64,000 nucleotides of DNA, from assembly GCA_021781215.1 (NCBI GenBank), contig JAJXXC010000006.1, positions 11,029 to 75,028 on the forward strand. Direction: 5' to 3'. The notes beneath the pieces are model-generated. The model ran no database searches, had not been told where the DNA came from, and was given only the letters and a program-made list of their open reading frames with translations. Made by a program: the position numbers and the translations under genes. Shown one piece after another: positions 1-64,000 of the stretch. How positions within the stretch are numbered: the stretch's first letter is position 1; every line of letters begins with the position of its first letter. This DNA is from a bacterium (GTDB lineage Bacteria > Patescibacteriota > Saccharimonadia > Saccharimonadales > DATKHC01).

Positions 1-81
1 AGATATGAATATGCTAATGGTTTTAATTTGCATCTAATAATTTAAGCAAGCTTAATCAAACTTAACAAATAATTATTTAAA

Positions 82-459
82 TTATCTTGATGGCTTTATG
101 CTTCTAATATATATCTGGCTATTTCTACGAGGTTTATTGATTTTTGGCTTCTTGTCTCTAGAGCTGATACGAGATTGCCTATCCATATAATCACTTATTT
201 GTACTATTTTGGCATCTTCTTTTGATTGAGATAAGTATTCGTTTGCTATAGTTTCTTTATAGACGTCAATCTCAGCAACACTTAAAATCCCAATAGCAGC
301 GCTCACGCCTTTAATTCTACCTAGAAATTCATTTGTTACGGCTGAGTTTTCTCCGTATCTATTAGAAAGTATTTTTGAGACGGCAATGTCTGTTGGTGAA
401 GGTCCTGCGTGAATTATATTAACTTCTACGGGATACCAATCGCCTTTCGATACTTCCAT
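82..459 (-). CDS. hypothetical protein with basic C-terminal tail
   Basis: 125-aa ORF with no motif I recognise; K/R-rich C-terminus. Confidence 0.35.
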   Translation of the reverse strand: MEVSKGDWYPVEVNIIHAGPSPTDIAVSKILSNRYGENSAVTNEFLGRIKGVSAAIGILSVAEIDVYKETIANEYLSQSKEDAKIVQISDYMDRQSRISSRDKKPKINKPRRNSQIYIRSIKPSR

Positions 460-564
460 TTCACCTCTTTATGTCTATTAATTTGTAGCTAATTATATAC
501 CAATTAATTAGGTAGATAGTATATTTTATGTTGTAGAATTATCAGTGGTCTAATTGGATATTAG

Positions 565-1611
565 TTATGATTTTGTTTTTTCGTATGCCAAACTTCTCTT
601 AATTATTTCTGGGTAACGCATAAGATCATTATTGCCCCCGCTAATAATACAGACCACAGTCTTATTTTTTATTGAGTCTGCTATAGAATCTAGGCAGGAC
701 ACGGATAATGCTCCAGCCGGTTCGGTAATGATTCCGTCTTCTTGGTAAAGCTCAATCATTGTTGAGCATATTTTTCCGACCGGTATTACCAAAATACTTT
801 TCACTAAGTGCTTAACAATATTGAAGGTTTTAATTCCAACTTTTTTTACTGCAGCACCGTCAACGAATGTATCAATAGTTTCAAGGGTAATAATTTTATT
901 ATTCTTTATGGACTGTTCCATTGCTGCGGCGCCTTCTGGCTCGACTCCTATTATTTCAGTGTTTGTTCCTTTTTGATCAAAATAACTAGATACCCCGGCG
1001 ATTAATCCACCGCCACCGACGGGGCATATGACTATATCAACAATTCCATTCATGTCTTCATATATCTCTTTGGCAATCGTTCCTTGTCCGGCGATAATTA
1101 AATCATCGTCGAAAGGAGGGATAAATATAGAACTGGTTTGTTTGCAATTGGCTATTGCAAGTTCATGGCATTCATCAAAATTGTTGCCAACTAATTTAAT
1201 GCTAATATATTCACCACCCAGATACTTAACTCGGTTGATTTTTTGTTGTTGAGTAGTTATTGGCATAAATATAGTAGCTTTAATTTTTAGTTTTTTTGCG
1301 CTTAAGGCTACCCCCTGAGCATGATTTCCAGCACTGGCCGTAACGATTCCTAAATCTCTCTGAGCTTGATTTAGGCTAGAAATTAGATTATAGGCTCCAC
1401 GGATTTTATATGATCGAGTAGGCTGCAGATCTTCACGTTTTAGATATATTCTTGCGTTATATAAATTAGATAGCCGATCACTGTAATCTAAATCGGTGTG
1501 GGTGACTATATTGGCAATGTTTTTACTAGCTTCTTCAATAAGATCTAGCATAAATTCATCGGGAGTAGCTTCTATAGATTGTTTTGAATAATATTTGGTA
1601 TTTGTAGACAC
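565..1611 (-). CDS. threonine/serine ammonia-lyase (PLP-dependent dehydratase, no ACT domain)
   Basis: PLP-lysine motif SYKIRGAYN and glycine loop CPVGGGGLIAG; 348 aa. Confidence 0.85.
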   Translation of the reverse strand: MSTNTKYYSKQSIEATPDEFMLDLIEEASKNIANIVTHTDLDYSDRLSNLYNARIYLKREDLQPTRSYKIRGAYNLISSLNQAQRDLGIVTASAGNHAQGVALSAKKLKIKATIFMPITTQQQKINRVKYLGGEYISIKLVGNNFDECHELAIANCKQTSSIFIPPFDDDLIIAGQGTIAKEIYEDMNGIVDIVICPVGGGGLIAGVSSYFDQKGTNTEIIGVEPEGAAAMEQSIKNNKIITLETIDTFVDGAAVKKVGIKTFNIVKHLVKSILVIPVGKICSTMIELYQEDGIITEPAGALSVSCLDSIADSIKNKTVVCIISGGNNDLMRYPEIIKRSLAYEKTKS

Positions 1612-1627
1612 GTATTTATATCGAAAG

Positions 1628-2083
1628 TTAATTCGTCTTTCTGTCTTTGAGCATGTCTAGAATTTTAGTTTGATTTTCTAGTTCTTTCATTTGTCGATCT
1701 TGAAGATTAGCTAAGTAGGTTAGTGTTTCGTGATCTGAATCAGCTTTTGCTTCTTGTTGCCCTTGGATAACGTTTTGGCCCACCATAATAATTGGTAGAA
1801 GTACTAACTGAAGAAAGTTCTGAGAAATCCAAGCAATCAGAGTGATTAAACTAGTTGCAATAATCCATTTCGGAAAATCATGTTTAAGGCCCGGAGAAAT
1901 AAGAACTAATATTGCCGGAAGTGACAGTATCGATAGTAGGGCAAATAAATATGCGCTCCACATAGAGCCGACAGCATTAGTTATTTTAAGCGCTAGAGCG
2001 GTGTTAAATTTTCTAAAACCTTCTTCTTCTCGTCTGATTAAATCTTTTGGATGCTTAACGTGATCATTTTTATTTATATCCAT
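1628..2083 (-). CDS. DUF1003-like membrane protein
   Basis: Two central TM helices followed by QN..Q..EAKADSDHE and a coiled C-terminus, as in the DUF1003 family. Confidence 0.5.
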   Translation of the reverse strand: MDINKNDHVKHPKDLIRREEEGFRKFNTALALKITNAVGSMWSAYLFALLSILSLPAILVLISPGLKHDFPKWIIATSLITLIAWISQNFLQLVLLPIIMVGQNVIQGQQEAKADSDHETLTYLANLQDRQMKELENQTKILDMLKDRKTN

Positions 2084-2132
2084 AAATGAATTATATCAAA
2101 TCTATTTAAAATATATTGTTTGTTAGAATTAG

Positions 2133-2714
2133 ATGATGTATGTAGACGATAATTTAATTAGGTGTGAATGGTGTGGTGGTAATAAACTTTATGTAGAGTA
2201 TCATGATCGTGAATGGGGAGTTCCGCTTCATGATGATCAGAAGTTGTTTGAGTTATTAACGCTTGAAGGGGCTCAAGCCGGACTCAGTTGGCTAACCATA
2301 TTAAAACGACGCGATGGTTATCACAGGGCTTTTAATAAATTTAATATCGCCAAAGTCTCTCGGTTCAGTCAAGCCAAGGTTGATGAGTTGATTGATAACC
2401 ATCAAATTATTAGAAATAAACTTAAAATATTATCAGTAATCAAAAACGCAAAGGCAATACTCGATATTCAAGGTAAATTTGGTAGTTTTGATAATTATTT
2501 GTGGCAATATGTTGATAATAAGCCGATGATTTCTGAATCGAGCGGTCCGGGGTTAATTGAGGCTAAAGATATTGCGGTTTTAATTAGTAAAGACTTACGT
2601 AGGCGAGGCATGAATTTTGTTGGTCCAACAATTTGTTATGCCTTCATGCAGGCTAGCGGAATGGTCAATGACCATTCCCTGAATTGCTTCCGGAATAAAC
2701 AACTAGCAGTATAG
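2133..2714 (+). CDS. tag: DNA-3-methyladenine glycosylase I
   Basis: CEWCGG..YHDREWGVP..LFELLTLEGAQAGLSWLTILKRR is the Tag signature. Confidence 0.9.
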   Translation: MMYVDDNLIRCEWCGGNKLYVEYHDREWGVPLHDDQKLFELLTLEGAQAGLSWLTILKRRDGYHRAFNKFNIAKVSRFSQAKVDELIDNHQIIRNKLKILSVIKNAKAILDIQGKFGSFDNYLWQYVDNKPMISESSGPGLIEAKDIAVLISKDLRRRGMNFVGPTICYAFMQASGMVNDHSLNCFRNKQLAV

Positions 2715-2721
2715 GCTGAGT

Positions 2722-3948
2722 CTATTCCCAACGAAAAACTCTAAAGGCAATAGCGTAGACGATAACCGTCCATAGAGCAATCCAGCCCAGCTGTGAACCA
2801 ATTTGAGTTAAATGAAGTCCTTCAGTAGCCAGTAGCCTGACGCCATCAATTACAGGAGTTAACGGCAAGTAGTTAGTTATGTGCTGAAGCCATACTGGCA
2901 TGGCATAACGAGGGAAAAAAGTTCCGGATAAGAACAACATAGGGAAGACGATAATGTTAGCGAGCGGTGCGGCTTGACGTTCGTTTTTAGCCCAACCACC
3001 GATAGCTAAACCGATACCCAGGATCATAATAATACTCAATACTAGAAATAGGGCTATCTCTATATAGTTACCGACTACTCTTAGATTAAATATTGTTATA
3101 GCTGCAATAAACATAATTGCTAATGAGACTAGACCGATTATGGCCTGAGAGATCATGGTTGATAGGAAATACTGCCAAACTCTTATTGGCGTGGTGTGAA
3201 GTCTTCGTAGAATACCTTGTTTTTTAAGTTCTGGAAAAACGTTGACTGGACCAAAAATCCCCAGTCCGATAATCGAAAAGCCTAGTAGGCCGGAGAATGT
3301 ATAGTCGAACTGAGACAGGCTTCTTTGATTAAGTTCTTTTCCGGCGACAGAGAAAGGTGTTGAGGACTTAATAAATTTAGAATTAATACCCTGAAATTCA
3401 GTCTGCAAGATAGACACTAGAGTTTGTCCGGCCTGAGCGTTGTTGTTTGTATAGTAGACTACGGCCTGTCCACTAGGAATACCACTACTATTTTTATTGC
3501 CAAAATTACTAGGCAATAGTAGGGTAGCATCAAGCTGATTACGGTTCATCTTAGTTTGTGCTTCGGCAAGAGTTGTAACTGAAGAATCAATTTTTAATAG
3601 TTTGCTAGCCTGTTCCTGGTTGATGAATTCAGTAGCGTATTGACTGGTAGATTGATTAATTACCCCAACCTTAAACGATACACTATTACCACTTTTACCA
3701 AATATGCCACCAAAGACAAATAAGAAAATTAAAGGGAATAGCACTCCGAAGAATAATGCTAATCGATCACGAAAGAATCTTTTAGTGCTTAACTTGCTAA
3801 AAACTATGACTGTAAAGATCTTTTTTTGCCAGTTCGATAACTGTTTTTTAGCCTTTTTTGGCCTAATTCGTTTATTTATCCTTAGAATTAGTCTAGCTAA
3901 AACTAGTACGATCACTAAAATTATTAACCATGTATATTTTGAATGCAT
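2722..3948 (-). CDS. ABC-2 type transporter permease
   Basis: N-terminal TM, large extracytoplasmic loop and five C-terminal TMs; 4 nt downstream of its ATPase. Confidence 0.75.
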   Translation of the reverse strand: MHSKYTWLIILVIVLVLARLILRINKRIRPKKAKKQLSNWQKKIFTVIVFSKLSTKRFFRDRLALFFGVLFPLIFLFVFGGIFGKSGNSVSFKVGVINQSTSQYATEFINQEQASKLLKIDSSVTTLAEAQTKMNRNQLDATLLLPSNFGNKNSSGIPSGQAVVYYTNNNAQAGQTLVSILQTEFQGINSKFIKSSTPFSVAGKELNQRSLSQFDYTFSGLLGFSIIGLGIFGPVNVFPELKKQGILRRLHTTPIRVWQYFLSTMISQAIIGLVSLAIMFIAAITIFNLRVVGNYIEIALFLVLSIIMILGIGLAIGGWAKNERQAAPLANIIVFPMLFLSGTFFPRYAMPVWLQHITNYLPLTPVIDGVRLLATEGLHLTQIGSQLGWIALWTVIVYAIAFRVFRWE

Positions 3949-3952
3949 ATAA

Positions 3953-4711
3953 TTAATCCCTAAGTTTCTTTCCAGTTAAATCAATGAATACGTCTTCGAG
4001 GCTGGCTTGCTGGACCTCTTGAGATTTAGTGAAACCTTTTTTTAACAAGTCCTTAACTAATTGTCTCGGCGTATCAAGAGCAATAATTCTGCCCTCATCC
4101 ATAATAGCTACTCTATCGCATAATAGTTCTGCCTCTTCCATGTAGTGGGTGGTCATAATTACTGTCGTTCCCCTAGCTTGAATCTTTTGAACTAGATCCC
4201 ATAAGTTTCGTCTTGCTTGTGGATCAAGTCCAGTTGTTGGCTCATCCATAAAAAATACCTTAGGATTATGAACTAAAGCTACCGCTAGGCTCAATCTTTG
4301 TTTTTGTCCACCTGATAAATTTTCGGCATATGAGTTAGCTTTTTCATCTAGCTGTACTTCTTTGAGCAATTCTATTGGGTCAGTCCGCTCACCATAAGTT
4401 GCGGCAAACATTTCAATGATTTCAACCAGTTTTTGTTTATCCAAAAATGCTGGTGTTTGGGGCTGAACGCCAATTATTCGTTTAACTGCCTCGGGGTCTT
4501 TCGCAACATCAATTCCATCTAAAATTGCTTGGCCACCATCGATTGGTCGCAGTGCCTCAATCATCTCAAGGGTAGTAGTTTTCCCAGCACCGTTTGGGCC
4601 GAGGATACCAAAAACTTCACCGTACTTAACCTCAAAGCTAATAGACTTAACTACTTCTTTATCACCATATTTTTTGCTAAGTTTTTTTACTTCCAAGATA
4701 TTCTTTGACAT
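3953..4711 (-). CDS. ABC transporter ATP-binding protein
   Basis: Walker A GPNGAGKTT, signature LSGGQKQRL, Walker B FFMDEPTTGLD. Confidence 0.9.
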   Translation of the reverse strand: MSKNILEVKKLSKKYGDKEVVKSISFEVKYGEVFGILGPNGAGKTTTLEMIEALRPIDGGQAILDGIDVAKDPEAVKRIIGVQPQTPAFLDKQKLVEIIEMFAATYGERTDPIELLKEVQLDEKANSYAENLSGGQKQRLSLAVALVHNPKVFFMDEPTTGLDPQARRNLWDLVQKIQARGTTVIMTTHYMEEAELLCDRVAIMDEGRIIALDTPRQLVKDLLKKGFTKSQEVQQASLEDVFIDLTGKKLRD

Positions 4712-4815
4712 AGAAATATTCTAACAGGTTAGCATAGATACAGTAAGCCAACAGACCATTGTTGTCTGACCTACGTATACCAGTATTATCCTTTAATATA
4801 TACTAGGCAGTAATT

Positions 4816-6630
4816 ATGAAGAAATCTAAATCGCTTAATTCGGCTAAGGGGGTTGCATATACTTCTAGACGCTTGCTAGGAATTTTTTGGCGTGAAGATA
4901 AAAAGACTTTTATTGGCACTACGATTGCGGTCTTAGTTCCTAGCCTAATTCCTTTTATAAATGCATATATCTATGCTCTAATTATTAATTTTGTTATCAG
5001 TTCAGTTTGTTCTGCGCACCATATGTCTTACGACCCTCTATATATTCTAATTTTGATTAGAATATTAATGCTTTTCGTGCAAGACGCTGCTTACACCGCC
5101 CAGCAACGTTATAATTATATTTTTAGTGCTAGAATACCGCTGATATTTTCCCAGGCTATAATGAGACAATTATCACGATTAGATATTCAGCTTATAGAGA
5201 GTAGTGATTTTCAGAATAAGTTCCAAAGTGCTAGGGATAATGCCACATATCGACCATCCACCATGCTTGTCAACATCTTTTATTCAATGCAAAGCTTATT
5301 GCAATTATTGGTAGCAGCTGGCTCGCTATTCTTCCTTAATTGGATATTTGGTGTAATTATTTTACTTACAGCCCTACCAACTTTCTTTTATGAAGCTAAA
5401 AATGCTAAGTATGTATGGGCCATTTGGTCAGATAATTCACCCTACCGTAAAAGGTTTAATTATTTATACTATCAGTTACAATACCCCAGAAGTGTCAAAG
5501 AATTAAAGCTCTTTCAACTAAATGATTATTTTGTAAAACAAGGTGAAAAAATCGGAAATAAGTTTGCTGCCGAAAATATCGCCGCCCTTAATAAACGATT
5601 TTTATCCGGTGTTATAGCTAATTTAGTAAATGTAGCCGGTTATGCAGCCGTCGAAGTTTATATTATTTTTATTACATTAGCTAAAAAAATATCTATCGGA
5701 AGTTTAACTTATTATACGACCGCATTGATTAATTTTCAGAGTGGTGTAAATGGCTTATTTAGAACCGCGTCAAGTGTTTTTGAAGATAGTCAATATGTCA
5801 AAGAAGTTTTCGATATTTTGGATCTTGAACCCAAGTTGATATCTCCACCAGACGCCAAGGTTATTAAGTCTAATCGAACTCCGCGGATTGAGTTTAAAAA
5901 TGTATCATTTGCATATCCAGAATCAAAGACTAAAGTATTGGATAATTTCTCTATTACAATTGAGCCAGGAGATAAAGTAGCATTTGTTGGTGAAAACGGC
6001 GCTGGTAAGTCGACAATTATTAAATTACTCTGTCGTTTTTATGATGTTGATGCCGGAGAAATTCTTATTGACGGGATAAACGTAAAACAATTAAATCTAG
6101 TTGCCTGGTATCAACATATCGGAGTTATATTCCAAGATTTTCTACGATATGAGTATTCATTACGTAAAAATATTTGGTTCGGACAGATAGATAAACCCGA
6201 AGTAATTGAGTCTATTATTGCGGCTGCTGAACAGTCTGGGGCAGATGCAGTAGCGAAATCGTTGGACAAAGGATATGATCAGATGTTGGGTAATGTATTC
6301 GATGGCGGCATTGAACTATCTACTGGTCAGTGGCAAAAAGTTGCTTTGGCTCGTGGTTTTTATCGTAATGCACCAATCCTTATATTGGATGAACCTACAT
6401 CAGCGATAGACGCAAAGGCAGAGCATGAAATTTTCAGAAAAGTTGAAAAATTGACAAGTGATAAGACTGCAATAATTATTTCTCATCGTTTTTCTACAGT
6501 TCGTAACGCTGATAAAATCTATGTTATAGAAGACGGTAGAGCCGTTGAGTCAGGCTCTCATAAAGAGCTAATGAAACTTAACGGAATATATGCCGATTTG
6601 TTTAATCTCCAGGCTGAAGCATATAAATAG
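4816..6630 (+). CDS. fused ABC exporter (permease plus ATPase, MsbA-like)
   Basis: Six-TM N-terminal half; GENGAGKST, LSTGQWQKVALAR, ILDEPTSAID. Confidence 0.85.
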   Translation: MKKSKSLNSAKGVAYTSRRLLGIFWREDKKTFIGTTIAVLVPSLIPFINAYIYALIINFVISSVCSAHHMSYDPLYILILIRILMLFVQDAAYTAQQRYNYIFSARIPLIFSQAIMRQLSRLDIQLIESSDFQNKFQSARDNATYRPSTMLVNIFYSMQSLLQLLVAAGSLFFLNWIFGVIILLTALPTFFYEAKNAKYVWAIWSDNSPYRKRFNYLYYQLQYPRSVKELKLFQLNDYFVKQGEKIGNKFAAENIAALNKRFLSGVIANLVNVAGYAAVEVYIIFITLAKKISIGSLTYYTTALINFQSGVNGLFRTASSVFEDSQYVKEVFDILDLEPKLISPPDAKVIKSNRTPRIEFKNVSFAYPESKTKVLDNFSITIEPGDKVAFVGENGAGKSTIIKLLCRFYDVDAGEILIDGINVKQLNLVAWYQHIGVIFQDFLRYEYSLRKNIWFGQIDKPEVIESIIAAAEQSGADAVAKSLDKGYDQMLGNVFDGGIELSTGQWQKVALARGFYRNAPILILDEPTSAIDAKAEHEIFRKVEKLTSDKTAIIISHRFSTVRNADKIYVIEDGRAVESGSHKELMKLNGIYADLFNLQAEAYK

Positions 6631-6631
6631 T

Positions 6632-6886
6632 CTATAATCCTTCTCTGTATTCGAGACCTTCCCTAACTCCCATTTGATATACCTCGATTTCATTGATACT
6701 ATCACAACCAGCAATTTCAAGTCCTTGGATAATCCCATCATGGAATTTTGCTATAGTGTATAGCTTAAATGACTCAATTTGTTCATCTGTCGCTTCTGGG
6801 AATAAAGCACGTAGGAATAATTCAGGAGACCTATCGGTTTCAATAATTGCTTCGGCGGTAGGTAAATATGGAATGTATTCGGACAT
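6632..6886 (-). CDS. hypothetical small acidic protein
   Basis: 84-aa ORF; antisense ORF 6693..6896 judged spurious. Confidence 0.4.
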   Translation of the reverse strand: MSEYIPYLPTAEAIIETDRSPELFLRALFPEATDEQIESFKLYTIAKFHDGIIQGLEIAGCDSINEIEVYQMGVREGLEYREGL

Positions 6887-6997
6887 TTTTAAATAATAGC
6901 AAACTACTGCTTGTGCTCGTATAGTATTATTTACACTAAAGTTTGTGCGTTATAACTACGTAAAAAGCAATCTAACCAGCATAGAAAACGTAGGAAT

Positions 6998-7234
6998 CTA
7001 TTTAGATAAATCTTTTTTTAGTTGTTCGAATTGTTCTTTAGTTATCTCACCCTTAGCGTAGCGTTCTTTGACTATATCAATTGACCCAGACCCATTACTG
7101 GTGTTCGATTCGTGATTTTTTAATATTCGAACTACAGATAAGACAACAACGATTAGAATAACTAACCAAAACAACATCATAAATATTTCCCATCCACCAT
7201 AATTTCCGTTCATTCCTGGACCGTAATATTCCAT
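6998..7234 (-). CDS. SHOCT-domain small membrane protein
   Basis: One TM helix followed by KERYAKGEITKEQFEQLKKDL (SHOCT motif). Confidence 0.6.
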   Translation of the reverse strand: MEYYGPGMNGNYGGWEIFMMLFWLVILIVVVLSVVRILKNHESNTSNGSGSIDIVKERYAKGEITKEQFEQLKKDLSK

Positions 7235-7356
7235 TATCTATTCCTCCTGTATCTATAATTATACTCTCCGATGCAAATTGTATAATTTAATGATGATGTT
7301 TTGCTGGAGATTATACCCATTTGTATTTAACGAGAACTAAGTTCCAGTAAGTTAAT

Positions 7357-7497
7357 TTAGACTTTATGGTAAAAAACTTTATAGGCAACAAATGCTGCAA
7401 TAATTTGGATAATAGCCATAGTGATGAATAACCCATTGAAGCCGAACGCTCCAATTATTAAACCACCAATACCGGCGCCAATTGCTGCCGCAAACAT
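7357..7497 (-). CDS. possible GlsB/YeaQ/YmgE-like small membrane protein (46 aa, below ORF-track cutoff)
   Basis: Hand translation: MFAAAIGAGIGGLIIGAFGFNGLFITMAIIQIIAAFVAYKVFYHKV; glycine-zipper TM pattern. Confidence 0.35.
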   Translation of the reverse strand: MFAAAIGAGIGGLIIGAFGFNGLFITMAIIQIIAAFVAYKVFYHKV

Positions 7498-7599
7498 ATT
7501 GCCAGCTTAGTACTCATAAAATATATCAAAAAAGAATGGGACTTTCGTCTCTGTCTAAGTGGGGGATATATGTGGCGTCTTTAGTCATGGTTGCATCTA

Positions 7600-7878
7600 T
7601 TAGTTTTCAATCTTTGTAAATCTTGAGACTAGGTTATCTTGCCATTGAACGTATTCTGACCATTGATTTACAGGTCTAATAAAAGTCAGACCTGGACTAT
7701 ACTCAGCTTGATATAGAACACATAACTCATCTGTGGCTTCAAGAGTACCAAAGCCTATAACAAGGTACACCTTGCTCGGATCTTTATAATGTGAATATCG
7801 TACACCTACTTCTATTTGTTTGCTTGCAAACTCAATATCACTAACAATTTGCTCACCAGGTTTGTGTTCCATGCCCAT
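7600..7878 (-). CDS. DUF1653-domain protein
   Basis: YSHYKDPSKVYLVIG..EATDELCVLYQAEY...FIRPVNQW matches the DUF1653 pattern. Confidence 0.6.
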   Translation of the reverse strand: MGMEHKPGEQIVSDIEFASKQIEVGVRYSHYKDPSKVYLVIGFGTLEATDELCVLYQAEYSPGLTFIRPVNQWSEYVQWQDNLVSRFTKIEN

Positions 7879-7979
7879 ATTTTATACTTTAGGTATTGGA
7901 TAAGAAAATGCTTATGCCTGCAAGTTTTCAAACTGCTATTGCTTGCAAATAAGTGTAAAAGGGTGTTTCATATATCAAT

Positions 7980-8408
7980 ATGAAAAATCCCGAGAAAGAT
8001 CTATCGCCTTTTTCTTCAATTATTGATGGAAAGCTGAAAGACAATATAATAACAATTTTTGCTAATCACGTAAATGATGTGGTTATATGTCAAAGCTATG
8101 AGGACATAAAAGATCCAACAGAAATTATTTTATGTGGAGTAATTAAAACAAAAACTACGTTCGTGGGTATAGAAATTGTAAGTTATATTTTTAACGGAGA
8201 AGGGGATTTTGATGGAGGAGAAGTTGTTACTATAACTATAGGCCAGAGAGAATACTTAATTACATCAGAGGGCGTAGTGAGCGATGAAGCACCCATGGAT
8301 TATCTCGGCTGTGATGTTTTGGAAAATTTAGCATATTGGGTTAAACACGCAGATTATCATAAAGATCTCACTGAAATGTCAGTTGCTTTGTCGCAAGACG
8401 AAGAATGA
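7980..8408 (+). CDS. hypothetical acidic protein
   Basis: 142-aa ORF, no recognised motif. Confidence 0.4.
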   Translation: MKNPEKDLSPFSSIIDGKLKDNIITIFANHVNDVVICQSYEDIKDPTEIILCGVIKTKTTFVGIEIVSYIFNGEGDFDGGEVVTITIGQREYLITSEGVVSDEAPMDYLGCDVLENLAYWVKHADYHKDLTEMSVALSQDEE

Positions 8409-8470
8409 TAACACTCGTGCTTTAGTTGGCAACCGCAGACGCTATCTCTACTGAAATTAGAGCTATGGCA

Positions 8471-8797
8471 CTAGGTAGTTCGACCCATATAGTATCTTTG
8501 GTGATTCCCATCAGGCTTTAATATATAAATATCGGTTGTATATCCAAATATATCGGCCGTTTCTTCAAAATACCGTTTTTTAGCTTCTGCCAAAAATATC
8601 ACTTGTTCTTCAGAAACGACATCCGTTGCGTAATTTAGCGTATTAACACCTTCGTTCCATCCAAATATGGCCCATGTACCTAGAAAGTTAGGGACGCTTG
8701 GCCATTCTTCATAATGGTCTGGAACTAGGTCAAGATTTTCTAAGCAAAATAAGGCTTGAGGAAATGTAGGTTTTAACTCACGTTCACTTGCAGTCAT
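8471..8797 (-). CDS. hypothetical protein
   Basis: 108-aa ORF, no recognised motif. Confidence 0.4.
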   Translation of the reverse strand: MTASERELKPTFPQALFCLENLDLVPDHYEEWPSVPNFLGTWAIFGWNEGVNTLNYATDVVSEEQVIFLAEAKKRYFEETADIFGYTTDIYILKPDGNHQRYYMGRTT

Positions 8798-8893
8798 ACT
8801 AAGAGTCTATGATAGATATAAACAGATTGAAAGCATGAGCTGTATAGAGGGCTATCGTGAACGTTATCGCAACCAAGATAAGATTATCGAAGT

Positions 8894-9532
8894 CTAATTT
8901 TGTTGCCCAGACTTAATTGCTTTCCATTTATCTCTTGGACATCTAACTGACCATTCTTTCCAGTGAACCCTGTAGTCACCAAATTCTTCTTCCTCAACCC
9001 AATGAAGTTTAGAGTTGTCAGTAATTCTTTCTGGGAATCTTATACCATTTAAGTGGTCTATCTCATGTTGAGCAACTCTAGCGGAAAACCCCTCAAATAC
9101 ATGAATTATTTCATCACCATTTCGATTAAATGCCCTAACTGTAACTTGTTTCGCTCGTTCAACTATCCCACAGACCCTTGATGTTGAAAAACAGCCCTCT
9201 CGACCTTCTTCTGTCTTGTCCGATTTTTTAGTAATTACGGGATTAATGAATTCTTGTAATTCGGGCTGCTCACCATCTCCAACCGCATTCATTCCAATAA
9301 TTACTATTCGTTTTGAAACACCAATTTGTGGAGCAGCTAGGCCAACTAAGGTTGGATACTTTGCGTCACCTTGTCTTCCGTAAGCAACCCGAAACATCCC
9401 GTCAATAAGCTCTTGGATTTCAGGATTCGTGATACCGGCAGGATTAATAGGTTCTGCAACTAGATTTAGAACTTCACTGTCAGGAGAAACCTGATTATCA
9501 ATAGATTCCTGGGCATACCTTTTTTCAGTCAT
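8894..9532 (-). CDS. def: peptide deformylase
   Basis: Motifs GLAAPQIG, EGCFS and HEIDHLNG. Confidence 0.9.
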   Translation of the reverse strand: MTEKRYAQESIDNQVSPDSEVLNLVAEPINPAGITNPEIQELIDGMFRVAYGRQGDAKYPTLVGLAAPQIGVSKRIVIIGMNAVGDGEQPELQEFINPVITKKSDKTEEGREGCFSTSRVCGIVERAKQVTVRAFNRNGDEIIHVFEGFSARVAQHEIDHLNGIRFPERITDNSKLHWVEEEEFGDYRVHWKEWSVRCPRDKWKAIKSGQQN

Positions 9533-9589
9533 TATTGTATTGTATCAAAAAAACAGAGGATAAGACCCCTGTTATTAGCATAAGCGTTA

Positions 9590-9666
9590 TGGAGGGCCAG
9601 GTGGGACTTGAACCCACGACACCCTGCTTAAGAGGCAGGTGCTCTAACCAGCTGAGCTACTGGCCC
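9590..9666 (-). tRNA. tRNA-Lys (CUU), CCA encoded
   Basis: Hand-folded cloverleaf GGGCCAG..CCTGC-CTCTTAA-GCAGG..GTGGG-TTCAAGT-CCCAC-CTGGCCC-T-CCA. Confidence 0.9.
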
Positions 9667-9788
9667 GTGTTTATGACATTGATGACTATATCAAATTTTA
9701 CTCTAGTAGGGCAAGTTTACTAATAAGGAAAATTAGATATATAATAAGAGACCTATTACTATTTTAAAAAGTTAAGAATATATAAACA

Positions 9789-10616
9789 ATGAAAATATTA
9801 GATGGCAGAGAGTTAGCTAGCTACATCAAGAATCGACAGCTTAGAGAGGTGACTACTCTCAGGATAAACTATAAAAAAATACCGAAATTGGCGATAGTCC
9901 AGATTAAAGATGATCCGGTAATCAATACTTATGTCAGATTAAAAAAGCAATATGGTGATGATATTGGAATCGAGGTCGAGAGTTTTCATCCCAAACAATC
10001 CGATGCAATAGCAACTATAAATAAATTAAATATGGATGATAGCGTCGATGGTATTATCGTGCAGCTACCTATAGAAAATGTTGGGCAAACGGATGAAATT
10101 TTGAATACAGTTAACGCCGACAAGGATGTTGATGCCCTGTCAGATAAGTCGCAATTTGATCCGGCAACGCCAACGGCAATACTATGGTTATTGGCCGGAT
10201 ATAATATTGAACTAAACGGTAAAAATATCCTAATAATAGGCAATGGTAAATTAGTTGGCAGGCCACTCAGCGAGATGTTAGCAAAATCTGGCCAGAAAGT
10301 AACAGTTGCTGATAGAAAAACTAAAAATCTTAAAGACCTTTCCCTCAACTCTAATATAATTATTACGGCTACAGGCAGTCCCGCCATACTTAGTTCAGAT
10401 ATGATTGCTCCAGGTTCAGTTATTGTCGATGCGGGCGTAGCTACGGATAAGGGTAAAAGTGTCGGCGACTTAGATGAATCCGTATATCTAAGGGATGACT
10501 TAATAGTAACTCCAACTAGGGGTGGGGTTGGTCCTTTGACTATATGTTCATTATTTTCAAATGTAATCAAATCTGCTCAGAATTCTATAGACGATAAAAT
10601 ATTGAATAAACTCTAG
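9789..10616 (+). CDS. folD: bifunctional methylenetetrahydrofolate dehydrogenase/cyclohydrolase
   Basis: DGIIVQLP, TPTAILWLL and PTRGGVGPLT motifs; 275 aa. Confidence 0.9.
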   Translation: MKILDGRELASYIKNRQLREVTTLRINYKKIPKLAIVQIKDDPVINTYVRLKKQYGDDIGIEVESFHPKQSDAIATINKLNMDDSVDGIIVQLPIENVGQTDEILNTVNADKDVDALSDKSQFDPATPTAILWLLAGYNIELNGKNILIIGNGKLVGRPLSEMLAKSGQKVTVADRKTKNLKDLSLNSNIIITATGSPAILSSDMIAPGSVIVDAGVATDKGKSVGDLDESVYLRDDLIVTPTRGGVGPLTICSLFSNVIKSAQNSIDDKILNKL

Positions 10617-10775
10617 CTTTTTTATACCAAGTGTGATATATTAGAATAAGTTGTTTAAGAAAAGCTTTGACTGGCCGCTCTCGGACTAAAATCTCAATAA
10701 TCTCTCACTTGTTATATAAGGGGAGATTTTTATATTTTAATCTGTTGTGCTAACATTTATCCAGTACTAATAAAT

Positions 10776-10850
<75 letters not shown>

Positions 10851-10952
10851 TCGGAGAGTTACAGATGAGATTTTATTATAAAATACCTAGACTAAAGATT
10901 TGTGGCCAAATCTCATCTGTTAAATAGTTTGATTCTATTCAATGATAGATTG

Positions 10953-11261
10953 CTAAAGGATTCTGTCTAGGTCTCTGCGTCCGTATAGCATACGCCTAAT
11001 TATCATGACATTATCTATGACAACATAGAATATTAGGTAATTGCCTACAAGAATTCTGCGGTATGGGTATGGTCGGTTGTCTAGTGACTGGTAGGGTGCT
11101 ACGCTCAGTGGATTACTGAGACGTTTTTTAATGGCAGCTTCAGCATTATTAACAAGTGTTTTTGCCGCTAAATTGTTTTTAAGCTCAAATAATAGATAAT
11201 CTGTAATATTATCTAAATCTTCATAGAAAAGTGGAGAGTAACGAAGCTCAAAGTTAGCCAT
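10953..11261 (-). CDS. RelE/ParE-family type II toxin
   Basis: 102 aa with family-typical pattern (YSPLFYEDLDNITDYL...YLIFYVV..NVMIIRRMLYGRRD); overlaps the upstream antitoxin by 8 nt. Confidence 0.65.
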   Translation of the reverse strand: MANFELRYSPLFYEDLDNITDYLLFELKNNLAAKTLVNNAEAAIKKRLSNPLSVAPYQSLDNRPYPYRRILVGNYLIFYVVIDNVMIIRRMLYGRRDLDRIL

Positions 11262-11520
11262 TTATTTTTGCATTAATTTTAGAGAATACATCATCATGCG
11301 TTAGGTTTTCGGCGTGACTATTTGCGTAAATATCAGCTTCGTCAAGAGCACGCTCAATATAATCAAGATGAGATAGTTTACTAAATTTATCAAAACTCAT
11401 GGTCACCATAGAAGCTCTTCCGTTCGTAGTAAAGATAACAGGCTTATTTTTACCACTAACTTCTTGCTCCACTTCTGTAAAGTGATTTCTTAAATCAGAT
11501 ATGGGTCTAATAGTTAACAT
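11254..11520 (-). CDS. Phd/YefM-family antitoxin
   Basis: MLTIRPISDLRNHFTEVEQEV..KPVIFTTNGRASMVTMSFDKF; start moved to the internal ATG at 11520. Confidence 0.7.
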   Translation of the reverse strand: MLTIRPISDLRNHFTEVEQEVSGKNKPVIFTTNGRASMVTMSFDKFSKLSHLDYIERALDEADIYANSHAENLTHDDVFSKINAKING

Positions 11521-11639
11521 AATATATATCCTTTTATAGTTATCATAATTATGATAACACATAATTCAAGATTTGTTTATTTCTTAATGTCTTATTACAT
11601 CTAATAATTTCTCTGACCAAAATCTTATAAACTGATTAA

Positions 11640-11744
11640 TCTAGGTCACCAATTCCCGTAACAGAAGACGAGATTGATGCATGGGAAGAGATTACTTTCA
11701 TTCCAACACACGATTGGCTTGAAAGTAAAAGCATCAAACAGTAG
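11640..11744 (+). pseudogene. start-less C-terminal gene remnant
   Basis: Open frame SRSPIPVTEDEIDAWEEITFIPTHDWLESKSIKQ* with no start codon; begins at a GGTCACCA copy of the tRNA-Glu 3' end. Confidence 0.3.
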
Positions 11745-11767
11745 CGTTAAGACTTATCCAATTTACG

Positions 11768-11858
11768 CTAACTAATACCTCGTACCACCTGAGTAACTCG
11801 GAACAAATAACATTCCAATTCGAGTGGAGCGGGGTCACTATACTCACATGTGCGCCAT
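11768..11858 (+). repeat. cassette-boundary repeat, tRNA-Glu subfamily (left of vapBC)
   Basis: About 80% identical to 12610..12696; contains GGGGTCACTA, which resembles the tRNA-Glu 3' end GGGGTCACCA. Confidence 0.75.
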
Positions 11859-11868
11859 ATATAAGTAC

Positions 11869-11897
11869 TTGACAAATAGTGCCTACATGCCTACACT
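11869..11897 (+). promoter_or_regulatory. putative sigma70-type promoter of vapBC (leaderless geometry)
   Basis: TTGACA-17 nt-TACACT; the -10 box ends 6 nt before the ATG at 11904. Confidence 0.45.
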
Positions 11898-11903
11898 AAG
11901 AGT

Positions 11904-12179
11904 ATGTCAACTATTCAATATACAATTCGTGGGGTTCCACCTGAGATTGATGCTAGGCTTCGTCGTTTAGCTCGCTTAAAAAACCGTAGCCTTAATCAGG
12001 TTGTTCTTGAACAACTGTCTTCTAATAAGTTAATTTTGCCTAAAAGGTCAACTAATATTGTTAAATCTAAGGTCAATACAGATTTTGATGATTTATTTGG
12101 CAGTATTACACCTCTTGAACCAGAAGTAGAAGCAGCTCTAATCTCTCAGCGAGTGGTGAATCCTAAAGATTGGCAATAA
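11904..12179 (+). CDS. vapB: ribbon-helix-helix antitoxin (VapB/FitA-like)
   Basis: N-terminal YTIRGVPPEIDARLRRLARLKNRSLNQVVLEQL; stop lies 1 nt before the PIN gene. Confidence 0.6.
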   Translation: MSTIQYTIRGVPPEIDARLRRLARLKNRSLNQVVLEQLSSNKLILPKRSTNIVKSKVNTDFDDLFGSITPLEPEVEAALISQRVVNPKDWQ

Positions 12180-12180
12180 T

Positions 12181-12573
12181 ATGGACTTCGACCTACTGGT
12201 CTTGGACACAAATTACTATTCAGCCTTGGCGAAAAAAGACATTAGTGTTAATTCACTTATCCGAAATTCAGAAGAAATTGCTTTACCTCATACAGTAATC
12301 GGTGAGTTACTTGGAGGTTTTCGTTATGGAAGCCAATTTGATAAAAACTATAACGATTTAAAACGACTTCTAGCAAAGCCAACATGCAGAGTACTCATGC
12401 CATCCATAGAAACAGCAAATATATATGGTCGACTATATGCTGATCTTAAGAGGCGTGGAAAAATGATTCCTATGAATGATATTTGGATAGCAGCTCTAAC
12501 TATTGAGTACGAAGGAACACTAGCTACGTATGACAAAGATTTCACCGCCATCCAAGGCATTAAGCTTGTTTAG
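12181..12573 (+). CDS. vapC: PIN-domain toxin VapC
   Basis: LVLDTNYY (first acidic residue), mid E/D residues and C-terminal TYDKDF; 130 aa. Confidence 0.8.
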   Translation: MDFDLLVLDTNYYSALAKKDISVNSLIRNSEEIALPHTVIGELLGGFRYGSQFDKNYNDLKRLLAKPTCRVLMPSIETANIYGRLYADLKRRGKMIPMNDIWIAALTIEYEGTLATYDKDFTAIQGIKLV

Positions 12574-12609
12574 CGGCTTTAATAGAAGATAGATTTAGCC
12601 AATCTTTTT

Positions 12610-12696
12610 CGATTAATACTTGGTACCATCTAAGTATTTCAGAACAAATAACCTTCCAATTCGAGTGTAGCGGGGCCACCAGTATACTTATGCCAT
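12610..12696 (+). repeat. cassette-boundary repeat, tRNA-Glu subfamily (right of vapBC)
   Basis: Direct repeat of 11768..11858; contains GGGGCCACCA. Confidence 0.75.
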
Positions 12697-12852
12697 TTCG
12701 ATATATTCTTAATAGACATATAAAAATCTTAGATTTATATTAATGTTTAACCATTAAATGAACGTTTTAACTTCAGTCTATTAATTGACATAAGTTTAAA
12801 TTAGCTATAATCTTAAGCTTAGAAAAATCCATAAAAACAAAAAGGAATATAT

Positions 12853-13563
12853 ATGAATGAACAGAATCTTAACCCTGGAGCTATACCGGCATCAGGTCTT
12901 AGTGAGGAAGATAACCAGAAAGTAAAAGATATTTATTCGCAGCATGGTAGAGCGTCGAGTGATCTAGGATTGGCACAAGATGTTCAGGCGAAAGTGGTAG
13001 CACATGAAGCTGAAATAAATGACCCTGAGCCCGCAAATGGAATCGATCCTAGTAGTGGCGAATACAGAAAACTTGAGCGATGGGAAAGAGACAATAGTTC
13101 GCTACCCAATATGCCTGATTCTACAGGCGCACAGGGAATAGTTGATAACGCTCAAGATAGCTATGACCTATCAGTAATTCGTGGACAAAAGCATTTCGAA
13201 CAACATATGCCCGAATATGTTGAACAAGCAAAAATTGATGCAGCAGCTGAGGGTATATCGATAAATTCTAATGCTCATGAAGAACTTTTAACCCCTAGTG
13301 CACTAGAAGCACAGCTCGGATTGGAACATCTAGACGATATTGAACTTCGATTAAATAGAGCAGAAGCACTTCTTGCAGCATTGCTTCAAGAGTGCCAGCA
13401 AGTACCAAATACATTCACAGTATACGGCAAGAAGACCATGGAGATATCAATCGAGAAAGTAGATAAGGTTTTAGACCAATTTAGAAGTAAAAAAACGATG
13501 GATGACCGAAATATAATTGTATCTGAGATGCGCAATCAGGCATATGATGAAGCATCGAATTAA
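12853..13563 (+). CDS. hypothetical acidic protein
   Basis: 236-aa ORF, no recognised motif. Confidence 0.45.
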   Translation: MNEQNLNPGAIPASGLSEEDNQKVKDIYSQHGRASSDLGLAQDVQAKVVAHEAEINDPEPANGIDPSSGEYRKLERWERDNSSLPNMPDSTGAQGIVDNAQDSYDLSVIRGQKHFEQHMPEYVEQAKIDAAAEGISINSNAHEELLTPSALEAQLGLEHLDDIELRLNRAEALLAALLQECQQVPNTFTVYGKKTMEISIEKVDKVLDQFRSKKTMDDRNIIVSEMRNQAYDEASN

Positions 13564-13762
13564 TAGCTCAACAACAAACTAACAATTAAGCTTCACTTGA
13601 CGTTAGAAGTTTGCTTAATGGATATAGCTATTTCAATAAGCAATGCCACTCATTAATTTCTGTACAGATATTGTTTCGGTTCGAACTGAGGTGGTTCAGT
13701 ATTACACATACGTTTAATGCAGACGTATTAAGAATTACAAAATACATGCTATAGTATGCATC

Positions 13763-14248
13763 ATGAGAAAATTTGAGCAATCTAAAAAACTTGTTGCATC
13801 TGGTCTAGCCTTAACTTTTGGAACATTTATTATGAGCGGAATTGACATTAATAGTTCGGCTGCTACTAAAAATATAGCTAAAACAGAGATTCAATCTACA
13901 GAACACTTGAAATCAAAACTAGAAGTTTGTAGCCAAGCATATAAATCATTATGGAAACCTAATGACCAGTTTATCCTTGGCTTATCGTATCTTGCCCTAC
14001 TAGCCAAACAACTTGGAGTAACGGTTCAAACTCTAGAAACTGGTGAGTTTGGAACAGCTGTTTGTACCCCTGGTTTTAGCTCAAATGTTGTAAACGAAGA
14101 TAAAATAGTTGAAGTTAAAAATGTGAGTGGTGAATGTCTAGTTTTTGGTTATGAGCCAAAAAAACTCCCTACTAAGCCTAACGCTTTATATAATGATTTA
14201 GCCGTAACCTGTGTAATTACTCCTAAGCCAATAGTCATTACAAGTTAA
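13763..14248 (+). CDS. secreted hypothetical protein
   Basis: Sec-type N-terminal signal (KKLVASGLALTFGTFIMSG..SSAA). Confidence 0.5.
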   Translation: MRKFEQSKKLVASGLALTFGTFIMSGIDINSSAATKNIAKTEIQSTEHLKSKLEVCSQAYKSLWKPNDQFILGLSYLALLAKQLGVTVQTLETGEFGTAVCTPGFSSNVVNEDKIVEVKNVSGECLVFGYEPKKLPTKPNALYNDLAVTCVITPKPIVITS

Positions 14249-14399
14249 ATCTACTTTTTTATATTTGCTTATAAGAGATAATCTCTCTAATGATCTCCTT
14301 ATCACTTGAATAGGATAAAGTCACCAAATACGCTACGATACCTAAATTATGAGGATAATGACAATACCGATCTGATATTGTTACCAATAGTCATATTTA

Positions 14400-14428
14400 T
14401 TGACAAATCTCTATTCATTGAGATAATT
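14400..14428 (+). promoter_or_regulatory. putative promoter of 14453 ORF
   Basis: TTGACA-17 nt-ATAATT. Confidence 0.4.
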
Positions 14429-14452
14429 AAGGTACTTTAAATCATAAGCTAA

Positions 14453-14677
14453 ATGAACACACAACAAATACAATCTAAAAAATCAATTACTCCGGCGCAG
14501 GCTCTCTTGCAAAAAGAGGTGACTAGAAAAGAGTTTATAGCTACATCTGGACTTGCAATAGTATCGATTCTGGGTTTTTCTACTATTATTCATTTTCTGA
14601 CTGGTCATGGTAATGGACGGCCAATAGTCGCAAGCTCTAAACAAAGTGGCTATGGATCAAGCTCCTACGGTCGATAA
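14453..14677 (+). CDS. small protein with Tat-signal-like RK motif (paralog of 16017..16352)
   Basis: VTRKEFIATSGLAIVSILGFSTIIHFLTG followed by only about 25 further residues. Confidence 0.55.
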   Translation: MNTQQIQSKKSITPAQALLQKEVTRKEFIATSGLAIVSILGFSTIIHFLTGHGNGRPIVASSKQSGYGSSSYGR

Positions 14678-14717
14678 GAATAACTACTGATTTTTCTGCT
14701 ATCTGATGTTTTATGAG

Positions 14718-15695
14718 CTACTCTTGAGATTGATTTAAGCCAGTTTGTGTTTTAAGGGTGCTCGGGATAATGTCCGTGATCAATTGTTTGTTGGCCTTAA
14801 TTTGTCGAGTAACATTAGGGTGAGTACTGGGGGCTAACGTCCGACGTGTCATCGCATTAGTGGTAGTTATTGTTGGTTTTAATGGTGACTTAGGCATAAT
14901 ATTTTGACCTGTTTGTATAAAAATACCATCTTGTTGTTTTAGCTCATGCCTGTTGATAAGCCACAATAACAGAATGGTAAGGTTATACATAAATATAATA
15001 GGCCCAGCTATTATCAGTTGATCAATAATATTAGCAGTAGGCGCCATTAACATTGAAATAATGAATGCTGAAACTATTATGTATCGTTCGGCTTTAAATA
15101 ATTTTCGGGGTGGTAAAGGTTTAATATGATTAATAAACAGTAAGATGATCGGTAGTTGAAACAGCAGCATCGAACCAAGTAAATAGATCGTTAGAAATGA
15201 CATGTATTCCTGAATGGTAAATAACGGATGGATTTGTTTGGTAGTAAACTGATTACTAAGAAAATGTAGTGCAGCGGGCAACCCGATGTAATAGCCAAAA
15301 CAAAAACCGATTATTGCCAGTATCACCGAAAAAAAACTGTAACGAACTATAGAGCGTCTGACGTGGTCTCGGATGAGAGGTCTTAGAAAGGCCAATAATT
15401 GATAGACTATAACTGGTACACTGGCCGCAATACCTACATACAAACAGACCGAGAATAAAAAGTTTATTCCACCTCCTGGTGATGTATATATAAATTGTTG
15501 ATTATTCGAAGGCCTAAGCAAAAAGCTCACAATATGTTGCTGAACTGAATAGGCTACCATAGAAAATAGCATAATTGAGCCCACTACATATATCAGTCGT
15601 TTCCTTAATTCGTACAAATGTTCAATAAAAGGCTTAACGACTTCGTCTAAATGACTTGTCTCAGCCTTTCTTTTCTGGTGTTTCCTTTTTGTCAT
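14718..15695 (-). CDS. tatC: twin-arginine translocase subunit TatC with about 70-aa C-terminal extension
   Basis: FIEHLYELRKRLIYVV N-terminus and six TM helices; overlaps tatA by 35 nt. Confidence 0.85.
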   Translation of the reverse strand: MTKRKHQKRKAETSHLDEVVKPFIEHLYELRKRLIYVVGSIMLFSMVAYSVQQHIVSFLLRPSNNQQFIYTSPGGGINFLFSVCLYVGIAASVPVIVYQLLAFLRPLIRDHVRRSIVRYSFFSVILAIIGFCFGYYIGLPAALHFLSNQFTTKQIHPLFTIQEYMSFLTIYLLGSMLLFQLPIILLFINHIKPLPPRKLFKAERYIIVSAFIISMLMAPTANIIDQLIIAGPIIFMYNLTILLLWLINRHELKQQDGIFIQTGQNIMPKSPLKPTITTTNAMTRRTLAPSTHPNVTRQIKANKQLITDIIPSTLKTQTGLNQSQE

Positions 15696-15870
15696 CAGTT
15701 TTACTTTCGTGTAGGTCGTCAGAAAATCCTTTTCTGAGTTCTCGCACAGAGTTAGATAGATTCTTTGTTAGTTTTGGTAGGTTTTTGCCACCAAACAAAA
15801 CCAAGATAATCGCTAAAATAATAATAAGTTCTGGAGCGCCTAAATCAAGGAATGCAAAATTTGAAAACAT
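15661..15870 (-). CDS. tatA: twin-arginine translocase subunit TatA/E
   Basis: LGAPELIIILAIILVLFGGKNLPKLTKNLSNSVRELRKGF (TM, FG hinge, amphipathic helix). Confidence 0.85.
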   Translation of the reverse strand: MFSNFAFLDLGAPELIIILAIILVLFGGKNLPKLTKNLSNSVRELRKGFSDDLHESKTDDKKETPEKKG

Positions 15871-15948
15871 ATAAACTCCTAATATAAATTGTTATTCAAA
15901 TAATACCATAACTAAAATAGTTTTCTAGTTATAATCTTATTGTCGTCT

Positions 15949-15978
15949 CTTGACTCTTATGCTTTAACATATGTAGAA
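15949..15978 (+). promoter_or_regulatory. putative promoter of the small-ORF/beta-helix module
   Basis: TTGACT-18 nt-TAGAAT; the segment is partly duplicated at 19145-19235. Confidence 0.4.
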
Positions 15979-16016
15979 TAAAAAGCAGTAGAATAAGACG
16001 TGAGATATTATAAGTT

Positions 16017-16352
16017 ATGGGAACAAATCACTCAGAGTACTCCAGCAATGGTTTGAATAGAGGGCTAGGAACGGATACAGCTACCGCTATGTTTGTCAAT
16101 ATTCGACATGTAGAGATGCGGTCAGCTAGTTTAGCGGCTTCGAGCAACCATCTATCAACCCCAATCCAAAACCTTCTTTCAAAACAGGTATCTCGTAAGC
16201 AGTTTTTGTTAATTTTGGGTTTTAGTATTGTTTCGATTCTGGGCTTCTCTAGCATAGTTCATTTTTTTACCGGGAGACGTCCAGGAAATCATATAGCTCA
16301 GAATACATCTAATACCGCATCTAATTATGGACATAAAATACAAAAATCATGA
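16017..16352 (+). CDS. small protein with Tat-signal-like RK motif
   Basis: VSRKQFLLILGFSIVSILGFSSIVHFFTG; paralog of 14453..14677. Confidence 0.55.
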   Translation: MGTNHSEYSSNGLNRGLGTDTATAMFVNIRHVEMRSASLAASSNHLSTPIQNLLSKQVSRKQFLLILGFSIVSILGFSSIVHFFTGRRPGNHIAQNTSNTASNYGHKIQKS

Positions 16353-16419
16353 GACAGATAATATTTGATACTATTGTTGCGCAAGGCGAGATAGAAGTAA
16401 GTGGCTATAGGCATGATCA

Positions 16420-18843
16420 ATGACCCAGCGCTTACCAATACCTGGTGGCGATGATGGTGATTGGGGAGATATTCTTAATGGATATCTTGGTGTATCACTG
16501 TACAGTGACGGCACTCTAAACCCTAATGTAGTATCTGATTCTCAAGTAGCTAGCTCCGCAGCCATTAATCCTACTAAAATCTCTGGTATTGCGGAAGTGC
16601 GGACAAATAAAAATCAACCTAGTGGTTATGCGGGATTAAATAGCTCTGGTTTTGTGCCAGTGGCTCTTATCCCTGATGCTACGACATCTGTCCCGGGTAT
16701 AGTTCAATTAGCGGGTGACTTGGGTGGTAGCGGTACTACTGCTGTCGCGCCAACTTTGGCTAATACTAGTAATGTTCAAAGTGTAGTGAATAGTATTATT
16801 GCTACTAATACTACAGTGGCTGGGGCTTTGCAAAAGACTAATAATCTAAGCGATGTTAATGATCCTGGATATAGTCGAGCAAACCTCCATGTTCCAGTAC
16901 TGACTCCGGCTGCCTGTGTATCCGTAACTAATGTGGCCAGTCTTTCGGGCCTTAACACCTATGATGGGTATACTTTAGTCACAGGAGATACGGTTCTTTT
17001 AGTCGCTCAATCTACAGCATCTCAGAATGGAGTCTGGATAGTTGCTTCGGGTTCTTGGATACGTCCTACAGAATTTGCTTCAGGTTCAACTATTAAGGGT
17101 AGGTCAATCCTAATTACTAATGGTGCTACCTATGGCAACACTCAATGGTCATTAGATGCTCCTACAGCAGGTATAACTATAGACACTACTTCTCAGACTT
17201 GGAATAACCTAAATACTTTAAATGGTAAGTACACATCTGTTTTTGGTGTAGCCGCACCAACTGGAGCAGCTGCTACAGATGCCGTCAATATCCAAACACA
17301 GATTAATAATGCTTCATCTAATGGTGGTGGAATCGTACAGCTCCAAATAGGTACCTATGCTTTATCATCAACCTCGCGTATTGATTCCACTGTAACTTAT
17401 TATTCCGCTACATCAGGGTCTTATCCTGCTGGGTCATGGCAGGACTCTTCTATTACATCAGCTGATGTCGGCTCTTATGTTATCGGAATAGGCATTAATG
17501 GCCGTTCGCCTAAGATTTTAACGGTTGTTACCTCACCTGTTACCTACTTTACTACTGATATTGCTCCAGGTGGAACGATATCCGCTTCGGCTGTAACTAT
17601 AGTTAATCCTGGCATTGTGTTGCCAGATGGTGTCACTCTCCAAGGAATAGCTGCGCCGTCAGGTGATGTAGAAGCAAAAACTGTATCTGGTGGAACAACT
17701 ATCGTAGATAGTGGCACCGGAGTAAGTATCTTCTTGCGCGGTGGAGATAATATCGCTGCCTATTTCGGACGTTCTAAAATCAAAGATTTAGGAATATGGG
17801 GTTCAGCGACCTATGGTTCAGTTGGAAGTACTTTAGCCGGTATTTGGGCAAACAATAACACTTCATTCTTAGAGATATGGGACTGTGACATCTCCGGTCA
17901 TTATCAGTTTGGGCTAGCGCTAGATTACAATATTAATTCACTAGATTGCCATAATACGGGCTTTAGCTACTGTGGTCACGCCAGTGCTACTAGCCCAACA
18001 GGTGGTGTGGGAACTGATGTTTATAACGGGTTTGCTTCAGCCGCAATTAATTTTTACAATTGTTGGGGATATAATCTATGGGGCTGGTTTATTGCTCTTG
18101 GTAGCGGTGGACAGGGATCAATCTGCCTTTATAGTTGCCAATGGAATGGTATTAAAGCAACTTCTGCTTATCTATCTGGTTCGGGTGTTCAGGTATCTGG
18201 GCCAAATTCTGTATTGGTAGATTGTTGGTCTGAAACATGTGCTTCCTATGATGTAATAGTTGGCTATGGTTATTGCACTATTATTGCGAGTACTTTATTT
18301 GGTGGTGGGGTTGGTGCTGTCCAAGTTGCTGGATCGTCAACAATAGTTAATCTTATAGGTATTGCTAGCTCTGGTCACAGTACTGCCGCGGTCGTTAATT
18401 CTAATGCCGGTCACGTGTCATGGATGAACTGTCATATCTCAGATTCTGTATTCCTAAATGGCGTGGCTACACCAACGCAGGCAGGAGGTATTGGAACAAC
18501 TAGTAATCTCGTGAGTGCCGGAACAGTTCCAGTCCCTAATGCCGTAACGGTAACTACCAATGCTGGAACCATCCCAGTTACGTCCAGTATTAATACATTC
18601 ACTAATTCATCGTCTGCAGCTATGAGTATTACTTTGGCTACCTCTGGAGCCGTCCAAGGACAGCAGACGATCGTACAAGTATACGATTATGCAGGCACTA
18701 CCGAGTCAATCACTTGGGTTAATACCGAGAACTCTACTATTAGTGTTCCAACTACATCTAATGGATCAACAACATCGCCACTAACTGTTGAATTCATATT
18801 TAACGCTAAGACTACGAAGTGGCGCTGTATTCGATCGGTTTAG
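16420..18843 (+). CDS. large signal-less tail-fibre/beta-helix-like surface protein
   Basis: N-terminus MTQRLPIPGGDDGDWGDILNGYL is shared with 19358..21376; NNLSDV..SRANL motif; NGGGIVQLQIGTYAL pectate-lyase-3-like segment; G/S/T/N-rich. Confidence 0.6.
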   Translation: MTQRLPIPGGDDGDWGDILNGYLGVSLYSDGTLNPNVVSDSQVASSAAINPTKISGIAEVRTNKNQPSGYAGLNSSGFVPVALIPDATTSVPGIVQLAGDLGGSGTTAVAPTLANTSNVQSVVNSIIATNTTVAGALQKTNNLSDVNDPGYSRANLHVPVLTPAACVSVTNVASLSGLNTYDGYTLVTGDTVLLVAQSTASQNGVWIVASGSWIRPTEFASGSTIKGRSILITNGATYGNTQWSLDAPTAGITIDTTSQTWNNLNTLNGKYTSVFGVAAPTGAAATDAVNIQTQINNASSNGGGIVQLQIGTYALSSTSRIDSTVTYYSATSGSYPAGSWQDSSITSADVGSYVIGIGINGRSPKILTVVTSPVTYFTTDIAPGGTISASAVTIVNPGIVLPDGVTLQGIAAPSGDVEAKTVSGGTTIVDSGTGVSIFLRGGDNIAAYFGRSKIKDLGIWGSATYGSVGSTLAGIWANNNTSFLEIWDCDISGHYQFGLALDYNINSLDCHNTGFSYCGHASATSPTGGVGTDVYNGFASAAINFYNCWGYNLWGWFIALGSGGQGSICLYSCQWNGIKATSAYLSGSGVQVSGPNSVLVDCWSETCASYDVIVGYGYCTIIASTLFGGGVGAVQVAGSSTIVNLIGIASSGHSTAAVVNSNAGHVSWMNCHISDSVFLNGVATPTQAGGIGTTSNLVSAGTVPVPNAVTVTTNAGTIPVTSSINTFTNSSSAAMSITLATSGAVQGQQTIVQVYDYAGTTESITWVNTENSTISVPTTSNGSTTSPLTVEFIFNAKTTKWRCIRSV

Positions 18844-19220
18844 TAGGGTATATAAAATATTGAATGCTTTCCCATTTTCATAGGTAATTGTAATGCGGTA
18901 TATTCTAAGAAGATAACGAATCTAGGCAGCATATTGTTAAAATCGTAACTGAACTATTAACCAGAGTTTTGAGTCTAATCACGTATTGGCAACTGTAGCA
19001 ATTTAGGTATCAATGTATTTTGTTGTATTGATTGAATAGTTTAGGGCTGATCAGATAGAGCAACGAAGAAGATACTGAACCAGTAGTTGTAATCGTAATA
19101 GTATTGTTAGTTGACTAGCTCCGCTATTGCCGCATTTTTATATTCTTATGCTTTATACGTTTGTAAAATAAAAAGTAGTATAATAACGTGTGTAATATCA
19201 AGGTCAGGGAAACAAATAGC

Positions 19221-19361
19221 ATGGTGCACTTTAGTAGCAGTTTTAATTTAGAACTAAAGACAGCCACCGCTATACCCAATAGTAAAAATCTATCGGATTC
19301 TATAGCTTCAGTCATAGCCAGTATTGTAATTAAACTACAGACGCAGAGCATAAAGTCATGA
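19221..19361 (+). CDS. truncated homolog of the 16017 leader ORF (46 aa)
   Basis: Hand translation MVHFSSSFNLELKTATAIPNSKNLSDSIASVIASIVIKLQTQSIKS; ATGA stop/start overlap with 19358. Confidence 0.3.
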   Translation: MVHFSSSFNLELKTATAIPNSKNLSDSIASVIASIVIKLQTQSIKS

Positions 19362-21376
19362 CCCAGCGTTTACCAGTACCGGGCGGTGATGATGGCGATT
19401 GGGGAGATATTCTTAATGGATTCTTGGATGTGTCACATAACGCTGACGGAACCTTGCAGCCGCAGGCTGTTGCGTCTGCTGGTGCCGTAACTAAGGTTAA
19501 CAACCTCTCCGATTTAACCTCTACTGCTACTGCTCGAGCTAACCTAGGTTTGGGAACGGCAGCTGCATCCGATAAGGTAGCCGCTGGCTCGGCGGGTGTA
19601 TTAGATGCTACCGACCCAACTACAACCAATAGTAGAGCACCAGTTGGTGCGGCTACTGGAGATTTATCGGGAACCTATCCTAGCCCTACAGTAGCTCGAT
19701 TAAATGGAATTGCAGTTTCTGGAACTCCTGGAATCGGAGACTTATTAACTGCCACTAACTCTAGTAATGCAGCATGGCAATCTAAACCCTATGTCTCTAG
19801 GATCAGTGGCACCAGCACCACCATAGCTCCGTTAGCCTATTTTAATATTAAAGATTATGGAGCTAAGATTGATGGAGTTACTGATGACTCAGCTGCTGTA
19901 AATGCTACCATAACTGCTGCCTTTGCAGCAGGAGGAGGTCGAGTTATTATTCCGCCCGGAGTCGTAGCATTAAGTGCGCCAATTATTCACGCTTCGTACG
20001 TTATTCTAGAAGGTTCTGGATCAGATGTTAACGGATCCTCGGGGACTATTCTCAAGCCCCTAAGCAATTACGGAGATGTAATTTCCATTCCTACCGGACT
20101 AACGGGGTTTGCTATCCGGCAGTTATCGATTATATATTCAGGAATGAACCAGTATAGTAGTTCTGCTAGCGCCTCTACGCACGCTGCAATAAAGTTCACT
20201 ATTGCAACATCTTCGGCCACTCAAACAATTCAGGGCTTAATAGAGGACGTGGTAGTAATTGGTATGAAAGTTGCCGTATATATGCCCTGGGTTCTAGGAA
20301 GTAGCCTCAATTATTCTCAGTATTATCAGATAATGCTACAACGCCTTCAATTTGCTTCTAATGGCATCAATCTGCTTATGAATGGTTTTTCCGATTCAAT
20401 TATTAACAGTATAATCTGTAACAATACGTTTGGCGTATTACCTTCTAGTCTAGAGACTCGCGTTGCACCGATAGCATCTACTGCTACTCCGTCAGGAACT
20501 TATACCATAGCGTCACAGAATTGGATTAATGACCTTGGAAATAGTCTAATTGATAAATTAGAGGTGTATGGTGGTACGGGTGATGGTATTGTTTTCCAAG
20601 ACTGCATAACAACTACTATTCGGGCCTGTGAGTCAGGGTCCCTGACGGGAAATGGAGTAACTATGCTTGGTTGTAACTCTCAGACCTGTTTGTATGGTCT
20701 TCATGTCGGTCTTGTTAGCGGGCATGGAGTATATGTAACTGATTCAGCTACCAGCAATAATCCTTCTGTAGATTGTCAATTTTTTGGACTGAACGTTAAT
20801 ACAGCCAATTTGCACGGGGTCTATGTTCATGCCGCAGTTTCAGCTGCTGAACGCTTAGGCTTTTATGGCTGCCAGATAAATAATAATAGTCTCTCTGCTG
20901 CTAATACTTACAATGGGCTCGAGCTAGAAGCTTCTAGCGTAGTAGTAGTTGGAGGTACTTACGGTGATTATCAAGTCACGCATACGCAGAGATACGGGAT
21001 TAATAATCGCTATTCTGGGTCTTCTGGGCTAACGGTTATAGGCGTCGAGATGAAGAACAACTTAACTGGCCCAATGGCTCAGCCTAACGACACCACGGGC
21101 CGGATGATTGCTAATATCGGGCTAAACAATACCGCTTTTAGCACCTATACTCCAGGAGTACCTGCTGTTGGATCATCAAACGCAATCGGCAACGGTAATG
21201 CCTATGATATTACTATATATATGTCAGGAACTGCTCCGTCTGGAGTCCATATCGTCGATGTTAACGGGACTGATCAAAACTTAGCAGGCAATCCAACTGT
21301 TGTACATTTGCATCCCAATGAGAGAATATATTTCAACACTACATCTCCCGGGGCCTGGATGTGGTACGGCGAATAA
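19358..21376 (+). CDS. pectate-lyase-superfamily (right-handed beta-helix) tail-fibre-like protein
   Basis: YFNIKDYGAKIDGVTDDSAAVNATITAAFAAGGGRVIIPPG (Pectate_lyase_3 signature); NNLSDLTSTATARANLGLG fibre motif; no signal peptide. Confidence 0.7.
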   Translation: MTQRLPVPGGDDGDWGDILNGFLDVSHNADGTLQPQAVASAGAVTKVNNLSDLTSTATARANLGLGTAAASDKVAAGSAGVLDATDPTTTNSRAPVGAATGDLSGTYPSPTVARLNGIAVSGTPGIGDLLTATNSSNAAWQSKPYVSRISGTSTTIAPLAYFNIKDYGAKIDGVTDDSAAVNATITAAFAAGGGRVIIPPGVVALSAPIIHASYVILEGSGSDVNGSSGTILKPLSNYGDVISIPTGLTGFAIRQLSIIYSGMNQYSSSASASTHAAIKFTIATSSATQTIQGLIEDVVVIGMKVAVYMPWVLGSSLNYSQYYQIMLQRLQFASNGINLLMNGFSDSIINSIICNNTFGVLPSSLETRVAPIASTATPSGTYTIASQNWINDLGNSLIDKLEVYGGTGDGIVFQDCITTTIRACESGSLTGNGVTMLGCNSQTCLYGLHVGLVSGHGVYVTDSATSNNPSVDCQFFGLNVNTANLHGVYVHAAVSAAERLGFYGCQINNNSLSAANTYNGLELEASSVVVVGGTYGDYQVTHTQRYGINNRYSGSSGLTVIGVEMKNNLTGPMAQPNDTTGRMIANIGLNNTAFSTYTPGVPAVGSSNAIGNGNAYDITIYMSGTAPSGVHIVDVNGTDQNLAGNPTVVHLHPNERIYFNTTSPGAWMWYGE

Positions 21377-21430
21377 CGATAAGAAAATTGAGACCTAAAA
21401 ACCATCAAGATTCTTTGTAGTAAGTAGGGG

Positions 21431-21799
21431 CTAAACTTGACGTCTTCTTTTATGTATTTGAGTTAAAACAATAAGCAGGCAAGCTGCTGCAGCAATCGTT
21501 ATTATGATAGCCGCCCAGAGTCCTGTATCGAACCCCTTGTTAGTAGAAATCGTAGCAACAACGCCTTTAGGTGTCGATATACCTTGGTGCTGCTGTGTTG
21601 ATGGAACAGTCTGGGGTTGAGTTGATGAAGTGGGTGAAGTAGCAGCCGAACCAGTGCTAGTAGGCGTAGAACCAGTATTTGTAGCTGCGGAACCAGTGCT
21701 CGTAGTCGTCGTAGTACTGTTAGTTGAATAGGCTCCACCGGTACTATAAGTATTAGCACCATATACACTAGCTATCAGGGTATCTATCATTAAAGTCAT
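21431..21799 (-). CDS. Ser/Thr-rich, C-terminally anchored surface protein
   Basis: S/T-rich low-complexity region, then C-terminal TM LWAAIIITIAAAACLLIVL and a KRRRQV tail. Confidence 0.5.
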   Translation of the reverse strand: MTLMIDTLIASVYGANTYSTGGAYSTNSTTTTTSTGSAATNTGSTPTSTGSAATSPTSSTQPQTVPSTQQHQGISTPKGVVATISTNKGFDTGLWAAIIITIAAAACLLIVLTQIHKRRRQV

Positions 21800-21954
21800 A
21801 ATATTATTTTCACCATATCTCTATTAATACATAAAAATAATACATCTAGAAATACAATATAACAAGGTAATGTATATAATTAACTAAGCTACATACTATA
21901 GAAATAAGTATTTCGCCTAAAGATCCACAATCTATTTCATGTCTACATGGTTAG

Positions 21955-22728
21955 TTAATTAGCATCTCGACGCAAGAATAATATCCAGCCAATTATCCAA
22001 CCTATAATTAAATAGGCTAAAACTATTAGAGCTGAACGACCAGCAGAAAGTTCACTCGCACCTGATTTCAAAAGACCGTTGTTGAGTACGCCTGATAATG
22101 CGGTGAATGGTAAATATTGCTGTTGATTAGCGTTTAACAAAAGTCCAATCAGTGGCTCTACAGTAACAGGTAGTAAAAACAGAGATACTATTGCTGCTAC
22201 TAGGTTGCGGAAAAATATTGCTAATAATACTGCTATCATGGCATATGCCCAGCAGTAGAATAGAACACGCCAGATAAACTCTCGATAATAGAATATCTGA
22301 CTAGCATATGAAAGGTGATGGGCGTGAAGACCTAATATGACTAATGATGGAGATAATAGCTCAACAAAGGCTGAGAATATTATGGTAAATCCGGTGATTG
22401 CGATAATTTTAGCGAGTAATGTTTTGTTTCGACTATTAGACGAAGTTAAGGTGTACATGATGGTTCCATATCTGTATTCATGGGCCATTAACAACACAGC
22501 AATTATTGAGCTAAATAAAATCGGAGGAGCGATTCCTCTAGCTCTTGCGGCTTGAATTACTAGGTAGAGAGGGTTTTTAAGACTTATTAAATCATGTGAA
22601 GATCCTGCTCTCCAGCCAATAATATAGAAGTTATAAAAGATTATATAAACTAGGGCCAGGCCAATTAATATATAGGTCGAACGAATGCTAAATAGTTTAC
22701 GAAACTCGGCTTTAATTGCTGCAATCAT
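21955..22728 (-). CDS. ABC-2 family permease
   Basis: Six TM helices; 4-nt overlap with the upstream ATPase. Confidence 0.7.
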   Translation of the reverse strand: MIAAIKAEFRKLFSIRSTYILIGLALVYIIFYNFYIIGWRAGSSHDLISLKNPLYLVIQAARARGIAPPILFSSIIAVLLMAHEYRYGTIMYTLTSSNSRNKTLLAKIIAITGFTIIFSAFVELLSPSLVILGLHAHHLSYASQIFYYREFIWRVLFYCWAYAMIAVLLAIFFRNLVAAIVSLFLLPVTVEPLIGLLLNANQQQYLPFTALSGVLNNGLLKSGASELSAGRSALIVLAYLIIGWIIGWILFLRRDAN

Positions 22729-23642
22729 GATTTTTTACCTTTTGAATTATGAGCTAAAAACTCTTCTTTTCCCTCAGTAAGTTCAAGGAATACATCTTCC
22801 AAAGAGGCATTACGGGATGCTAGTTCTAGAATTGTTATGCCTGCGATATGTGCTAATTTTCCAATCTCATCAGTCTTAGCTCCAAAAATTTCGATACCGT
22901 TGTCTACTACTGAGAATGTCAATTTTTTATCAGATAACATGGACTCAAGTTTTGACATATTTTCCGAACGAATAAAAACACTGGACTTAGTGTTGCTGGC
23001 AATCAAGTCTTTGATTGAAGTATTCGCAATTAACTTACCTTTGCCAATTACTATGACATTATCAGCCATTTGTGACATTTCGCTTAGTAAATGGCTGGAT
23101 ACAAAAACGGCATTACCTTCGCTAGCATAGGATTTAAGAAATTCACGTAACCAGACAATTCCTTCCGGATCTAGTCCATTAGCCGGTTCATCTAAAATTA
23201 AGTATTTTGGTTTCGATAAAATTGCCGCAGCAATTCCTAGACGCTGACTCATGCCTAGGCTAAATTTTCCTGGGCTTTTTCTACCAACATCCTTTAGGCC
23301 AACTATATCTAGCACTTCATTGACCCTAGATAACGGTATATTGCCAGCAGTAGCTAAGATTTTCAAATGGTTTCTGGCTGTTCTAGTCGGGTGAAATGCT
23401 TTGGCCTCAAGTAATATTCCTACAACTTTAGAGGGCTGTGAATATTCATGCAGTTTCTTACCATCATAAGTAGTAGATCCGCTACCATTATCTAGGCCTA
23501 ACATTAAACGCATAGTCGTTGATTTGCCCGCACCGTTGGGCCCAAGAAAACCAGTAACCTTACCGGTGGAAATTTCAAAAGATATATCGTTAACTGCCGT
23601 TGATTTTCGAAAGCGTTTGCTTAAATGAGAGGCTTTTATCAC
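22725..23642 (-). CDS. ABC transporter ATP-binding protein
   Basis: GPNGAGKST, FSLGMSQRL, LILDEPANGLD. Confidence 0.9.
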   Translation of the reverse strand: MIKASHLSKRFRKSTAVNDISFEISTGKVTGFLGPNGAGKSTTMRLMLGLDNGSGSTTYDGKKLHEYSQPSKVVGILLEAKAFHPTRTARNHLKILATAGNIPLSRVNEVLDIVGLKDVGRKSPGKFSLGMSQRLGIAAAILSKPKYLILDEPANGLDPEGIVWLREFLKSYASEGNAVFVSSHLLSEMSQMADNVIVIGKGKLIANTSIKDLIASNTKSSVFIRSENMSKLESMLSDKKLTFSVVDNGIEIFGAKTDEIGKLAHIAGITILELASRNASLEDVFLELTEGKEEFLAHNSKGKKS

Positions 23643-23688
23643 TTTTTTATAATAGCACTAATATCTTAAGCCGTTATAAATATAATAA

Positions 23689-24624
23689 CTAAACCAAGCA
23701 CATCTGCAGCATATATTGACCTAGCGCAAGATAGGGTTTTGAATCCTGTTGTTTTAATCCAATTAGTGAGATTACATCATCTGAGGGTTTGTACTCACGC
23801 GTACCTAAGTAATTTAGTTCTTTAATAGACATCTCATTAGTAAGCGTTGCGTGGATAACTGAATCTATTAAAATAATACTTTCGAGAAATTGATAAATAG
23901 TTTTTTCGTCATACTCTATGTCCAGACTATTAAATAGCTCGAGGCATAAGTGTCGCAGGTTTTGTACAACTAGTATCTTTTCCTCATCACTCGACTGTTC
24001 AGTCAGTTGATTGCATTCATCTATCGCAGCCTCTATCGTTTCGACAGTACCTTTAATGTCTTCTACTTGTTTTTGATCATAAGATTCTAAGTAGACATCA
24101 AGCAATTTCTTAAAGTCCTGAAATGTATCATCTTCGGGTATGGTTTCATTTGCCGGAACCGTATCCGAATCGATGAGTTCCAGATTTCCTATGTCTTGAC
24201 CAAGTGTTTCCAGGGTATCAATAGGCATATTTGCATCTTCCAAGCTCTCAACTGCAAACGATGACTTATCTTCTATGCTTTCTAAAGTATCATCTAGCTC
24301 ATCTTCAACTACAGGCATTTCAATCACGACCTCAGCATTAATTATTGGTTGCAATTGCTGGGGCTTTTCAACGTCTATATCTTCAAGAAGTAGGGGGTCT
24401 TCGCCTAAATCATTCGGCGTATCCATGACGAGTTCGTTAGCTTTAGGTTTTCGTGGTAATAACTGGTCTTTTATTAATTGTCTAGTTTGGGCCGAAGGAG
24501 CTGGTTTCGTCGGTCTGTTAATTATTTTACGGTCAAATGAGCTAGGTTTTGGTTTTTCTGTTGTCTGTTTTATATAAATGGATTTAGCAATTTTTTGTAC
24601 TATAGCTTCTTCGGCTAACGGCAA
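23689..24624 (-). CDS. acidic hypothetical protein (TTG start as listed; frame stays open upstream to the A10 tract)
   Basis: 311-aa ORF; 46 additional in-frame sense codons lie upstream, up to 24768. Confidence 0.5.
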   Translation of the reverse strand: MPLAEEAIVQKIAKSIYIKQTTEKPKPSSFDRKIINRPTKPAPSAQTRQLIKDQLLPRKPKANELVMDTPNDLGEDPLLLEDIDVEKPQQLQPIINAEVVIEMPVVEDELDDTLESIEDKSSFAVESLEDANMPIDTLETLGQDIGNLELIDSDTVPANETIPEDDTFQDFKKLLDVYLESYDQKQVEDIKGTVETIEAAIDECNQLTEQSSDEEKILVVQNLRHLCLELFNSLDIEYDEKTIYQFLESIILIDSVIHATLTNEMSIKELNYLGTREYKPSDDVISLIGLKQQDSKPYLALGQYMLQMCLV

Positions 24625-24764
24625 GTCTTCAGAACTTGGGCGCGTAACAGTGCTCAGTTCTATTTTTGACTCAGTATTTTTTTCTTGTTCGCGTGGTTTA
24701 TCGACAATTTTAGTCGATAGTCTTTCGTTGGAAGGTCCTAAATTATCGGGTGGTTTAGCTAGAT

Positions 24765-25088
24765 CTACTTTTTTTTTTCTTGTTCGCGCAGAAGAGTTTT
24801 ATCACTTAATCGAGCTGAAAAGTTGCTATCCATTGCCTCTAGGTTTTTAAATGTTTCAGCAACTCCATTTATGCCTCTTTCTCTATAGGCAGTGCTAACC
24901 ATATTGCCAACTGGGCATTGATCGTTACTAAGCATTTGTGCAACTGTGCCTCTGTAGTTTCCAAAGGATACTTCTAGCATAGCTTCTTCTGCCCCAATGC
25001 CGTATTGCTCAATCATCAAAGGCTCATTCAGGGTTCCGTCTGGATAGAATATGGTTTCTTGAATTGTTGGTGAGCCCTCATGTGCCAT
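24765..25088 (-). CDS. hypothetical protein, possibly the N-terminal part of a frameshifted gene
   Basis: 107-aa ORF ending ..REQEKKK* inside GAA-AAA-AAA-AAG-TAG. Confidence 0.5.
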   Translation of the reverse strand: MAHEGSPTIQETIFYPDGTLNEPLMIEQYGIGAEEAMLEVSFGNYRGTVAQMLSNDQCPVGNMVSTAYRERGINGVAETFKNLEAMDSNFSARLSDKTLLREQEKKK

Positions 25089-25239
25089 GCGTCTATCATA
25101 AGCAGTATGGGTATAAAAGTCCAGAGTTCATGGTAGGTGTAGCTAGAGTATGAACATAAGATTTTAAACAGTTTGACCAGCGCTAATACACTATAATAAA
25201 ATGTTAATGGTTATGTTATTATTTAAAAAGGAAAAATAA

Positions 25240-25920
25240 ATGAACAAATACATTCATAAATTAGGACTACCGGTTATGATATTGTTGGCAGTAATGACCA
25301 GTGGTTTAGTGGCTTCTGCTCTGCCAATCCAGGCCAAAGCCCACGCTAATCCTGCCGGCACTAATGCTACTAGTAACAATACTAATGCTGCCAACAACGC
25401 CAATGTTGCAGCTAGAAGCAACGGTAGTGCGAACCAAAACGCAGCCGCAGCCAATCAAGTCACGAATCAAGGCTCTGTCAATGGACAGATGCACCTTGCA
25501 GCAGCTCAGCTTAAAGCTTGTCAGAATCGTGAAAATGCCGTGAATACTATTATTTCAAGGATTAACACACGGACTAAAAATCAGCTGAATTTATTTGGAA
25601 CTATCGCTACACGCGTTGAGAATTTTTATGTTCAAAAAGGCAACACGCTTAGTAACTATAATCAATTAGTTACAGATGTAAATTCTGCCGAAGCCTTGGC
25701 ATATAACGATCTTGCTACTACGAATGCTAACAGTAGTTTTAGCTGTACGTCCAGCAACCCAAAGGGAATGGTCACAGCTTTTCAGGGTTATTTAAAAACA
25801 GAACTAAGTGATTTACAAAATTATCGTACGGCAGTCAAAAACCTAATAGTTGGAGTAGCATCTGTTAATGGCGTTACAGTTTCAACATCTAGCCAATCAA
25901 CTACACAAGGAGGTCAATAA
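25240..25920 (+). CDS. secreted Asn/Ala-rich protein
   Basis: Signal peptide LLAVMTSGLVASALPIQAKA; N/A-rich low-complexity region; ends 2 nt before the pilin gene. Confidence 0.55.
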   Translation: MNKYIHKLGLPVMILLAVMTSGLVASALPIQAKAHANPAGTNATSNNTNAANNANVAARSNGSANQNAAAANQVTNQGSVNGQMHLAAAQLKACQNRENAVNTIISRINTRTKNQLNLFGTIATRVENFYVQKGNTLSNYNQLVTDVNSAEALAYNDLATTNANSSFSCTSSNPKGMVTAFQGYLKTELSDLQNYRTAVKNLIVGVASVNGVTVSTSSQSTTQGGQ

Positions 25921-25922
25921 GC

Positions 25923-26240
25923 ATGAAAAAACAACGATCCGGTTTTGCAATTGTTGAACTGATAATTATAATAGTTGTTTTGGCAATTATCGCTAGTGCC
26001 GGTTATTATATTTGGCACAAGACAAAAGCTAAGACACCAACACACACTACAAGCACAACTAGCAGTAAGATAAGTACCTCAGCTTTAAATTATCAGTCAC
26101 CCTCAGTCACTACCGTAACACCGCCACAAGTTAATACTTCTTCGGATCTTAACAGCGCTATGCAGGCTCTAAATCAAGCTAGTATCAGCTCAAATAATGT
26201 CGACAGCGCTCAACTCAGCACCCAGGCTAGTGGCTTCTAG
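25923..26240 (+). CDS. type IV pilin-like protein (prepilin N-terminal cleavage/methylation domain)
   Basis: MKKQRSG/FAIVELIIIIVVLAIIASAGY class III signal. Confidence 0.75.
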   Translation: MKKQRSGFAIVELIIIIVVLAIIASAGYYIWHKTKAKTPTHTTSTTSSKISTSALNYQSPSVTTVTPPQVNTSSDLNSAMQALNQASISSNNVDSAQLSTQASGF

Positions 26241-26314
26241 TTACTTATTGCTTATGTTTACTTAGGCAATGCATCGTGTTATTATTTTTGCAAATAAATA
26301 AGATAGGAATTTAA

Positions 26315-26785
26315 ATGAATAGTGTAATTATCTTCTGCGCGCAATATCTTTATTTGGCTGTAATTTTAGGTCTTGGTATCGCCTGGCTTAAAACTACTAA
26401 GAACCAAAAAACTAAATTTATTTTAGCAACCGTTGTGGCCGGAGTTATTGCATTTATAATATCGAGGATTGCTAGTCGGCTTTATTACGACCCAAGACCA
26501 TTCGTATCACAGCATGTCAAACCATTAATAGCTCATGCTGCAGATAACGGCTTCCCATCAGATCACGCATTACTTACTATGACATTAACCGCTATCACCT
26601 ATTTTTTCAGCAAAAAGATTTCTGCATGCATGTTAGTTCTTACTATTATTGTAGGCATAGCTAGGGTATTAGCAAAAGTTCATTCGCCGCTAGATATTGG
26701 TACGGGTTGGTTAATCGGTATCGTTGGCGCGCTAGCAGGCTACTACCTAGTCGGTTATGTTTGGGCTAAAAAACAATCTAAATAA
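26315..26785 (+). CDS. PAP2-family phosphatase (undecaprenyl-diphosphatase-like)
   Basis: YYDPRPF, FPSDH and ARVLAKVHSPLD motifs. Confidence 0.75.
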   Translation: MNSVIIFCAQYLYLAVILGLGIAWLKTTKNQKTKFILATVVAGVIAFIISRIASRLYYDPRPFVSQHVKPLIAHAADNGFPSDHALLTMTLTAITYFFSKKISACMLVLTIIVGIARVLAKVHSPLDIGTGWLIGIVGALAGYYLVGYVWAKKQSK

Positions 26786-26925
26786 CAGCACTTCATATTC
26801 ACTAGCTCTAGTTATTGGTTTGCTTATGCCAAAAAATTGTGCAGCGTAATGGTTTTTTAGTTTCAGCAAACCTAAAGCTAAGTATGAGACTATTGTTCTT
26901 AATCATTATAAAAGGATCATAAAAT

Positions 26926-27399
26926 ATGTTTAATTCTAAGAAACTAGTTGCGGGTTTGGCTGTTTTTTTTGTTTTCGTAGTATATAGCCTCGGTATACGT
27001 CACGAAACTCCTATCCTTAGCAAGCCACAGTCACTAAAAAATACAAATGGTAATTCATCGGGTGGAGTATCGGGTGGAACAACTACCGCGTCTAGCAACA
27101 CGCCAGCTAGCCCCACTAATCAATATAAAGACGGAACCTATACGGGGAATACCTATAACGCATATTATGGTAACGTTCAGGTGGCGGTTACAATTAGTGG
27201 CGGCAAGATAACCAATGTAAAATTCCTTCAATACCCAAATAGCCACTCTACCTCAGTGTTTATTAATCAGCAGGCTATGCCTTATTTGCAGCAGGAAACT
27301 ATTCAATCTCAAAATGCTAATGTTCAACTAATTTCCGGAGCTACTTTTACTTCTCAGGCGTTTGTTCAATCATTAACTTCTGCACTTTCCAAAGCCTAG
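26926..27399 (+). CDS. extracytoplasmic FMN-binding domain protein (flavinylation substrate)
   Basis: N-terminal TM anchor; ISGATFTSQAF flavinylation motif. Confidence 0.75.
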   Translation: MFNSKKLVAGLAVFFVFVVYSLGIRHETPILSKPQSLKNTNGNSSGGVSGGTTTASSNTPASPTNQYKDGTYTGNTYNAYYGNVQVAVTISGGKITNVKFLQYPNSHSTSVFINQQAMPYLQQETIQSQNANVQLISGATFTSQAFVQSLTSALSKA

Positions 27400-27402
27400 C
27401 CG

Positions 27403-28137
27403 ATGAAAAAGACTGAGATTATTATGGGGATGCCCATCACCGTAGAAATAGTTGGCAATATAGATGACACTAAGCTAGAGGCCGTATTCAGTTATTTTAA
27501 GTCTGTTGACGAGAAATATAGCACCTATAAGCCAACCAGCGAGATATCTCAGATTAATCATGGCCTACCAAAAGAACAGTGGAGTGCAGAGATGAGCCTG
27601 GTCTTAGATTTATGTGAACAGACTAAAAAATTAACTAATGGCTATTTTGATATAAACCATAACGGTAATCTTGATCCGTCGGGCTTAGTTAAGGGGTGGT
27701 CGATTAACAATGCAGCCCAAAAACTTCTGGACCTTGGAGAGGTTAATTTTTATATCGAAGCCGGTGGGGATATTCAAGTATATGGTTTAAATGACAGCGA
27801 TAAACCATGGGAAATTGGTATACGTAATCCTTTTAATATCGATGAGATTATTAAAGTTGTCAGATTAAAAAATGAGGGAATTGCAACCTCTGGAACTTAT
27901 ATCCGAGGCGAACATATATATAATCCATTTGATAAAAATCCGAAGCCGAGCAATGTTAAGAGTCTAACCGTAATAGGTCCTAATGTATATGAGGCAGACA
28001 GGTATGCGACTGCAGCTTTTGCTATGGGAGAGTCTGGCATTGGTTTTATTGATTCAATTCCAGGACTCGAAGGCTATGCAGTAGATGTTAATAAAATAGC
28101 CACTTTTACAAAGGGCTTTGAAAGGTATGTGGTATAA
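27403..28137 (+). CDS. apbE: FAD:protein FMN transferase ApbE
   Basis: MGMPITVEI start, EAGGDIQVYG, ATSGTY, ADRYATA. Confidence 0.8.
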   Translation: MKKTEIIMGMPITVEIVGNIDDTKLEAVFSYFKSVDEKYSTYKPTSEISQINHGLPKEQWSAEMSLVLDLCEQTKKLTNGYFDINHNGNLDPSGLVKGWSINNAAQKLLDLGEVNFYIEAGGDIQVYGLNDSDKPWEIGIRNPFNIDEIIKVVRLKNEGIATSGTYIRGEHIYNPFDKNPKPSNVKSLTVIGPNVYEADRYATAAFAMGESGIGFIDSIPGLEGYAVDVNKIATFTKGFERYVV

Positions 28138-29659
28138 GATGTTTAAATTCATAGATTCATTAGTAGACAAGATTACTATGTACAAGTTAATAATGTATTA
28201 TCTTGTGGCTTTAATATTAGTGGCTATTGGTCTTAGTATATTTAAGGATTTGCAATATAATCCGTATTACATAGCAATTTCAGCCCTAGTTCTTGTTACC
28301 GCAAGCTGGACTATCAATAAAATATTCGCTAATTTTTTTAGTGCTCCAACCAATAGTGAGTCATCAATTATTACTGGGTTAATATTGACTTTAATTATTG
28401 CCCCTAACCCAACTGGCTATTCATTTATGTTTTTATTAGCTGCGGCAGGACTGGCTATAGCCTCAAAGTATTTACTAACTATTCGAAATAAACATCTGTT
28501 TAACCCCGCAGCTATTGCCGTAGTATTAACTGCCCTTGGGGCTAGGCAAAGTGCTACCTGGTGGGTGGGCACGGCTGCAATGCTACCATTTGTGTTAATC
28601 GGCGGTGTGTTAATTGTTAGGAAAATTCGTAGAACTAAAATGGTTCTAGCATTTTTTATATCTAGCGCTCTAGCGACCATTGCCTATTCTCTAATATCTA
28701 GAGTCAGTGTAATGACCAGCTTACATAATCTAGTCTTCAGCTCCGCTATGTTTTTCTTAGGTTTCGTGATGTTAACTGAGCCTATTACCTCTCCTACTAC
28801 TTCGAAAAAACAAACCTGGTATGCAGTTTTGGTAGGATTATTATTGCCACCCCAGGTCCATCTATTTAGTTTTTATTCATCACCTGAAATAACCTTAGTT
28901 ATAGGTAACTTGTTTGCATATATTGTAAGTCCTAAGACCAAACTCTTTTTAGCTCTTAAAGAAAAAGTTCGGATAGCTGCTACTAGTGTAGATTTCGTAT
29001 TTATACCAAGTCATAAGCTAGTTTATCAAGCTGGACAATATATGGAATGGACTCTACCCCATCAAAAAACTGACCTAAGAGGCAATCGTCGTTATTTCAC
29101 TTTGGCGTCATCTCCAACCGAGGATGATATTAGAATCGGAGTTAAATTTTTTGAAAATGGTAGTAGTTTTAAGGAAGCATTACTGGATGCAAATTATGAG
29201 ACACCAATAGTAGCTTCGCAAATCTCTGGTGATTTCGTATTGCCAAAAGATAAGTCACTTAAATTAGTCTTCATCGCAGGTGGTATTGGTATTACGCCTT
29301 TTAGGAGCATGATAAAATATTTGGTTGATAAAAAAGACATTAGAACAGTAACTCTGTTGTACTCAGTTAGAAATGAAAAAGAAATTTCTTATAGAGATAT
29401 ATTTGAAAGCGCCAGAAGTACGATTGGTCTAAAAACAGTCTACGCAATTACTGACAATAATCCCGTAGTTACTAAATCTAATATCCACCTTGGAAAAATA
29501 ACTCCTAAATTCATTAGAACTGAAGTGCCTGATTTTTCGGATAGAATTTTTTATATCTCAGGCACCAATTCAATGGTCCATTCGGTTCAAGAAATGCTAG
29601 CTCAACTTGGAGTGCCTAAGCACCAAATTAAGACGGACTATTTCCCTGGATATGCCTAG
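28118..29659 (+). CDS. membrane NqrB/RnfD-like domain fused to FNR-type FAD/NAD(P)-binding reductase
   Basis: About 270-aa polytopic N-terminal part with LFNPAA; C-terminal part has RRYFTLASSP and GGIGITPF; alternative start at ATG 28139. Confidence 0.7.
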   Translation: MKGMWYKMFKFIDSLVDKITMYKLIMYYLVALILVAIGLSIFKDLQYNPYYIAISALVLVTASWTINKIFANFFSAPTNSESSIITGLILTLIIAPNPTGYSFMFLLAAAGLAIASKYLLTIRNKHLFNPAAIAVVLTALGARQSATWWVGTAAMLPFVLIGGVLIVRKIRRTKMVLAFFISSALATIAYSLISRVSVMTSLHNLVFSSAMFFLGFVMLTEPITSPTTSKKQTWYAVLVGLLLPPQVHLFSFYSSPEITLVIGNLFAYIVSPKTKLFLALKEKVRIAATSVDFVFIPSHKLVYQAGQYMEWTLPHQKTDLRGNRRYFTLASSPTEDDIRIGVKFFENGSSFKEALLDANYETPIVASQISGDFVLPKDKSLKLVFIAGGIGITPFRSMIKYLVDKKDIRTVTLLYSVRNEKEISYRDIFESARSTIGLKTVYAITDNNPVVTKSNIHLGKITPKFIRTEVPDFSDRIFYISGTNSMVHSVQEMLAQLGVPKHQIKTDYFPGYA

Positions 29660-29780
29660 GGAATTATCCACTTATTAAGTAGTTGGAATCAAAATATTTT
29701 AGTATTTTTATAGCTGATTTATGCCCTGAAAATATGTTATAGTTTTCAAGGTTAGTATTGCTAAGATAAAATTAAAATCA

Positions 29781-30440
29781 ATGCAAACAGACAACAAACA
29801 CCTTCACGCAACTCAGGATAGCCCAGTCGTTAGACACGCACCGAGTCGCGGTGAGAAGGACAAACGTACAAAAATAGTTGATTCAAGTTTTGAATGGGGA
29901 ACAGCCATAATTAAAGCCATAGTCGCAATCGTAGTTTTTACTCTGACATTAATCTATGTCATTACGCCTATTTCGGTCAGCGGAATATCTATGGAGCCAA
30001 CGCTGCATACTGGAAATATAATGCTGGTATATAAATGGCCACAAACTTGGGCTCGACTAACCGGTACTCAATATATTCCAGCTCGCACTAACATTATTAT
30101 TATTGCCAAGAATTCGGTTTCGGGTGAGCAGCTAATTAAAAGAGTTATTGCATTGCCAAGAGAACGAGTAAATATTGCCAATAATAATCTAACGGTCTAT
30201 AGCCAAAATAATCCGCAGGGTATTAATCCGGATAATGCTCCGTGTTGTAAGAATTTATTAGAACCGACCGGTACTTTTTCAACCATTGTTCCTAATGGTC
30301 AAATATTTGCCATGGGAGACAATCGTAACCCTGGCGCTTCTATCGATTCTCGCTCTAGTATTGGTAATATTGAGTCTAGCCAAATAGTGGGTAGAGTCGT
30401 AATGAGAATCTATCCATTCAATCAAATAAAGATTTTTTAA
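29781..30440 (+). CDS. lepB: signal peptidase I
   Basis: SGISMEPTL (Ser), IKRVIALPRE (Lys), GDNRNPGASIDSR. Confidence 0.85.
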   Translation: MQTDNKHLHATQDSPVVRHAPSRGEKDKRTKIVDSSFEWGTAIIKAIVAIVVFTLTLIYVITPISVSGISMEPTLHTGNIMLVYKWPQTWARLTGTQYIPARTNIIIIAKNSVSGEQLIKRVIALPRERVNIANNNLTVYSQNNPQGINPDNAPCCKNLLEPTGTFSTIVPNGQIFAMGDNRNPGASIDSRSSIGNIESSQIVGRVVMRIYPFNQIKIF

Positions 30441-30444
30441 AAGA

Positions 30445-31392
30445 CTATAAGCTAGTAAAAATATCGTCGGAATTATTAGCTTCGGGTTTGGTTGGAGCCT
30501 CATAAGTGTGCAGACCGTGTAGTTTATAAGCCTTGCGTCGTTTAAACATGAGCCTAATTAAACCGAGTATAGCTATTAAGATTATAGTTGATATTCCCAG
30601 CACGATGAAAACAGCAGCCGAACCACTATTTCTATAGATCAGACTCTTTAAAAACAAGGCTCCAGTTAAATCTATGCCCATATTAACAGTTTGATTAACG
30701 AATATCTGTTGGCCATTGTCTAGTAGGATTTGTATTTGAACACTATGGCTCCCACCATCCAAGTAGTTCCTGTTAAAGGGATTGAGTTCGCTGCTGCTGT
30801 ATAGGGCGCTTTTTTGGTTATCGGCATAATAACTAACCGACTTAATACCAACTCCGTTAATTGGCTTAACGGCATGAACTGCGATTTGATCAGTGGCGCC
30901 AGATAATATATTTGAATCGTCCAGCTGCAATATACCGCTAAGCCCCCCAAAAGATACGGCGCAGGCGTTAGTAGGTATGCATTGACTGTTGGGTACGATA
31001 AGTAGGGCTACTGCAGCTTGATAGGGGGCGGCATTGACTCCGATCCCCTGAATAATAATATCGTTACTGAGTTTGGATATTTTACCAATGTAAGTCCAGG
31101 TATTGGAATTTGCTGACACATGGCCAATGTACTCACATTGATTAGACAGAGGATTATTTAAATATAGGCTGAGATCTATGGGATTGGATTTATAATTTAG
31201 CTTTAAATAAGCATTGCCTAGGGGAACGTTGGAGTTGGTAATATCCTCAAGTGTCGATAAATTTTGATTAGTGTTACCGCAGAATGTTGAATTAATCGAC
31301 TGGTTAGCGGCGTAAGAAATTTTTGGTAAAAACAATACTGTAAAAAAAGCCATAAAGACTATTGGCAATAATCTATGGTTATTTATTTTCAT
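30445..31392 (-). CDS. secreted protein with C-terminal TM anchor
   Basis: Signal peptide ending SYAANQ; C-terminal TM AAVFIVLGISTIILIAILGLI followed by KRRK. Confidence 0.5.
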   Translation of the reverse strand: MKINNHRLLPIVFMAFFTVLFLPKISYAANQSINSTFCGNTNQNLSTLEDITNSNVPLGNAYLKLNYKSNPIDLSLYLNNPLSNQCEYIGHVSANSNTWTYIGKISKLSNDIIIQGIGVNAAPYQAAVALLIVPNSQCIPTNACAVSFGGLSGILQLDDSNILSGATDQIAVHAVKPINGVGIKSVSYYADNQKSALYSSSELNPFNRNYLDGGSHSVQIQILLDNGQQIFVNQTVNMGIDLTGALFLKSLIYRNSGSAAVFIVLGISTIILIAILGLIRLMFKRRKAYKLHGLHTYEAPTKPEANNSDDIFTSL

Positions 31393-31505
31393 AAGCTTTA
31401 TTGTAATTGTTTTGAAATTAATAATGAAATAGATAGAACGAAACTTTAATATTTGATAGAATAGTAGTTTAAAGCGTATATATAAAATTTAAAGTAAGGT
31501 GCTAG

Positions 31506-32969
31506 ATGGCTAGAACTAAAACAAAACCAACTCATAAAAACTTAATTTTAACCATTGTTGCATTGGCTCAGTTTATGGTTGTGTTAGATGTATCGATAGT
31601 TAACGTCGCGCTCCCTGCAATTTATGGAACGCTCCATTTTACTTCAACCAGTAATCTACAGTGGATAGTCACAGCATATACATTAGCATTTGGTGGTTTT
31701 TTGTTACTTGGTGGTAGGGCTGCAGACTTATTCGGTCGGAAAAAAGTTTTTATTAGTGGAGTTATAGTATTTTCAATTACTTCATTGCTGACCGGCTTGT
31801 CAGTTAATTCTAACATGATAGAAATCACTAGGGCTCTACAAGGATTAGCCGCTGCCTTTATGTCACCGGCAGCTCTATCAATCGTGATTACTAATTTCAA
31901 AGAAGGTCATGAACGTAATATAGCCCTGAGTATATGGGGTGGTATTGCCGCAGGTGGTGCCGCAGCAGGTGTTTTGATTGGGGGTATATTAACTCAGTAT
32001 TTAAGCTGGAGATGGAATTTTTTTATTAATGTTCCAGTAGGTATTTTGGTCGCTCTTGCAGCCGCTTATTATATCGAAGAAAGTGATGCCGGTTTGGATC
32101 ATAAACACTTGGACTTAAAAGGTGCTTTAATGGTTACCTTGGGATTAATGACTTTGGTTTATGGTTTTACTAAGGCACCGTCATTGGGTTGGTCTAGCCA
32201 TCAGGTCATAGGGGTATTTGCTGCCAGCGTTATATTACTCATTGGCTTTGTAATTAATGAGTCTAGAGTCGAGCATCCGTTGGTTCCGTTTAGTGTGTTT
32301 AGAATTAGTAACATTGCAGCGGCTAACTTAACTCAATTACCGGTAACGGCATCACTATTTTCAATGTTCTTCTTTATATCGCTCTACGTTCAACAGGTAT
32401 TACATTATTCACCAGTTAAAACCGGCCTTGGATTTATACCTGTTACTATCGTTATTGGCGTTATGGCCTCCCAGATGTCTAAGGTTATAGCCAAGATAGG
32501 CTATAAGAGGCTATTAATGATTGCTCCATTATTTATGGCTACTGGACTTTACTGGTTATCAAAAATCAGAGCTAATGGTACTTATTTTCATGATGTCTTT
32601 CCGGGGTTGGTGATAATTGCGATTGGTCTTGGTATCGTCTTCGTATCAATTACAGTTGCAGCGACTACAGGTGTACCAAAAGACAAGGCAGGATTAGCCT
32701 CCGGTTTGCTAAATACTTCACAGCAAATTGGTGGAGCTATTGGATTAGCTATCCTATCAGGAGTCTCAGCCGGCAGTATTACTAGTTATATGAAACATCA
32801 TGTTAACGGCGCAAATTTAATAGCTAAGGCTCAGGTCTATGGTTCAAAGTATGCATTTTTAACTGGAGTTGGTTTTGCAATCATAGCCTTTTTGTTAGCA
32901 ACTTTTTTAATTAGAGAAGACCGATCTAAGCCAATAATTATTGATCCATCCTCAGTGGCAGGTGTCTGA
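31506..32969 (+). CDS. MFS transporter (DHA2/EmrB-like, 14 TM)
   Basis: LDVSIVNVALP and GRAADLFGRKK motifs; 487 aa. Confidence 0.85.
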   Translation: MARTKTKPTHKNLILTIVALAQFMVVLDVSIVNVALPAIYGTLHFTSTSNLQWIVTAYTLAFGGFLLLGGRAADLFGRKKVFISGVIVFSITSLLTGLSVNSNMIEITRALQGLAAAFMSPAALSIVITNFKEGHERNIALSIWGGIAAGGAAAGVLIGGILTQYLSWRWNFFINVPVGILVALAAAYYIEESDAGLDHKHLDLKGALMVTLGLMTLVYGFTKAPSLGWSSHQVIGVFAASVILLIGFVINESRVEHPLVPFSVFRISNIAAANLTQLPVTASLFSMFFFISLYVQQVLHYSPVKTGLGFIPVTIVIGVMASQMSKVIAKIGYKRLLMIAPLFMATGLYWLSKIRANGTYFHDVFPGLVIIAIGLGIVFVSITVAATTGVPKDKAGLASGLLNTSQQIGGAIGLAILSGVSAGSITSYMKHHVNGANLIAKAQVYGSKYAFLTGVGFAIIAFLLATFLIREDRSKPIIIDPSSVAGV

Positions 32970-33050
32970 GAGTAAGTATTATTCATATTTTTTATCTAAT
33001 TTTTTGCTAAACTAGATTTAGAATAATTATTTTCTAGGGGGTGGTACAGG

Positions 33051-34346
33051 ATGGCATTTACCAAGCAGACTATTAAGGACTATGATCTAACTGGCAAGAG
33101 GATTTTAATTCGTACTGACTATAATGTTCCTTTGGATAAAGCGGGTGATGTAGCTGATGATTATCGAATACGTAAATCATTACCAACAATTGAATATCTC
33201 TTAAGTAAAAATTGTTCAATCATTATCTGTTCTCATCTAGGCCGACCCGATGGTAGAGTAGTTCCCGGTCTTAGCTTAAAGTCAGTGGCAAAAAGACTGT
33301 CAGACTTAATTAAAAAACCCGTAGAATTTGTAAATGAATCAATCGGCGAAGATGTCAGGATTGCTAGTGCAAGACTAAAACCTGGACAGATTTTAATGCT
33401 GGAAAATTTAAGGTTTCATAGGCAAGAAGAAGCAAATGATCCAATTTTTTCTAAACAATTAGCATCAATTGCTAATGTCTTTGTCCAGGATGGGTTTGGT
33501 GTAGTACATCGTAGTCATGCATCAACAGTTGGCGTTACTAAATTTTTACCAGCCGTCGCGGGTTTGTTAGTTTATGATGAAGTGAATATCTTAACCGAAT
33601 CAATGCTGAACCCTTCTCGTCCACTAGTAGCTATTATTGGTGGCGCTAAGATAAAAGATAAAATAGATATTTTAAAGAGATTCATAGATATTGCTGATGT
33701 TTTAGTTGTCGGTGGTGCCATGGCTAACACCTTTATCATGGCTAAGGGAATTGATATTGGTGAGTCATTAGTCGATAAAAACGAGCTGCCTTTAGCTAAC
33801 GATATTATTGATTTAGCTATTTCGAAAGCAAAAACCCAAAAGTTTACTTTCTATATTCCTCAAGATGGTGTGGTGTCGGATGATTTGGCTAACCCCACCT
33901 ACACTCGAATAGTCGATTGGGATTCCCATATTGTTGCTGATATCGAAGCCTATCCAAAACAACCAAAAATATACAGTTATGAAATCAAAAAGCATGAAAA
34001 AATTCTAGACATTGGCCCATTTTCCGGAGCTTTTATTGCTGGAGCTATTCAGTTAGCTAATACCGTGCTATGGAATGGTCCCCTAGGTGTCACTGAGACC
34101 AAGGCGATGATTGGGCCAATTGGTCCATTTTCACACGGTACCGAGTTAGTAATTGAAGCCCTGCTGGGACAGTATGGCACTAAGCCCTATAGCGTTATCG
34201 GTGGTGGTGATACTGTTGGATATATCGAAGGTCTTAAGCTGGAGGATGCATTTAATCATGTATCAACTGGTGGTGGGGCGAGCCTTGATCTATTAAGTGG
34301 CAGGAAACTTCCTGGAGTCGAAGCTCTTTTAAAAGTTGATCATTAG
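33051..34346 (+). CDS. pgk: phosphoglycerate kinase
   Basis: RTDYNVPL, SHLGRP, GGAKIKDKI, GGGDT, STGGGASL. Confidence 0.9.
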   Translation: MAFTKQTIKDYDLTGKRILIRTDYNVPLDKAGDVADDYRIRKSLPTIEYLLSKNCSIIICSHLGRPDGRVVPGLSLKSVAKRLSDLIKKPVEFVNESIGEDVRIASARLKPGQILMLENLRFHRQEEANDPIFSKQLASIANVFVQDGFGVVHRSHASTVGVTKFLPAVAGLLVYDEVNILTESMLNPSRPLVAIIGGAKIKDKIDILKRFIDIADVLVVGGAMANTFIMAKGIDIGESLVDKNELPLANDIIDLAISKAKTQKFTFYIPQDGVVSDDLANPTYTRIVDWDSHIVADIEAYPKQPKIYSYEIKKHEKILDIGPFSGAFIAGAIQLANTVLWNGPLGVTETKAMIGPIGPFSHGTELVIEALLGQYGTKPYSVIGGGDTVGYIEGLKLEDAFNHVSTGGGASLDLLSGRKLPGVEALLKVDH

Positions 34347-34370
34347 AGTGATATAATACTGCTTAAGCTT

Positions 34371-35144
34371 ATGAGTAAAAAAATAGTTATTGCTAATTGG
34401 AAAATGCATCTGAATGCCAGCCAGGCCAGTTTATTACTACACCGTTTACAGGAAAGAATTAGAATCCATCGAGAAGTAGAAGTTGTAATAGCTCCTAGCA
34501 TGTTAGTTCTTCAACCACTTAGTGTTCAGATAGATAGACGAAAATTTAGATTAGCCGCTCAAAATGCTTATCACCAAGATAAGGGAGCCTTTACCGGCGA
34601 AGTTAGTTTTACTATGCTTCAAGACTTAGCTCACTATGTAATTATTGGCCATTCGGAGAGAAGGATATACTTTAACGAAAATTTGGACATAGTATCCAAA
34701 AAGGTCTCGGCTTGTGTGCGCAATGGTATCACGCCAATATTGTGCGTGGGTGAGACTAAGCAGGAAAGAAAGCTGGGCGAAGCTAAGCGAGTAATCCACG
34801 ATCAAATCTACACAGCCTTAAGTGGACTAACTACTAGTGAAGTCTCGAATATGATTATTGCTTATGAGCCGGTATGGGCAATTTCAACATTTGGCGGAGA
34901 AGTTGCGACCCCTGCGCAAGTCGGCCGAGTTTTGGAATTTATCAGAATGCAGGTAGAAGAACTTTATGGCAAGCAGGCTGCCAAGAAGATCCGAATTATT
35001 TATGGTGGCAGTGTTGATGACAAAACTGTTGGTGGTTTCTTGCAAATAGAACAGTGCGACGGAGTCTTAGTCGGTAATGCTAGTCTAAATTACATTAAAT
35101 TTGCGGGCATTGTAGATGAGGCCTATAGGCAAAGCCTAGTATAG
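34371..35144 (+). CDS. tpiA: triosephosphate isomerase
   Basis: IANWKMH, GHSERR, AYEPVWAI, YGGSV. Confidence 0.9.
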   Translation: MSKKIVIANWKMHLNASQASLLLHRLQERIRIHREVEVVIAPSMLVLQPLSVQIDRRKFRLAAQNAYHQDKGAFTGEVSFTMLQDLAHYVIIGHSERRIYFNENLDIVSKKVSACVRNGITPILCVGETKQERKLGEAKRVIHDQIYTALSGLTTSEVSNMIIAYEPVWAISTFGGEVATPAQVGRVLEFIRMQVEELYGKQAAKKIRIIYGGSVDDKTVGGFLQIEQCDGVLVGNASLNYIKFAGIVDEAYRQSLV

Positions 35145-35205
35145 ATAAAAACACTACATTTTAAGGTCGTGATTCAGACCGAAAGCTTGGTAAAATATAA
35201 ACTAC

Positions 35206-37362
35206 GTGGACGATTTTTTAATTGGATTAAATGAAGAACAGCAAAGGGCAGCTCAAACACTTGACGGGCCTTTATTAATTTTGGCTGGAGCTGGTTCGGG
35301 TAAGACTAAAACCTTGACTCATCGAATGGCTTACCTCATTTCATCGGGCAAGGCAAATCATGCCAATATCCTAGCCGTGACCTTTACCAATAAGGCAGCC
35401 AAAGAGATGCGAGTTAGGCTTAGCCACTTACTCGGTAGAAGTGAAAATGATCGAACGTTCATGCCGTATCTTGGAACTTTCCATAGTATTTGTGTTAGGT
35501 TACTTCGACAAGACGGTGAAGCAGTCGGGATTTCTAAGAATTTCATTATATTTGATGACAGTGATCAGCAAAGTGCCATCAAGCAAGCCATTAAGCAACT
35601 CAGAATTGACGACAAGGCTATTACGCCCAGGGCTGTATCGTCAATTATTAGTAATAATAAAAATGATCTGATTAACCCAAATCAATTCGCTAATTTAGCT
35701 AGTGGTTTGGTCCAAAAAGCAGCCGCACAAATCTATCCAATTTATGAAAGAATCCTAAGGGATGCTAATGCTCTAGATTTTGATGATCTTATCTCGAAAA
35801 CCGTGGAACTTTTAGCTAATCACTCCGAGATTAGAGATAAGTGGTCTAACCAATTTAAATACATCATGATTGACGAGTATCAAGACACAAACATAGCCCA
35901 GTACAGATTAGTCAAGCTACTAACTAATACTAATAAAAACGTTGCCGTAGTTGGTGACGATTGGCAAAGTATTTACTCTTGGAGGGGTGCTGATTTTAAG
36001 AATATTTTAAATTTTGAGAAGGATTTTAAAGACGTATCGATCATTAAATTAGAACAAAATTATCGGAGCACTGAAGCCATCTTAGATGCCGCTCATGCAG
36101 TGATTGAGAAAAACACCCAACGCTCTACTAAGCGATTATGGACTGCAGAAAAGGGTGGTAAACCGGTGCATGTTCTCCAATTAATTAATGAAAGAGCAGA
36201 AGCTGAGACTGTAGTTAATCGGATTCAAACAGCTGTTGACGCCAAAATCTGGAGCTATCAGGACTATGCGGTTCTCTATCGAACCAATGCTCAGAGCCGA
36301 GCTATTGAAGATGTATTCGTCCGCTACGGTATTCCATATCGAATAGTCGGTGGTCCACGTTTCTATGACCGAAAGGAAATCAAGGACGTGATGGCGTATC
36401 TAAGATTAGTTTTTCAGTCTGAAGATAAAATAAGTTTTGATCGAGTAGTAAATGTTCCGGCGCGGAGTATAGGCTCTAAGTCTTTGCAGGATTTTTATAG
36501 TTGGGCAGCTGTAAACGACTATTCCTTAAATCATGCCCTGTCTGTGGTTCAAGAGCATCCAACCCTAAAACCAAGAGCCAAACAAGGATTTAGTGATTTT
36601 TATGATATCTTAGCTACCACTAGAGAACTTGTTGATAGCGTGCCTCTGTCAAATCTATTGGATGGTCTAATCAGAAGGCTTGATTATATAAACTACCTAA
36701 GTGATGGCACAATTCAGGGTGATTCTAGGGCCGAGAACGTTAAGGAACTGTTGAGTGTGACTAAAGATTATCAGGATCTAGGGTTAGATGGATTTCTAGA
36801 AGAGGTAGCGCTGGTTAGTGATATAGATAATCGAGATGTTACTAATAATGCCGTGACGCTGATGACTCTTCATGCTGCTAAGGGTTTGGAATTTCCGATT
36901 GTATTTATGGTAGGCATGGAAGAAAGTCTATTTCCCCATAGCAGAGCACTCTATAGTCAAGCAGAAATGGAGGAAGAAAGACGGCTGTGCTACGTTGGTA
37001 TGACCAGGGCCAAGCGAGAGCTTTACTTAACCTACGCAACTAGTAGATTGCTCTACGGTGGTCAACAACATAATATTCCATCTAGATTCTTGAGTGATAT
37101 TAATGCGGTTGCTGAGACTGACAATGTTTCCAATGCACAATTATGGCAGACTTCACTTGAGCAAAAAACCCAAAAATCAATCGATAATATTGAGCCAGTC
37201 TATTTACCAGAATTATTTGAGGGCGATATTATTAGACACAAAATTTTTGGTGAAGGTAGAGTTGTTGAGGTTGAAGGGGACAATCTAGTAATCTATTTTA
37301 AGAGTCGTGGATCTAAGAAGATTAATATTAATTTCGCCCCGATCGAGAAAATAAATGAATAG
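35206..37362 (+). CDS. pcrA: UvrD/PcrA-family ATP-dependent DNA helicase (GTG start)
   Basis: LNEEQQRA, AGAGSGKT, DEYQDTN, QNYRST, TLHAAKGLEF, VGMTRAK. Confidence 0.9.
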   Translation: MDDFLIGLNEEQQRAAQTLDGPLLILAGAGSGKTKTLTHRMAYLISSGKANHANILAVTFTNKAAKEMRVRLSHLLGRSENDRTFMPYLGTFHSICVRLLRQDGEAVGISKNFIIFDDSDQQSAIKQAIKQLRIDDKAITPRAVSSIISNNKNDLINPNQFANLASGLVQKAAAQIYPIYERILRDANALDFDDLISKTVELLANHSEIRDKWSNQFKYIMIDEYQDTNIAQYRLVKLLTNTNKNVAVVGDDWQSIYSWRGADFKNILNFEKDFKDVSIIKLEQNYRSTEAILDAAHAVIEKNTQRSTKRLWTAEKGGKPVHVLQLINERAEAETVVNRIQTAVDAKIWSYQDYAVLYRTNAQSRAIEDVFVRYGIPYRIVGGPRFYDRKEIKDVMAYLRLVFQSEDKISFDRVVNVPARSIGSKSLQDFYSWAAVNDYSLNHALSVVQEHPTLKPRAKQGFSDFYDILATTRELVDSVPLSNLLDGLIRRLDYINYLSDGTIQGDSRAENVKELLSVTKDYQDLGLDGFLEEVALVSDIDNRDVTNNAVTLMTLHAAKGLEFPIVFMVGMEESLFPHSRALYSQAEMEEERRLCYVGMTRAKRELYLTYATSRLLYGGQQHNIPSRFLSDINAVAETDNVSNAQLWQTSLEQKTQKSIDNIEPVYLPELFEGDIIRHKIFGEGRVVEVEGDNLVIYFKSRGSKKININFAPIEKINE

Positions 37363-37837
37363 CCCTTCGCGTTTTATCGGTAATATTCTTTTCTGGTTAG
37401 CCTGGCCATTGTTGTTTATATACTTAAGGGATTCTAGAAGAAGTCGAGTTATTATTAGCGACGGCAAACAAATCCTAATTGTTAAAAATTGGTTAGGGCC
37501 TAATCGATACACTCTACCGGGAGGTGGGCTTAAAAAAAATGAAGAGCCCACCGATGGAACAACTAGAGAAGTTGAAGAAGAAACAGGAGTCATTACGCAT
37601 CCAAATAGCCTTAGCTTAATAAAGCCGGAGTATACTGTAGTCGAATACGGGCATAAGTATAAATTCATTGGTTATTTATTGAAGGTTGATAAACTCCCTA
37701 AAATTTCTAGACAAAAATTCGAAATCGCTGAGATTAAATGGGTTAGAATCGAAGATGTTTTAGCTAAATATAAGCTGACTGCTGCCACTAAAGAGCTGAT
37801 TGAAACTTGGTTAGAAATCAACCATTTGGTAGACTAG
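37355..37837 (+). CDS. NUDIX hydrolase
   Basis: Canonical Nudix box GGGLKKNEEPTDGTTREVEEETGV. Confidence 0.85.
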   Translation: MNSPSRFIGNILFWLAWPLLFIYLRDSRRSRVIISDGKQILIVKNWLGPNRYTLPGGGLKKNEEPTDGTTREVEEETGVITHPNSLSLIKPEYTVVEYGHKYKFIGYLLKVDKLPKISRQKFEIAEIKWVRIEDVLAKYKLTAATKELIETWLEINHLVD

Positions 37838-37883
37838 AAGCTAGCCTACCTAATGAATTATTTACATTTAGGCTTAAACGAAT

Positions 37884-39119
37884 ATGAAGCATAAATCCAA
37901 AAAAATCTACGCTAAAGCCATTGCTGGATTTTCTATCATAAAGCGACGAGACTATCGGCACCCAGTATTCATCCCGCTGGTCGGTGGAATTATTTTATTT
38001 TTCTTGGGATTGGTGACGTTTATTTACTTTAATGGAACAACGGTTAATACAAGTAGCTCTAGGGTTGTAGAGGTTTATAACAATGGCAGACTAGAGATAA
38101 TTCCTACAACAGCTACGACAGTTGGTGACTTAATGAGACGCTTGAACATTACTCTTAATCCCGGTGATATTGTTGACCCAAGTGAAAATACACCGATATT
38201 AAATAATGGCTTTAGGGTTAATATCTATCGAGTTCATCCAGTTACAATTATTGAAAATGGACAAAGTAAGGTCGTACTTACAGCGGACGTTAATCCAAGA
38301 GTTATCGCCAAAGCAGCGGGTTATACAATATATCCGCAAGATTATGTCAACGATGTTACTAGCCCGGCAGAATTAGGTAAAAATATTATAGGACAAGTGA
38401 TTTCAATAGTTCCGGCTACTCAGATCAATCTATCTCTTTATGGTACAAAAGTTAGCCTAAGGACCCATGCTAAAACCGTAGCTGATTTATTGAGTCAAAA
38501 TAAGATTAAGACAACTGCAAGTGGCGCCAATGTATTGCCGGCCCTTAATACCCCCGTAACCTTGGGTATGCAGGTCCTAGTAGTACCAGTTGATCAGCAG
38601 CTAGTGTCTCAACAGCAGCCAATCGCATTTACTACCCAGTATACTGATAACCCAGATTTACCTTATGACACCACTAAGGTTTATCAGGCCGGTGTCAACG
38701 GCCTAGAATTAGTTGTCGAGCAAGTGTCAACAAAGAACGGTGGTGTCATTAACACTCCTATTCAAACAGTAGTTATTAATCAACCCATAGCTCAATTAGT
38801 ATATAGAGGTACCGGCATCTCGTCGGTTAATGGCGGCAATAATATAACCTGGCTTAGGAGCTCTAATATTAATAGTTCTGACTATACTTACGTTAACTAT
38901 ATTGTTAATCATGAGTCTCATTGGAACCCAGGCGATGTAAATTATAGAGGCTGTATAGGTCTGGGCCAATTCTGTAATCCATTAAATCTAACCACAGCTT
39001 GCCCTAACTGGCAGATTGATGCTGTATGTCAGCTCAACACGTTTAATAATTATGCCGTAAGAAGATATGGCTCCTGGGCTGCAGCTGCCAGTTTCTGGGC
39101 ATCTCATGGGTGGTGGTAG
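37884..39119 (+). CDS. RpfB/YabE-like cell-wall protein (DUF348 repeats, G5, C-terminal transglycosylase-like domain)
   Basis: N-terminal TM, repeated beta-rich modules, a G5-like YQAGVNGLELV segment, and C-terminal NHESHWNPGDVNYRGCIGLGQF. Confidence 0.6.
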   Translation: MKHKSKKIYAKAIAGFSIIKRRDYRHPVFIPLVGGIILFFLGLVTFIYFNGTTVNTSSSRVVEVYNNGRLEIIPTTATTVGDLMRRLNITLNPGDIVDPSENTPILNNGFRVNIYRVHPVTIIENGQSKVVLTADVNPRVIAKAAGYTIYPQDYVNDVTSPAELGKNIIGQVISIVPATQINLSLYGTKVSLRTHAKTVADLLSQNKIKTTASGANVLPALNTPVTLGMQVLVVPVDQQLVSQQQPIAFTTQYTDNPDLPYDTTKVYQAGVNGLELVVEQVSTKNGGVINTPIQTVVINQPIAQLVYRGTGISSVNGGNNITWLRSSNINSSDYTYVNYIVNHESHWNPGDVNYRGCIGLGQFCNPLNLTTACPNWQIDAVCQLNTFNNYAVRRYGSWAAAASFWASHGWW

Positions 39120-39122
39120 ATT

Positions 39123-39914
39123 ATGAATAATAGTCCCAAAAAGTCACTTGGACAGCACTGGTTAAATGATCAACAGACACTCAATAATATCGCTAGCTAT
39201 GCTGACATTAGTAAACAAGATTATGTCCTAGAAATAGGCCCTGGACTTGGTAATTTAACTTCTTTGATTTCAGACCAGGCGGGGAGCGTTCTGGCCGTTG
39301 AAATAGATCAGGACCTGTTTAATAATTTAAAGACCGCCAACAAAGAATCCAACACAGAATTTGTTAATCAGGATATTTTAAAATTTGATCTGACAAAGCT
39401 ACCTAAGAACTATAAATTGGTGGCTAATATCCCATATTACCTAACTTCGCACCTAATTAGATTATTGGTTGAGTCAACCAATCCTCCGATCAAAGTGGTC
39501 TTATTAATTCAGAAAGAAGTTGCCGAGAGAATTGCCGCTGGCCCTGGCTCTATGTCTACCTTGTCGGTTGTAGCTCAACAGTATTATCGGGTAGATAAAA
39601 AAGATATTGTTCCAGCAAAACTATTCACTCCACCACCAAAGATAGATTCGCAGGTTATCGTCTTGACTAGAAGGCCTAGTCCGGTCATCGTGACCAATAA
39701 TGATAAGGCTTTGTTTAGGTTGGTTAGGGTAGGATTTTCGGCTAGAAGAAAGACTCTTGAAAACTCATTAAGTAACGGGCTTAGACAAGATAAACAGAAG
39801 ATTAGAGAACTAATTGCCGAATCGTTATTAGATGCTAGTATTCGTCCACAAATGCTATCACTTGAAGACTGGGCCAGGCTATTTAAAGTATTCGAGGCGC
39901 ATGGTCTGATTTGA
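39123..39914 (+). CDS. rsmA: 16S rRNA (adenine1518/1519-N6)-dimethyltransferase
   Basis: LGQHWL, EIGPGLGNLT, NIPYY. Confidence 0.9.
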   Translation: MNNSPKKSLGQHWLNDQQTLNNIASYADISKQDYVLEIGPGLGNLTSLISDQAGSVLAVEIDQDLFNNLKTANKESNTEFVNQDILKFDLTKLPKNYKLVANIPYYLTSHLIRLLVESTNPPIKVVLLIQKEVAERIAAGPGSMSTLSVVAQQYYRVDKKDIVPAKLFTPPPKIDSQVIVLTRRPSPVIVTNNDKALFRLVRVGFSARRKTLENSLSNGLRQDKQKIRELIAESLLDASIRPQMLSLEDWARLFKVFEAHGLI

Positions 39915-39978
39915 GTCCCCTACCCCAGCCATATGATATACTTAACATGTTAAGTAATAATTTATTTAAAAAAATTTT

Positions 39979-40422
39979 ATGTTTCAATCACCAGAAAATA
40001 TAGATATAATATTAGAACATATTACTTCCCTGATGACAAGTAAATATGATCAGCTTTTATTGGAGCAGTTAGGGGTAGGCTATGCTCAATATAAAATATT
40101 GGTGCAATTTGAAGAAAGCCATATAAACCGGCAGAACATTATAGCTAAAAATCTTGGTCAAACTGAAGCCAGCATTACCAGACAAATTAAAATACTTAGC
40201 CGCAAGGGTTTGATCACTAGAGGGGTGGATCCTAATAGCAAAAAGACCAGAATAGTGACTCTTACTTTTTTAGGTAGAAGAATTCAGCAGGCCGCGAGAG
40301 ACATTGTTAATAAACAAAACCATGACCTTCTTATCGACTTAGACGACAAAGACAAGACTAGATTATTATCTGATTTAAACAAGCTGCATGATCAGCTTTG
40401 TTTAAAAAATAGTCACTCATAA
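39979..40422 (+). CDS. MarR-family transcriptional regulator
   Basis: Winged-helix pattern QYKILVQF..IAKNLGQTEASITRQIKILSRKGLITR. Confidence 0.7.
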   Translation: MFQSPENIDIILEHITSLMTSKYDQLLLEQLGVGYAQYKILVQFEESHINRQNIIAKNLGQTEASITRQIKILSRKGLITRGVDPNSKKTRIVTLTFLGRRIQQAARDIVNKQNHDLLIDLDDKDKTRLLSDLNKLHDQLCLKNSHS

Positions 40423-40455
40423 ACCAAAGTACGCGAGTTTCCTATTCTTAACTAT

Positions 40456-40698
40456 CTATAAGGATATTTTTATCTGAGGTTTTGGTCTATCGTTTAAGAT
40501 ATTTGAAGCAGCAAGATATGATGCTTGAGCCAGATTAGAATCTACATCATTGGAAAATATTAAACCAGGATATCTATTTGCCGTTTGATCACTTTTAGCT
40601 AACTCCACTTTATCAAAGAGTATCGGTGTAGTATTTTGGTCAATCCCTTCTAGCGATAATATATCTACCATATGGCCAATTTTTTTGCTTCTTTCCAT
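40456..40698 (-). CDS. hypothetical protein
   Basis: 80-aa ORF. Confidence 0.35.
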   Translation of the reverse strand: MERSKKIGHMVDILSLEGIDQNTTPILFDKVELAKSDQTANRYPGLIFSNDVDSNLAQASYLAASNILNDRPKPQIKISL

Positions 40699-40754
40699 TT
40701 AGATATATTATCACAAGAATGACATCTTGTCAATGGATACAGGAGTTGGTGTTA

Positions 40755-40782
40755 TGGACAATATGGGAAAATAGTGTATAAT
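40755..40782 (+). promoter_or_regulatory. putative ssrA promoter
   Basis: TGGACA-16 nt-TATAAT; the -10 box ends 11 nt before the tmRNA 5' GGGG. Confidence 0.5.
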
Positions 40783-40793
40783 TAGCTATACAT

Positions 40794-41179
40794 GGGGCTG
40801 AATTTAAGCTCGACGTTGGACATTATCAACTAAATCGGCGAGTCGCTTACTGAGCGTTATACGGTAAAAGCCAATAAATGCAAATACATTTATTAGTCGC
40901 GTAAAGTCATTCTTTACTCCGCAAAGTTATGCTTTCGCAACCTTTGCAGCTTAAACGTTGCAAACGCAAACCAGAATGACGTCAGATAGTTCGGTTTTGT
41001 GTCATTTATCTGAATGCTTAGTATTTAGTGCCCCTAAATACTACTAAGACTTAGGGCTTAGGTACCTAGTTTTTGATTATTTGTTCTCTAGGAACTGAAA
41101 ATTACAAATAATCTACACTCGTAGAAGATTAGTTAAGGTAATCCTTCGGACGTGGGTGTGATACCCACCAGCTCCACCA
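40794..41179 (+). ncRNA. ssrA: tmRNA (SsrA), 386 nt
   Basis: 5' GGGGCTGAATTTAAGCTCGACG pairs with 3' CAGCTCCACCA (includes the G3:U pair); T arm GTGGG-TGTGATA-CCCAC; internal tag frame ends ..FAA-TAA. Confidence 0.9.
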
Positions 41180-41191
41180 TAAGCATTATTA

Positions 41192-41214
41192 CCTCTGTTA
41201 ATTCAGGGGTTTTT
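41192..41214 (+). terminator. ssrA intrinsic terminator
   Basis: CCTCTG-TTAATT-CAGGGG hairpin followed by TTTTT. Confidence 0.7.
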
Positions 41215-41237
41215 GATTTTTATAACACGTTAGTATA

Positions 41238-41266
41238 TTGACAACTCCACGAAATAAAAGTTAAAT
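41238..41266 (+). promoter_or_regulatory. putative promoter of cassette gene 41312
   Basis: TTGACA-17 nt-TTAAAT. Confidence 0.4.
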
Positions 41267-41311
41267 TAGGCTAAGTAACTCTAACAAAACGAAATTAAAA
41301 AGGAAAAGCTA

Positions 41312-42223
41312 ATGTCAGAAGAAGTAAATGATAGTCAGGAACTAGTATATTTACCTAAACAATCAATATTGGGTGGTGGTGAGGATGAAGTTGATAGTGG
41401 CCCATTTCCAAAATCACCAGATGATGAGCCAACACAAGAACTTCCTATTGTTAGACCACTAGCATCCGAACAACCAACGCAGGAAGTACCTATAGTTACT
41501 CCTCCAAACACACTACCTAAGGGCGATTTGGAGTCCTTAGGCGATCAACCTGAAGATACTCGAATGAAAAATGTTGATAAGTCACATGTTGAGGCGTTAG
41601 CCTACGGAAGAAGCCCGTCGATTCCGAGACATGCTGACACTTATGCAGCAGAATCAGGTAACAAATATGAGCTTCAAATAGTAGCTGAAAGAGCCGGCAA
41701 ATCTATAGAGGAAATTGAAGAGATAATCAACGACGATATTAGTGCAAGCTTGACTTATGGTCGTCAGATGATTGAACATCAGTTGGATTTTGGTGAAAAA
41801 CTTGAGTTGAATCAAGAAGTCTTTTTAGCAATTTGTAAAATTGCTGATGCCTTAAGGGAAAAATCTAGTTCGAGTTTACCCGTGGCTATTTATCGTAGAA
41901 GACTTTATGACAACACTTTAATACTAATTAGAGGACATGATTTCGCTGGAAGAGTAGTAGGGTCTGTAATGGATCTTGAAGTATATGACCCGCAAACTAG
42001 TAGTACGAAGATATGGACTGCTTCTCCGTATAGAAGCACTCTTGTAGGTGGAGATTTAACCTACGCAGATAATGGCGTCTTTACTTTGGTTGAAACTACA
42101 GAAAACGAAGGAAAATTTATTCGGGTTAATAAGGAAAGTGTTAAGCCGTTGGATGAAGACGATGTAAGCCAGCTAAAGAATCTTGCGGATTCAATATTGC
42201 TTCGGCAAAATGACTTCAAATAA
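41312..42223 (+). CDS. hypothetical acidic protein (cassette 1)
   Basis: 303-aa ORF with internal PTQE(L/V)PIV duplication; AGGAAA SD-like element upstream. Confidence 0.5.
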   Translation: MSEEVNDSQELVYLPKQSILGGGEDEVDSGPFPKSPDDEPTQELPIVRPLASEQPTQEVPIVTPPNTLPKGDLESLGDQPEDTRMKNVDKSHVEALAYGRSPSIPRHADTYAAESGNKYELQIVAERAGKSIEEIEEIINDDISASLTYGRQMIEHQLDFGEKLELNQEVFLAICKIADALREKSSSSLPVAIYRRRLYDNTLILIRGHDFAGRVVGSVMDLEVYDPQTSSTKIWTASPYRSTLVGGDLTYADNGVFTLVETTENEGKFIRVNKESVKPLDEDDVSQLKNLADSILLRQNDFK

Positions 42224-42273
42224 ATAATAATTTAGTATGTATCACATGCCTAACGCTAAAGTTATATAGTCGT

Positions 42274-42432
42274 TTAGACCTTAGACGATTCTTTTGGTAT
42301 TTCTGCTGTTATCCAAATATCATCAGTCCTGCAGACATAGTGAGTGCGATTATATTGCTTAGAATCCCTGGGGTTATGGCTAGTTTCCTCAGTAATTATT
42401 TCCATTGGTGTATTGCATTTAGGGCAGTTCAT
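42274..42432 (-). CDS. possible zinc-ribbon small protein (52 aa, below ORF-track cutoff)
   Basis: Hand translation MNCPKCNTPMEIITEETSHNPRDSKQYNRTHYVCRTDDIWITAEIPKESSKV; CPKC...VC pattern. Confidence 0.35.
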   Translation of the reverse strand: MNCPKCNTPMEIITEETSHNPRDSKQYNRTHYVCRTDDIWITAEIPKESSKV

Positions 42433-42446
42433 TACTTATATTATAT

Positions 42447-42585
42447 ACCTAAGTTCAATACGCTCTATCCCACTCTGAACCAATAATATTCTTACATCTA
42501 CTCAGCTCTTCGTAAATTTGGTGCCAATTTTCTAATAGTTGCTCCACTATAAACATTGTTGTCTCTGTTAATGCATAGATTTTCG
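42447..42585 (+). repeat. ssrA-3'-end-mimic cassette repeat, copy 1 (diverged)
   Basis: ..GAACCAATAAT..TAAATTTGGTGCCAATTTTCTAATAGTTGCTCCACTATAAAC..TCTCTGTTAAT. Confidence 0.8.
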
Positions 42586-42595
42586 TTATGTGCCA

Positions 42596-42624
42596 TTGAC
42601 AAAACTAATAGAGTATGTTAATTT
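42596..42624 (+). promoter_or_regulatory. putative promoter, leaderless geometry
   Basis: TTGACA-17 nt-TAATTT; the -10 box ends 6 nt before the ATG at 42631. Confidence 0.45.
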
Positions 42625-42630
42625 CTGTTT

Positions 42631-42912
42631 ATGTTAGAAAACGCTAAATCAGAACAATTGGACAAAGGATACGAAATACTTAAACTTAAACTTCGGACTG
42701 CAAGACTAATGAAAGCATCGGGTTTTTTAGGAAGTATTTCTTGCGGCGTGCAGGCAGTAGAACATGGTCATGGACGTGTTCAGGATGCGCTTATAGCAGG
42801 AGTTGCTCTTTATGGTGCTTTACTTGGCGTAGGCATATCAGAAACTCATAAAGCTAAGTTAGAACTAATACGAATAGAGCCGAATAGGACAAACTGGGAA
42901 ACAAATGAATAG
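42631..42912 (+). CDS. small membrane-associated hypothetical protein (cassette)
   Basis: 93-aa ORF with two hydrophobic segments. Confidence 0.45.
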   Translation: MLENAKSEQLDKGYEILKLKLRTARLMKASGFLGSISCGVQAVEHGHGRVQDALIAGVALYGALLGVGISETHKAKLELIRIEPNRTNWETNE

Positions 42913-42918
42913 GCTCAA

Positions 42919-42977
42919 TATACTTAGTCATACACAAACTTCTTAAGTATTTACCTGTTTTAATTCAGAGGTTTTTT
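42919..42977 (+). repeat. collapsed cassette repeat (left end joined to terminator end)
   Basis: TATACTTAGTCATACACAAAC followed by ACCTGTTTTAATTCAGAGGTTTTTT; the central arm is missing. Confidence 0.55.
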
Positions 42978-43054
42978 GTATTTAATTTGTAATTATTAAG
43001 ATTGAGAGAAAGCACATCATAGCGTAAACTATAAGTGTTATTAAAAAATTGACT

Positions 43055-43207
43055 ATGCCAAATAAAAAATCTTTTAAACCAAACGGTATAAATCAACGGT
43101 TTAAGAAAGTATTTTCACCATTTCTAATTATAATTTGTATTTTAGCATCAATCGCCTTCCTGCTTTTTGTATGGGCTTTGGCTCATACCAAAAACATAGG
43201 ATATTAA
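43055..43207 (+). CDS. possible 50-aa single-TM peptide
   Basis: Hand translation MPNKKSFKPNGINQRFKKVFSPFLIIICILASIAFLLFVWALAHTKNIGY. Confidence 0.3.
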   Translation: MPNKKSFKPNGINQRFKKVFSPFLIIICILASIAFLLFVWALAHTKNIGY

Positions 43208-43281
43208 GAACAGCTGTATCTTTAGTATGGTCTAAGCATATATATTATCTACTGTAGTATTATCGTATAGATGAGTGCTTA

Positions 43282-43433
43282 ATCTTAAGTTATACAAAAC
43301 TCTTTTTGTTCTTATTCTATTCGAAACCAATAATACCCCCCCATCTAATCAGTTCTTCATAAATTGGGTGCCAATTTTTTAGTATATGCTCCACCATAAG
43401 CATTATGACCTCTGGTAATTCAGGGTTTTTTTG
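43282..43433 (+). repeat. ssrA-3'-end-mimic cassette repeat, copy 3 (full length)
   Basis: ..CCATCTAATCAGTTCTTCATAAATTGGGTGCCAATTTTTTAGTATATGCTCCACCATAAGCATTATGACCTCTGGTAATTCAGGGTTTTTTT. Confidence 0.9.
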
Positions 43434-43456
43434 TTTATTTTGCTATTATTAATCCA

Positions 43457-43891
43457 ATGGAAGAATATGATAAAGATTTATATTTTGTTGCAATAAAAGT
43501 CTTTTTAAGAGATGGTAACAAACTGCTAATAATTCATGACATTTTCGGTGATTGGGATTTACCTGGTGGACGAATTAAGAAAGATGAATTTAATACTTCC
43601 CTTGAATTAGTTCTAAATAGAAAAATGAAAGAGGAAATAGGAGAGGAGGTCGAGTATGGCGAACCTAAACAGAATGGTATTTTCTTTCGAGTAGAACGTT
43701 TAGAATATGGCATCAATCAAAACGTGAGAATATTTGCGGTGGGTTATGATGCTGAGTATAAAGGTGGTGAAGTCACCCTTGGAAAACATATAAGCGATTT
43801 TAAATGGGTTGATATTAATAATTTTAATCCTAAGGAATATTTTAGAGGTGGATGGTTAAGGGGTGTTGAAGACTACTTAATATCCAAATAA
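43457..43891 (+). CDS. divergent NUDIX-like hydrolase (cassette)
   Basis: GGRIKKDE...NRKMKEEIGEEV is a loosened Nudix box. Confidence 0.5.
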   Translation: MEEYDKDLYFVAIKVFLRDGNKLLIIHDIFGDWDLPGGRIKKDEFNTSLELVLNRKMKEEIGEEVEYGEPKQNGIFFRVERLEYGINQNVRIFAVGYDAEYKGGEVTLGKHISDFKWVDINNFNPKEYFRGGWLRGVEDYLISK

Positions 43892-43922
43892 GCATTATGA
43901 CCTATGTATATGAGGTCTTTTT
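43889..43922 (+). repeat. right-end-only repeat fragment plus terminator
   Basis: TAAGCATTATGACCT, then hairpin GACCT-ATGTATATG-AGGTC and TTTTT. Confidence 0.5.
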
Positions 43923-43946
43923 CTTTTATTTGGTATTATATAGATT

Positions 43947-44507
43947 ATGAAAAGTATAGTCTTGTTTGGTGATAGCTTCTTAGCAAATATTGATAAAGCA
44001 GCGACTCTGAAACTACAAGATAAAATACCTAATTCTGTTATATATAACTGTGCAACTGGCGGATTTGATACTAGTGATTGTCTAATTAGAGCTTCTCTAG
44101 TCTCTAAAATGAAAGCAGACTATATTATTATTTCAATAGGTACTAATGACGCTTCACCCTGGAAACAAGTTCCTCTAGAAGTTTTTAAGTCAAATTTAAT
44201 AAAAATTATAGACATTTTGAAAGATTCGAAACTTGTCTACTTTCTCCCTCCACCAGTTGATGAATCTAAACACGACCCAGCTAAGATACGAAAAAACGAG
44301 ACCATGAATGAGTATCGTGAGTCAGTAAGAAAAATATTAGGTGATAAGGTAGTTTACTTAAACTCAGACGACTTCTATGGCAAACTCGGTAAACATGGAA
44401 TTGAGTACCATATTTCTGATGGAGTCCATCTTAATCAAGTTGGTTATGTAACTCTATTTAATGAGCTCTCGAAATTGTTTACTAAATTGTTAAATTCTAG
44501 TGCCTAA
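43947..44507 (+). CDS. SGNH/GDSL hydrolase (cassette)
   Basis: GDSF block I, GTNDA block III, DGVHLN block V. Confidence 0.8.
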   Translation: MKSIVLFGDSFLANIDKAATLKLQDKIPNSVIYNCATGGFDTSDCLIRASLVSKMKADYIIISIGTNDASPWKQVPLEVFKSNLIKIIDILKDSKLVYFLPPPVDESKHDPAKIRKNETMNEYRESVRKILGDKVVYLNSDDFYGKLGKHGIEYHISDGVHLNQVGYVTLFNELSKLFTKLLNSSA

Positions 44508-44657
44508 CACTTAAGTTGTACAAACCCTCTTATCTCTATTCCAATCTGAACCAATAATCTCTCCCCATCTAATCAGTTCTTCATAAATTTGGTGCCAATT
44601 TTTTAGCAGATGATCCACTATAAGCATTACGGCCTCTGTTAATTCAGGGGTTTTTTG
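44507..44657 (+). repeat. ssrA-3'-end-mimic cassette repeat, copy 4 (full length)
   Basis: ACACTTAAGTTGTACAAAC...CCATCTAATCAGTTCTTCATAAATTTGGTGCCAATTTTTTAGCAGATGATCCACTATAAGCATTACGGCCTCTGTTAATTCAGGGGTTTTTT. Confidence 0.9.
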
Positions 44658-44691
44658 TTATATATACAGAAGATAAGTTAAACTTAATGCA

Positions 44692-45543
44692 ATGAATAAA
44701 TCCGAAGATAGCGCAGTAATTAAGTACTATAAAACCAAAGAATCGCTTTGGGGTTATAACTTGATTCTTAAGGGTGTTAAACATTTTGGATATTACCCTA
44801 AAGGAAAAGAAAATATATCTATTGCAGACGCACAAGAAATAATGAGTATTGAGGTAGGTAAACAGTTAAACTTAAGCAAGGATTCATTAGTTCTTGACGC
44901 TGGTTGTGGAGAGGGCCCAGTGTCGGTGGCTATTGCTCAGAAATATAAATATCGTCTAGAGGGTCTAGATTTGTTGGACTTTAATGTTGAACACGCAAAC
45001 GAGAGAGCTAAAAAGGCTGGTGTAAGTGATAGAGCACACTTTCAAGTAGGTAATTATTCGAAGCTAGATTTTCCCGATAATCATTTTGATGGAGTGTTTA
45101 TGGTTGAGACTTTCGTACATGCCCCAGATTACAAAAAAGTCTTAAAAGAGATTCGTAGAGTGTTAAAACCTGGCGGCAAGTTGGTTATTGCTGAATATAC
45201 TAAATCACCAGACGAAGAACTAACACCTAGGCAGAGGAGAATACTTGAAAATATCATAGTGTTTTCATCTATGCCTAGTTTCAGATACTTCATTAATGAT
45301 AAGTTTGCGGAATTAATTTCAGCTGAAGGATTTAATGACGTCAAGACGTCTAACATTAGTCAGAGAATTGAGCCAATGACTAAAAAACTATATTATATTG
45401 CGATAATTCCATATCAGATAATCCGTCTTTTTAAACTTCAAAAACACTTCATAAATACAATGTGGGGGGTATATCATTACCCGTATAATAAAATAGGCAT
45501 TTGGAGGTATAACATTACCACTTGCACTAAACCTAACAGATAG
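44692..45543 (+). CDS. class I SAM-dependent methyltransferase (cassette)
   Basis: Motif I VLDAGCGEGPVS; post-I LEGLDL; motif III-like LKPGGKLVIAEY. Confidence 0.8.
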   Translation: MNKSEDSAVIKYYKTKESLWGYNLILKGVKHFGYYPKGKENISIADAQEIMSIEVGKQLNLSKDSLVLDAGCGEGPVSVAIAQKYKYRLEGLDLLDFNVEHANERAKKAGVSDRAHFQVGNYSKLDFPDNHFDGVFMVETFVHAPDYKKVLKEIRRVLKPGGKLVIAEYTKSPDEELTPRQRRILENIIVFSSMPSFRYFINDKFAELISAEGFNDVKTSNISQRIEPMTKKLYYIAIIPYQIIRLFKLQKHFINTMWGVYHYPYNKIGIWRYNITTCTKPNR

Positions 45544-45554
45544 GTTGGTGTTCA

Positions 45555-45704
45555 ACACTTAAGTTACATAATTTCTCTTTGTTTTAGCCCATACGGAATC
45601 AATAATACCCCTCCATCTAATCAGTTCATCATAGATTTGGTGCCAATTTTTTAGCAGATGATCCACCATAAGCACTATGACCTCTGTTAATTCAGGAATT
45701 TTTG
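45555..45704 (+). repeat. ssrA-3'-end-mimic cassette repeat, copy 5 (full length)
   Basis: ACACTTAAGTTACATAA...CCATCTAATCAGTTCATCATAGATTTGGTGCCAATTTTTTAGCAGATGATCCACCATAAGCACTATGACCTCTGTTAATTCAGGAATTTTT. Confidence 0.9.
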
Positions 45705-45752
45705 TATTGGTTATGCTTGTGGAAATATACCTAAGGTATCACAATATAAATC

Positions 45753-46592
45753 ATGCGTTCCACTGAACACAGACTAGGCGGTGAATTACCAGAAGCCGAA
45801 GTTAGTAATGAGCAAATTGATGCTCGTTTAAATGAGTGGCTTGAACTCGCAAGAGCACACCCCGGTGAATTAGTCATAGTATATGAAGATATCCATCGCG
45901 TAGATTTATCTATGGCAAGAATTCGTAATGATATTGACGAGGTAGTACCTAGTAGAACTTTAGCTGGGATTACTATCGCCGAATCACCTACTATATCTAA
46001 CAACGGTTACGGGATGAGTGAGCATGACCATGCTTTATCTCTAGATATAACCCAAATATACGAATCGTTTCAATTATACAGGTTATGGTTAGGAGAGAAG
46101 TATGGAGAATTACCAAAAGTTCAAGTAGTATTTGGTAATGAAGCAGTTGCTGACTGGTTCATGCGAAGTAGTCATTTGCCTTATGTTGAACCATATATAT
46201 ACGTACTGATGGTTAAGCGTTTAGGTTTTGAACCTAAAACTACACCCGAAATAATAGCATCGGTTGCTGACTACAGAGCTAAGGTTATAATTAATCTGGC
46301 AGAGTTAGTGCTCAAACAGACTGATATTAATACAAAAATTGATAAAATTTATAAGAGTGTAGGAGGGAGGGCACAATCACTGCATAGTGGTCTAGCTATT
46401 GGGATGGCACCAGAAAGTTTCATGGAGGCAGGTTTCAGAACATATCAAAATCGCTTAGATAGAGATAATAATGCCAAACACATCGATAGATTAAAGCGAG
46501 AATTAATTAGTTTAGACATAGTAAAAGAAGAATTTTATCAGACGATTGCAGAAATATTTGGTTTAAGTTTAGACTTGCCTCGACCCGAGTAG
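45753..46592 (+). CDS. hypothetical protein (cassette)
   Basis: 279-aa ORF, no recognised motif. Confidence 0.5.
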   Translation: MRSTEHRLGGELPEAEVSNEQIDARLNEWLELARAHPGELVIVYEDIHRVDLSMARIRNDIDEVVPSRTLAGITIAESPTISNNGYGMSEHDHALSLDITQIYESFQLYRLWLGEKYGELPKVQVVFGNEAVADWFMRSSHLPYVEPYIYVLMVKRLGFEPKTTPEIIASVADYRAKVIINLAELVLKQTDINTKIDKIYKSVGGRAQSLHSGLAIGMAPESFMEAGFRTYQNRLDRDNNAKHIDRLKRELISLDIVKEEFYQTIAEIFGLSLDLPRPE

Positions 46593-46595
46593 ATT

Positions 46596-46732
46596 ATCTA
46601 TATCTCCTATACAGTTCCACCTTGTATCAATGATTCCATTCCATCTAATTAGTTCTTCATAAATTTGGTGCCAATTTTTCAATAGATACTCCACCATATA
46701 CAATGCCACCTCCGTCAATTCAGAGGTTTTTG
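46596..46732 (+). repeat. ssrA-3'-end-mimic cassette repeat, copy 6
   Basis: ..CCATCTAATTAGTTCTTCATAAATTTGGTGCCAATTTTTCAATAGATACTCCACCATATACAATGCCACCTCCGTCAATTCAGAGGTTTTT. Confidence 0.85.
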
Positions 46733-46754
46733 TTATTTTAAGCATATAAATAGA

Positions 46755-46783
46755 TTGACAAATAATAATATATAGTGTAGAAT
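46755..46783 (+). promoter_or_regulatory. putative promoter, leaderless geometry
   Basis: TTGACA-17 nt-TAGAAT; the -10 box ends 6 nt before the ATG at 46790. Confidence 0.45.
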
Positions 46784-46789
46784 ATCTTT

Positions 46790-47062
46790 ATGAATAATAA
46801 AGGTCGAGAAATAATTTCAAGAGCAGTGAATGGTGTTATGTATAGTCCGCATCCAAACGGAGAGGAACATGTTAGGTATTTTAGACTAAGAGGCTTATCC
46901 TCGATTCCAGAATCCGTACTAAATCATCTAGATGAAGCTGGATTGATGGAAACTCCCGGTATTATTTCTCCTGATATTCCTGTCGATACACCCATATTAA
47001 GGATAATTGGCTTAACTACTGATGGGATATTATTTGAGGATATACACGTTCCCAAAAGATAG
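46790..47062 (+). CDS. hypothetical protein (cassette)
   Basis: 90-aa ORF. Confidence 0.45.
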   Translation: MNNKGREIISRAVNGVMYSPHPNGEEHVRYFRLRGLSSIPESVLNHLDEAGLMETPGIISPDIPVDTPILRIIGLTTDGILFEDIHVPKR

Positions 47063-47099
47063 TCTTCTCTTTTGATATTCAATCTCTTGTTTATACTCT

Positions 47100-47216
47100 A
47101 TCTACTCATCCCAGAGTAAATATTTTCATCTTCTTATTTCTTCAAATATAAGGTGTGAATTATTTTCGAGGTGCTCCACCATGAGCATTACGGCCTCTGT
47201 TAATTCAGAGGTTTTT
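47100..47216 (+). repeat. ssrA-3'-end-mimic cassette repeat, copy 7 (decayed arm, intact right end)
   Basis: GGTGCTCCACCATGAGCATTACGGCCTCTGTTAATTCAGAGGTTTTT; the arm still reads MVEHLENNSHLIFEEIRR* on the minus strand. Confidence 0.75.
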
Positions 47217-47264
47217 ATTGTTAATATGCTTGTAATTTGTGGTACTGGGGCCTAATATACCAAT

Positions 47265-47699
47265 ATGGACTTAGATAAACTAAGGAAATTTGAATCAGAT
47301 AGAAAAGATGAAGAAGATTTATATATACAAATTGGAAGTATAGTTTTAAATCCCGACGCTAGCTTAAATGACTATGTCTTAGCTACAATAAGTGTGTTAA
47401 GTCGACAAGAAAATGGACCCATAAGCCGCCACCTTTTAGAGTACGTAACTAAAGGTGTTGCCCAGTATGCATTTTGGGATAACGACAGTAGCGGAAAACC
47501 TATATTCGAATATGGTAACGATGCAGAACATGTAAGAAAACAGACTATAAGATCATTCGCTGATTTATATGAGCAATATTTCATAACACAAGATTTATCA
47601 CCCAGCAGTGAGACTAGTGGAAAAATTTCTATAACAGATAGTGGTTTAAATGCCCTTAGGAGTGTTATGCCAGAAGAAGATTTATCTAGAGTCGATTGA
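47265..47699 (+). CDS. hypothetical protein (cassette)
   Basis: 144-aa ORF. Confidence 0.45.
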   Translation: MDLDKLRKFESDRKDEEDLYIQIGSIVLNPDASLNDYVLATISVLSRQENGPISRHLLEYVTKGVAQYAFWDNDSSGKPIFEYGNDAEHVRKQTIRSFADLYEQYFITQDLSPSSETSGKISITDSGLNALRSVMPEEDLSRVD

Positions 47700-47733
47700 G
47701 AATCTGGAATAATTCTTAAAAAAATAATGCCCA

Positions 47734-47850
47734 ACATTCAAGTTATATAACCTCTCTTATACCTATTCCAATCAGAACCAATAATCTCTCTCCATCTAAT
47801 CAGTTCTTCATAAATTTGGTGCCAATTTTTTAATAGATGATTCGCTATTA
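47734..47850 (+). repeat. ssrA-3'-end-mimic cassette repeat, copy 8 (no CCA core or terminator)
   Basis: ACATTCAAGTTATATAACC...CCATCTAATCAGTTCTTCATAAATTTGGTGCCAATTTTTTAATAGATGATTCGC. Confidence 0.8.
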
Positions 47851-47868
47851 ACTTATAAGTTTTTATAT

Positions 47869-48603
47869 ATGGTAGGGCTGTCTAGTATAATAGTATCAAT
47901 GAACCAATTTTCTGCTCACCCAGGCCAACCACATAGATCTCATCGAGGTAACTGGCTAAGAGCTTCTGTACTAGGAGTTGATGACGGTATTGTATCTGTT
48001 TCAAGTTTAATGTTGGGAGTTTCTACTGCTCATGCCAATAGCTCAATAATATTAACTGCGGGAATTGCCGGGTTAGTCGCCGGAGCTCTATCAATGGCAA
48101 CGGGAGAATATGTGTCAGTAAGCTCGCAGCGTGACTCAGAAAAAGCAGATATTCTTATGGAAACTCGTTCTCTAGAAGACAACCCGGACGAAGAACTTGC
48201 AGAGCTAACAGCTATATATGAACATAGAGGCTTAGATCCTAAATTAGCCAAGGCTGTGGCAGAACAATTACATGCACACGATGCGGTTTCTGCACACCTA
48301 AGAGACGAAATAGGTATAGATGGTGATTCTTTAGCAAGGCCAGCTCAGGCAGCCTTAGCATCTGCATTGGCATTCTCTATTGGCGCGATAGTACCCATAA
48401 TCGCAACCTTAGCTGTTAACGGGAATACAAAAATTTTGGCTATTGTAATTGCATCACTAGTGGCATTAGGCATATCTGGGGCTATTGGGGCATTGCTTGG
48501 TGGTGGTAATAGATTATGGGCAGCGGCTAGGGTATTTATCGGAGGCGGTGCTGCGATGGCTATTACTGCACTCATTGGACATGTTATTGGAAGAAGTGTA
48601 TGA
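47869..48603 (+). CDS. VIT1/CCC1-family iron/manganese transporter (cassette)
   Basis: WLRASVLGVDDGIVSVSSLMLGV, a central acidic cytoplasmic helix region and C-terminal TMs. Confidence 0.8.
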   Translation: MVGLSSIIVSMNQFSAHPGQPHRSHRGNWLRASVLGVDDGIVSVSSLMLGVSTAHANSSIILTAGIAGLVAGALSMATGEYVSVSSQRDSEKADILMETRSLEDNPDEELAELTAIYEHRGLDPKLAKAVAEQLHAHDAVSAHLRDEIGIDGDSLARPAQAALASALAFSIGAIVPIIATLAVNGNTKILAIVIASLVALGISGAIGALLGGGNRLWAAARVFIGGGAAMAITALIGHVIGRSV

Positions 48604-48713
48604 CACTAAAGTTATACAAACCCTATTCCAATCAGTCCTAGATAAATAGAGTGCCAATTTTTTTAAGACATGCTCACCGTGACTATTCAGCCTCTGTAAA
48701 TTAAGAGGTTTTG
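48603..48713 (+). repeat. ssrA-3'-end-mimic cassette repeat, copy 9 (terminal, degenerate, internally deleted)
   Basis: ACACTAAAGTTATACAAACCCTATTCCAATCAG..GTGCCAATTTTTTTAAGACATGCTCACCG..CCTCTGTAAATTAAGAGGTTTT. Confidence 0.7.
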
Positions 48714-48718
48714 TATAT

Positions 48719-48934
48719 CTATTCTGTGAAACGATTTTTCGTCAAAGGGTTGTCTCTTACTAAGTTATTGAGAGTTGCTTTCAAAGTAGAGCGGTCTGAT
48801 AAGGTTGGGCTAAGGCCGTGTTGGAGTAGGTATACGCCAGCATAAGCAACAGCGAAAGCACCAACGCCGGCAGCTGCTCTAACTAGTTTGCTATCTTTAT
48901 TTTCTGAAAGGTAAGCTTTTTGTTTTTCAAACAT
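48719..48934 (-). CDS. small membrane protein
   Basis: 71-aa ORF with one TM (AAGVGAFAVAYAGVYLL). Confidence 0.4.
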   Translation of the reverse strand: MFEKQKAYLSENKDSKLVRAAAGVGAFAVAYAGVYLLQHGLSPTLSDRSTLKATLNNLVRDNPLTKNRFTE

Positions 48935-49034
48935 ATGCTTATATTAACATAAGCATGATAAATTGTCAACTAAGTCAATATTTCAACTATTTGAGAGTAA
49001 CATTACAAATATCTATTTTAAGCTTACTTTTAAA

Positions 49035-49244
49035 TCAGAGTTTTTTGCTCCTAAGTCTTTTAGCAATTTGCCTAAATTGTTGTCTTGACGAATCAACATG
49101 CTTTAATACCATTGCAATAGGCTTTATTGGCGCGTATTGAAAAATGCCATCACTGGGTTCATAGGTATTTGCAATGTATTCCGTGGAATCAACTTTGGGA
49201 CTTCCTTTTGATTTGTTTATTTTAATATGTATTCGGTGAGACAT
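49035..49244 (-). CDS. hypothetical small basic protein
   Basis: 69-aa ORF. Confidence 0.3.
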   Translation of the reverse strand: MSHRIHIKINKSKGSPKVDSTEYIANTYEPSDGIFQYAPIKPIAMVLKHVDSSRQQFRQIAKRLRSKKL

Positions 49245-49474
49245 AATATCTCCTTCCGCTATTGCTTTGTAAAAACAAAGCCTACTTCTCTTAATAATAT
49301 CCAGTAATCCGGAGTTATTAAAAAAGGTACCCTGCTAGTCATTAGTATAGCTTATATAGCTATTAAAATGCCTATCTATTTAATTGATCTGTTAACGACT
49401 ACTAATACAAGATAAACGTCTTTAAATCGTGTTGACATTTAGAGTAATTAATACAAGAATGAAGTTACTAACTA

Positions 49475-49816
49475 ATGGAGGTGATTATGAAACCTACACT
49501 TTACTTAACAGGAATAACTCGGTTTATAATTGGCTTAGCCGAAGCCATACTAGTATTGAGAATAGTACTAAGACTGTTTGCAGCTAATCCATCAGCATCG
49601 TTCGTGCACTGGATTTATACGACTAGTGATACATTACTCGAGCCCTTTAGGGGAATCTTCCAAATCGGTGTGATTCATAAATCATATGTTCTAGATTTTA
49701 CAGCCCTCTTCGCTCTAATTGTTTATGGCCTATTGGGTGCACTTTTAGTGTATCTAGTTTTCTTTTTAGAGAATACAATGGCTACAGCTAGCACTAGAAC
49801 AACAAAAGAAAAATAG
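49475..49816 (+). CDS. YggT-family membrane protein
   Basis: LRIVLRLFAANP..FVHWIYTTSDTLLEPFRGIF matches the YggT pattern; GGAGGTG SD. Confidence 0.6.
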   Translation: MEVIMKPTLYLTGITRFIIGLAEAILVLRIVLRLFAANPSASFVHWIYTTSDTLLEPFRGIFQIGVIHKSYVLDFTALFALIVYGLLGALLVYLVFFLENTMATASTRTTKEK

Positions 49817-49879
49817 TTGAATTATAATCAGATCTTGATAATAGCCAAGGTATAGTGAGGTATCTGGTTCTTGATGGAA

Positions 49880-49907
49880 TTGACAAATTATAAAATTAGT
49901 ATAGAAT
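49880..49907 (+). promoter_or_regulatory. putative promoter of 49918 ORF
   Basis: TTGACA-16 nt-TAGAAT. Confidence 0.4.
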
Positions 49908-49917
49908 ATAATATCTC

Positions 49918-50208
49918 ATGGATACAAGAGAAACTGTTATTGCTAGAAATAGCCTTAGGAAAAAACGCAATGAATGTGCGGCTTGGAGCTCACTATTTAT
50001 GGGTCTTACCGTTGCCTGTATTTCGGTTGCGCTAGATATGCCAAAATATCAGGATGGTGGTAAGCCCGATCTTATTGGCATAGCCACTGTTAGTGCAGTT
50101 GCGTTCGTTTATGAGGCGCTTAAATCAGTGGCTTATTCAAAAGAAGCGGAATCTTTTAACACTGTATTAAATCAACAAAGTTATACTAATAAATCGCAAC
50201 AACAATAA
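49918..50208 (+). CDS. small two-TM hypothetical protein
   Basis: 96-aa ORF. Confidence 0.4.
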   Translation: MDTRETVIARNSLRKKRNECAAWSSLFMGLTVACISVALDMPKYQDGGKPDLIGIATVSAVAFVYEALKSVAYSKEAESFNTVLNQQSYTNKSQQQ

Positions 50209-50261
50209 ATCCTCGGCACTTTTATAACGAAACTATTTTATAATTTGATTCGACTATTTTT

Positions 50262-50927
50262 TTAAAACTTGTTGTTAAGAGACATAATTTCAATGAAAAC
50301 TTCAGCTATCTCATTTTTGAGTTTTATCACTTCGGGCAGATCGTGTGAGTATTTTTTCATTTCTGAGATTTGCTTATCGTAACCGGTGATTAACTCCTCT
50401 TGAGTCATATTGATTTGCCTAATATATTTGCCATTATTTAAAATATGGGTAATTTCTGGCATCAATTTGTCTAGACCCTTAACGAACCGTGCTTCTATGG
50501 TATCAAGAGCTTCATAGCTAGTCGTCGTGTTAGCTAACCATGGGAAACTTTTTCCGAATTCTTTGATAATCCTAGCAAGAGCCTCGGCCTCACGTTTATT
50601 TTTTGCTTGCTTTTCCTCTTCGCTAATTCGGACAGTAATGGTATCACCAGCATAAACTTCGACTAAATCATGGATTAGGGCATACTGAGCTATTTTTCCA
50701 ATATCCAGATCAGGCCTAAGCCTATCTGCTATTGCGCATCCCAAAACGCTAAGCATTATGCTGTGATCGGAATCTGTTTCTGGCCTAGATCCATCTTCGT
50801 GGAATGTAGATCTTTCCACCCTAGAGAATTTTAACAAAAGCTGTCCAAGATTAATTACATCAGATACCTTGACTGTAGACTTCAATTTGATAGGTGTTTT
50901 TTTAGCCATCAATTTTAGTTTATCCAT
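50262..50927 (-). CDS. HD-domain phosphohydrolase (YfbR-like)
   Basis: TDSDHSIML ... IHDLVEVYAGD metal-binding H..HD..D pattern. Confidence 0.7.
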   Translation of the reverse strand: MDKLKLMAKKTPIKLKSTVKVSDVINLGQLLLKFSRVERSTFHEDGSRPETDSDHSIMLSVLGCAIADRLRPDLDIGKIAQYALIHDLVEVYAGDTITVRISEEEKQAKNKREAEALARIIKEFGKSFPWLANTTTSYEALDTIEARFVKGLDKLMPEITHILNNGKYIRQINMTQEELITGYDKQISEMKKYSHDLPEVIKLKNEIAEVFIEIMSLNNKF

Positions 50928-50994
50928 TTTTCACCTAACATTGCAAGAGATTCAATTTTTTTGTGGGCTTAAGTAACCAACGATGTCTTATAAA

Positions 50995-51621
50995 TTAGAA
51001 CCCAACGATTTCTTTAATTAGAATGACTGTCACCCTATTATTCGTTTCTTTTCGATAGATTAGAATTTTGTTTAATGAAGAGTGCCTGTTGTAGGCCTTT
51101 AGCGCTCTTTCGTCTTCCAGCTGAAGAACATAATTTTCTATGCGGTTGAACCCCTCATTTAGATTCTCAACAATCTTCTTAGTGCTAACTAACCAAATTA
51201 CATGATTGGCTCCAAAAACATAGTTGGGGATTTGGCTACCGCTAGCAGAAGCTATTAATGCTTGACCGTCTTCGGTTATTGCATGAACGCTGCCAAGCAC
51301 ATATTCTGAGGCGGAGCCAATTCGTTTCATTTCCAGTATCTTATCTTCTTGCCCCTGGAGTTCTGTAAATTTCTTCCTAGTTGATATGTAGTCACCGGAT
51401 TCATTTATGATTTCGTTTAATCCAGCTTGGCTGACAGTTACAGAACTTACGGTAAATACTTCAGAGCCCTTTGGTATGATGCTCAGCACTTTTTCTTTGG
51501 CAGCCTCTAAGTTGTCTGTCACGATAACCTCAAATCCATTTTTCCTAAGTGCATCAGTAGCATTTGCTAAAGACTCTTCATTGGCTAATTGATCAAACTT
51601 ATTATTTAGGTTCAGTGACAT
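50995..51621 (-). CDS. LUD-domain protein (YkgG/LutC-like)
   Basis: Size and pattern (GSEVFTVSS..GLNE...SVHAITEDGQALIASASGSQ) fit the LUD family. Confidence 0.5.
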   Translation of the reverse strand: MSLNLNNKFDQLANEESLANATDALRKNGFEVIVTDNLEAAKEKVLSIIPKGSEVFTVSSVTVSQAGLNEIINESGDYISTRKKFTELQGQEDKILEMKRIGSASEYVLGSVHAITEDGQALIASASGSQIPNYVFGANHVIWLVSTKKIVENLNEGFNRIENYVLQLEDERALKAYNRHSSLNKILIYRKETNNRVTVILIKEIVGF

Positions 51622-51689
51622 TGGTCTACCCTTTTGTTATATTATTTATTAGGTGTTACAATATCGATACTATACTAAGTAAAGTGAGC

Positions 51690-52028
51690 ATGCAAGTTAA
51701 AATAATCGAAAAATCAAAGATTGAGAAGCATCCGGGCTGTGTTGCAGAGGCACTATCAATTATCGGTAATAAATGGACCGCATTATTAGTCATGGAATTA
51801 GCTAAGGGGACTACCCGGTTTAGCCAACTAGAGGCTTCACTAAAGGGTATTAGTCCTAGAACTCTCTCGCAAAGACTAGATTATTTAGTTGATAAATCGA
51901 TTATATCTAAGCAGAATTTTTCAGAAATGCCTCCTAGGGTTGAATATTTACTAACTAAAAAAGGCTATGATTTGATTCCAATTCTACAAAGTATGGCATC
52001 TTGGGGTAACAAATATTATCAAGATTAG
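51690..52028 (+). CDS. HxlR-family transcriptional regulator
   Basis: C..AEALSIIGNKWTALLVMEL..GTTRFSQL...ISPRTLSQRL..LV...I......E.PPRVEYLLTKKG; start moved to the ATG at 51690. Confidence 0.8.
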   Translation: MQVKIIEKSKIEKHPGCVAEALSIIGNKWTALLVMELAKGTTRFSQLEASLKGISPRTLSQRLDYLVDKSIISKQNFSEMPPRVEYLLTKKGYDLIPILQSMASWGNKYYQD

Positions 52029-52067
52029 CTTGTTATATTTTTTCAATAAACTAATCTAATTTTTGGC

Positions 52068-53849
52068 ATGAAACAAATTATAAGAATTATCAGATTTACT
52101 AAGGAGCTATGGCCTTTTTATATAGGCGTAGGTATCTTGACCATCCTTTTGGCGTTGATGGCACAGCTTCAGCCGCTATTTACTAAGGGAGCGATCGACC
52201 AAATAACCAAGATATTGGGCGGTGGTAAGGCAGACATTATGATTGTGGCCTTATTCGCATTGCTAATTTTTGTAACCGATTTTATGTCGACTATATTTAG
52301 TAATATTGCAGGTTACTACGGCGATATCCTAAGCGTCAAAATAGCGCGAATAATGAGTCGTAAATATTTCGAACACTTACTTAATCTGCCCCAAACTTAT
52401 TTCGATACCGAGTTAACCGGAACGATTATTAATCGAATGAACCGTGGAGTGACTCAGATAAGTAATTTCATGAACATGTTAAGTAACAATTTCCTTCAAT
52501 TTATATTTAGCACGGTCTTTACCCTAGTAATCGTTCTATATTATTCCTGGCAGGTTGGTTTAATGCTCGGTGTCTTGTATCCAATATTTGTTTGGCTAAC
52601 AACTCGAAGCAGTGAAAAGTGGCAGGGTTATCAAAAAACTATTAATACTGAGCAAGATATTGCTAACGGGCGTTTTGCCGAAGCTATTGGACAAGTGAGA
52701 GTAGTTAAGAGCTTTACCCAAGAAAAACGGGAACTTAAATTATTTACCAAACACTATGATAAATCAGTAGCAACAACTTACCCCCAAAGTAGATATTGGC
52801 ATAAACAGGACATTAAAAGACGGGTTATTTTAAACCTAATCTTCTTTATGATCTTTGCTTATATCTTTATTGAAACCGCACATCGAGTCTACGGTATCGG
52901 CACCATGGTTCTATTAATTCAGTATGCGCTACTGGTTAGAATCCCTATCTTTAGTATTAGTTTTTTGGTTGATCAAACCCAAAGGGCTTTAGCGAATACC
53001 AAAGATTATTTTCAGGCCATGGATATCGAACCTGAAATAACTGATTCGGTGAATGCCAAGAAACTGAATGTATCTAAGGGGGTTGTTGAGTTTAAGGACG
53101 TTAGTTTTGCATATCAGGAAAAAGAGCCGGTGCTAAAAGACATGAATTTTATATTACCCGAAAACAGCAAGACTGCCTTAGTTGGAGAAAGTGGTCAGGG
53201 TAAAACCACTATTACCAGTCTGCTACTTAGGTTATATACCTTAGACAATGGCAGTATTCTAATTGATAATCAAGACATTAAAGAAGTAACCCAGCAGTCG
53301 CTTAGAGATAATATTGCCGTCGTTTTTCAAGAACCGGCATTGTTTAGCGGTACGATTAAAGAAAATATAGCCTATGCTAATCCATCTGCTAGTAGCGAAC
53401 AGGTTATAGCCGCAGCTAAGGCTGCTAATGCGGATGAATTTATCGATAAATTAGAAAATGGCTACGATACCGAAATAGGTGAACGAGGTCTTAAGCTAAG
53501 TGGTGGACAGAAACAAAGAATTGCTATAGCCAGAGCCCTACTTAAGGATGCGCCGATCTTAATTCTTGATGAAGCAACTAGTAGTTTGGACAGCAAGAGT
53601 GAAAAATTAGTCCAACAAGCTTTGAATCGGTTAATGAACAGTCGTACCACTTTAATTATTGCCCACAGATTAAGCACGATCCAATCGGTTGATCAAATAG
53701 TTACACTTAAAAATGGTCGGGTTGATGAGATCGGCAGCCCAGAAGAATTAAGTAGTAGCCAGGGAATTTATCAGCAATTACTAGAGTTACAACAGACCCA
53801 TACTAAGGCTACTAAAAAGAAACTTCAAGAGTTTGAGATAACATCTTAA
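52068..53849 (+). CDS. fused ABC exporter (permease plus ATPase)
   Basis: GESGQGKTT, LSGGQKQRIAIARAL, ILDEATSSLD. Confidence 0.85.
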   Translation: MKQIIRIIRFTKELWPFYIGVGILTILLALMAQLQPLFTKGAIDQITKILGGGKADIMIVALFALLIFVTDFMSTIFSNIAGYYGDILSVKIARIMSRKYFEHLLNLPQTYFDTELTGTIINRMNRGVTQISNFMNMLSNNFLQFIFSTVFTLVIVLYYSWQVGLMLGVLYPIFVWLTTRSSEKWQGYQKTINTEQDIANGRFAEAIGQVRVVKSFTQEKRELKLFTKHYDKSVATTYPQSRYWHKQDIKRRVILNLIFFMIFAYIFIETAHRVYGIGTMVLLIQYALLVRIPIFSISFLVDQTQRALANTKDYFQAMDIEPEITDSVNAKKLNVSKGVVEFKDVSFAYQEKEPVLKDMNFILPENSKTALVGESGQGKTTITSLLLRLYTLDNGSILIDNQDIKEVTQQSLRDNIAVVFQEPALFSGTIKENIAYANPSASSEQVIAAAKAANADEFIDKLENGYDTEIGERGLKLSGGQKQRIAIARALLKDAPILILDEATSSLDSKSEKLVQQALNRLMNSRTTLIIAHRLSTIQSVDQIVTLKNGRVDEIGSPEELSSSQGIYQQLLELQQTHTKATKKKLQEFEITS

Positions 53850-53856
53850 AAACACT

Positions 53857-53884
53857 TTGTAAAATTTAATACTTATGCTATAAT
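53857..53884 (+). promoter_or_regulatory. putative typA promoter
   Basis: TTGTAA-16 nt-TATAAT. Confidence 0.4.
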
Positions 53885-53929
53885 AGTAAATAATATTTTC
53901 AGAATAGCGCTGGGAAGGCGCTTTTTTAT

Positions 53930-55753
53930 ATGAATCAGAATTCACAAAAAATTAGAAACATTGCGATTATTGCTCACGTTGACCACGGCAAAACTACTCT
54001 CGTCGATGGTCTATTAAAGCAATCTAAAACATTTAGAGATAATCAGGCTGAGATGAGCCAACATCTAATTATGGATAGTGGTGACCAGGAAAAAGAACGT
54101 GGTATTACTATCACCGCTAAAATTACTGCTGTTCAGCACGAGGATTACAGAATCAATATTATCGACACACCGGGACATGCAGACTTTAGTGGTGAAGTTG
54201 AGCGAACGCTTAATATGGCGGATGGCTGCTTGTTAATAGTTGATGCACAAGAAGGCCCAATGCCTCAAACAAAATTTGTACTGACTAAGGCTCTAGCTAA
54301 TAATCTAAAACCAATCGTAATTATAAATAAAATAGATAAACCAAGCGCAAGAATCGCAGAAGTAGAAGATGAAGTAGCCGATCTATTTCTTGAATTAGCA
54401 GTGCATGAAGATCAGTTGCATTATCCAGTTTATTACAGCGTAGGACGAGCCGGTAAGGCCTGGGAAAAAATACCAGCTAATTTTGAAGAGGAAGGTGATC
54501 TATCGGTTATATTCGATGCAATAATCAATCGAATTCCGGCACCAGATGTCTCTATCGACAAGCCATTACAAATGCTAGTATCAGCCCTTGCTTGGGATAC
54601 ATTTAAGGGTAAATATGCAATTGGGCGAATTACGAGCGGTCAATTAAGGCCAAATGATCAAGTTACACTATGTAAAAAAGACGGAACTATGGTCAAGGCT
54701 AAAATCGATAACTTAATGCTTAGCCAGGGGACTGAAAGAGTAGAAATTGATCATGGTATTGCCGGCGACATCGTTGCAGTCACTGGTATATCCGATGTCC
54801 AGATCGGTGAAACAATCGCTGACTACAACAATCCGGTTGCATTGCCAGTACTGGAAGTTGAAGCACCGACTCTTAAAATTTACTTAGGCCCTAACACTAG
54901 TCCATTCAAGGGCACAGAAGGCCAGTTCACCACCAGTAGACAAATTGGTGATCGACTAAACAAGGAGCTTGAATCAAATGTTGGTCTACGGGTTAAAGAA
55001 GAAGGAATCGGTTTTCTAATTAGCGGTAGAGGCGAATTACATCTAAGCGTTCTAATTGAAACCCTAAGACGAGAAGGTTACGAATTCGAAGTTGGTCGAC
55101 CCCAAGTAGTTACTGTAGAAAAAGACGGAAAAATTGAAGAGCCAATCGAAGAATTGATTATAGAAATACCAGCTGATTACGTAGGAAATGTTCAAATGGA
55201 GCTCGGGACACGTAAGGCCGAATTAAAGGAACAATTCACTAGCCCTAAGGGAATTACCAAATTAGTCTACGAATTGCCTACAAGAGCTTTATTGGGGCTT
55301 AGGGATAGGCTTATGACCAACACTAAAGGTACGGCCGTGATTAATAGTTTAATGATTGGCTATCAGCCACTAGGTTCAAGTTTGGCTCAGACTCGTAATG
55401 GAGTTTTGATTGCTTACGAAACTGGTGTTACTACCCCATATTCTTTGCAAAGTGCTGAAGCAAGAGGTGTTTGTTTTGTTGGGCCAGCAGTTAAGGTTTA
55501 TGCCGGACAAATAGTTGGACTAAATAACCGGTCAGATGATCTAGAGATTAATGTTTGTAAGGCCAAGCATTTAACTAACATGAGAAGTAGTTCTAGCGAT
55601 GGTGTGGTTCAGCTAACGCCACCGATAATATATAGCCTTGAGCAGTGCATTAGCTTTATCGAAGAGGATGAGTTATTGGAAGTAACTCCACAATCTCTTC
55701 GACTTCGCAAAAAAGAACTAGATGCCAATAAACGAAAACGCAATAAAAACTAG
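53930..55753 (+). CDS. typA: translational GTPase TypA/BipA
   Basis: [29 protein letters not shown]; 607 aa. Confidence 0.9.
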
Positions 55754-55785
55754 ACCCTTCAAGTCGGCTATCTAAAGCTGAAAAT

Positions 55786-56277
55786 TTATTCCCTAATCGA
55801 TGAAGTATCGGGTGTAACTATTGTTAAGTCGCCACCGTTACAAAGTGTTTCTGCAACTATATTGAGGCTGATTAAGACGGCATCCCCAACATATAATAGC
55901 TTTCTTGATGGATATGATTCTTCTGGGTAGTACTGCGCCTTAACTATCGGCAGGGCTGTATCCGGGTCAATAGTTATGTCTTCTCTTATAGGGTTGTCAT
56001 AGGCACCTTTTGTAAACTTGGTGCCAATTATAGCCGTTTCACCGATTCTAAGTCGTAATTCAAGTTTTGGTTTCACTCCGTGGACTAAATCAACCATATT
56101 TCGTTCACTAGTCTGATATTCGATATCGCTGAGATTTAGGATTCTATTATGGCTAGGCCCGTAGCCACCGTACCACAAGCGTAGAGGGGACGTTAATGAG
56201 TTTAATTGATAACTAACTTTTTCACTGTCGAATGTTTCCATAATAATAAAGATATAGCTATAGCCTACGGATTGCAA
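55786..56277 (-). CDS. hypothetical protein
   Basis: 163-aa ORF. Confidence 0.4.
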   Translation of the reverse strand: MQSVGYSYIFIIMETFDSEKVSYQLNSLTSPLRLWYGGYGPSHNRILNLSDIEYQTSERNMVDLVHGVKPKLELRLRIGETAIIGTKFTKGAYDNPIREDITIDPDTALPIVKAQYYPEESYPSRKLLYVGDAVLISLNIVAETLCNGGDLTIVTPDTSSIRE

Positions 56278-56477
56278 ACATGAGCTTAATCAGTACCACT
56301 GGTCTCATAAATGCATTTTCACCTGTCATGGGTTGACGCACAATAAATCTTATGCTACGATATAAATCGTTGTTTTTTATGAATCCGGGTTTGTTAATAA
56401 TATGAGTTACTCGATTTCGTAGAAGAAGCAATTGAAGTAACAATATTAATTAATAAACATTTAAGGATTCTATTTTT

Positions 56478-57677
56478 ATGTCTTCATATAATTATCGTTC
56501 TAATCAAAGAACAAATACTAACCGTAATAGTCAACGCGGCGGACGTTACGCACCAAGAAATAATCGCCGAATGGGTCAATACATTGATCCATCTAGATTT
56601 GTTAAAGCCGCTAAACCGGTCGAAACTCTGGAGTATATTGCTAAATACCAATTTAGTGATTTCGCCGTTGACGATTTAGTTAAAAGAAACGTCGCAGCTA
56701 AGGGTTACGTAACCCCTACACCAATTCAAGACCAGACCATTCCATTAGGCCTAGAAGGCAAGGATGTAATCGGTATTGCAAGCACTGGTACCGGTAAAAC
56801 AGCGGCATTCGCGTTACCGATACTTACTAAATTAATTAGAGACAAAAATAGCAAGGCTTTAATCGTTGCCCCTACAAGGGAATTAGCCCAGCAAATCGAA
56901 GACGAATGTCGTTCATTAGCCAAGGGCAGCGGATTAACTGGTGCCTTACTTATTGGAGGAACTCAAATGGGTCCTCAGCTTAGAGACTTGTCTTCAAATC
57001 CTAGCATTGTTGTCGGTACTCCCGGTAGAATCAAGGACCATATCGAAAGGCGAACTCTTAAAATCGCTAACTTTAACATGGTTGTCTTAGACGAAGTCGA
57101 CAGGATGTTGGACATGGGTTTTATTAATGACGTAAGAGAAATTCTTAGTCAACTAGCTCCAGTCAGACAGTCATTATTCTTCTCAGCAACTATGGATTCA
57201 AAAGTTAAGTCACTAATCGAGAGCTTTTCTAAAGAACCAATCATGATTTCACTTAAGACTGGTGAGGCCAGCGAAAATGTTAACCAAGATGTTGTTAGAT
57301 ATTCAGGTGATAGTGAAAAACTTGAAAAGCTACACGATATTTTGATTAGCCAACAAGTAGAAAAATCTATTATATTTAGCGAAACTCAAAGAAGTGTCGA
57401 AAAGCTTAGCAATATGCTAATCGAAAGAGGCTTTAAGGCAGATGCAATTCACGGTGGTAAAACCCAGGGACAAAGGCAAAGAGCGTTGAATAGATTCAAG
57501 GCTAACGAGATTAAGATTTTAGTAGCAACCGACGTTGCCGCAAGAGGCATCGATGTAGCTGATGTTACTCACGTGATTAACTTCTCTCAACCACAGTCTT
57601 ACGAAGATTATATTCACCGAATTGGTCGTGCTGGTCGTGCTGGTCGAATCGGACACGCTCTGACTTTTGTAAATTAA
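56478..57677 (+). CDS. DEAD-box ATP-dependent RNA helicase
   Basis: Q motif TPTPIQ, ASTGTGKT, DEVD, SAT, HRIGRAGRAG; basic N-terminal tail. Confidence 0.9.
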   Translation: MSSYNYRSNQRTNTNRNSQRGGRYAPRNNRRMGQYIDPSRFVKAAKPVETLEYIAKYQFSDFAVDDLVKRNVAAKGYVTPTPIQDQTIPLGLEGKDVIGIASTGTGKTAAFALPILTKLIRDKNSKALIVAPTRELAQQIEDECRSLAKGSGLTGALLIGGTQMGPQLRDLSSNPSIVVGTPGRIKDHIERRTLKIANFNMVVLDEVDRMLDMGFINDVREILSQLAPVRQSLFFSATMDSKVKSLIESFSKEPIMISLKTGEASENVNQDVVRYSGDSEKLEKLHDILISQQVEKSIIFSETQRSVEKLSNMLIERGFKADAIHGGKTQGQRQRALNRFKANEIKILVATDVAARGIDVADVTHVINFSQPQSYEDYIHRIGRAGRAGRIGHALTFVN

Positions 57678-57689
57678 ATAATCGAATTT

Positions 57690-57765
57690 GGTGGCGCCTC
57701 CCAGACTCGAACTGGGGACACAAGGCTCTTCAGGCCTCTGCTCTACCAACTGAGCTAAAGCGCCA
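57690..57765 (-). tRNA. tRNA-Phe (GAA), CCA encoded
   Basis: GGCGCTT..GAGGC-CTGAAGA-GCCTT..CCCAG-TTCGAGT-CTGGG-AGGCGCC-A-CCA. Confidence 0.9.
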
Positions 57766-57862
57766 ATCAGTTTATTCTATTAGAAAATGGCGCTTTTCTC
57801 AATAGTGAAACTTGATTGCGGCATCTTTAAACGATATAATTTCTCTAGTCGTTTATAGATAT

Positions 57863-57938
57863 GCGAGTGTAGCTCAGCTGATAGAGCGCTTCCTTGCCAA
57901 GGAAGAGGCCACGGGTTTGAATCCCGTCACTCGCACCA
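57863..57938 (+). tRNA. tRNA-Gly (GCC), CCA encoded
   Basis: GCGAGTG..CTTCC-TTGCCAA-GGAAG..ACGGG-TTTGAAT-CCCGT-CACTCGC-A-CCA. Confidence 0.9.
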
Positions 57939-57950
57939 ATTTGCATTATT

Positions 57951-57972
57951 AGCCCCATCTAGGGGCTTTTTG
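57951..57972 (+). terminator. intrinsic terminator after tRNA-Gly
   Basis: AGCCCC-ATCT-AGGGGCT hairpin followed by TTTTT. Confidence 0.65.
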
Positions 57973-58096
57973 TTTAATTGGATAATGGCTTTATAGGTGT
58001 TAATTGGTTTAAAACTTAACTTTTTATCGTAAAGCACAGTATTGGCATTAGAAAAACACAGAGTCTATCTGCAGATACTTTTATTATTTAGCTTTT

Positions 58097-58330
58097 TTAT
58101 GTCAGCTTTTTTGTTGTACGTTTTTTGGACATAGTTAACTTGTGCGATTTATCCTGAGCCCTACTTGCCTTACTCGGCTGGCCGTCAAACCCGAGCAGCC
58201 AAATTGCTATTGGAAAGCAGACAACAGCGGCCATTAAACTGTAAATCTGTTCGCCTATCGTGAGGGCACTGTTGCCATATAATGAAGTAATAAATAATAA
58301 TGTTCCTAGGATTGCTCCCATTCCGAACAC
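58097..58330 (-). CDS. small two-TM membrane protein
   Basis: 77-aa ORF with a basic C-terminus. Confidence 0.4.
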   Translation of the reverse strand: MFGMGAILGTLLFITSLYGNSALTIGEQIYSLMAAVVCFPIAIWLLGFDGQPSKASRAQDKSHKLTMSKKRTTKKLT

Positions 58331-58670
58331 GTTAAATAATATTGTTGATAGAGTTTTGTTGATAGCTTAAACCTCTTGATTATTAGAATACTCTAGATAT
58401 CCATATTTTCAATGAAGTTATTATGTTAAAAAAAGATTCGAAATAACAAGATCACTGATCCAGGATGATTATCATTAAACATTTAGTGCCTTCCCCGACG
58501 CACCATTAGATTCCTAATAAGGTGCGTATCCTTACCCGCTTGCCACCCAAAAGTGAACGTTCTTACTGACTATTTTAGATTTAGATCTATCCGCTATTGT
58601 GACCATTGTCATAGAACTTGGGAGTATGTGGGCATATAAATACTAAGAGCAAATTAAATAGGAGGTTTTT

Positions 58671-59306
58671 ATGAATAAACTAACAGCTTGGATAATCACG
58701 GGCATTATAGTTGTAGGGATTGGCGCTACGGTCGTTGGTGTACTTATAGCCAATCGATCTTCGAATAATAAATTAGCAAGCACAACATCTTCTTCGACTA
58801 CTGCTACAATCTCTACGGATGAGCCATTACAAACACAGCAGCAAATAACTCTAAAAGACTGTCTTGCTGATACTTGCTTAAGAGTACCTGATCTTAGCTA
58901 TCCGGTAGCATCATTGCCAAGTAGCGTACAGACTGCATTATCCCAGTCTTTGGATAATGAGTACAAGATGCAGTCCTATTATCAGGCAGTCATCGATACC
59001 TTAGGGAGCCAAAGGCCTTTTGCGATGATAATTGGGGCCGAGACACAGCACGTTGCCGTAATTAACTCTTTGTATGAAAAATATGGTCTAAAATTAGAAC
59101 CCAATCAATGGGCCAATAAAACATACAATATAACCACTCTTACTAACGCATGTCAGACTGCAGCTGGTTATGAGCGTGACACGGTTAATTTGTATAATGC
59201 TTTATTGCCACAAGTAGCTAACTACCCAGACATAAGCCAAGTATTTACAAATATAAATGATGCCGCTAAAACCAGTCATTTGCCAGCCTTTGAAAAATGT
59301 TCTTGA
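58671..59306 (+). CDS. membrane-anchored DUF2202/ferritin-like protein
   Basis: N-terminal TM; EYKMQSYYQAVIDTLGSQRPFAMIIGAETQHVAVINSLYEKYGL resembles DUF2202; AGGAGG SD. Confidence 0.5.
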   Translation: MNKLTAWIITGIIVVGIGATVVGVLIANRSSNNKLASTTSSSTTATISTDEPLQTQQQITLKDCLADTCLRVPDLSYPVASLPSSVQTALSQSLDNEYKMQSYYQAVIDTLGSQRPFAMIIGAETQHVAVINSLYEKYGLKLEPNQWANKTYNITTLTNACQTAAGYERDTVNLYNALLPQVANYPDISQVFTNINDAAKTSHLPAFEKCS

Positions 59307-59427
59307 GACTCAGTACATTAAAAACTCGCATGCAGCCACTAAATCCATTGATCATATGACACTTTAATAAACTTGCAGCGTCTATTTAGCATCTGTGTTT
59401 TTATAGACTTAAGCGTAGAATTATAAT

Positions 59428-60540
59428 GTGGCTAAAAAACAAATAAGTAGAAGGGTACGCCGGCACTATATCCTAATAGGCCTACCCACTGCAGTGTTCT
59501 TAGTAGCAACAATAATTTTGTTGTATTGGTATTTTTCGGTAACTACTCCGAATCTACCTAAACCACCCCTAAAAGAGCTAGCTAAATCTCATAATATTGA
59601 ACTTGGTACTCACGTATCGCTTAGCCGGATTACCGACAAGCCCTATGTCAATATTGTTGTTTCTCAGTTTTCATTTATGACGATTGATGGTGAGGCGAAT
59701 TGGATTTCACTGCATCCGTCTCCACAGGTTTATAACTATGCTAAAGCCGATAAGTTGGTTGCTTTTGCTAAAGCCAATAATATGCCAATTCAAATACACC
59801 ACTTAGTATGGGGTGAACAAAAGTTTTTACCCAATTGGTTGAAAAATGGCCATTTTAATAAATCCCAACTCCTAGGTATTATTCACCAATATATTACTAA
59901 TGTGGTCAATCACTTTAAGAATAAAGTTGCAGTCTGGTCGGTCGTCAACGAAGCATTCACTAGGTCTCAACACACATATGGTCTGAGCGACTGGTGGGCG
60001 AATAATACTGGGGGCGAGACTACTTATATTGACGATTCATTTGTTTGGGCTCATCAAACAGATCCAAATGCTAAGCTAATCCTTAACGATTTCAATAATG
60101 AGACTGAAAATAATATCTCAAACTCAGAATATAGTTATATCAAAACCGCTAAAGCCAAGGGTATACCGATTAATGGAATTGGCATGCAAATGCATATTAA
60201 TGCAGCCAATCCGCCAAGTATAGGTGCTATGGTCAAAAATATGAAACGCTTTGCCGCTATAGGTGTCCCGGTATATATTACTGAATTCGATGTTAACTTA
60301 AATTCCGTAAAGGGAAGCAGTGCCTATAAAAATAAGCTACAAGCACAAATAACTTACAACGTAGTGAGGGCTTGCATTGAATCAGGGTCTTGCATAAGTT
60401 TCGATAATTTTGGAATAACCAACAAAGAAAGTTTTTTGAAATGGCTTGGACATACCGATTCACATTCCTTTTTATTCAACAGCCGATATCAACCTAAGGC
60501 GGCCTTTTATTCATTCCGTCAGGCATGGATGCAGAAATAA
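59428..60540 (+). CDS. glycoside hydrolase family 10 (endo-1,4-beta-xylanase-like), membrane-anchored (GTG start)
   Basis: WSVVNEAF (acid/base Glu) and YITEFDVN (nucleophile Glu). Confidence 0.75.
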   Translation: MAKKQISRRVRRHYILIGLPTAVFLVATIILLYWYFSVTTPNLPKPPLKELAKSHNIELGTHVSLSRITDKPYVNIVVSQFSFMTIDGEANWISLHPSPQVYNYAKADKLVAFAKANNMPIQIHHLVWGEQKFLPNWLKNGHFNKSQLLGIIHQYITNVVNHFKNKVAVWSVVNEAFTRSQHTYGLSDWWANNTGGETTYIDDSFVWAHQTDPNAKLILNDFNNETENNISNSEYSYIKTAKAKGIPINGIGMQMHINAANPPSIGAMVKNMKRFAAIGVPVYITEFDVNLNSVKGSSAYKNKLQAQITYNVVRACIESGSCISFDNFGITNKESFLKWLGHTDSHSFLFNSRYQPKAAFYSFRQAWMQK

Positions 60541-60636
60541 ACTCTTAGCCTCAGGTCAAAATTTTTAAAGACTAGAACCTATAAGTTTTTTAAAAATTAC
60601 TTGAGTCTAGTCAAGGTGTACTATTTAATTAGATTA

Positions 60637-61110
60637 ATGGAACATATTATTACTAAATTTATGGGACGGAAACTTATTATAGTGTCTCAGGGGCCGTCAA
60701 TAATTTCACTAGCATTCGATACCCAGCCTGAATTTAAATATTATTTGAATAATTCATATCAGAATAATCGATCTAACTTATTAACATCTGCTGTTAATGA
60801 GCTTGATGAATACTTAAAGGGCAAAAGAAAAACATTTGATATTAAATTCTCGTTTTCAGGAACAAAATTTCAAACATTAGTTTGGGCTGAGGTTAGCAAA
60901 ATTCCTTATGGCAGAACATTGTCGTATCTTGACATAGCTAATAATATTTTAAGACCTAAGGCCTATAGAGCTGTTGCTAATGCCGTTGGTAAAAACCCGA
61001 TTAGCATAATTATTCCCTGCCATCGGGTTATAAGATTAAACGGTGAAATCGGGGGTTATTCCGGGGGATTAGATATAAAGAAATCATTGCTCCTGCATGA
61101 GGCTCTTTAG
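60637..61110 (+). CDS. ogt: methylated-DNA--protein-cysteine methyltransferase
   Basis: IPYGRTLSY, NPISIIIPCHRVI, GGYSGGL; start set at the ATG at 60637. Confidence 0.85.
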   Translation: MEHIITKFMGRKLIIVSQGPSIISLAFDTQPEFKYYLNNSYQNNRSNLLTSAVNELDEYLKGKRKTFDIKFSFSGTKFQTLVWAEVSKIPYGRTLSYLDIANNILRPKAYRAVANAVGKNPISIIIPCHRVIRLNGEIGGYSGGLDIKKSLLLHEAL

Positions 61111-61157
61111 CTAGTTAATTTGAATTTTAGTCTGCATTGTCTGTTATAATTTATCGA

Positions 61158-61733
61158 ATGAAAAGACTGATTTTGGCATCATCCTCTCCGAGTAGGAAAT
61201 CTATTCTGGAACAAGCTGGGGTCGATTTTGAAGCGGATCCAAGTAGTTACGACGAAGATATGACCATAGATCTAGCTCCAGCTGAATTAGCTAAGCTGTT
61301 ATCGATGGGCAAGGCTAAAGATGTAGTAGCTAGGCACAAGAATGCAGTTGTTTTGGGGGCAGATAGTTTTGGAGTGTTTGAAGGCAATTTGTTAGGCAAG
61401 CCACATACTCTGGTTAAAGCTAGGCAAATGTTACAAATGCTTAGCGGAAATTGGCATGAATTTATTACCGGATTCACTATTATCGATAGCGATAGTGGTA
61501 AAACTTTTTCGGATTCAGTAACTACTAAATTATTATTTAAGCAATTAACCAGTGATGAAATAGATAGGTATTTAGCTAAAGAAGATGTATTGGAACTTGC
61601 AGGGGCCTACAGTATCCAAACACTGGGCGCAGTTATGGTCAAAAGGATTGAGGGGAGCTATAGCAATGTTTACGGCTTACCTATTTTTGAAGTCGCTGAA
61701 GCCTTGAAGAATTTTGGAATAGATTTTTTGTAA
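61158..61733 (+). CDS. maf: Maf-family nucleoside triphosphate pyrophosphatase
   Basis: LILASSSPSRKSIL, GADS, AGAYSIQ; start set at the ATG at 61158. Confidence 0.85.
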   Translation: MKRLILASSSPSRKSILEQAGVDFEADPSSYDEDMTIDLAPAELAKLLSMGKAKDVVARHKNAVVLGADSFGVFEGNLLGKPHTLVKARQMLQMLSGNWHEFITGFTIIDSDSGKTFSDSVTTKLLFKQLTSDEIDRYLAKEDVLELAGAYSIQTLGAVMVKRIEGSYSNVYGLPIFEVAEALKNFGIDFL

Positions 61734-61777
61734 AATTAATTCTATTTTTATTGATATAATTATCTGTAAGTTATGAT

Positions 61778-61851
61778 GGCGCTGTGGCGGAGTGGTTACG
61801 CAGAGGTCTGCAAAACCTTTTACGCCGGTTCAATTCCGGTCGGCGCCTCCA
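61778..61851 (+). tRNA. tRNA-Cys (GCA), CCA encoded
   Basis: GGCGCTG..GAGGT-CTGCAAA-ACCTT..GCCGG-TTCAATT-CCGGT-CGGCGCC-T-CCA. Confidence 0.85.
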
Positions 61852-61884
61852 AATAACTACAATCTTAAGTTATAATAATCTAAT

Positions 61885-61970
61885 GCCTGGGTGGCGGAAT
61901 TGGTATACGCGTTCGACTTAAAATCGAATGTTCAAAAGACGTGCGGGTTCAAGTCCCGCCCCAGGCACCA
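61885..61970 (+). tRNA. tRNA-Leu (UAA), long variable arm, CCA encoded
   Basis: GCCTGGG..TTCGA-CTTAAAA-TCGAA, variable arm, GCGGG-TTCAAGT-CCCGC-CCCAGGC-A-CCA. Confidence 0.9.
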
Positions 61971-61980
61971 ATTTACAGCA

Positions 61981-63417
61981 ATGAAAACATTTATCACAAC
62001 TTCAATTCCTTATGTTAATGGTCCACCACATCTTGGGCACGCCATGGAGTTTACTATTGCTGATGTTTTGGCAAGATATGCAAGATTAAGGGGAGATGAG
62101 GTAATTTTAAGTATTGGCACCGATGAACACGGTGGCAAAATTGCCGAGAAAGCCGAATCCCTAAAACTTACTCCACAAGAATTTACTGATCAAATGAGCC
62201 AGAAATTTCAGGATTTAGCAACTACGCTAGAGATTTCTAACGATCGATTCATCAGAACTACCGACAAGGACCACGAGGCTAGAGTTCAAAAAATCTGGGA
62301 GTCAATCAAAGACGATCTGTATATTAAACAATATCAGGCTTGGTATTGCACCGGAGATGAGGCTTTTTTCTCAGACGCGGTAGTGAAAAAGAATAACAAT
62401 GTCTGTCCGGAGCATAATCGACCATATGAAAAAATCGTAGAAGAAAACTATTTCTTTAAATTATCGAAGTATAATCAACGGATTAAAGATTTAATCGTTT
62501 CGAATGAATTTTTAATAATCCCTGAAACCAAACGAAATGAAATACTTAGTTTATTGGATGAAGGACTAGAAGATATCAGCGTCTCCAGACCTAAATCTAA
62601 AATATATTGGGGTATACCAGTTCCGGGTGATGAAAGCCAAGTTATTTATGTTTGGTTCGAGGCACTACTCAACTATATTACTGTTCTCGGTTTTCCCGAT
62701 AAATCCGATTTTAAAGACTATTGGCCAGCTAGTTATCAGGTTATAGGTAAGGATATAATTCGATTCCATGCAGCCATTTGGCCAGCGATATTGATGTCAC
62801 TGGGAATTGCTACTCCCAAAAAACTTTATGTCCATGGTTTTATAAATGTTGATAACCTAAAGATGAGTAAATCTTTGGGCAATTCAATTGATCCATTCGC
62901 AATCGTTGATCAATACGGTGCAGATGCGTTCAGATATTTTTTCTTAAGACATATTCCAAGCTATGATGATGGCAATTTTTCCTGGGAGGCAATGGCTAGC
63001 TCCTATCAGAATGAACTCGGAAATGAACTTGGAAATGCGGTTCAAAGAACTGCGGTGATGGTCAAAAATTATCTAGCCAGCGAGTTGCCGGAACCGGAGT
63101 CTAAAAAAGCCTACGATCAGGAAATCGGAAGTTTAATTGAGAACTGTAGATTCGACAAGGCTTTGGAACAAATTTGGCTAAGAGTTAAAAATTTAAATCA
63201 ATTCATTGAAGATCAAAAACCGTGGTCTTTATATAAAGCCGGCGAACAAAAAAAGTTAGTCTTGGTTTTAAACTCGCAAATTAAGGCACTTAGATATATT
63301 GCTGACTTACTACAGCCATTTATGCCTGACGTATCTGATAAAATTTCACTAATCTTTAATAGCAAACAGCTCAACCTTCCCGAACGAACTTTATTTCCAA
63401 GACGAGATCTTGATTAA
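61981..63417 (+). CDS. metG: methionine--tRNA ligase
   Basis: PYVNGPPHLGH (HIGH) and KMSKSLGN (KMSKS); start set after tRNA-Leu at the ATG at 61981. Confidence 0.9.
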   Translation: MKTFITTSIPYVNGPPHLGHAMEFTIADVLARYARLRGDEVILSIGTDEHGGKIAEKAESLKLTPQEFTDQMSQKFQDLATTLEISNDRFIRTTDKDHEARVQKIWESIKDDLYIKQYQAWYCTGDEAFFSDAVVKKNNNVCPEHNRPYEKIVEENYFFKLSKYNQRIKDLIVSNEFLIIPETKRNEILSLLDEGLEDISVSRPKSKIYWGIPVPGDESQVIYVWFEALLNYITVLGFPDKSDFKDYWPASYQVIGKDIIRFHAAIWPAILMSLGIATPKKLYVHGFINVDNLKMSKSLGNSIDPFAIVDQYGADAFRYFFLRHIPSYDDGNFSWEAMASSYQNELGNELGNAVQRTAVMVKNYLASELPEPESKKAYDQEIGSLIENCRFDKALEQIWLRVKNLNQFIEDQKPWSLYKAGEQKKLVLVLNSQIKALRYIADLLQPFMPDVSDKISLIFNSKQLNLPERTLFPRRDLD

Positions 63418-63418
63418 G

Positions 63419-64000
63419 ATGCAGCTAATAGATAGCCATTGTCACATCCATTCTCCGGAATATCAATTTGATATCGAACAAGTCTACCAATCTGCCTACC
63501 AGTCAGGAGTAAATAAATTTATTTGTATAGGCACCGATCTAGTCGATAGCTTGCAAGCGGTTAATTTTGCAATTTCTCATGACAATACTTGGTCTAGTGT
63601 AGGCATCCATCCTCACGAAGCCGATAAATTTAATAACCTACATAAATTGACTGAATTAGAAAAACTTGCAGCTATGAATAAAGTTGTGGCTATTGGTGAG
63701 TGCGGACTAGATTACCACTACAGCCATTCATCTAAGAAATCACAGCGAGAAATACTAGAGTTTCAGATAGATTTAGCAATCAAACAACAGCTGCCGATGA
63801 GCTTTCATGTTAGGGAGGCCTTTGAAGATTTTTGGCCTATATTCGATAATTTTCGTGGGGTAAGGGGCGTACTCCATAGTTTTACCGATTCACAGGCAAA
63901 TTTAGCCATGGCAGTCGATAGAGGGCTATTTATCGGAGTAAACGGGATTGCAACTTTTACCAAAGACCACGGCCAACTCGATATGTATAAACAGATTCCA
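63419..64000 (+). CDS. TatD-family metal-dependent hydrolase (3' end outside window)
   Basis: MQLIDSHCHI, GECGLDYHY, SFHVREA; the frame stays open to the window end. Confidence 0.85.
   Translation, partial: MQLIDSHCHIHSPEYQFDIEQVYQSAYQSGVNKFICIGTDLVDSLQAVNFAISHDNTWSSVGIHPHEADKFNNLHKLTELEKLAAMNKVVAIGECGLDYHYSHSSKKSQREILEFQIDLAIKQQLPMSFHVREAFEDFWPIFDNFRGVRGVLHSFTDSQANLAMAVDRGLFIGVNGIATFTKDHGQLDMYKQIP

Follow-up and report, generated by a model that had tools for sequence, protein, structure and literature searches.

Organization of the tRNA-Glu locus

The window, i.e., the whole 64-kb stretch of DNA that was analysed, contains a tRNA-Glu gene followed by toxin-antitoxin genes and by copies of the tRNA 3' end, and a tmRNA (ssrA) gene followed by an array of small gene units (Table 1). 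The copies of the tRNA-Glu 3' end at 11644-11651, 11831-11840 and 12672-12681 are present as described in the earlier note on this DNA. The direct repeat that the same note had put at about 87 nt and 80% identity is real, with 78% identity over 89 nt (11750-11838 vs 12591-12679, family D8) and limits slightly to the left of those proposed; a profile widens it to 11743-11845 and 12584-12687 (about 100 nt), and both repeats carry a copy of the tRNA 3' end at their end. These repeats are referred to here as arms; arm 1 was recognized from repeat family D8, a profile match of 7.7e-26, the peptide profiles and the codon-position test.

The relE/parE-phd (minus strand) and vapBC genes, already called from the letters, were confirmed by Pfam matches to ParE, Phd, RHH and PIN, and the ParE/Phd and RHH/PIN pairs are predicted type II toxin-antitoxin modules; the RHH match (PF22513) has 25.6 bits, just under the 27-bit gathering cut-off. 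The palindrome TTATCATAATTATGATAA, at about 11540-11557, is probably the operator of parE-phd. The segment on the right of the tRNA-Glu core (10851-10880) is also found after the arm-core junctions of loci L056 and L002; it is likely what is left of the final codons of a recombinase gene (P' half-site), in which case the tRNA junction would be attL-like.

The earlier note had delimited three segments within this region. The copy at 11644 comes without an arm, and no arm signal was detected upstream of it by peptide, arm and tail profile searches of the window; moreover, an exact GGTCACCA copy located within phd (11401-11408) had been overlooked. These two extra copies look odd, because only about 0.013 chance copies of GGTCACCA are expected in the tRNA-Glu region, and that at 11644 may represent either chance or an old core. 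Since neither has other junction support, two well-supported cassettes are counted instead of three segments. Further downstream, the 236-aa ORF at 12853-13563, which gave no Pfam match, is probably the cargo of a third cassette. The stretch at 13631-13715 is the top-ranking non-arm match of the tail profile (E = 0.11), and a block of about 65 nt of it is roughly two-thirds identical to the attR arm of L060, as read from the alignment; it is probably a degenerate arm relic, and the array would then extend beyond 12696. Hence, the locus consists of two clear blocks (parE-phd and vapBC) and, probably, of a third one.

Table 1. Features of the two tRNA-like loci, in positions of the window.
Feature	Position	Strand	Evidence and remarks
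tRNA-Glu(ttc; UUC) gene	10776-10850	+	ARAGORN and Rfam; 3' end GGGGTCACCA
Putative recombination core	10841-10850		last 8-10 nt of tRNA-Glu, GGGGTCACCA; predicted B half-site and crossover region
Segment right of core, TCGGAGAGTTACAGATGAG...	10851-10880	-	reads NLICNSPMV, then in-frame antisense tRNA TPRRIELLLPG*
parE-phd toxin-antitoxin operon	10953-11562	-	cargo of cassette 1
ParE	10953-11261	-	Pfam PF05016, 5e-10
Phd	11254-11520	-	Pfam PF02604, 4e-8; ORF start possible at 11562
GGTCACCA copy without arm	11644-11651	+	at start of start-less 34-codon ORF remnant (11640-11744)
Arm 1 and core GGGGTCACTA (11831-11840)	11743-11840	-	putative LSR gene 3'-end relic; reads ..HVSIVT|PLHSNWNVICSELLRWYEVLVSVNW...
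vapB-like RHH (FitA-like)	11904-12179	+	cargo of cassette 2; Pfam PF22513, 1.2e-5
vapC (PIN)	12181-12573	+	cargo of cassette 2; Pfam PF01850, 1.1e-10
Arm 2 and core GGGGCCACCA (12672-12681)	12584-12681	-	reads ..GISILVA|PLHSNWKVICSEILRWYQVLIEKDW...
236-aa ORF	12853-13563	+	function not assigned by Pfam; between arm 2 and degenerate arm
Probable degenerate arm relic, 'NHLTSNWNHI' subtype	~13631-13715	-	decayed core; reads ..CVILNHLSSNRNNICTEINEWHCLLK*
tmRNA (ssrA) gene, second target	40794-41179	+	Rfam RF00023, 87.9 bits; 3' end ..GCTCCACCA
ssrA cassette array	41180-48720	+	eight units of 0.5-2.2 kb; repeat families D1-D5

The ssrA array and the homology of the two arm families

Each unit of the ssrA array closes with an arm of about 110 nt, a CCACCA-type core and a terminator-like segment of about 45 nt. 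The arms end at 42549, 43396, 44620, 45668, 46696, 47181, 47847 and about 48680, they are matched by nhmmer with E-values of 1e-18 to 1e-29, and their minus-strand peptides read MLMVEHLLKNWHQIYEELIRW..; arms 6 and 8 are decayed.

A minus-strand NW-x8-RW peptide, noted before as common to the two loci, is indeed present in both Glu arms and in the ssrA arms. The colinear, ungapped match between the two families also holds, at a level lower than the 55-60% estimated by eye: when anchored on the CCA end, the Glu arms share 43-45% identity over 87 nt with seven ssrA arms, well above the null of 27 +/- 4% obtained from 20,000 random windows (z = 4.1-4.4, empirical p about 1-2e-4), and 42% identity is retained when the core is removed (p about 3.5e-4). 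A DNA profile of the ssrA arms matched, among the Glu arms, arm 2 alone (E = 5.6, in exact register with the core), and the Glu-arm DNA profile search of the window did not reach the ssrA arms; the kinship shows only when the core serves as anchor or when peptides are compared. In a search of 2787 six-frame peptides, a peptide profile made from ssrA-type ORFs of public sequences ranks seven ssrA arms and the antisense frame over the tmRNA 3' end first, followed by the two Glu arms (E = 5.4e-4 and 1.3e-3) and then by the eighth ssrA arm, a degenerate one, and that of L002, with noise starting from E = 0.8. A degenerate pattern shared by the arms has six matches in the window vs zero expected. 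The formal comparison of the two subfamilies thus beats the random-window null, and, on the anchored identity and the peptide profile, the Glu and ssrA arms are homologous.

The arms as the probable coding tail of a large serine recombinase

The mean column entropy at codon positions 1, 2 and 3 of PLHSNWKVICSEILRW is 0.23, 0.09 and 0.78, respectively, over 12 distinct Glu-type arms, the test also taking in the PLHS codons that were left free by the search pattern. Judged by this measure, the arm evolves as a coding sequence, and the NW-x8-RW peptide is a real coding one.

The protein P0025 ends in the arm in L021/L056, and its in-frame upstream extension has the zinc ribbon of a large serine recombinase (LSR), CVNCKLPMTACAPSDSPRYFCSRKPC. 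P0025 and its homologues have a common body, followed either by the arm peptide or by an antisense-tRNA tail such as IPRGIEPLLPG; the LSR genes end with ..NSVLV or ..KNSLMV and then run on as antisense tRNA. A profile of the P0025 body matched 874 representatives at E < 1e-3. Full-length members of this family (505-575 aa) are Resolvase+Recombinase(+Zn ribbon) proteins, and antisense-tRNA tails end about 35/38 of them by our own count; fusions of the C-terminal body of the LSR with an arm tail occur in nine or more other representatives, a Met-type one among them.

As far as the domains are concerned, the Resolvase domain (PF00239) is matched at 2.8e-23 in L040 (4959-6548), 8e-27 in P0038 and 1e-25 in P0044, and the catalytic-domain motifs GYIRISDKKQ / YxRVSTxxQ are visible in the family, as well as CxxC...CxxxxxC motifs. 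The C-terminal parts match PF07508 and, at E = 8e-4 (20.1 bits, under the 25.3-bit cut-off), PF13408; the precomputed annotation of P0129 includes Zn_ribbon_recom. The 168-aa L021 fragment and P0025-P0035 gave no family in a Pfam search, and the LSR identity of the P0025 group came from the in-frame upstream zinc ribbon and the profile search. An AlphaFold model of P0025 (mean pLDDT 60) has a long helical hairpin at residues 41-100 (pLDDT 80-88); its tail is a helix at pLDDT < 55, so it was not used. Taken together, the enzymes are predicted to be LSRs with a catalytic serine domain, a Recombinase domain, a zinc ribbon and a coiled coil. The idea that the arm might be the N-terminus of an integrase was rejected: ten arm peptides matched only ORFs of 35-76 aa, and the long ORFs carry the arm at their C-terminus.

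Complete elements were found in other metagenomes (L040 and L060), where the LSR gene adjoins tRNA-Glu and enters it in antisense. In L040, the LSR ORF (4959-6548) ends with ..KSLLVTSRGIEPRLPG, running into a tRNA, and the contig also contains, at 165-262 and with no change of codon phase, a core with its arm (LVTLLRKNWNEIVEEIMRW..). In L060, the LSR overlaps tRNA-Glu by 41 nt, as also occurs in L059 and L064, and the arm (FVVNHLTSNWNHILEEINQW..) lies 6.4 kb off. The sequence in common, in phase, is TTGGTGACC / GTGGTGAAC (L040 and L060). This is the layout of a split integrase, with the att core inside the LSR ORF and the gene parted, in one codon phase, to both ends of the element. All the elements found are integrated, and no circular or excised form was seen.

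Six-frame searches of the 64-kb window with the LSR and X-region profiles matched only arms, and disclosed no LSR gene or remnant of an LSR body; the cassettes of the window are therefore LSR-less units. No LSR with an ssrA-type tail (MVEHLLKNWHQIY), or reading into tmRNA (expected tail ..MLMVELVGITPTSEGLP), was retrieved, and the ssrA arms are linked to LSRs through their homology to the Glu and Met tails only.

Distribution and variation among relatives

Among the Saccharimonadales, the arm family sits 3' of three targets, i.e., tRNA-Glu (core ..GGTCACCA; L014, L015, L020, L056, L057 and L060), an initiator-type tRNA-Met (core ..CGCAACCA; L026, L035 and L055) and tmRNA (core ..CTCCACCA). The arm pattern gave eight real matches in species representatives of Saccharibacteria/Saccharimonadales, roughly 20 arm-type matches among 32 metagenomic loci, and no match in viral contigs; the host records of the arms are Saccharibacteria/Saccharimonadales MAGs. 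The matched arms are located 1.1-1.5 kb 3' of tRNA-Glu or tRNA-Met, with a shared orientation and at times in arrays of six.

The earlier note had proposed a comparison of the tRNA-Glu loci of related strains. L002 is 100% identical to the window rightwards from the core; to the left of the core it harbors a different, arm-terminated element of at least 8.6 kb, whose left end lies beyond the contig and which ends exactly at the tRNA-Glu core. The tRNA-Glu core of the window is thus a site of insertion polymorphism. An ORF of this element annotated as 'Resolvase' was rejected as an LSR, being of the small resolvase type: a catalytic domain of 154 aa, then a stop, then a stretch resembling a helix-turn-helix. 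Likewise, the ssrA arrays of L008, L011 and L012 are syntenic and differ in their content. The arrays are anchored directly 3' of tRNA or tmRNA genes, bounded by direct copies of the 3' end, and variable between relatives.

A model for the formation of the arrays

The reading that we favor, with a probability of about 0.8, is that the repeats are the junction scars of one family of LSR elements whose LSR gene spans attP and which insert at the 3' ends of tRNA-like genes. The repeat itself is the 3' end of a recombinase gene (one attP half-site plus the coding tail), not a dedicated attC-like site. The evidence comprises the homology of the arms, a conservation pattern typical of coding sequence, the fusions with LSR bodies, the complete split elements, the three targets and the insertion polymorphism. 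According to this model, the arm, past the crossover core, would contain the last 30-40 codons of the LSR, and an element integrating into the final ~9 nt of a tRNA-like gene would have its LSR gene split. The body would remain beside the tRNA at attL, antisense into it and gaining a short tRNA-encoded tail, and the tail-coding arm, with a copy of the core, would come to lie at the opposite end (attR); on excision, the complete gene would be restored. New elements would enter at the tRNA-proximal junction, so that arm-and-core scars might pile up, each closing a block of cargo. The tail-bearing LSR of an excised or tandem form would be the integration-competent enzyme; a gene rebuilt only in such a form suggests that directionality is controlled by the design itself. 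It counts against the model that attB is normally the only site with which LSRs recombine attP; repeated insertion beside a used junction would require the right half-site relic to act as B'. Also against it are the lack of an LSR in the window and of circular forms among the elements seen, the link of the ssrA arms to LSRs by homology only, the low-confidence tail model and the small resolvase of L002. The LSR-less blocks might have been either mobilized in trans or left by internal deletion.

The three inferences of the earlier note are supported. A single mechanism at the two loci follows from the homology of their arms, a core that follows the local gene recurs at all three targets, and the recombinase thought to read the acceptor/CCA end can now be named as an LSR whose reading frame crosses the core. 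As for 'cassette capture', what the comparison of L002 with the window directly supports is serial integration at the tRNA-proximal junction.

A bolder reading, tentative and somewhat unlikely, would assign to Saccharibacteria an integron-like cassette system, in which a serine recombinase moves LSR-less units in trans and switches by tail swap. Such units would retain both attP half-sites, i.e., the short right-of-core relic and the tail-coding arm, and would be cut out and put back at any of the three targets (tRNA-Glu, initiator tRNA-Met or tmRNA), always at the 3' end. The recombinase would change its activity or directionality with its tail, which would be encoded by the arm as long as the element is circular or in tandem, and by the antisense strand of the tRNA once it is integrated.

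Alternative explanations

The blocks might never have been mobile and might be passive fossils, left when internal deletions took the LSR body and most other genes out of full LSR elements of ~6 kb; homologous recombination among the scars would then be all that reshuffles them. This is a serious possibility, even if on balance a doubtful one: 5'-truncated LSR relics exist at the distal end of the tRNA-Glu arrays of L056 and L057, one arm of the Glu locus has decayed in the window as have ssrA arms 6 and 8, and the window has no LSR. However, the ~10 blocks of the window all lack any fragment of an LSR body and each has the right-of-core relic and a full arm, a regularity that random deletions should not yield; moreover, L017, which represents another species, has beside a Glu-type arm a fragment (58 aa aligned, at the locus end) with 93% identity to the VapC of the window. 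It is very unlikely that the arms are functional in themselves, either as a repeated gene for a 38-aa protein or, integron style, as an attC-like folded site. The ssrA-type arms do have a Shine-Dalgarno sequence, an ATG and a conserved stop, gene callers give ORFs of 35-76 aa, and the spacing of the units and their toxin-antitoxin cargo recall chromosomal integrons; nevertheless, Glu-type arms are often without a start codon, indels put the arm out of frame with the core in L014 and L015, long LSR ORFs end in the arm peptide, and single-strand DNA folding of four arms (two on both strands) was no better than that of shuffles (z -1.16 to +1.73).

Tandem islands of a tyrosine integrase, with the arm as the region of its arm-type and accessory-protein binding, would fit the fact that tRNA/tmRNA 3' ends are the classic targets of such enzymes (PMC7192596), but neither the window nor the 10 kb around any of the arrays retrieved contained a tyrosine recombinase, and the arm shows coding-type evolution and is translated in frame with serine recombinase bodies; this origin appears extremely improbable. 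Chance can hardly account for the similarity of the two repeat families or for the recurring tRNA end: the cores are just 8-10 nt long and the DNA-profile E-value of 5.6 alone is not significant, yet the anchored identity reaches a z of about 4, the peptide-profile E-value is about 1e-3 against a noise floor of 0.8, the degenerate pattern has six matches in the window where none is expected, and the same pattern recovers tRNA-linked arms in other genomes.

Comparison with known systems and significance

No published account was found of an LSR gene that runs across attP where a tRNA has its 3' end, of a C-terminus swapped on integration, or of these arrays; the search was thin on subscription journals, and such absence is not proof. 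The LSRs resemble phiC31, Bxb1, A118 and TP901-1 in the order of their domains (Resolvase, Recombinase, zinc ribbon, coiled coil) and serine integrases in general in the short att sites, the small crossover core and the integrase gene beside attP; the targets of known serine integrases, in contrast, are mostly intergenic or in protein-coding genes. In a 2020 survey, the targeting of tRNA genes by serine integrases was still unreported and in need of proof, the use of t(m)RNA genes by LSRs being confined to 14 computational cases (PMC7192596). The present elements add well-supported computational cases, the tmRNA one by arm homology only.

The closest parallel in design is offered by the 'suicidal' integrases of the SSV type (SSV1 and Thermococcales elements), in which the att site lies inside the integrase ORF (PMC7253208, PMC8371274). 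There, too, integration into a tRNA gene parts the integrase gene to opposite ends of the element and excision restores it; however, those enzymes are archaeal tyrosine recombinases, whereas here an LSR of Saccharibacteria-group bacteria would have only its last 30-40 codons detached. The present enzyme is not an SSV-family tyrosine recombinase of an archaeal host but a serine recombinase, and the hosts are Saccharibacteria/Saccharimonadales. The system may be regarded as a bacterial serine-recombinase counterpart of the archaeal design.

With chromosomal integrons the arrays share one- or two-gene units of 0.5-1.2 kb, intervening repeats of ~100 nt, entry at one end and a richness in toxin-antitoxin modules (PMC13108822). 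Unlike integrons, they have neither an IntI tyrosine recombinase nor attI (no IntI-type recombinase with attI was found in the window ORFs or in the annotated neighbourhoods of five arrays), their arms are not attC-like in folding, their units bring along promoters and terminators, and a tRNA-like gene serves as the anchor of the array.

The analysis provides a sequence-level account of variable gene arrays kept at tRNA-like genes in the very small genomes of host-dependent CPR bacteria, the cargo including toxin-antitoxin modules, Nudix and SGNH hydrolases, methyltransferases and metal transporters. Because the att sites are short and their sequences defined, the enzymes are directly testable, as candidate tools and as a possible way to genetics in Saccharibacteria.

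Lastly, the arrays recall the tycheposons of Prochlorococcus (bioRxiv 10.1101/2020.12.28.424599), which use tmRNA and a small number of tRNA genes as targets, at the 3' end, form islands growing by repeated insertion with the newest material by the tRNA, have cargo modules bounded by partial tRNA repeats, and carry an LSR in a minority of elements, 910/937 of them having tyrosine recombinases. Their scars are tRNA fragments, whereas those described here are pieces of an integrase gene, and the units are far smaller (0.5-2.2 kb).

Repeats at tRNA-Glu and behind the tmRNA gene

The repeats most probably (we assign a probability of about 0.8) represent the scars of serine-recombinase elements whose targets are the tRNA-Glu, initiator tRNA-Met and tmRNA 3' ends, and consist of the C-terminal end detached from the recombinase gene itself. 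In each repeat, an arm of about 100-110 nt precedes a core, i.e., a copy of the 3' end of the target gene.

Features of the tRNA-Glu and tmRNA loci in the window
Feature	Positions	Strand	Remarks
tRNA-Glu(UUC)	10776-10850		3' end GGGGTCACCA
parE-phd operon		minus	downstream of tRNA-Glu; Pfam
Exact copy of GGTCACCA	11401-11408		inside phd, codons M-V-T
Perfect 18-bp palindrome	11540-11557		TTATCATAATTATGATAA; just upstream of phd
Exact copy of GGTCACCA	11644-11651		
Glu direct repeat 1	11750-11838		11743-11845 by profile; closes with GGGGTCACTA (11831-11840)
vapB-like/vapC pair		plus	downstream of tRNA-Glu; Pfam
Glu direct repeat 2	12591-12679		12584-12687 by profile; closes with GGGGCCACCA (12672-12681)
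Probable decayed arm	~13631-13715	minus	'NHLTSNWNHI' subtype; VILNHLSSNRNNICTEINEWHCLL
tmRNA gene	40794-41179		
Eight-unit cassette array	41180-48720		behind tmRNA gene

The two Glu repeats share 78% identity over 89 nt, in agreement with the direct repeat of about 87 nt and 80% identity described in the earlier note, and an imperfect copy of the tRNA 3' end closes both of them. The serial copies of this 3' end reported there are all present, two of them with arms; however, the copy at 11644 has no arm, and another exact copy at 11401, also armless, had been missed. Both exact copies lie at most 800 nt downstream of the tRNA, in a region where about 0.013 copies are expected by chance. The probable decayed arm, located past the end of the locus as first delimited, would probably make a 236-aa ORF a third cassette. 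The palindrome probably serves the parE-phd operon as an operator for autoregulation.

Other details of this region can be mentioned. The arm and the T-loop of the tRNA both contain TTCGA, at nearly equal distances from the CCA end and offset by 1 nt (11815-11840 vs. 10824-10850); either the arm derives from a tRNA 3' half, or this is a recognition motif common to both half-sites. In L007, a contig of 1 kb taken from a different assembly (1-60, compared with window 11650-11690), the sequence left of GAAGAGATTAC differs and the remnant ORF has its own ATG (MRKLREEITFIPTHDWLESKRIKQ), which may reflect variation between strains or a chimeric end of the contig. Two paralogous large ORFs (16420-18843, 807 aa, and 19358-21376, 672 aa) have 95-nt 5' ends that are 81% identical (MTQRLP.PGGDDGDWGDILNG.), and one of them carries a pectate-lyase-like domain according to precomputed annotation.

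At the end of each of the eight ssrA units, an arm of about 110 nt is followed by a core of the CCACCA type and a segment resembling a terminator. Among the cargo are one Nudix and one SGNH hydrolase, a methyltransferase, a VIT1-family transporter and several unknown proteins. The syntenic tmRNA locus of relatives (L008, L011 and L012) also has ssrA-type arms but different cargo, and no integrase was found near these arrays.

Relatedness and coding nature of the arms

When aligned without gaps and anchored on the last core base, the Glu arms and seven ssrA arms are 43-45% identical over 87 nt (42% without the core), against a null of 27 +/- 4% (z ~4.2, p ~1e-4). The ssrA DNA profile finds only the second Glu arm, in the exact register, though with E = 5.6, and by itself fails to establish the kinship. 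The kinship is established by a peptide profile. Small public ORFs of the ssrA type, 24 in all, were its sole source, and it was run on all 2787 six-frame peptides of the window, with the initial 8.7 kb of L002 (a contig of a different sample) included: seven arms of the ssrA array and the antisense frame spanning the 3' end of tmRNA rank first, directly followed by the two Glu arms (E = 5.4e-4 and 1.3e-3), with noise starting from E = 0.8. A degenerate pattern common to both arm types gives six matches in the window, where none is expected. The homology proposed in the earlier note is thus significant, although the identity is lower than the 55-60% estimated there.

On the minus strand, PLHSNWKVICSEILRW is kept in all 12 distinct Glu-type arms from the window and other genomes, and variation falls mostly on the third codon position (column entropy 0.23/0.09/0.78 for positions 1/2/3, a test that takes in the PLHS codons left free by the search pattern). 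The arm is not a free-standing gene, since start codons are not conserved among Glu-type arms and indels in two loci (L014 and L015) shift the frame relative to the core.

Distribution, targets and cargo

The arm pattern matched no viral contigs. Among species-representative genomes, 11 matches were retrieved, eight in Saccharibacteria/Saccharimonadales and three chance-like; of 32 matches in metagenome contigs, about 10 are due to chance or to an unrelated membrane-protein family. Arms were found 1.1-1.5 kb downstream of tRNA-Glu (L014, L015 and L020) and of initiator-type tRNA-Met (L026, L035 and L055), always in the same orientation. At all six loci, the core is identical to the final 8-10 nt of the target gene, as predicted by the idea of a core adapting to the local 3' end.

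Cargo families recur across arrays anchored on different genes. The Nudix gene of an ssrA unit in the window is found in Glu-type units elsewhere (L053, 1036-1446, and L015, 950-1153) with 60% identity, and the VIT1 transporter lies downstream of a Met-type arm in L013 (3907-4614, 65%), a locus that excludes the anchoring tRNA. A VapC fragment of another species (L017, 7825-7998; 58 aa aligned) is 93% identical and adjoins a Glu-type arm. As in the window, the cargo nearest the tRNA in L014, L015 and L020 is a toxin-antitoxin pair; in L057, an RHH-ParE pair is located instead at the recombinase-relic end of the array.

A recombinase gene with two kinds of tail

In a Saccharimonadales MAG with six Glu-type arms (L021/L056), the outermost arm terminates a long ORF (P0025) which, extended upstream in frame, shows a serine-integrase zinc ribbon and stops short of the catalytic domain; the arrays of L056 and L057 both end in a truncated large serine recombinase (LSR). 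The homologues of P0025 share a body (..IDYALNFMTNVAKQW..IFPQGF.LDIK..NFIS..SPLY....NSVLV) followed by either arm peptides (TPLHSNWKVICSEILRW; TVNRSLYRVIAKEIIRW; NHLTSNWNHILEDINQW) or antisense-tRNA tails (IPRGIEPLLPG; IPRRIELRLPG). The body profile retrieved 874 proteins at E < 1e-3 among 1.84 billion representative proteins; full-length matches (505-575 aa) have the LSR architecture (Pfam Resolvase and Recombinase, with or without Zn ribbon), and about 35 of 38, by our count, end in a G[IVFL]EP-type antisense-tRNA tail. Fusions of body and arm tail occur in at least nine shorter representatives, one with a Met-type tail.

Complete elements indicate that integration splits the LSR gene. In L040, a 6.56-kb metagenome contig, the LSR (4959-6548, 529 aa) ends in ..EKSLLVTSRGIEPRLPG, running into a tRNA 3' end at the contig edge, and at 165-262 TTGGTGACC is followed by the arm LVTLLRKNWNEIVEEIMRWGEIF.., which shares the codon phase of the LSR. 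In L060, a 193-kb genomic contig, the LSR overlaps tRNA-Glu(CUC) by 41 nt, and GTGGTGAAC followed in phase by NHLTSNWNHILEEINQWYDLL lies about 6.4 kb away; the overlap with tRNA-Glu(UUC) in L059 and L064 is likewise 41 nt. After integration, the LSR body remains at the tRNA with a tRNA-encoded tail and the conserved tail lies at the far end; the full frame would be rebuilt by excision or by tandem insertion of a second element.

Comparison of tRNA-Glu loci between strains fits such insertions. Rightwards from GGGTCACCA, L002 and the window show 100% identity over more than 9 kb; left of the core (1-8670), the place of tRNA-Glu and folD is taken by another element, which is richer in G+C and at least 8.6 kb long. 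It carries metal-transport genes (ArsP-/ZIP-like transporters) and genes for DUF3105, a CsoR-like regulator, a DnaD-like protein and a small resolvase, and ends in the arm ..PMVTLATPIYNAIVAEIIRWNGIL and the core. The contig stops before the left end and integrase of this element; the junction is the attR expected of an element inserted tRNA-proximally, upstream of the parE-phd block.

Since a few LSR-end-like codons remain in frame right of the cores, every junction looks like tRNA or arm, core, and short LSR-end relic: NLICNSPMV|TPRRIELLLPG* at the window tRNA, HVSIVT|PLHS and ISILVA|PLHS at arms 1 and 2, and KNSLMV|IPRGIEPL in L015. With such a junction, the tRNA-proximal site would stay open to renewed recombination with a new attP. 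The view that one mechanism operates at two tRNA-like genes, through a recombinase acting at the 3' end, gains support and can be extended to an LSR family.

Origin of the blocks and known systems

The enzymes of the relatives belong to the large serine recombinases; profile searches of the 64-kb window disclosed neither an LSR body nor a fragment. For this reason, the window blocks are one of two things. They may be non-autonomous units that kept both half-sites and were moved by an LSR in trans, as suggested by their regular ends, the lack of LSR debris and the VapC fragment shared with another species, or they may be what internal deletion left of full elements, a process to which the truncated LSRs of L056 and L057 and the decayed arms point. 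That the blocks form a cassette system resembling integrons, mobilised in trans and switched by tail swapping, is less probable than not. The arrays are not an integron: IntI, which integrons possess, was absent from the window and from the annotated surroundings of five arrays, and the four arms examined do not fold as integron sites do.

The split-gene design is the same as that of the archaeal SSV-type 'suicidal' integrases, which, unlike the LSR, are tyrosine recombinases (PMC7253208). Island building resembles that of tycheposons and other tRNA-linked additive islands; LSRs occur in 27/937 tycheposon elements (bioRxiv 10.1101/2020.12.28.424599). According to a 2020 survey, serine integrases had not been reported to use t(m)RNA genes, and only 14 computational cases were found there (PMC7192596); our literature search retrieved no description of these arrays or of an LSR gene crossing attP at the 3' end of a tRNA.

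After each ssrA-array core, a terminator-like stretch of 45 nt reads ..KTSELTEVIMLMVE on the minus strand. On the other strand, the last LSR codons of L040 (KKDLSEKEKS; ~6480-6530) read as a hairpin and T run directly after the tRNA, and the KTSELTEV codons of ssrA-type junctions (window 41180-41225) correspond to a hairpin and T run directly after the tmRNA. Judging from the sequence, the end of the LSR coding region seems also to provide the target gene with a terminator once the element is integrated.

Follow-up and report, generated by a model that had tools for sequence, protein, structure and literature searches.

Although cofactor enzymes and recognisable RR substrates are almost absent from Saccharibacteria and other CPR bacteria, TatAC has been retained there. 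What the Saccharibacterial Tat system exports is the question raised by the tat locus described here, which lies in a window of 64,000 nucleotides (the whole stretch of DNA that was analysed), and to which the locus gives a testable answer. The parts of this answer are a class-wide TatC variant from which the Y100 and E103 contacts are gone, a putative single-arginine ligand encoded in the same operon, and a statistical link to signal-less fibres of phage type. Our tentative reading is that two small membrane proteins of the locus, mini1 and mini2, represent a Tat-recognised signal-anchor working in trans for signal-less surface fibres.

The tat locus and the fibre genes

The original prediction had placed the two mini-ORFs on either side of tatC-tatA, which lies on the opposite strand. 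Its coordinates and strands for these genes were all correct on re-check, and the bracketing was borne out by the mapped coordinates, mini1 and mini2 both adjoining tatA/tatC of the window:

14400-14427, forward strand: promoter-like site just 5' of mini1 (TTGACA-16-GATAAT with TG extension; 11/12)
14453-14677, forward strand: mini1, a single-pass membrane protein of 74 aa, convergent with tatC
14718-15695, reverse strand: tatC (Pfam TatC, 2e-47)
15661-15870, reverse strand: tatA, 69 aa (TatA_B_E, 1.7e-11), overlapping the start of tatC
15950-15979, forward strand: promoter-like site 5' of mini2, in the divergent intergenic region between tatA and mini2 (10/12)
16017-16352, forward strand: mini2, 111 aa, paralog of mini1, of the 'mini2-like' subfamily
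16420-18843, forward strand: fibre1, 807 aa, signal-less, bearing the adaptor domain MTQRLPIPGGDDGDWGDILNG ('RLP') at its N-terminus
19358-21376, forward strand: fibre2, 672 aa, signal-less, with an RLP N-domain as in fibre1 and a right-handed beta-helix from aa 161
21431-21799, reverse strand: small tail-anchored protein of YG-like type (MTLMIDTLIASVYGANTYSTGGAYS…, then an S/T-rich segment, a TM at the C-terminus and KRRRQV)

The promoter-like sites are consensus matches only, and their total did not exceed the shuffled expectation; the site at 14400-14427 was the best consensus match of the region. Neither a promoter-like nor a terminator-like site was seen between mini2 and fibre1, where 67 nt separate the end of mini2 from the 807-aa ORF. 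Toxin-antitoxin pairs, tatAC and an ABC transporter neighbour the fibre genes in the window.

YG-LxNTG proteins, which resemble sortase substrates and share the YG motif of their N-terminus with the tail of the mini-proteins, flank tatA in most Saccharibacteria; their divergent placement relative to tatA, near a sortase, was seen at 95 loci or more. The protein at 21431-21799 gave no match to the family HMM and is devoid of L-x-[ND]-TG; its architecture and its counterparts at two other loci (L089 and L178) point to a degenerate relative of the YG-LxNTG family.

Kyte-Doolittle hydropathy agreed with the claim that the fibres have no N-terminal signal, as no hydrophobic segment was found in their first 110 aa. 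The maximum 15-aa mean over this stretch was 1.31 and 0.88 in the two fibres, compared with 2.1-2.6 in the mini-proteins and 1.88 in a neighbouring Sec-type protein. A beta-helix or tail-spike character held for fibre2 (Pect-lyase_RHGA_epim, 4e-10; PDB matches to AlgE and pectate lyase; tail-spike PHROGs) and only in part for fibre1, in which aa 165-278 resemble a phage virion-protein or capsid-decoration domain. The RLP N-domains of the two fibres shared 81% DNA identity across the first 95 nt, and the C-termini of RLP proteins were modular and variable. A 97-aa RLP protein was modelled with a pLDDT of 75, and no significant PDB match to its fold was obtained (best match, a pyocin tail fibre, E = 3).

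On three of four viral contigs the RLP N-domain was found in phage structural modules, the neighbours on the fourth (L183) being without annotation. Phage RLP genes lay in tail modules, past tape-measure or head genes, with no mini-protein gene present, and a scan of 2.9 million viral contigs confirmed no relative of the mini-proteins. Beside chromosomal RLP genes no match to capsid, portal or terminase was obtained, and a prophage context was rejected on the basis of these flanks. A phrog_1574 glycosyltransferase-like gene, common to the L081 cluster and phage contig L184, was the sole item shared. Recent horizontal transfer of the fibres was also rejected, their GC3 (0.29-0.35) being equal to that of their neighbours; the difference in overall GC (0.44 for the fibres vs 0.36) results from a different amino-acid composition.

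A single-arginine motif and the TatC signal-peptide site

The block shared by the two mini-ORFs reflects real paralogy, far above chance, as displayed by BLASTP (30 of 58 positions identical, 52%; E = 1e-17), by the DNA of the TM cores (77% identity over 47 nt) and by a single family profile matching both mini1 (4.5e-27) and mini2 (2.6e-22). A homolog search with mini2 returned only mini2 itself and one mini1-type protein. The family belongs to Saccharimonadia and encompasses proteins of about 65 aa (861 clusters), with a consensus made of LLxKE[MV]-[ST]-R-K-E-F-L, a TM rich in Gly and Ser, LTGK, a linker of polar residues and GYGSSxYG. The start of the block as originally delimited had to be moved, conservation beginning about eight residues ahead of the Arg (LLxKE[MV][ST]RKEF). 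The stretch following the block, described as 20-30 polar residues only, was indeed short and proved not to be featureless, the conserved C-terminal GYGSSxYG having been overlooked. This element is intact in mini1 (GYGSSSYG) and shrunk to NYGHK in mini2. The n-region of mini1 reads LLQKEVTRKEF (Arg25; motif TRKEFI) and its TM spans about aa 28-51. In mini2 the conserved core covers aa 48-105 (LLSKQVSRKQF, the TM and NYGHK; motif SRKQFL), and the N-terminal 45 aa are not conserved, which may be partly an effect of start-codon choice. An N-terminal extension marks the 'mini2-like' subfamily.

Among 167 family members, the first Arg and the Phe of the motif were invariant (167/167 for each), the cap position was T80/S60/D17/N9 (166/167) and the residue after Phe was Leu or Ile in 144 (L122/I22). 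The second motif position was occupied by K130, R11, Q10, G4 and T4; the second (twin) Arg of a canonical Tat signal is absent in both mini1 and mini2, which have Lys instead. The h-region, about 22 residues long and uncharged, is rich in Gly, Ser and Thr and has a mean Kyte-Doolittle hydropathy of 1.7. A basic N-region of 25-60 aa precedes the TM, and the polar tail after it is predicted to be disordered. The charge bias of the family (3.8 K+R in the N-flank vs 1.9 in the C-flank) points to an N-in orientation, and the predicted model of mini1 showed a single helix at residues 14-51 followed by a disordered tail. Neither an A-x-A signal-peptidase site nor a mature passenger domain was found in the mini-proteins, the TM ending with LTGK and about 24 residues remaining after it. 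LTGK was considered as a sortase motif and dropped by inspection, as it differs from the L-x-[ND]-TG of the YG proteins.

Among 2,324 gene-like ORFs, 139 of the 141 displaying cap-R-x-x-F together with an h-region were mini-proteins, and canonical RR signals were nearly missing. A published TATFIND analysis of one Saccharibacterium yielded 4 dubious hits only (PMC6031116). Literature searches on the family name, or on Saccharibacteria with Tat or TatC, returned nothing specific.

In the cryo-EM structure of TatBC with a substrate, the first Arg touches E15 and F94, the second Arg is salt-bridged to E103 and lies against Y100, and the signal Phe occupies a pocket made of F94, L9, H12 and L13; binding is lost in the TatC variant E103A (PMC13323110). 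The equivalents of H12 and E15 were H and E in all of 75 Saccharibacterial TatCs (75/75 for each) and that of F94 was Y or F. The Y100 equivalent was mostly K or R, and the E103 equivalent was T, S or A, never E. The TatC of the window has kept the equivalents of H12, E15 and F94, with Arg in place of Y100 and Val in place of E103 ('RDHVRR'). Glu at the E103 equivalent was found in 4 of 86 further TatCs, all four from loci without a mini-protein gene, and in none of 53 TatCs linked to one (Fisher p = 2e-4). The loss of E103 and Y100 reached lineages without mini-proteins (L169, L172), the E103 equivalent was missing as well from the TatC beside an RR-bearing mini2-like gene, and RR at the second motif position did not correlate with cargo linkage across loci.

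To judge from these alignments, Saccharibacterial TatC appears matched to the one-Arg signal of the mini-proteins, the contacts to the first Arg and the Phe being kept and those to the second Arg lost. The Tat-like nature first suggested for the RK motif gained from this comparison: cap, first Arg, Phe and Leu are kept, and the second-Arg contacts of TatC are gone. Together, these features support the view that the RK motif would act like a genuine TatC-binding motif.

Linkage to the tat operon and to fibre genes

In about 85% of related loci, the mini-protein gene came third in the tat operon, the usual order being a sortase, a YG-LxNTG gene in reverse orientation and then tatA, tatC and the mini-protein gene in forward orientation. 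Synteny of tatC and the mini-protein gene remained at about 85% even at TatC identities down to about 43%, and in species-representative genomes about 70 of the 82 family genes were located directly after tatC. The co-occurrence with tatAC that had been put forward for checking did recur, a mini-protein gene being present at 53 of the 62 TatC-centred loci with enough sequence. Nine TatC loci, including those of a clade close to the window, had none nearby, and in most loci no TatB-type gene was seen. A functional tie of the mini-proteins to Tat is supported by these data.

Of the 35 mini-protein genes followed by a gene on the same strand, 10 had an RLP gene in that position, compared with 15 of 1030 in the background (p = 6e-11, odds ratio 27), a 20-fold increase over expectation. 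The predicted co-occurrence with MTQRLP-type genes was recovered in this way in independent genomes, and the arrangement of mini2 and fibre1, a signal-bearing partner next to a signal-less cargo gene, was found again at L081, L087 and L178. Second copies unlinked to tat stood 4-11 bp ahead of RLP genes (L081, L087) and also ahead of YG genes (L063, L076), and L178 harbored two cassettes of a mini2-like gene followed by an RLP gene, in which the motif is a true TRRQFL. RLP genes were also tat-linked on their own (tatA2 followed by RLP97, tatC followed by RLP100).

Several observations argue against a simple obligate-escort picture. About 88% of the mini-protein genes had no adjoining RLP gene; at the closest relative locus (L089) the fibre gene is divergent from tatA and mini2 is absent; and one mini2-like gene precedes a beta-helix protein having its own signal anchor. 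Tat-linked RLP-domain genes also occurred in lineages with no mini-protein gene within 6 kb, so that the mini-protein is not demonstrably required. No natural fusion of a mini-protein with an RLP domain (Rosetta stone) was found among the long family members. Contig L180 was too short to add information.

In the reading that we tentatively favor, the mini-proteins would be Saccharimonadia-specific, uncleaved and free-standing Tat signals, anchored N-in/C-out. The helix of the n-region (cap-[ST], Arg, Lys, Glu, Phe, Leu) would dock in the TatC signal-peptide site, with Arg reaching the E15 equivalent and Phe the H12/F94 pocket, and the single-Arg 'RK' motif is proposed as the native ligand because this TatC is devoid of both second-Arg readers. 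The h-region of 22 residues would next be inserted by TatA and TatC to serve as membrane anchor, with the GYGSSxYG tail left outside. By this Tat-dependent insertion the family could supply signal and anchor in trans to surface proteins without a signal of their own, the main cargo candidates being RLP N-domain fibres and tail-spike-like enzymes with YG sortase substrates as a possible second class; docking would take place through the conserved module at the N-terminus of the cargo. The operon copy, mini1, could be a general carrier, and mini2 a supplementary copy on one transcript with fibre1 and fibre2.

A more specific version, possible and more doubtful, is a 'split-signal' Tat in which the single-Arg mini-protein, via its YG tail or its n-region, would carry folded RLP proteins of domesticated-phage origin, perhaps also YG substrates, and so arm the epibiont surface with host-binding fibres. 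For an epibiont, signal-less RLP fibres could plausibly serve in host attachment or cell-wall degradation. Against a carrier speaks the exported part of just about 24 disordered residues, since every known hitchhiker carrier has, to our knowledge, a folded cargo-binding domain. The 807-aa and possibly trimeric fibre1, which would reach the limit of the sizes known for Tat cargo or exceed it, also counts against it, as do the nine TatC loci without a nearby mini-protein gene, the loss of E103 and Y100 outside mini-protein lineages, and the RR-bearing mini2-like gene beside a TatC without the E103 equivalent.

The fallback named in the original prediction, a Tat accessory or membrane-anchor subunit, is a live rival that we consider somewhat unlikely. 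The mini-protein would then be an integral subunit of TatAC, a permanently bound pseudo-substrate occupying or priming the TatC signal site and carrying no cargo; it could replace the missing TatB, or be a regulator or a plug, and the fibre-side copies would be meaningless duplications. Such a subunit would suit the constant third place in the tatA-tatC operon, kept across a whole class, and the class-wide change of the TatC site, the lack of a TatB-type gene in most loci and of a cargo gene beside most mini-proteins, and it leaves unexplained the 20-fold RLP enrichment directly downstream, the tat-unlinked paralogs a few base pairs ahead of RLP or YG genes and the conserved extracytoplasmic GYGSSxYG tail. 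LLxKE is conserved ahead of the Arg beyond the needs of a mere signal, and a related HMM was named 'TatB_1 / Tat system-associated protein' by NCBI curators; some tat loci, however, do without a nearby mini-protein. TatA, TatB and TatE (PF02416) are likewise small single-pass membrane proteins of tat operons, but homology of the mini-proteins to TatA/TatB was rejected (no Pfam hit at E <= 0.1; hhalign probability of 0.2% against the Saccharibacterial TatA profile), and the topology is opposite, TatA and TatB having an N-out TM, a hinge and a cytoplasmic amphipathic helix.

It is unlikely that the mini-protein is itself a dedicated small substrate, or one of few, of a reduced Tat, that is a peptide inserted by Tat or by Sec/YidC whose GYGSSxYG tail is active in the envelope. 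The tail could for example anchor or dock YG proteins and the RLP N-domain of fibres exported otherwise, adjacency reflecting a shared surface function. In B. subtilis phoD-tatAd-tatCd, a substrate is encoded together with its translocase, which sets a precedent. The YG motif common to the mini-protein tail and the YG-LxNTG N-terminus, with a sortase nearby, fits such a role, and a docking at the cell surface analogous to that of the phage RLP N-domain, a tail-attachment adaptor, is plausible. The exit of signal-less fibres of 670-810 aa is nevertheless left unexplained, no reason is provided for RLP genes beside tatA2 or tatC without a nearby mini-protein, and export by Tat would be unusual for a tail of 24 disordered residues.

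Plain single-pass membrane peptides without a Tat role, also entertained originally, with RK as a generic positive-inside flank and the fibres as phage-insertion remnants at a tat hot spot, are highly improbable: there are many short TM proteins with a basic N-flank, phage tail modules have the RLP domain too and phrog_1574 is shared with a phage contig, but Arg and Phe, spaced as in a Tat motif and accompanied by a helix-cap residue, never vary, the motif is exclusive to the family, tatC synteny holds at low TatC identity, chromosomal RLP genes have no capsid, terminase or other phage structural neighbours, fibre GC3 gives no sign of recent transfer and the viral-contig scan confirmed no mini-protein relative.

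Comparison with known systems

Both mini-proteins of the window aligned over nearly the full length of the 70-position model NF038009 ('Tat system-associated protein'), a family of the same size class that is also tat-adjacent. Scores were 54.5 bits for mini1 (E 1e-14, model positions 8-65), 38 bits for mini2 (E 1.4e-9, positions 6-61) and 36-82 bits for ten other family members (E 1e-9 to 3e-23 for all tested members), all below the curated cutoff of 100 bits. The mini-proteins of the window differ in being relatives outside the narrow curated subfamily, and their annotation would be hypothetical. Neither a function nor a publication was found for the NF038009 family.

Some family members weakly matched the Tat-signal parts of PRK09898 and TIGR02811. 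TIGR02811 proteins ('formate dehydrogenase region TAT target') are also small, about 66 aa with little besides a Tat signal, and their genes adjoin that of a probable client enzyme; the weak match was to one family member (P0162, E 0.0096), the mini-proteins of the window giving none, and the strict RR and redox-enzyme context of TIGR02811 set the two apart. Uncleaved Tat signal anchors are known from Rieske/QcrA-type proteins, in which a Tat motif is likewise combined with an h-region long enough for an N-in/C-out anchor; these proteins have a folded domain containing a cofactor, whereas the mini-proteins have just a short YG tail. The fibres of the window resemble phage tail fibres and spikes in their RLP adaptor, their beta-helix and tail-spike PHROG matches and their variable C-terminal modules, and differ in being chromosomal, outside a phage structural module and beside tatAC, mini-protein and YG genes.

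Streptomyces MelC1-MelC2 and HybO-HybC are Tat hitchhiker pairs. PaoABC is another, in which folded cargo is co-exported (PMC4273604). In these systems the gene of the signal-bearing partner lies directly 5' of that of the signal-less cargo, as mini2 does with fibre1. Known hitchhiker carriers have a folded cargo-binding mature domain, a true RR and usually a cleavable signal, whereas the mini-proteins have about 24 disordered residues past the TM, mostly RK and no A-x-A. If the accessory-subunit model were true, a new component would be added to the minimal TatAC system; if the carrier model were true, the mini-proteins would be the first hitchhiker carrier made of a signal peptide alone, and their TatC a natural re-tuning of Tat signal specificity.

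The mini family and its place at the tat locus

The tat locus of the window encoded two small membrane proteins, mini1 and mini2, followed by two long proteins, fibre1 and fibre2, both starting with an N-terminal domain of the MTQRLP type (RLP domain):

14453-14677, + strand: mini1, 74 aa
14718-15695, - strand: tatC (Pfam TatC, 2e-47)
15661-15870, - strand: tatA (TatA_B_E, 1.7e-11)
16017-16352, + strand: mini2, 111 aa
16420-18843, + strand: fibre1, 807-aa ORF beginning 67 nt past mini2
19358-21376, + strand: fibre2, 672-aa paralog of fibre1
21431-21799, - strand: degenerate YG-like ORF, the window version of the tatA-divergent YG protein

The ORF positions and the block shared by the two minis agreed with the original prediction, with 52% identity across 58 aa (E = 1e-17) and 77% identity over 47 nt in the TM cores; judged by these sequences, mini1 and mini2 are true paralogs. 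Promoter-like sites were found upstream of mini1 and of mini2 and not of fibre1, a pattern giving weak evidence that mini2 and fibre1 may be co-transcribed. An inversion in the window, in its closest relative locus (L089) and in a further relative (L178) left mini1 convergent with tatC.

The fibre and YG genes (window 16001-22000) had elevated GC (0.43-0.45 vs about 0.36) with unaltered GC3 (0.29-0.35). A foreign origin was rejected as the cause, GC3 being equal to that of host genes, and the rise is attributable to amino-acid composition (Gly, Ala, Ser, Thr). The S/T-rich coding part of the YG-like ORF contained three overlapping direct repeats (21639-21722, 21-nt spacing, 67-74% identity). 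Two toxin-antitoxin pairs (ParE/PhdYeFM and FitA-like RHH/PIN) lay shortly upstream of the tat locus, at 10953-11562 and 11904-12573, and sequence farther upstream in the related contig L002 was unlike that of the window, which suggests a variable region there.

An exhaustive profile search with a limit of E <= 1e-3 yielded 861 representative clusters of minis (clustered at 50% identity), of which 105 reached E <= 1e-10. Lengths were mostly 56-75 aa, and relatives in species-representative genomes came nearly all from Candidatus Saccharimonadales or Saccharibacteria MAGs. The NCBIfam model NF038009 ('TatB_1', twin-arginine translocation system-associated protein) matched mini1, mini2 and 10 of 10 other members with 36-82 bits, all 12 under its curated cutoff of 100 bits. 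The bare Tat association of the family is therefore already known through this context-named HMM, with the window minis under its cutoff; Pfam and PHROGs contained no model for the minis, and the literature search returned no paper on them. Kinship with TatA or TatB was discarded (no Pfam hit; hhalign probability 0.2%).

The consensus of 167 minis comprised an n-region (L-L-x-K-E-[MV]-[TS]-R-K-E-F-L), a 22-residue Gly/Ser/Thr-rich helix closing in L-T-G-K, about 12 polar residues and G-Y-G-S-S-x-Y-G. Arg25 and Phe28 (mini1 numbering) were invariant (167/167) and Gly41 nearly so (166/167). Arg25 was preceded by helix N-cap residues (T80, S60, D17, N9) and followed by K130, R11, Q10, G4 or T4. 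Minis had been described as little beyond a Tat-like signal and a polar tail: the signal-like block was recovered, but the tail was not featureless, its C-terminal YG motif having been overlooked. This motif was complete in mini1 (GYGSSSYG), whereas mini2 had a reduced version (NYGHK) that defines a mini2-like subfamily with N-terminal extensions. The K+R count (3.8 in the N-flank vs 1.9 in the C-flank) and an AlphaFold model with one helix (residues 14-51) plus a disordered tail (pLDDT 60) indicate a single-pass protein predicted to lie N-in/C-out, the orientation of a Tat signal.

About 70 of 82 family genes (80 species-representative loci) came next after tatC and were co-directional with it (tatA-tatC-mini), two exceptions being genes at contig ends. 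From the side of TatC, mini came straight after tatC in 49 of 62 loci (metagenome contigs with enough downstream sequence) and elsewhere in the flank in 4, which makes the linkage to tatAC strong in both directions (53/62 from TatC). The other nine had no mini even by sensitive search, and included a clade near the window where tatA-tatC preceded a TatD-like ORF (judged by N-terminal sequence only).

The conserved neighbourhood was wider than first described, taking in a YG protein gene, divergent from tatA within 450 bp in at least 95 loci, and a sortase gene, usually nearby. YG proteins combined a YG-rich N-terminus (YGxGxYGxxxY), an S/T-rich region, L-x-[ND]-T-G, a TM segment and RFWRRP; they had the look of sortase substrates, without N-terminal signal peptide. 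Their YGxGxYGxxxY motif resembled the GYGSSxYG tail of mini. YG proteins were encoded in related loci at:

L005, 6289-6594, - strand
L022, 4365-4619, - strand
L053, 1812-2048, - strand
L063, 6202-6423, + strand
L076, 6202-6450, + strand
L089, 5464-5805, - strand
L178, 8683-9039, + strand

The mini motif and the TatC signal site

A 2026 cryo-EM study of substrate-bound E. coli TatBC shows the first motif residue capping a helix, the first Arg reaching TatC E15 via a water molecule and stacked beneath F94, the second Arg in salt-bridge contact with E103 and packed on Y100, and the consensus Phe in a pocket of F94, L9, H12 and L13 (PMC13323110). The same study calls H12, E15, F94, Y100 and E103 highly conserved and uses E103A as binding-negative control. 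Equivalent residues (E. coli numbering) were read from 75 Saccharibacterial TatCs aligned to the Aquifex TatC sequence of PDB 4b4a:

H12 (Phe pocket): His in 75/75
E15 (first Arg): Glu in 75/75
F94 (first Arg and Phe): Tyr or Phe
Y100 (second Arg): K36, R14, T6, S5, rarer others
E103 (second Arg): T27, S23, A20; Glu or Asp in 0/75

Window TatC ('RDHVRR') carried Arg and Val at the Y100 and E103 equivalents, while Glu occupied the E103 position in all three solved TatCs among the alignments listed. TatC contacts were thus kept for the cap, first Arg and Phe that are invariant in minis, and both were lost for the Lys/variable second position. The receptor looks to have changed in step with the motif, and 'RK' would for this reason be a likely real TatC ligand.

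Glu at the position of E103 occurred in four TatCs of a second, 86-member set, all from mini-less loci (L095, L098, L099 and L100, '…HERRF…'), versus 0 of 53 mini-linked TatCs (Fisher p = 2e-4), although these four stand for only about two lineages. Loss of E103/Y100 was also seen at L169 and L172, tat loci with no mini close by. Because of the few lineages and of this wider loss, the association of mini absence with Glu at this position is suggestive and not proof.

The motif was essentially private to the mini family within the tat neighbourhoods sampled. Among 2,324 gene-like ORFs, taken from the window and from Saccharibacterial loci of about 1.6 Mb in total, cap-R-x-x-F-[LIMVF] with 15 or more uncharged residues behind it, inside the first 110 aa, was present in 141 ORFs, of which 139 were minis. 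Canonical Tat substrates were scarce in this sampling: a TATFIND-like RR search matched almost solely TM1 of TatC itself ('ELRRRL'), and the lone convincing RR signal across Saccharibacterial loci totalling about 1 Mb was of lipoprotein type (L057 1-623, - strand, ELSRRRFLQLAAGAGAALVAEGC). For one Tat-positive Saccharibacterium, a published TATFIND run likewise gave four hits, of which two are polytopic membrane proteins (PMC6031116).

RLP-domain proteins beside mini and tat genes

The RLP domain (about 35 aa; M-x-R-L-P-x-P-G-x-D-D-G-x-W-G-x-I-L-N-x-F-L…H-N-x-D-G-x-L) always occupied the first residues of the protein, joined to highly variable C-terminal modules (145-1071 aa). Neither fibre1 nor fibre2 had a hydrophobic N-terminal segment, in line with the predicted lack of a signal. 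After de-duplication to 125 minis, 35 had a same-strand downstream gene, which was an RLP gene in 10 (29%); for the remaining gene pairs of these loci the figure was 15 of 1030 (1.5%; odds ratio 27, binomial p = 6e-11). The proposed link of mini to MTQRLP-type genes was thus recurrent, not universal: about 88% of minis had no RLP neighbour, and in L089 (TatC 73% identical to that of the window) the fibre gene was divergent from tatA and mini2 was absent.

The order tatA-tatC-mini-RLP occurred in at least 8 TatC-centred loci. In genomes with two minis (L081, L087), the tat operon contained one copy and the other stood directly before an RLP gene (gaps of 4 and 11 bp), and in L063 and L076 a second mini copy preceded a YG gene. 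In the window relative L177/L178, one segmental duplication gave two mini2-like-RLP cassettes with a genuine TRRQFL motif.

As a further counter-example to the link, contig L179 encoded a mini2-like protein (2-349) and, after 108 bp, a beta-helix-type protein (457-1410) that carries an N-terminal signal anchor of its own (MKMFKKIG…ILPLIVIALVAVVGV…YYVSPNGNDSNNGT). Residues 165-278 of fibre1 (window 16912-17253) resembled a phage capsid decoration protein (PDB 9nx3_A, E 1e-11) and head-decoration/virion-structural PHROGs, with no beta-helix likeness.

The RLP profile retrieved 247 proteins, the top matches being a conserved stand-alone family of about 97 aa (…GGTGA…ARxNLG…LWIQTGLG…DMTFWVEDGK in the 97-100 aa proteins), nearly all named members of which were Saccharibacterial, with one labelled Nitrosospira. 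Three of four contexts examined were tat loci, arranged as follows, with no mini within 6 kb:

L169 (5713-6285) and L174-L176: tatC and tatA on one strand, divergent from tatA2-RLP97 (tatA2, a second TatA-family gene, 83-91 aa)
L172 (6001-6303): tatA-tatC-RLP100, with RLP100 in the usual slot of mini

The structural model of the 97-aa protein (pLDDT 75) gave no significant structural match. RLP domains were also found on four IMG/VR viral contigs, inside structural modules in all three annotated: after terminase, protease and major head genes, in a beta-helix protein (L184); with portal and major head (L181); and after tape measure and a 355-aa protein (L182). Because of these contexts, the RLP module is, from its gene neighbourhoods, identified as a phage tail-fibre/tail-spike adaptor domain. 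Chromosomal RLP genes lay outside prophage structural modules with the GC3 of host genes, and the mini profile had no match in 2.9 million viral contigs. A phrog_1574 (glycosyltransferase-like) gene was common to the chromosomal mini-RLP cluster of L081 (9561-10286) and to L184 (5159-5881), the phage contig with an RLP tail protein.

Possible roles of mini

We tentatively favour mini as a free-standing Tat signal-anchor: it would dock in the TatC signal site, be inserted by Tat, and provide in trans the missing signal, anchor or both to RLP fibres and possibly to YG proteins. This carrier role alone would explain jointly why the motif matches the receptor, why extra minis stand directly ahead of surface-type genes that lack a signal, and why folded phage-type proteins, likewise without a signal, cluster at tat loci. 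Against it speak the very small, disordered 'mature' part of mini, the great size of the putative cargo, and those tat-RLP loci where no mini lies close by. The escort function originally proposed for the fibres stood in part, through recurrent mini-RLP adjacency and signal-less fibres, and was weakened by the many minis without RLP neighbour and by mini-less tat-RLP loci.

In the main rival reading, possible but rather doubtful, mini would be an accessory or pseudo-substrate subunit in a translocase lacking TatB; this would account for its constant place in the operon and for the many copies that have no cargo gene beside them. Only slightly less probable is a third role, in which mini would be a small protein that Tat exports for its own sake, or an anchor at the surface, with a YG tail that works outside the cell with YG proteins and fibre N-domains. 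A membrane peptide unrelated to Tat would be very improbable beside the tatC linkage.

The searched literature contained no mention of the single-Arg motif of mini or its match with class-wide Y100/E103 loss in TatC, of the YG tail or the conserved sortase/YG/tatA/tatC/mini cluster, or of a statistical link between mini and phage-derived signal-less RLP fibres. Tat hitchhiking has precedents in MelC1-MelC2 of Streptomyces, the closest to the carrier role favoured here, and in HybO-HybC. PaoABC is a further hitchhiker precedent for such a carrier (PMC4273604).

Follow-up and report, generated by a model that had tools for sequence, protein, structure and literature searches.

A Saccharibacteria family of fibre-like proteins with a constant N-terminal module is linked to a small Tat-signal-like gene and tatAC, suggesting an export and anchoring route

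The window analysed here, a stretch of 64 kb from a Saccharimonadales genome, contains two large genes whose products, proteins A and B, are chromosomal paralogues of a very large, Saccharibacteria-centred protein family. Its members share a short constant N-terminal module and themselves lack a signal peptide. The linkage of the family to a small gene and to the Tat system suggests a hitherto undescribed route of export and anchoring. In our preferred reading, to which we assign a probability of roughly 0.45, the signal-less family proteins dock via the constant module on a Tat-targeted mini-protein, which would serve their export and/or anchoring by hitchhiking. Members of the Saccharibacteria, like other CPR bacteria, spend their lives attached to host cells, and little is known of how they display the proteins with which they recognise or attack the host surface. 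The locus joins a huge unannotated fibre-like family, absent signal peptides, and a Tat system with unexplained cargo in reduced genomes.

The genes and elements of the locus are listed in Table 1. In the window, tatA and tatC adjoin the small2-A unit on its upstream side, and the neighbours of A and B further include an ABC transporter, PIN and FolD.

Table 1. Features of the locus, with positions in the 64 kb window
Feature	Position	Strand	Description
small1	14453..14677	+	74 aa; Tat-signal-like mini-protein; convergent with tatC
tatC	14718..15695	-	325 aa; TIGR00945 (tatC) 138.4 bits, passing the 132.7-bit cut-off; C-terminal extension of ~85 aa
tatA	15661..15870	-	69 aa; TIGR01411 (tatAE) E 4.4e-13, 48.6 bits, slightly below the 53.9-bit cut-off; Pfam TatA_B_E annotation present on an identical contig (L001)
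upstream element copy 1	15955..16028	+	promoter-like; local alignment and promoter scan
small2	16116..16352	+	Tat-signal-like mini-protein, paralogue of small1; ORF open from 16017, start ATG at 16116 taken from alignment with homologues
protein A	16420..18843	+	807 aa ORF recovered as annotated; module aa 1-39 (16420-16536); capsid-decoration-like domain aa 165-278 (16912-17253)
upstream element copy 2	19144..19217	+	alignment to copy 1
46-codon ORF	19221..19361	+	from the ORF list; in-frame ATG within ORF 19188-19361
protein B	19358..21376	+	672 aa ORF recovered as annotated; module aa 1-39 (19358-19474); PF12708 cap aa 161-223 (19838-20026)

The initial annotation had described A and B as alike at the N-terminus, and 23 of their first 26 residues are indeed identical. 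BLASTP of A against B finds 34/60 identities there (E 5e-08) and no other significant match outside the N-terminus. The shared segment is a module of ~38 aa with the consensus M-x-RLPxPGxDDGxWGxILNxFLxVSxNxDGTL, in which P6, D11, W15, G16, N20 and L23 are invariant. A profile built from 55 homologues matches A with E 4.3e-19 and B with E 4.7e-22. In the cluster search, the module profile finds 6,766 protein clusters at 50% identity (5,311 at E<=1e-10), nearly all of them from Saccharibacteria. In nearly all of these clusters the module starts at residue 1-2, and across the family at residue 1-3; in about 150 of the 196 collected homologues it is attached to unrelated bodies. This agrees with the earlier proposal of a family built in modules, the N-terminal segment being constant and the bodies exchangeable. 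Among the 6,766 clusters the bodies differ widely, and those of the family are of kinds known from phage receptor-binding proteins: fibre repeats, collagen, capsid-decoration-like domains, pectate-lyase-type beta-helices, SGNH hydrolases and lectin-like domains. The longest family proteins reach 1,790 aa. Genomes contain several paralogues each, in arrays with as many as five (L012). A genome scan yielded 48 family loci, almost all in Saccharibacteria MAGs; built on 8 close sequences and the pattern PGGDDG[DT]W, it under-samples the family. No library model of Pfam, NCBIfam or PHROG spans residues 1-40 of A or B, and cluster look-ups returned no informative names for family clusters. Literature searches on Tat export, tail-fibre, beta-helix and DUF5907 proteins in Saccharibacteria/Patescibacteria gave no account of the family or of the operon described below.

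Both A and B start with MTQRLP[IV]PGGDDGDWG, which is acidic, contains one R and has no hydrophobic segment; the canonical Tat motif S/T-R-R-x-F-L-K followed by a hydrophobic region is absent from their N-termini. The module is predicted to form an extended N-terminus and then an amphipathic helix (residues 14-26 in the AF2 model of B, pLDDT ~81). Rare relatives carry it after a cleavable Sec signal, indicating that the module functions outside the cytoplasm: in one locus (L044) the Sec signal peptide immediately precedes the module, and in P0208 a Sec signal peptide is combined with three internal module copies.

The ORF preceding A had been called a leader mini-ORF. Rather than a leader peptide, its product is a small, conserved membrane protein that bears a Tat-signal-like motif and is related to the NCBIfam model NF038009 'Tat system-associated protein'. 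This model is matched by small1 with E 1e-14 (54.5 bits) and by small2 with E 1.4e-9 (38 bits), both below its curated 100-bit cut-off, so that they are significant relatives and not members by threshold. The two are also related to each other (phmmer, 2.5e-14). A TRKEFI motif, a hydrophobic segment and a tail ending in GYGSSSYGR make up small1, while small2 has SRKQFL, a hydrophobic segment and a basic tail ending in SNYGHKIQKS. Their homologues adjoin tatC in many loci. As a family, these proteins are ~60-90 aa long, with an x-R-[RK]-x-F-L motif, a Gly/Ala-rich hydrophobic segment (19-residue Kyte-Doolittle mean 1.6-2.4) and a basic tail of ~25 aa with GYGSSxYGG. The R[RK][EQD]F motif is present in 26 of 27 small sequences, 11 of which have RR; both proteins of the window have the RK version.

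The second leader ORF, upstream of B, was reported as a truncated copy of the first. It exists, lacks the RK motif and overlaps the start of B in an ATGA junction, as described, but it is not a demonstrable truncated small gene. It has neither a membrane segment nor a GYG tail, phmmer finds it unrelated to the small family (its sole homologue lies on an identical contig), and its DNA similarity is confined to the 74-nt element that A and B share upstream. That it is not demonstrably a copy accounts for the missing RK motif, and it probably does not function as a small gene.

The order tatA-tatC-small-family forms a recurrent operon across many species, found in 16 of the 48 family-anchored loci and in most of the loci anchored on the small gene. 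By chance, tatC would be expected within 6 kb in ~0.6 of these 48 loci for a genome of ~1 Mb, versus 16 observed; in two thirds of the family loci there are no tat genes within this distance. In the window and in 15 family-anchored genome loci, a family gene is immediately preceded by the small gene, with a spacing that ranges from a 4-nt overlap to ~200 nt and frequently with overlapping stop and start. In a separate, independent scan that took the small gene as its anchor, the family gene follows immediately downstream in 9 of 12 loci. The unit of a small and a large gene, as first annotated, recurs elsewhere, with two pairs in L063 and one, stop and start overlapping, in L066, where it is part of a mobile element and tat genes are absent from the vicinity. 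The pair also occurs and duplicates without adjacent tatAC (L002, L063, L066). Most family paralogues, B included, have no adjoining small gene. According to a paper of 2018, only one of the Saccharibacteria genomes then analysed had a Tat system (PMC6031116).

These observations could be joined as follows. The acidic N-terminal module of a folded, signal-less family protein would bind the basic tail of the mini-protein, which would provide a twin-arginine signal in trans. The pair would then be exported through TatAC by hitchhiking, and the uncleaved signal may tether the fibre to the membrane surface. One mini-protein might serve all paralogues, which would explain why the module stays frozen while the bodies diversify, presumably for recognition or degradation of surface polysaccharides of the host or prey. 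Charge complementarity is the sole sign of a module-tail interaction seen, the module averaging a net charge of -3.7 and the tails +1 to +5. The fuller claim, in which a signal-anchor mini-protein captures the frozen module of a diversifying repertoire of receptor-binding-like proteins for a dedicated TatAC, to display host-recognition or depolymerase functions, is a tentative one that we consider less probable than hitchhiking as such.

Several observations count against hitchhiking: the RK motif of the window proteins, the many paralogues without a small gene, the two thirds of loci without tat genes, the NCBI label of the small family, which goes no further than 'Tat system-associated', the scores of the window proteins below the cut-off of that model, and the low overall confidence of both structure models. 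Fibre and beta-helix proteins are often trimers, and proteins of 1,790 aa, possibly as trimers, would reach or exceed the size known for Tat cargo, which also counts against it.

Another possibility is that the module acts on its own in docking or oligomerisation and fixes the bodies to a common surface structure, much as SLH domains do, or the N-terminal shoulder in phage receptor-binding proteins, with export by another route. The small protein would then be a Tat component or substrate, adjoining the family for co-regulation of envelope functions, which suits its NCBIfam name as well as the paralogues without an adjacent small gene. Some proteins contain two or three tandem internal copies of the module (P0199, P0200, P0201 and P0208), and on one IMG/VR contig (L052) a module protein is encoded among sheath, tape-measure and fibre genes, again without a small gene; both are more in keeping with a generic unit for docking or oligomerisation than with a tag for export. 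The occurrence of the module after Sec signals points the same way, as does P0166, where the module is followed by BppL_N, a neck motif of phage receptor-binding proteins. Anchoring leaves unexplained how the extracellular-type proteins of more than 5,000 clusters are exported without a signal, why the small gene stays and duplicates with the family gene in loci without tatAC (L002, L063, L066), and why its stop frequently overlaps the family-gene start. We regard anchoring alone as possible, though less probable than hitchhiking.

The bodies raise the question of a phage origin. Protein A consists of a fibre or DUF5907-like repeat (aa 85-146), the capsid-decoration-like domain, a beta-helix-like body from aa ~282 and a C-terminal domain (aa ~678-804), whereas B has tail-fibre-like repeats at aa ~41-150, including NNLSDL..ARANLGLG, followed by the cap and an orphan body up to the C-terminal end. 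The motif YFNIKDYGAKIDGVTDD...GGGRVIIPPG was correctly recognised as a Pectate_lyase_3 signature: B matches PF12708 (Pect-lyase_RHGA_epim, formerly Pectate_lyase_3) with 40.2 bits (E 4.3e-10, cut-off 27 bits), a match covering only profile positions 1-64 of 213, which correspond to the N-terminal cap. For A, no Pfam match was found, and a weak match to an NCBIfam rhamnogalacturonidase cap has E 0.0023. Among phage families, A matches the virion structural protein phrog_2824 (E 2.3e-18) and the capsid decoration protein PDB 9nx3 (E 1e-11), and B matches the tail and tailspike families phrog_18522, phrog_2234 and phrog_7458 (E 5e-8 to 9e-6); tblastn of residues 32-122 retrieves phage tail-fibre and minor-tail genes. 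All these PHROG, PDB and tblastn matches are segmental. The PDB matches of the bodies further comprise AlgE epimerases, glucanases and adhesins, and the body of B alone gives two weak cap-motif matches among 5.8 billion proteins. For neither body is there a characterised homologue that can be aligned.

Structure prediction points in the same direction at low confidence, the body models retrieving beta-helix enzymes and tailspikes exclusively. The AF2 model of the A body (aa 265-807) has a mean pLDDT of 52; across model residues 11-270, 10-residue blocks reach 50-89 and short strands recur regularly. Its top Foldseek matches are the K1 capsule lyase 7w1c (E 6.5e-5) and the AP22 tailspike, at a TM of ~0.2. 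In B, the cap reaches pLDDT ~90 and the body stays below 50 (overall mean ~52), and every Foldseek match of this low-confidence model is a beta-helix protein, AlgE6 being the best (E 9e-3). The tail-fibre and beta-helix affinities that had been proposed are thus borne out by PF12708, PHROG, 9nx3 and Foldseek, but a full beta-helix in the B body is not, as this body is an orphan sequence and its model is of low confidence. Judged by sequence, the bodies of A and B are similar to phage receptor-binding proteins, with fibre repeats, a capsid-decoration-like domain and a pectate-lyase-type beta-helix cap. Roles as adhesins, depolymerases or host-recognition proteins may be proposed for them. The family member P0166 is the target of a diversity-generating retroelement (DGR), with 16 of 19 VR/TR mismatches at TR adenines, which fits ligand-binding bodies.

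Despite these matches and the IMG/VR contig mentioned above, it is highly improbable that A and B encode the tail fibres or tailspikes of a prophage, a tailocin or some other phage-like particle, with the N-terminus as a virion-attachment domain. Neither the surroundings of A and B in the window nor L002 contain phage structural genes, and the module is present in 1 of 2.9 million viral contigs versus 48 genome loci (stricter pattern) and in 0 of 50,697 phage records. Multiple paralogues per genome and native codon usage argue against it as well. For this locus, a prophage or tailocin origin was rejected based on the missing virion genes nearby and the near-absence of the module from viral contigs. 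Horizontal acquisition, for which the raised GC content (0.42 vs 0.36) might speak, was also rejected: GC3 is genome-like (0.29 in A, 0.35 in B), and the excess resides in GC2, from a composition rich in Ala, Gly, Ser and Thr.

A and B also share non-coding DNA. As reported before, a segment upstream of each is duplicated, 15955-16028 pairing with 19144-19217 over 74 nt (~80% identity) with a local score of 65, versus 21.8 +/- 2.3 (maximum 29) for shuffles. A 25-nt core of this element is found exactly twice in the window (expected 0), and a promoter-like TTGACT-18-TAGAAT sequence at 15950-15979 overlaps the start of copy 1. Downstream of 16028 and 19217, the two upstream regions are at chance level (score 12 vs 9.8 +/- 1.5, maximum 16). 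An Rfam search of 13000-22500 gave no match at E<=1, and an RNA element in the duplicated segment was rejected. Within the coding part, 16420-16514 and 19358-19452 are 81% identical across 95 nt. Several of the differences had been called synonymous, and the first 35 codons in fact hold 11 synonymous and 7 non-synonymous codon changes. Past the shared start the remainder cannot be aligned, confirming the divergence first noted; hhalign of the two bodies matched the cap motif alone (probability 23%). Since synonymous changes prevail and the bodies are non-homologous beyond the cap motif, the module appears to be maintained by purifying selection rather than by recency. Locally, the upstream element and the module may have been duplicated or recombined in tandem, in which case the B copy would have retained the promoter-like element and the module and not the small gene. 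That a young duplication or conversion tract left a shared N-terminus and upstream element of no special function would be suggested by the non-coding element being as similar as the coding N-terminus, which might reflect a shared, recent origin or a 5'-end recombination tract, but this is the least probable of the alternatives and already contradicted for the protein module by the unalignable bodies, the heavily substituted synonymous sites within the conserved N-terminus and a module kept across thousands of clusters and many species. The same three points exclude a recent whole-gene duplication with uniform divergence.

If a Tat signal provided in trans and anchoring were true, they would explain the frozen N-terminus beside bodies that are swapped or mutagenised by DGRs, the cargo of the Saccharibacteria Tat system and the role of the NF038009 'Tat-associated' proteins. 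They would also widen the hitchhiker principle to one adaptor with many cargoes, and would represent a new export and display system of episymbiotic bacteria. Whether or not this mechanism holds, CPR surface proteomes can be annotated with the module profile and the tatA-tatC-small-family operon as useful markers.

Co-export by Tat hitchhiking has precedents in E. coli HybO/HybC, DmsA/DmsB and PaoABC (PaoA/PaoBC) (PMC4273604). As there, a signal-less folded protein is encoded beside a partner with a twin-arginine-type signal, and this is the export logic proposed here. The known partners are full-size, cofactor-containing subunits with one fixed cargo each. In contrast, the putative partner here has ~60-90 aa, made up of a signal and a short tail without cofactor domains, and would need to serve many divergent paralogues via a single constant module. 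A dedicated Tat translocase-substrate operon is phoD-tatAd-tatCd of Bacillus subtilis, in which PhoD bears its own RR signal. It resembles the present operon in combining a minimal TatAC with a presumed dedicated cargo, whereas the large proteins here lack a signal, which is found on a separate mini-protein. The pectin-lyase homologue PnlH of Dickeya is exported folded by Tat and held by its uncleaved Tat signal; pectate/pectin-lyase fold, Tat export and uncleaved anchor are the points of likeness, the signal of PnlH being part of the same polypeptide. SLH-domain surface proteins carry Sec signals. SLH and other wall-anchor modules are likewise short conserved terminal modules, sometimes in tandem, on unrelated extracellular bodies, and SLH modules have no sequence relation to the present one. 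As to NF038009, the small proteins match it significantly and adjoin tatC, but the name of the model is silent on a partner family or mechanism, and small1 and small2 fall below its cut-off. Finally, a conserved N-terminal anchor with exchangeable beta-helix heads is known from the CBA120 TSPs (PMC6517402) and from Klebsiella and Acinetobacter depolymerases (PMC6966330). Phage receptor-binding proteins and tailspikes share with the present family a constant docking segment, fibre or neck repeats, a pectate-lyase-type beta-helix and bodies swapped between paralogues, whereas the A and B genes are chromosomal, have native codon usage, lie outside any virion cluster and are tied to tatAC.

ORFs A and B, two neighbouring paralogues, are both present as the initial annotation placed them (see the table), and 23 of their first 26 residues are indeed identical. 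The part aligned by BLASTP is limited to the first 60 residues of A and 53 of B (34 identities, E 5e-08), and the corresponding DNA shows 81% identity across 95 nt, with synonymous differences at 11 and non-synonymous differences at 7 of the first 35 codons. This constant N-terminus is the hallmark of a protein family. About three quarters of the ~200 collected homologues start with M-x(1-3)-RLPxPGxDDGxWGxILNxFLxVSxNxDGTL, hereafter the module, followed by a variable body that may contain collagen repeats, DUF5907, PF26209, PF12708/PF13229 beta-helices, an SGNH hydrolase, DUF2961 or other domains. A 39-position profile of the module, which is covered by no Pfam, NCBIfam or PHROG model, matched 6,766 of 1.84 billion representative clusters at E<=1e-3 and 5,311 at E<=1e-10, and the module starts at residue 1 or 2 in almost every one. 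Scanning genomes at species level with the narrow pattern PGGDDG[DT]W gave 48 loci, nearly all from Saccharibacteria/Saccharimonadia MAGs, with single loci labelled Zambryskibacteria, Woesearchaeota and Armatimonadales. Family members measure 97-1,790 aa and are frequently found in tandem arrays of up to five (L012).

Positions of the features of the locus and of related loci (window coordinates unless stated otherwise)
Feature	Position	Strand	Remarks
PIN-domain gene	12181-12573		just upstream of the locus
small1	14453-14677		paralogue of small2; NF038009 E 1e-14, under curated cut-off
tatC	14718-15695	-	immediately upstream of the A/B locus
tatA	15661-15870	-	immediately upstream of the A/B locus
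Upstream element, copy 1	15955-16028
small2	open from 16017, probable start 16116		NF038009 E 1.4e-9, under curated cut-off
A	16420-18843		807 aa
A, DUF5907 repeat	residues 85-146		weak match
A, domain homologous to phage capsid decoration	residues 165-278		PDB 9nx3 E 1e-11; phrog_2824 E 2e-18
A, rhamnogalacturonidase-cap motif	residues 282-329		weak match
Upstream element, copy 2	19144-19217
Second mini-ORF	19221-19361		46 codons
B	19358-21376		672 aa
Unit 1			upstream element, small2 and A; complete
Unit 2			upstream element and module kept; small gene absent, body unrelated to A's
Ser/Thr-rich protein gene	21431-21799	-	122 aa; downstream of B, convergent
RT-like ORF	L067 9299-10192		adjacent to P0166 VR/TR
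bAvd gene	L067 10995-11336		adjacent to P0166 VR/TR

The module is uniformly acidic, with a mean net charge of -3.7 (range -1 to -7) over the first 32 residues. In a Woesearchaeota MAG (L044:3369-3804), it directly follows a classical Sec signal peptide, and protein P0208 has a Sec signal, three internal module copies and a Big_6 domain. Judged by these preceding Sec signals, the module is an extracytoplasmic element, normally forming the mature N-terminus. Thousands of Saccharibacteria members start with the module and have no signal of their own. None of the INPHARED phage records contains residues 1-31, and in IMG/VR the module occurs in 1 of 2.9 million contigs. This sole viral contig found with it (L052; UViG_3300010376_000032) is high-GC and myovirus-like; its module protein (9995-10897; 300 aa, Gly-rich, starting MARLPVTGGDGEAWGDILNQYL) is encoded between tail-sheath/tape-measure genes and a tail-fibre gene.

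According to the initial annotation, A and B are tail-fibre-like beta-helix proteins; a tail-fibre-like character with a beta-helix cap is supported. Residues 161-223 of B match PF12708 (formerly Pectate_lyase_3; 40.2 bits, E 4.3e-10), PHROG tail and tailspike families also hit this part, and the cap matches those at the N-termini of beta-helix proteins of solved structure, namely AlgE4/AlgE6 epimerases, a beta-1,3-glucanase, galacturonidases and the pneumococcal adhesin PfbA. Residues 32-122 are similar to phage tail-fibre and minor-tail genes. For residues 265-807 of A, AlphaFold2 gave a model with a mean pLDDT of 52, built from a shallow four-sequence alignment. Model residues 11-270 show a regular short-strand pattern with pLDDT values of 50-89 in ten-residue blocks. 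Foldseek matched the A model to capsule lyases, tailspikes, GH110 enzymes and AlgE epimerases (best E 6.5e-5, low TM scores). Used as a query on its own, the orphan body of B (residues ~225-672) retrieved only two weak cap matches among 5.8 billion proteins. In the B model, the module (pLDDT ~81, helix at 14-26) and the cap (~90) are well predicted and the rest poorly, and the Foldseek matches are all beta-helix proteins, none of them significant. Comparing the profiles of both bodies, the cap motif is the sole match. The structure models of the bodies are weak, and a complete beta-helix fold is no more than likely, least firmly so for B. The first search for homologues did not return B itself, whose 90% cluster is represented by the 108-aa fragment P0349; word-based searches can overlook this protein.

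The phage-RBP-like architecture, the beta-helix caps and the orphan-level divergence suggest that the bodies bind or degrade surface polysaccharide. Independent support comes from P0166 (L067:8001-11336, contig Ga0373610_000001, labelled Woesebacteria), a family member with the module, an FGE-sulfatase/lectin-type C-terminal domain and a BppL_N-like motif, which is the target of a diversity-generating retroelement. Its VR (9403-9520), at the 3' end of the gene, is 84% identical to the TR (10677-10794), and 16 of the 19 mismatches are located at TR adenines. We infer that an episymbiont may use the bodies to recognise its host or prey.

The mini-ORF upstream of A (small2) was initially read as a leader. 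Its NF038009 match and its homologues across loci identify it instead as a conserved Tat-signal-like protein; the NCBIfam name of NF038009 is "twin-arginine translocation system-associated protein". Among 27 mini-proteins compared, 26 contain the motif x-R-[RK]-[EQD]-F-[LIVM], with RR in 11 and RK in both window copies. A Gly/Ala-rich hydrophobic stretch of ~20 residues follows (19-residue Kyte-Doolittle mean 1.6-2.4), and then a tail of 18-35 residues with a GYGSSxYGG motif, usually Lys/Arg at the end and a net charge of +1 to +5, in contrast to the acidic module. No AxA-type cleavage site was evident by eye in these 27 sequences. In layout, the mini-proteins amount to a Tat signal peptide that carries hardly any passenger.

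Within the 48 family-anchored loci, tatC is located <=6 kb from a family gene in 16, against ~0.6 expected for a ~1 Mb genome, and 15 contain a mini-protein homologue. The same-strand order tatA-tatC-small-family is found in L011, L013, L016, L017, L023, L027, L030 and L047, and divergent arrangements resembling that of the window in other loci. The small gene ends from 4 nt inside to ~200 nt before the family gene, with overlaps in L002, L011 and L031. As an independent test, metagenome contigs were scanned with the small gene as anchor, yielding 12 loci (3 identical over the region), and the family gene lies immediately downstream in 9 of them, mostly behind tatA-tatC. L063 has two small-family pairs, in L062 the family gene lies across the tat genes on their other side, L056 has no family gene and the contig of L053 is truncated. 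At L065:2013-4924 and L066:229-3140, the stop and start of the pair overlap and no tat genes are nearby. Taken with the recurrent tatAC-adjacent pairs, this means that the small-family pair is the conserved unit, and its preferred place is directly behind tatAC. The word "module" used initially for the whole arrangement was apt, although what it describes is a pair of genes behind tatAC and not a leader-regulated gene. The L065/L066 pair, in a MAG labelled Acidimicrobiales, adjoins genes for a TrwB/VirD4-type coupling protein, Replic_Relax (relaxase-like) and a DNA methyltransferase, which suggests that a conjugative or integrative element can carry such pairs. In these Saccharibacteria TatC has a long C-terminal extension, with a total length of 325 aa for the window protein and 400 aa for that of L056 (2339-3541); TIGR00945 (215 positions) aligns to residues 22-236.

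The simplest model that would account for the observations on the family, the small gene and tatAC is a signal acting in trans. The mini-protein would supply the twin-arginine signal, its basic tail would bind the folded family protein at the constant acidic module, the pair would be exported by TatAC, and the uncleaved signal would stay as a membrane anchor. Several points stand against this. The interaction between module and mini-protein is only proposed, the window motif is RK and not RR, and the cargoes are large and might trimerise. Moreover, some proteins have the module in internal tandem copies, and the phage tail cluster of L052 has it without the small gene. The main rival, in which the module would be a generic surface-docking or oligomerisation unit linked only indirectly to Tat, fits these last two cases better, and is considered less likely than not. 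The trans-signal model would explain why purifying selection holds a single module constant as bodies are exchanged, why one small gene can serve many paralogues, B included, and why the Tat system is kept next to these genes in reduced genomes. Given the counterpoints, a probability of roughly 0.3-0.45 is assigned to the trans-signal or hitchhiker step.

Regarding local history, the non-coding element described initially upstream of both units was recovered with a score of 65 (shuffles 21.8 +/- 2.3). Its 25-nt core has 2 sites only in the 64 kb window, one per copy, and copy 1 overlaps a promoter-like TTGACT-18-TAGAAT site. An Rfam search of this region matched no family, and outside the element the upstream regions of A and B are unrelated. 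The stop of the second mini-ORF overlaps the B start as ATGA, as annotated; the label "truncated copy" had to be dropped, this ORF having no detectable kinship to the first mini-ORF or the mini-protein family. Unit 2 has the element and the module without the small gene, and its body is unrelated, which suggests that the two units arose by a duplication or recombination event anchored at their conserved 5' ends. The G+C content rises to 0.41-0.43 at 16001-22000 versus ~0.36 in the flanks (window ~36-38%). This is not a mark of foreign origin, because the rise stems from second codon positions (GC2 0.50-0.54; Ala/Gly/Ser/Thr-rich composition), while GC3 is native (A 0.29, B 0.35). Recent duplication was rejected as an explanation of this locus, because the bodies do not align, synonymous change in the shared N-terminus is heavy and the module is kept throughout the family. 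A prophage was rejected too, given the native GC3, the housekeeping genes as neighbours and the near absence of the module from phage collections.

The closest public match, contig JAKBFK010000015.1 (GCA_021833525.1, a Saccharibacteria-type assembly), is identical across the region. The PIN-domain gene, which recurs on L001, the identical contig, probably encodes a toxin-antitoxin toxin. The Ser/Thr-rich protein downstream of B has a membrane segment at its C-terminus and ends in RRRQV, and its gene contains 21-nt tandem repeats (21639-21722). Part of this gene is 78% identical to 49 nt of the A-B spacer (19070-19118), which may be a duplication remnant or a low-complexity chance match.

Known analogues of the trans-signal model include dedicated substrate-translocase operons such as phoD-tatAdCd and Tat-exported, signal-anchored beta-helix proteins such as PnlH. 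Neither the searchable literature nor the domain libraries yielded a description of the module family or of how it is linked to Tat and the mini-protein, and the chance is non-negligible that it represents a wholly new one-adaptor, many-cargo export and display system. Tat hitchhiker pairs, e.g. PaoABC, are a known analogue (PMC4273604). The family and its small gene can be likened to Tat hitchhiking and dedicated Tat operons on the one hand, and to RBP-like modular surface proteins on the other.
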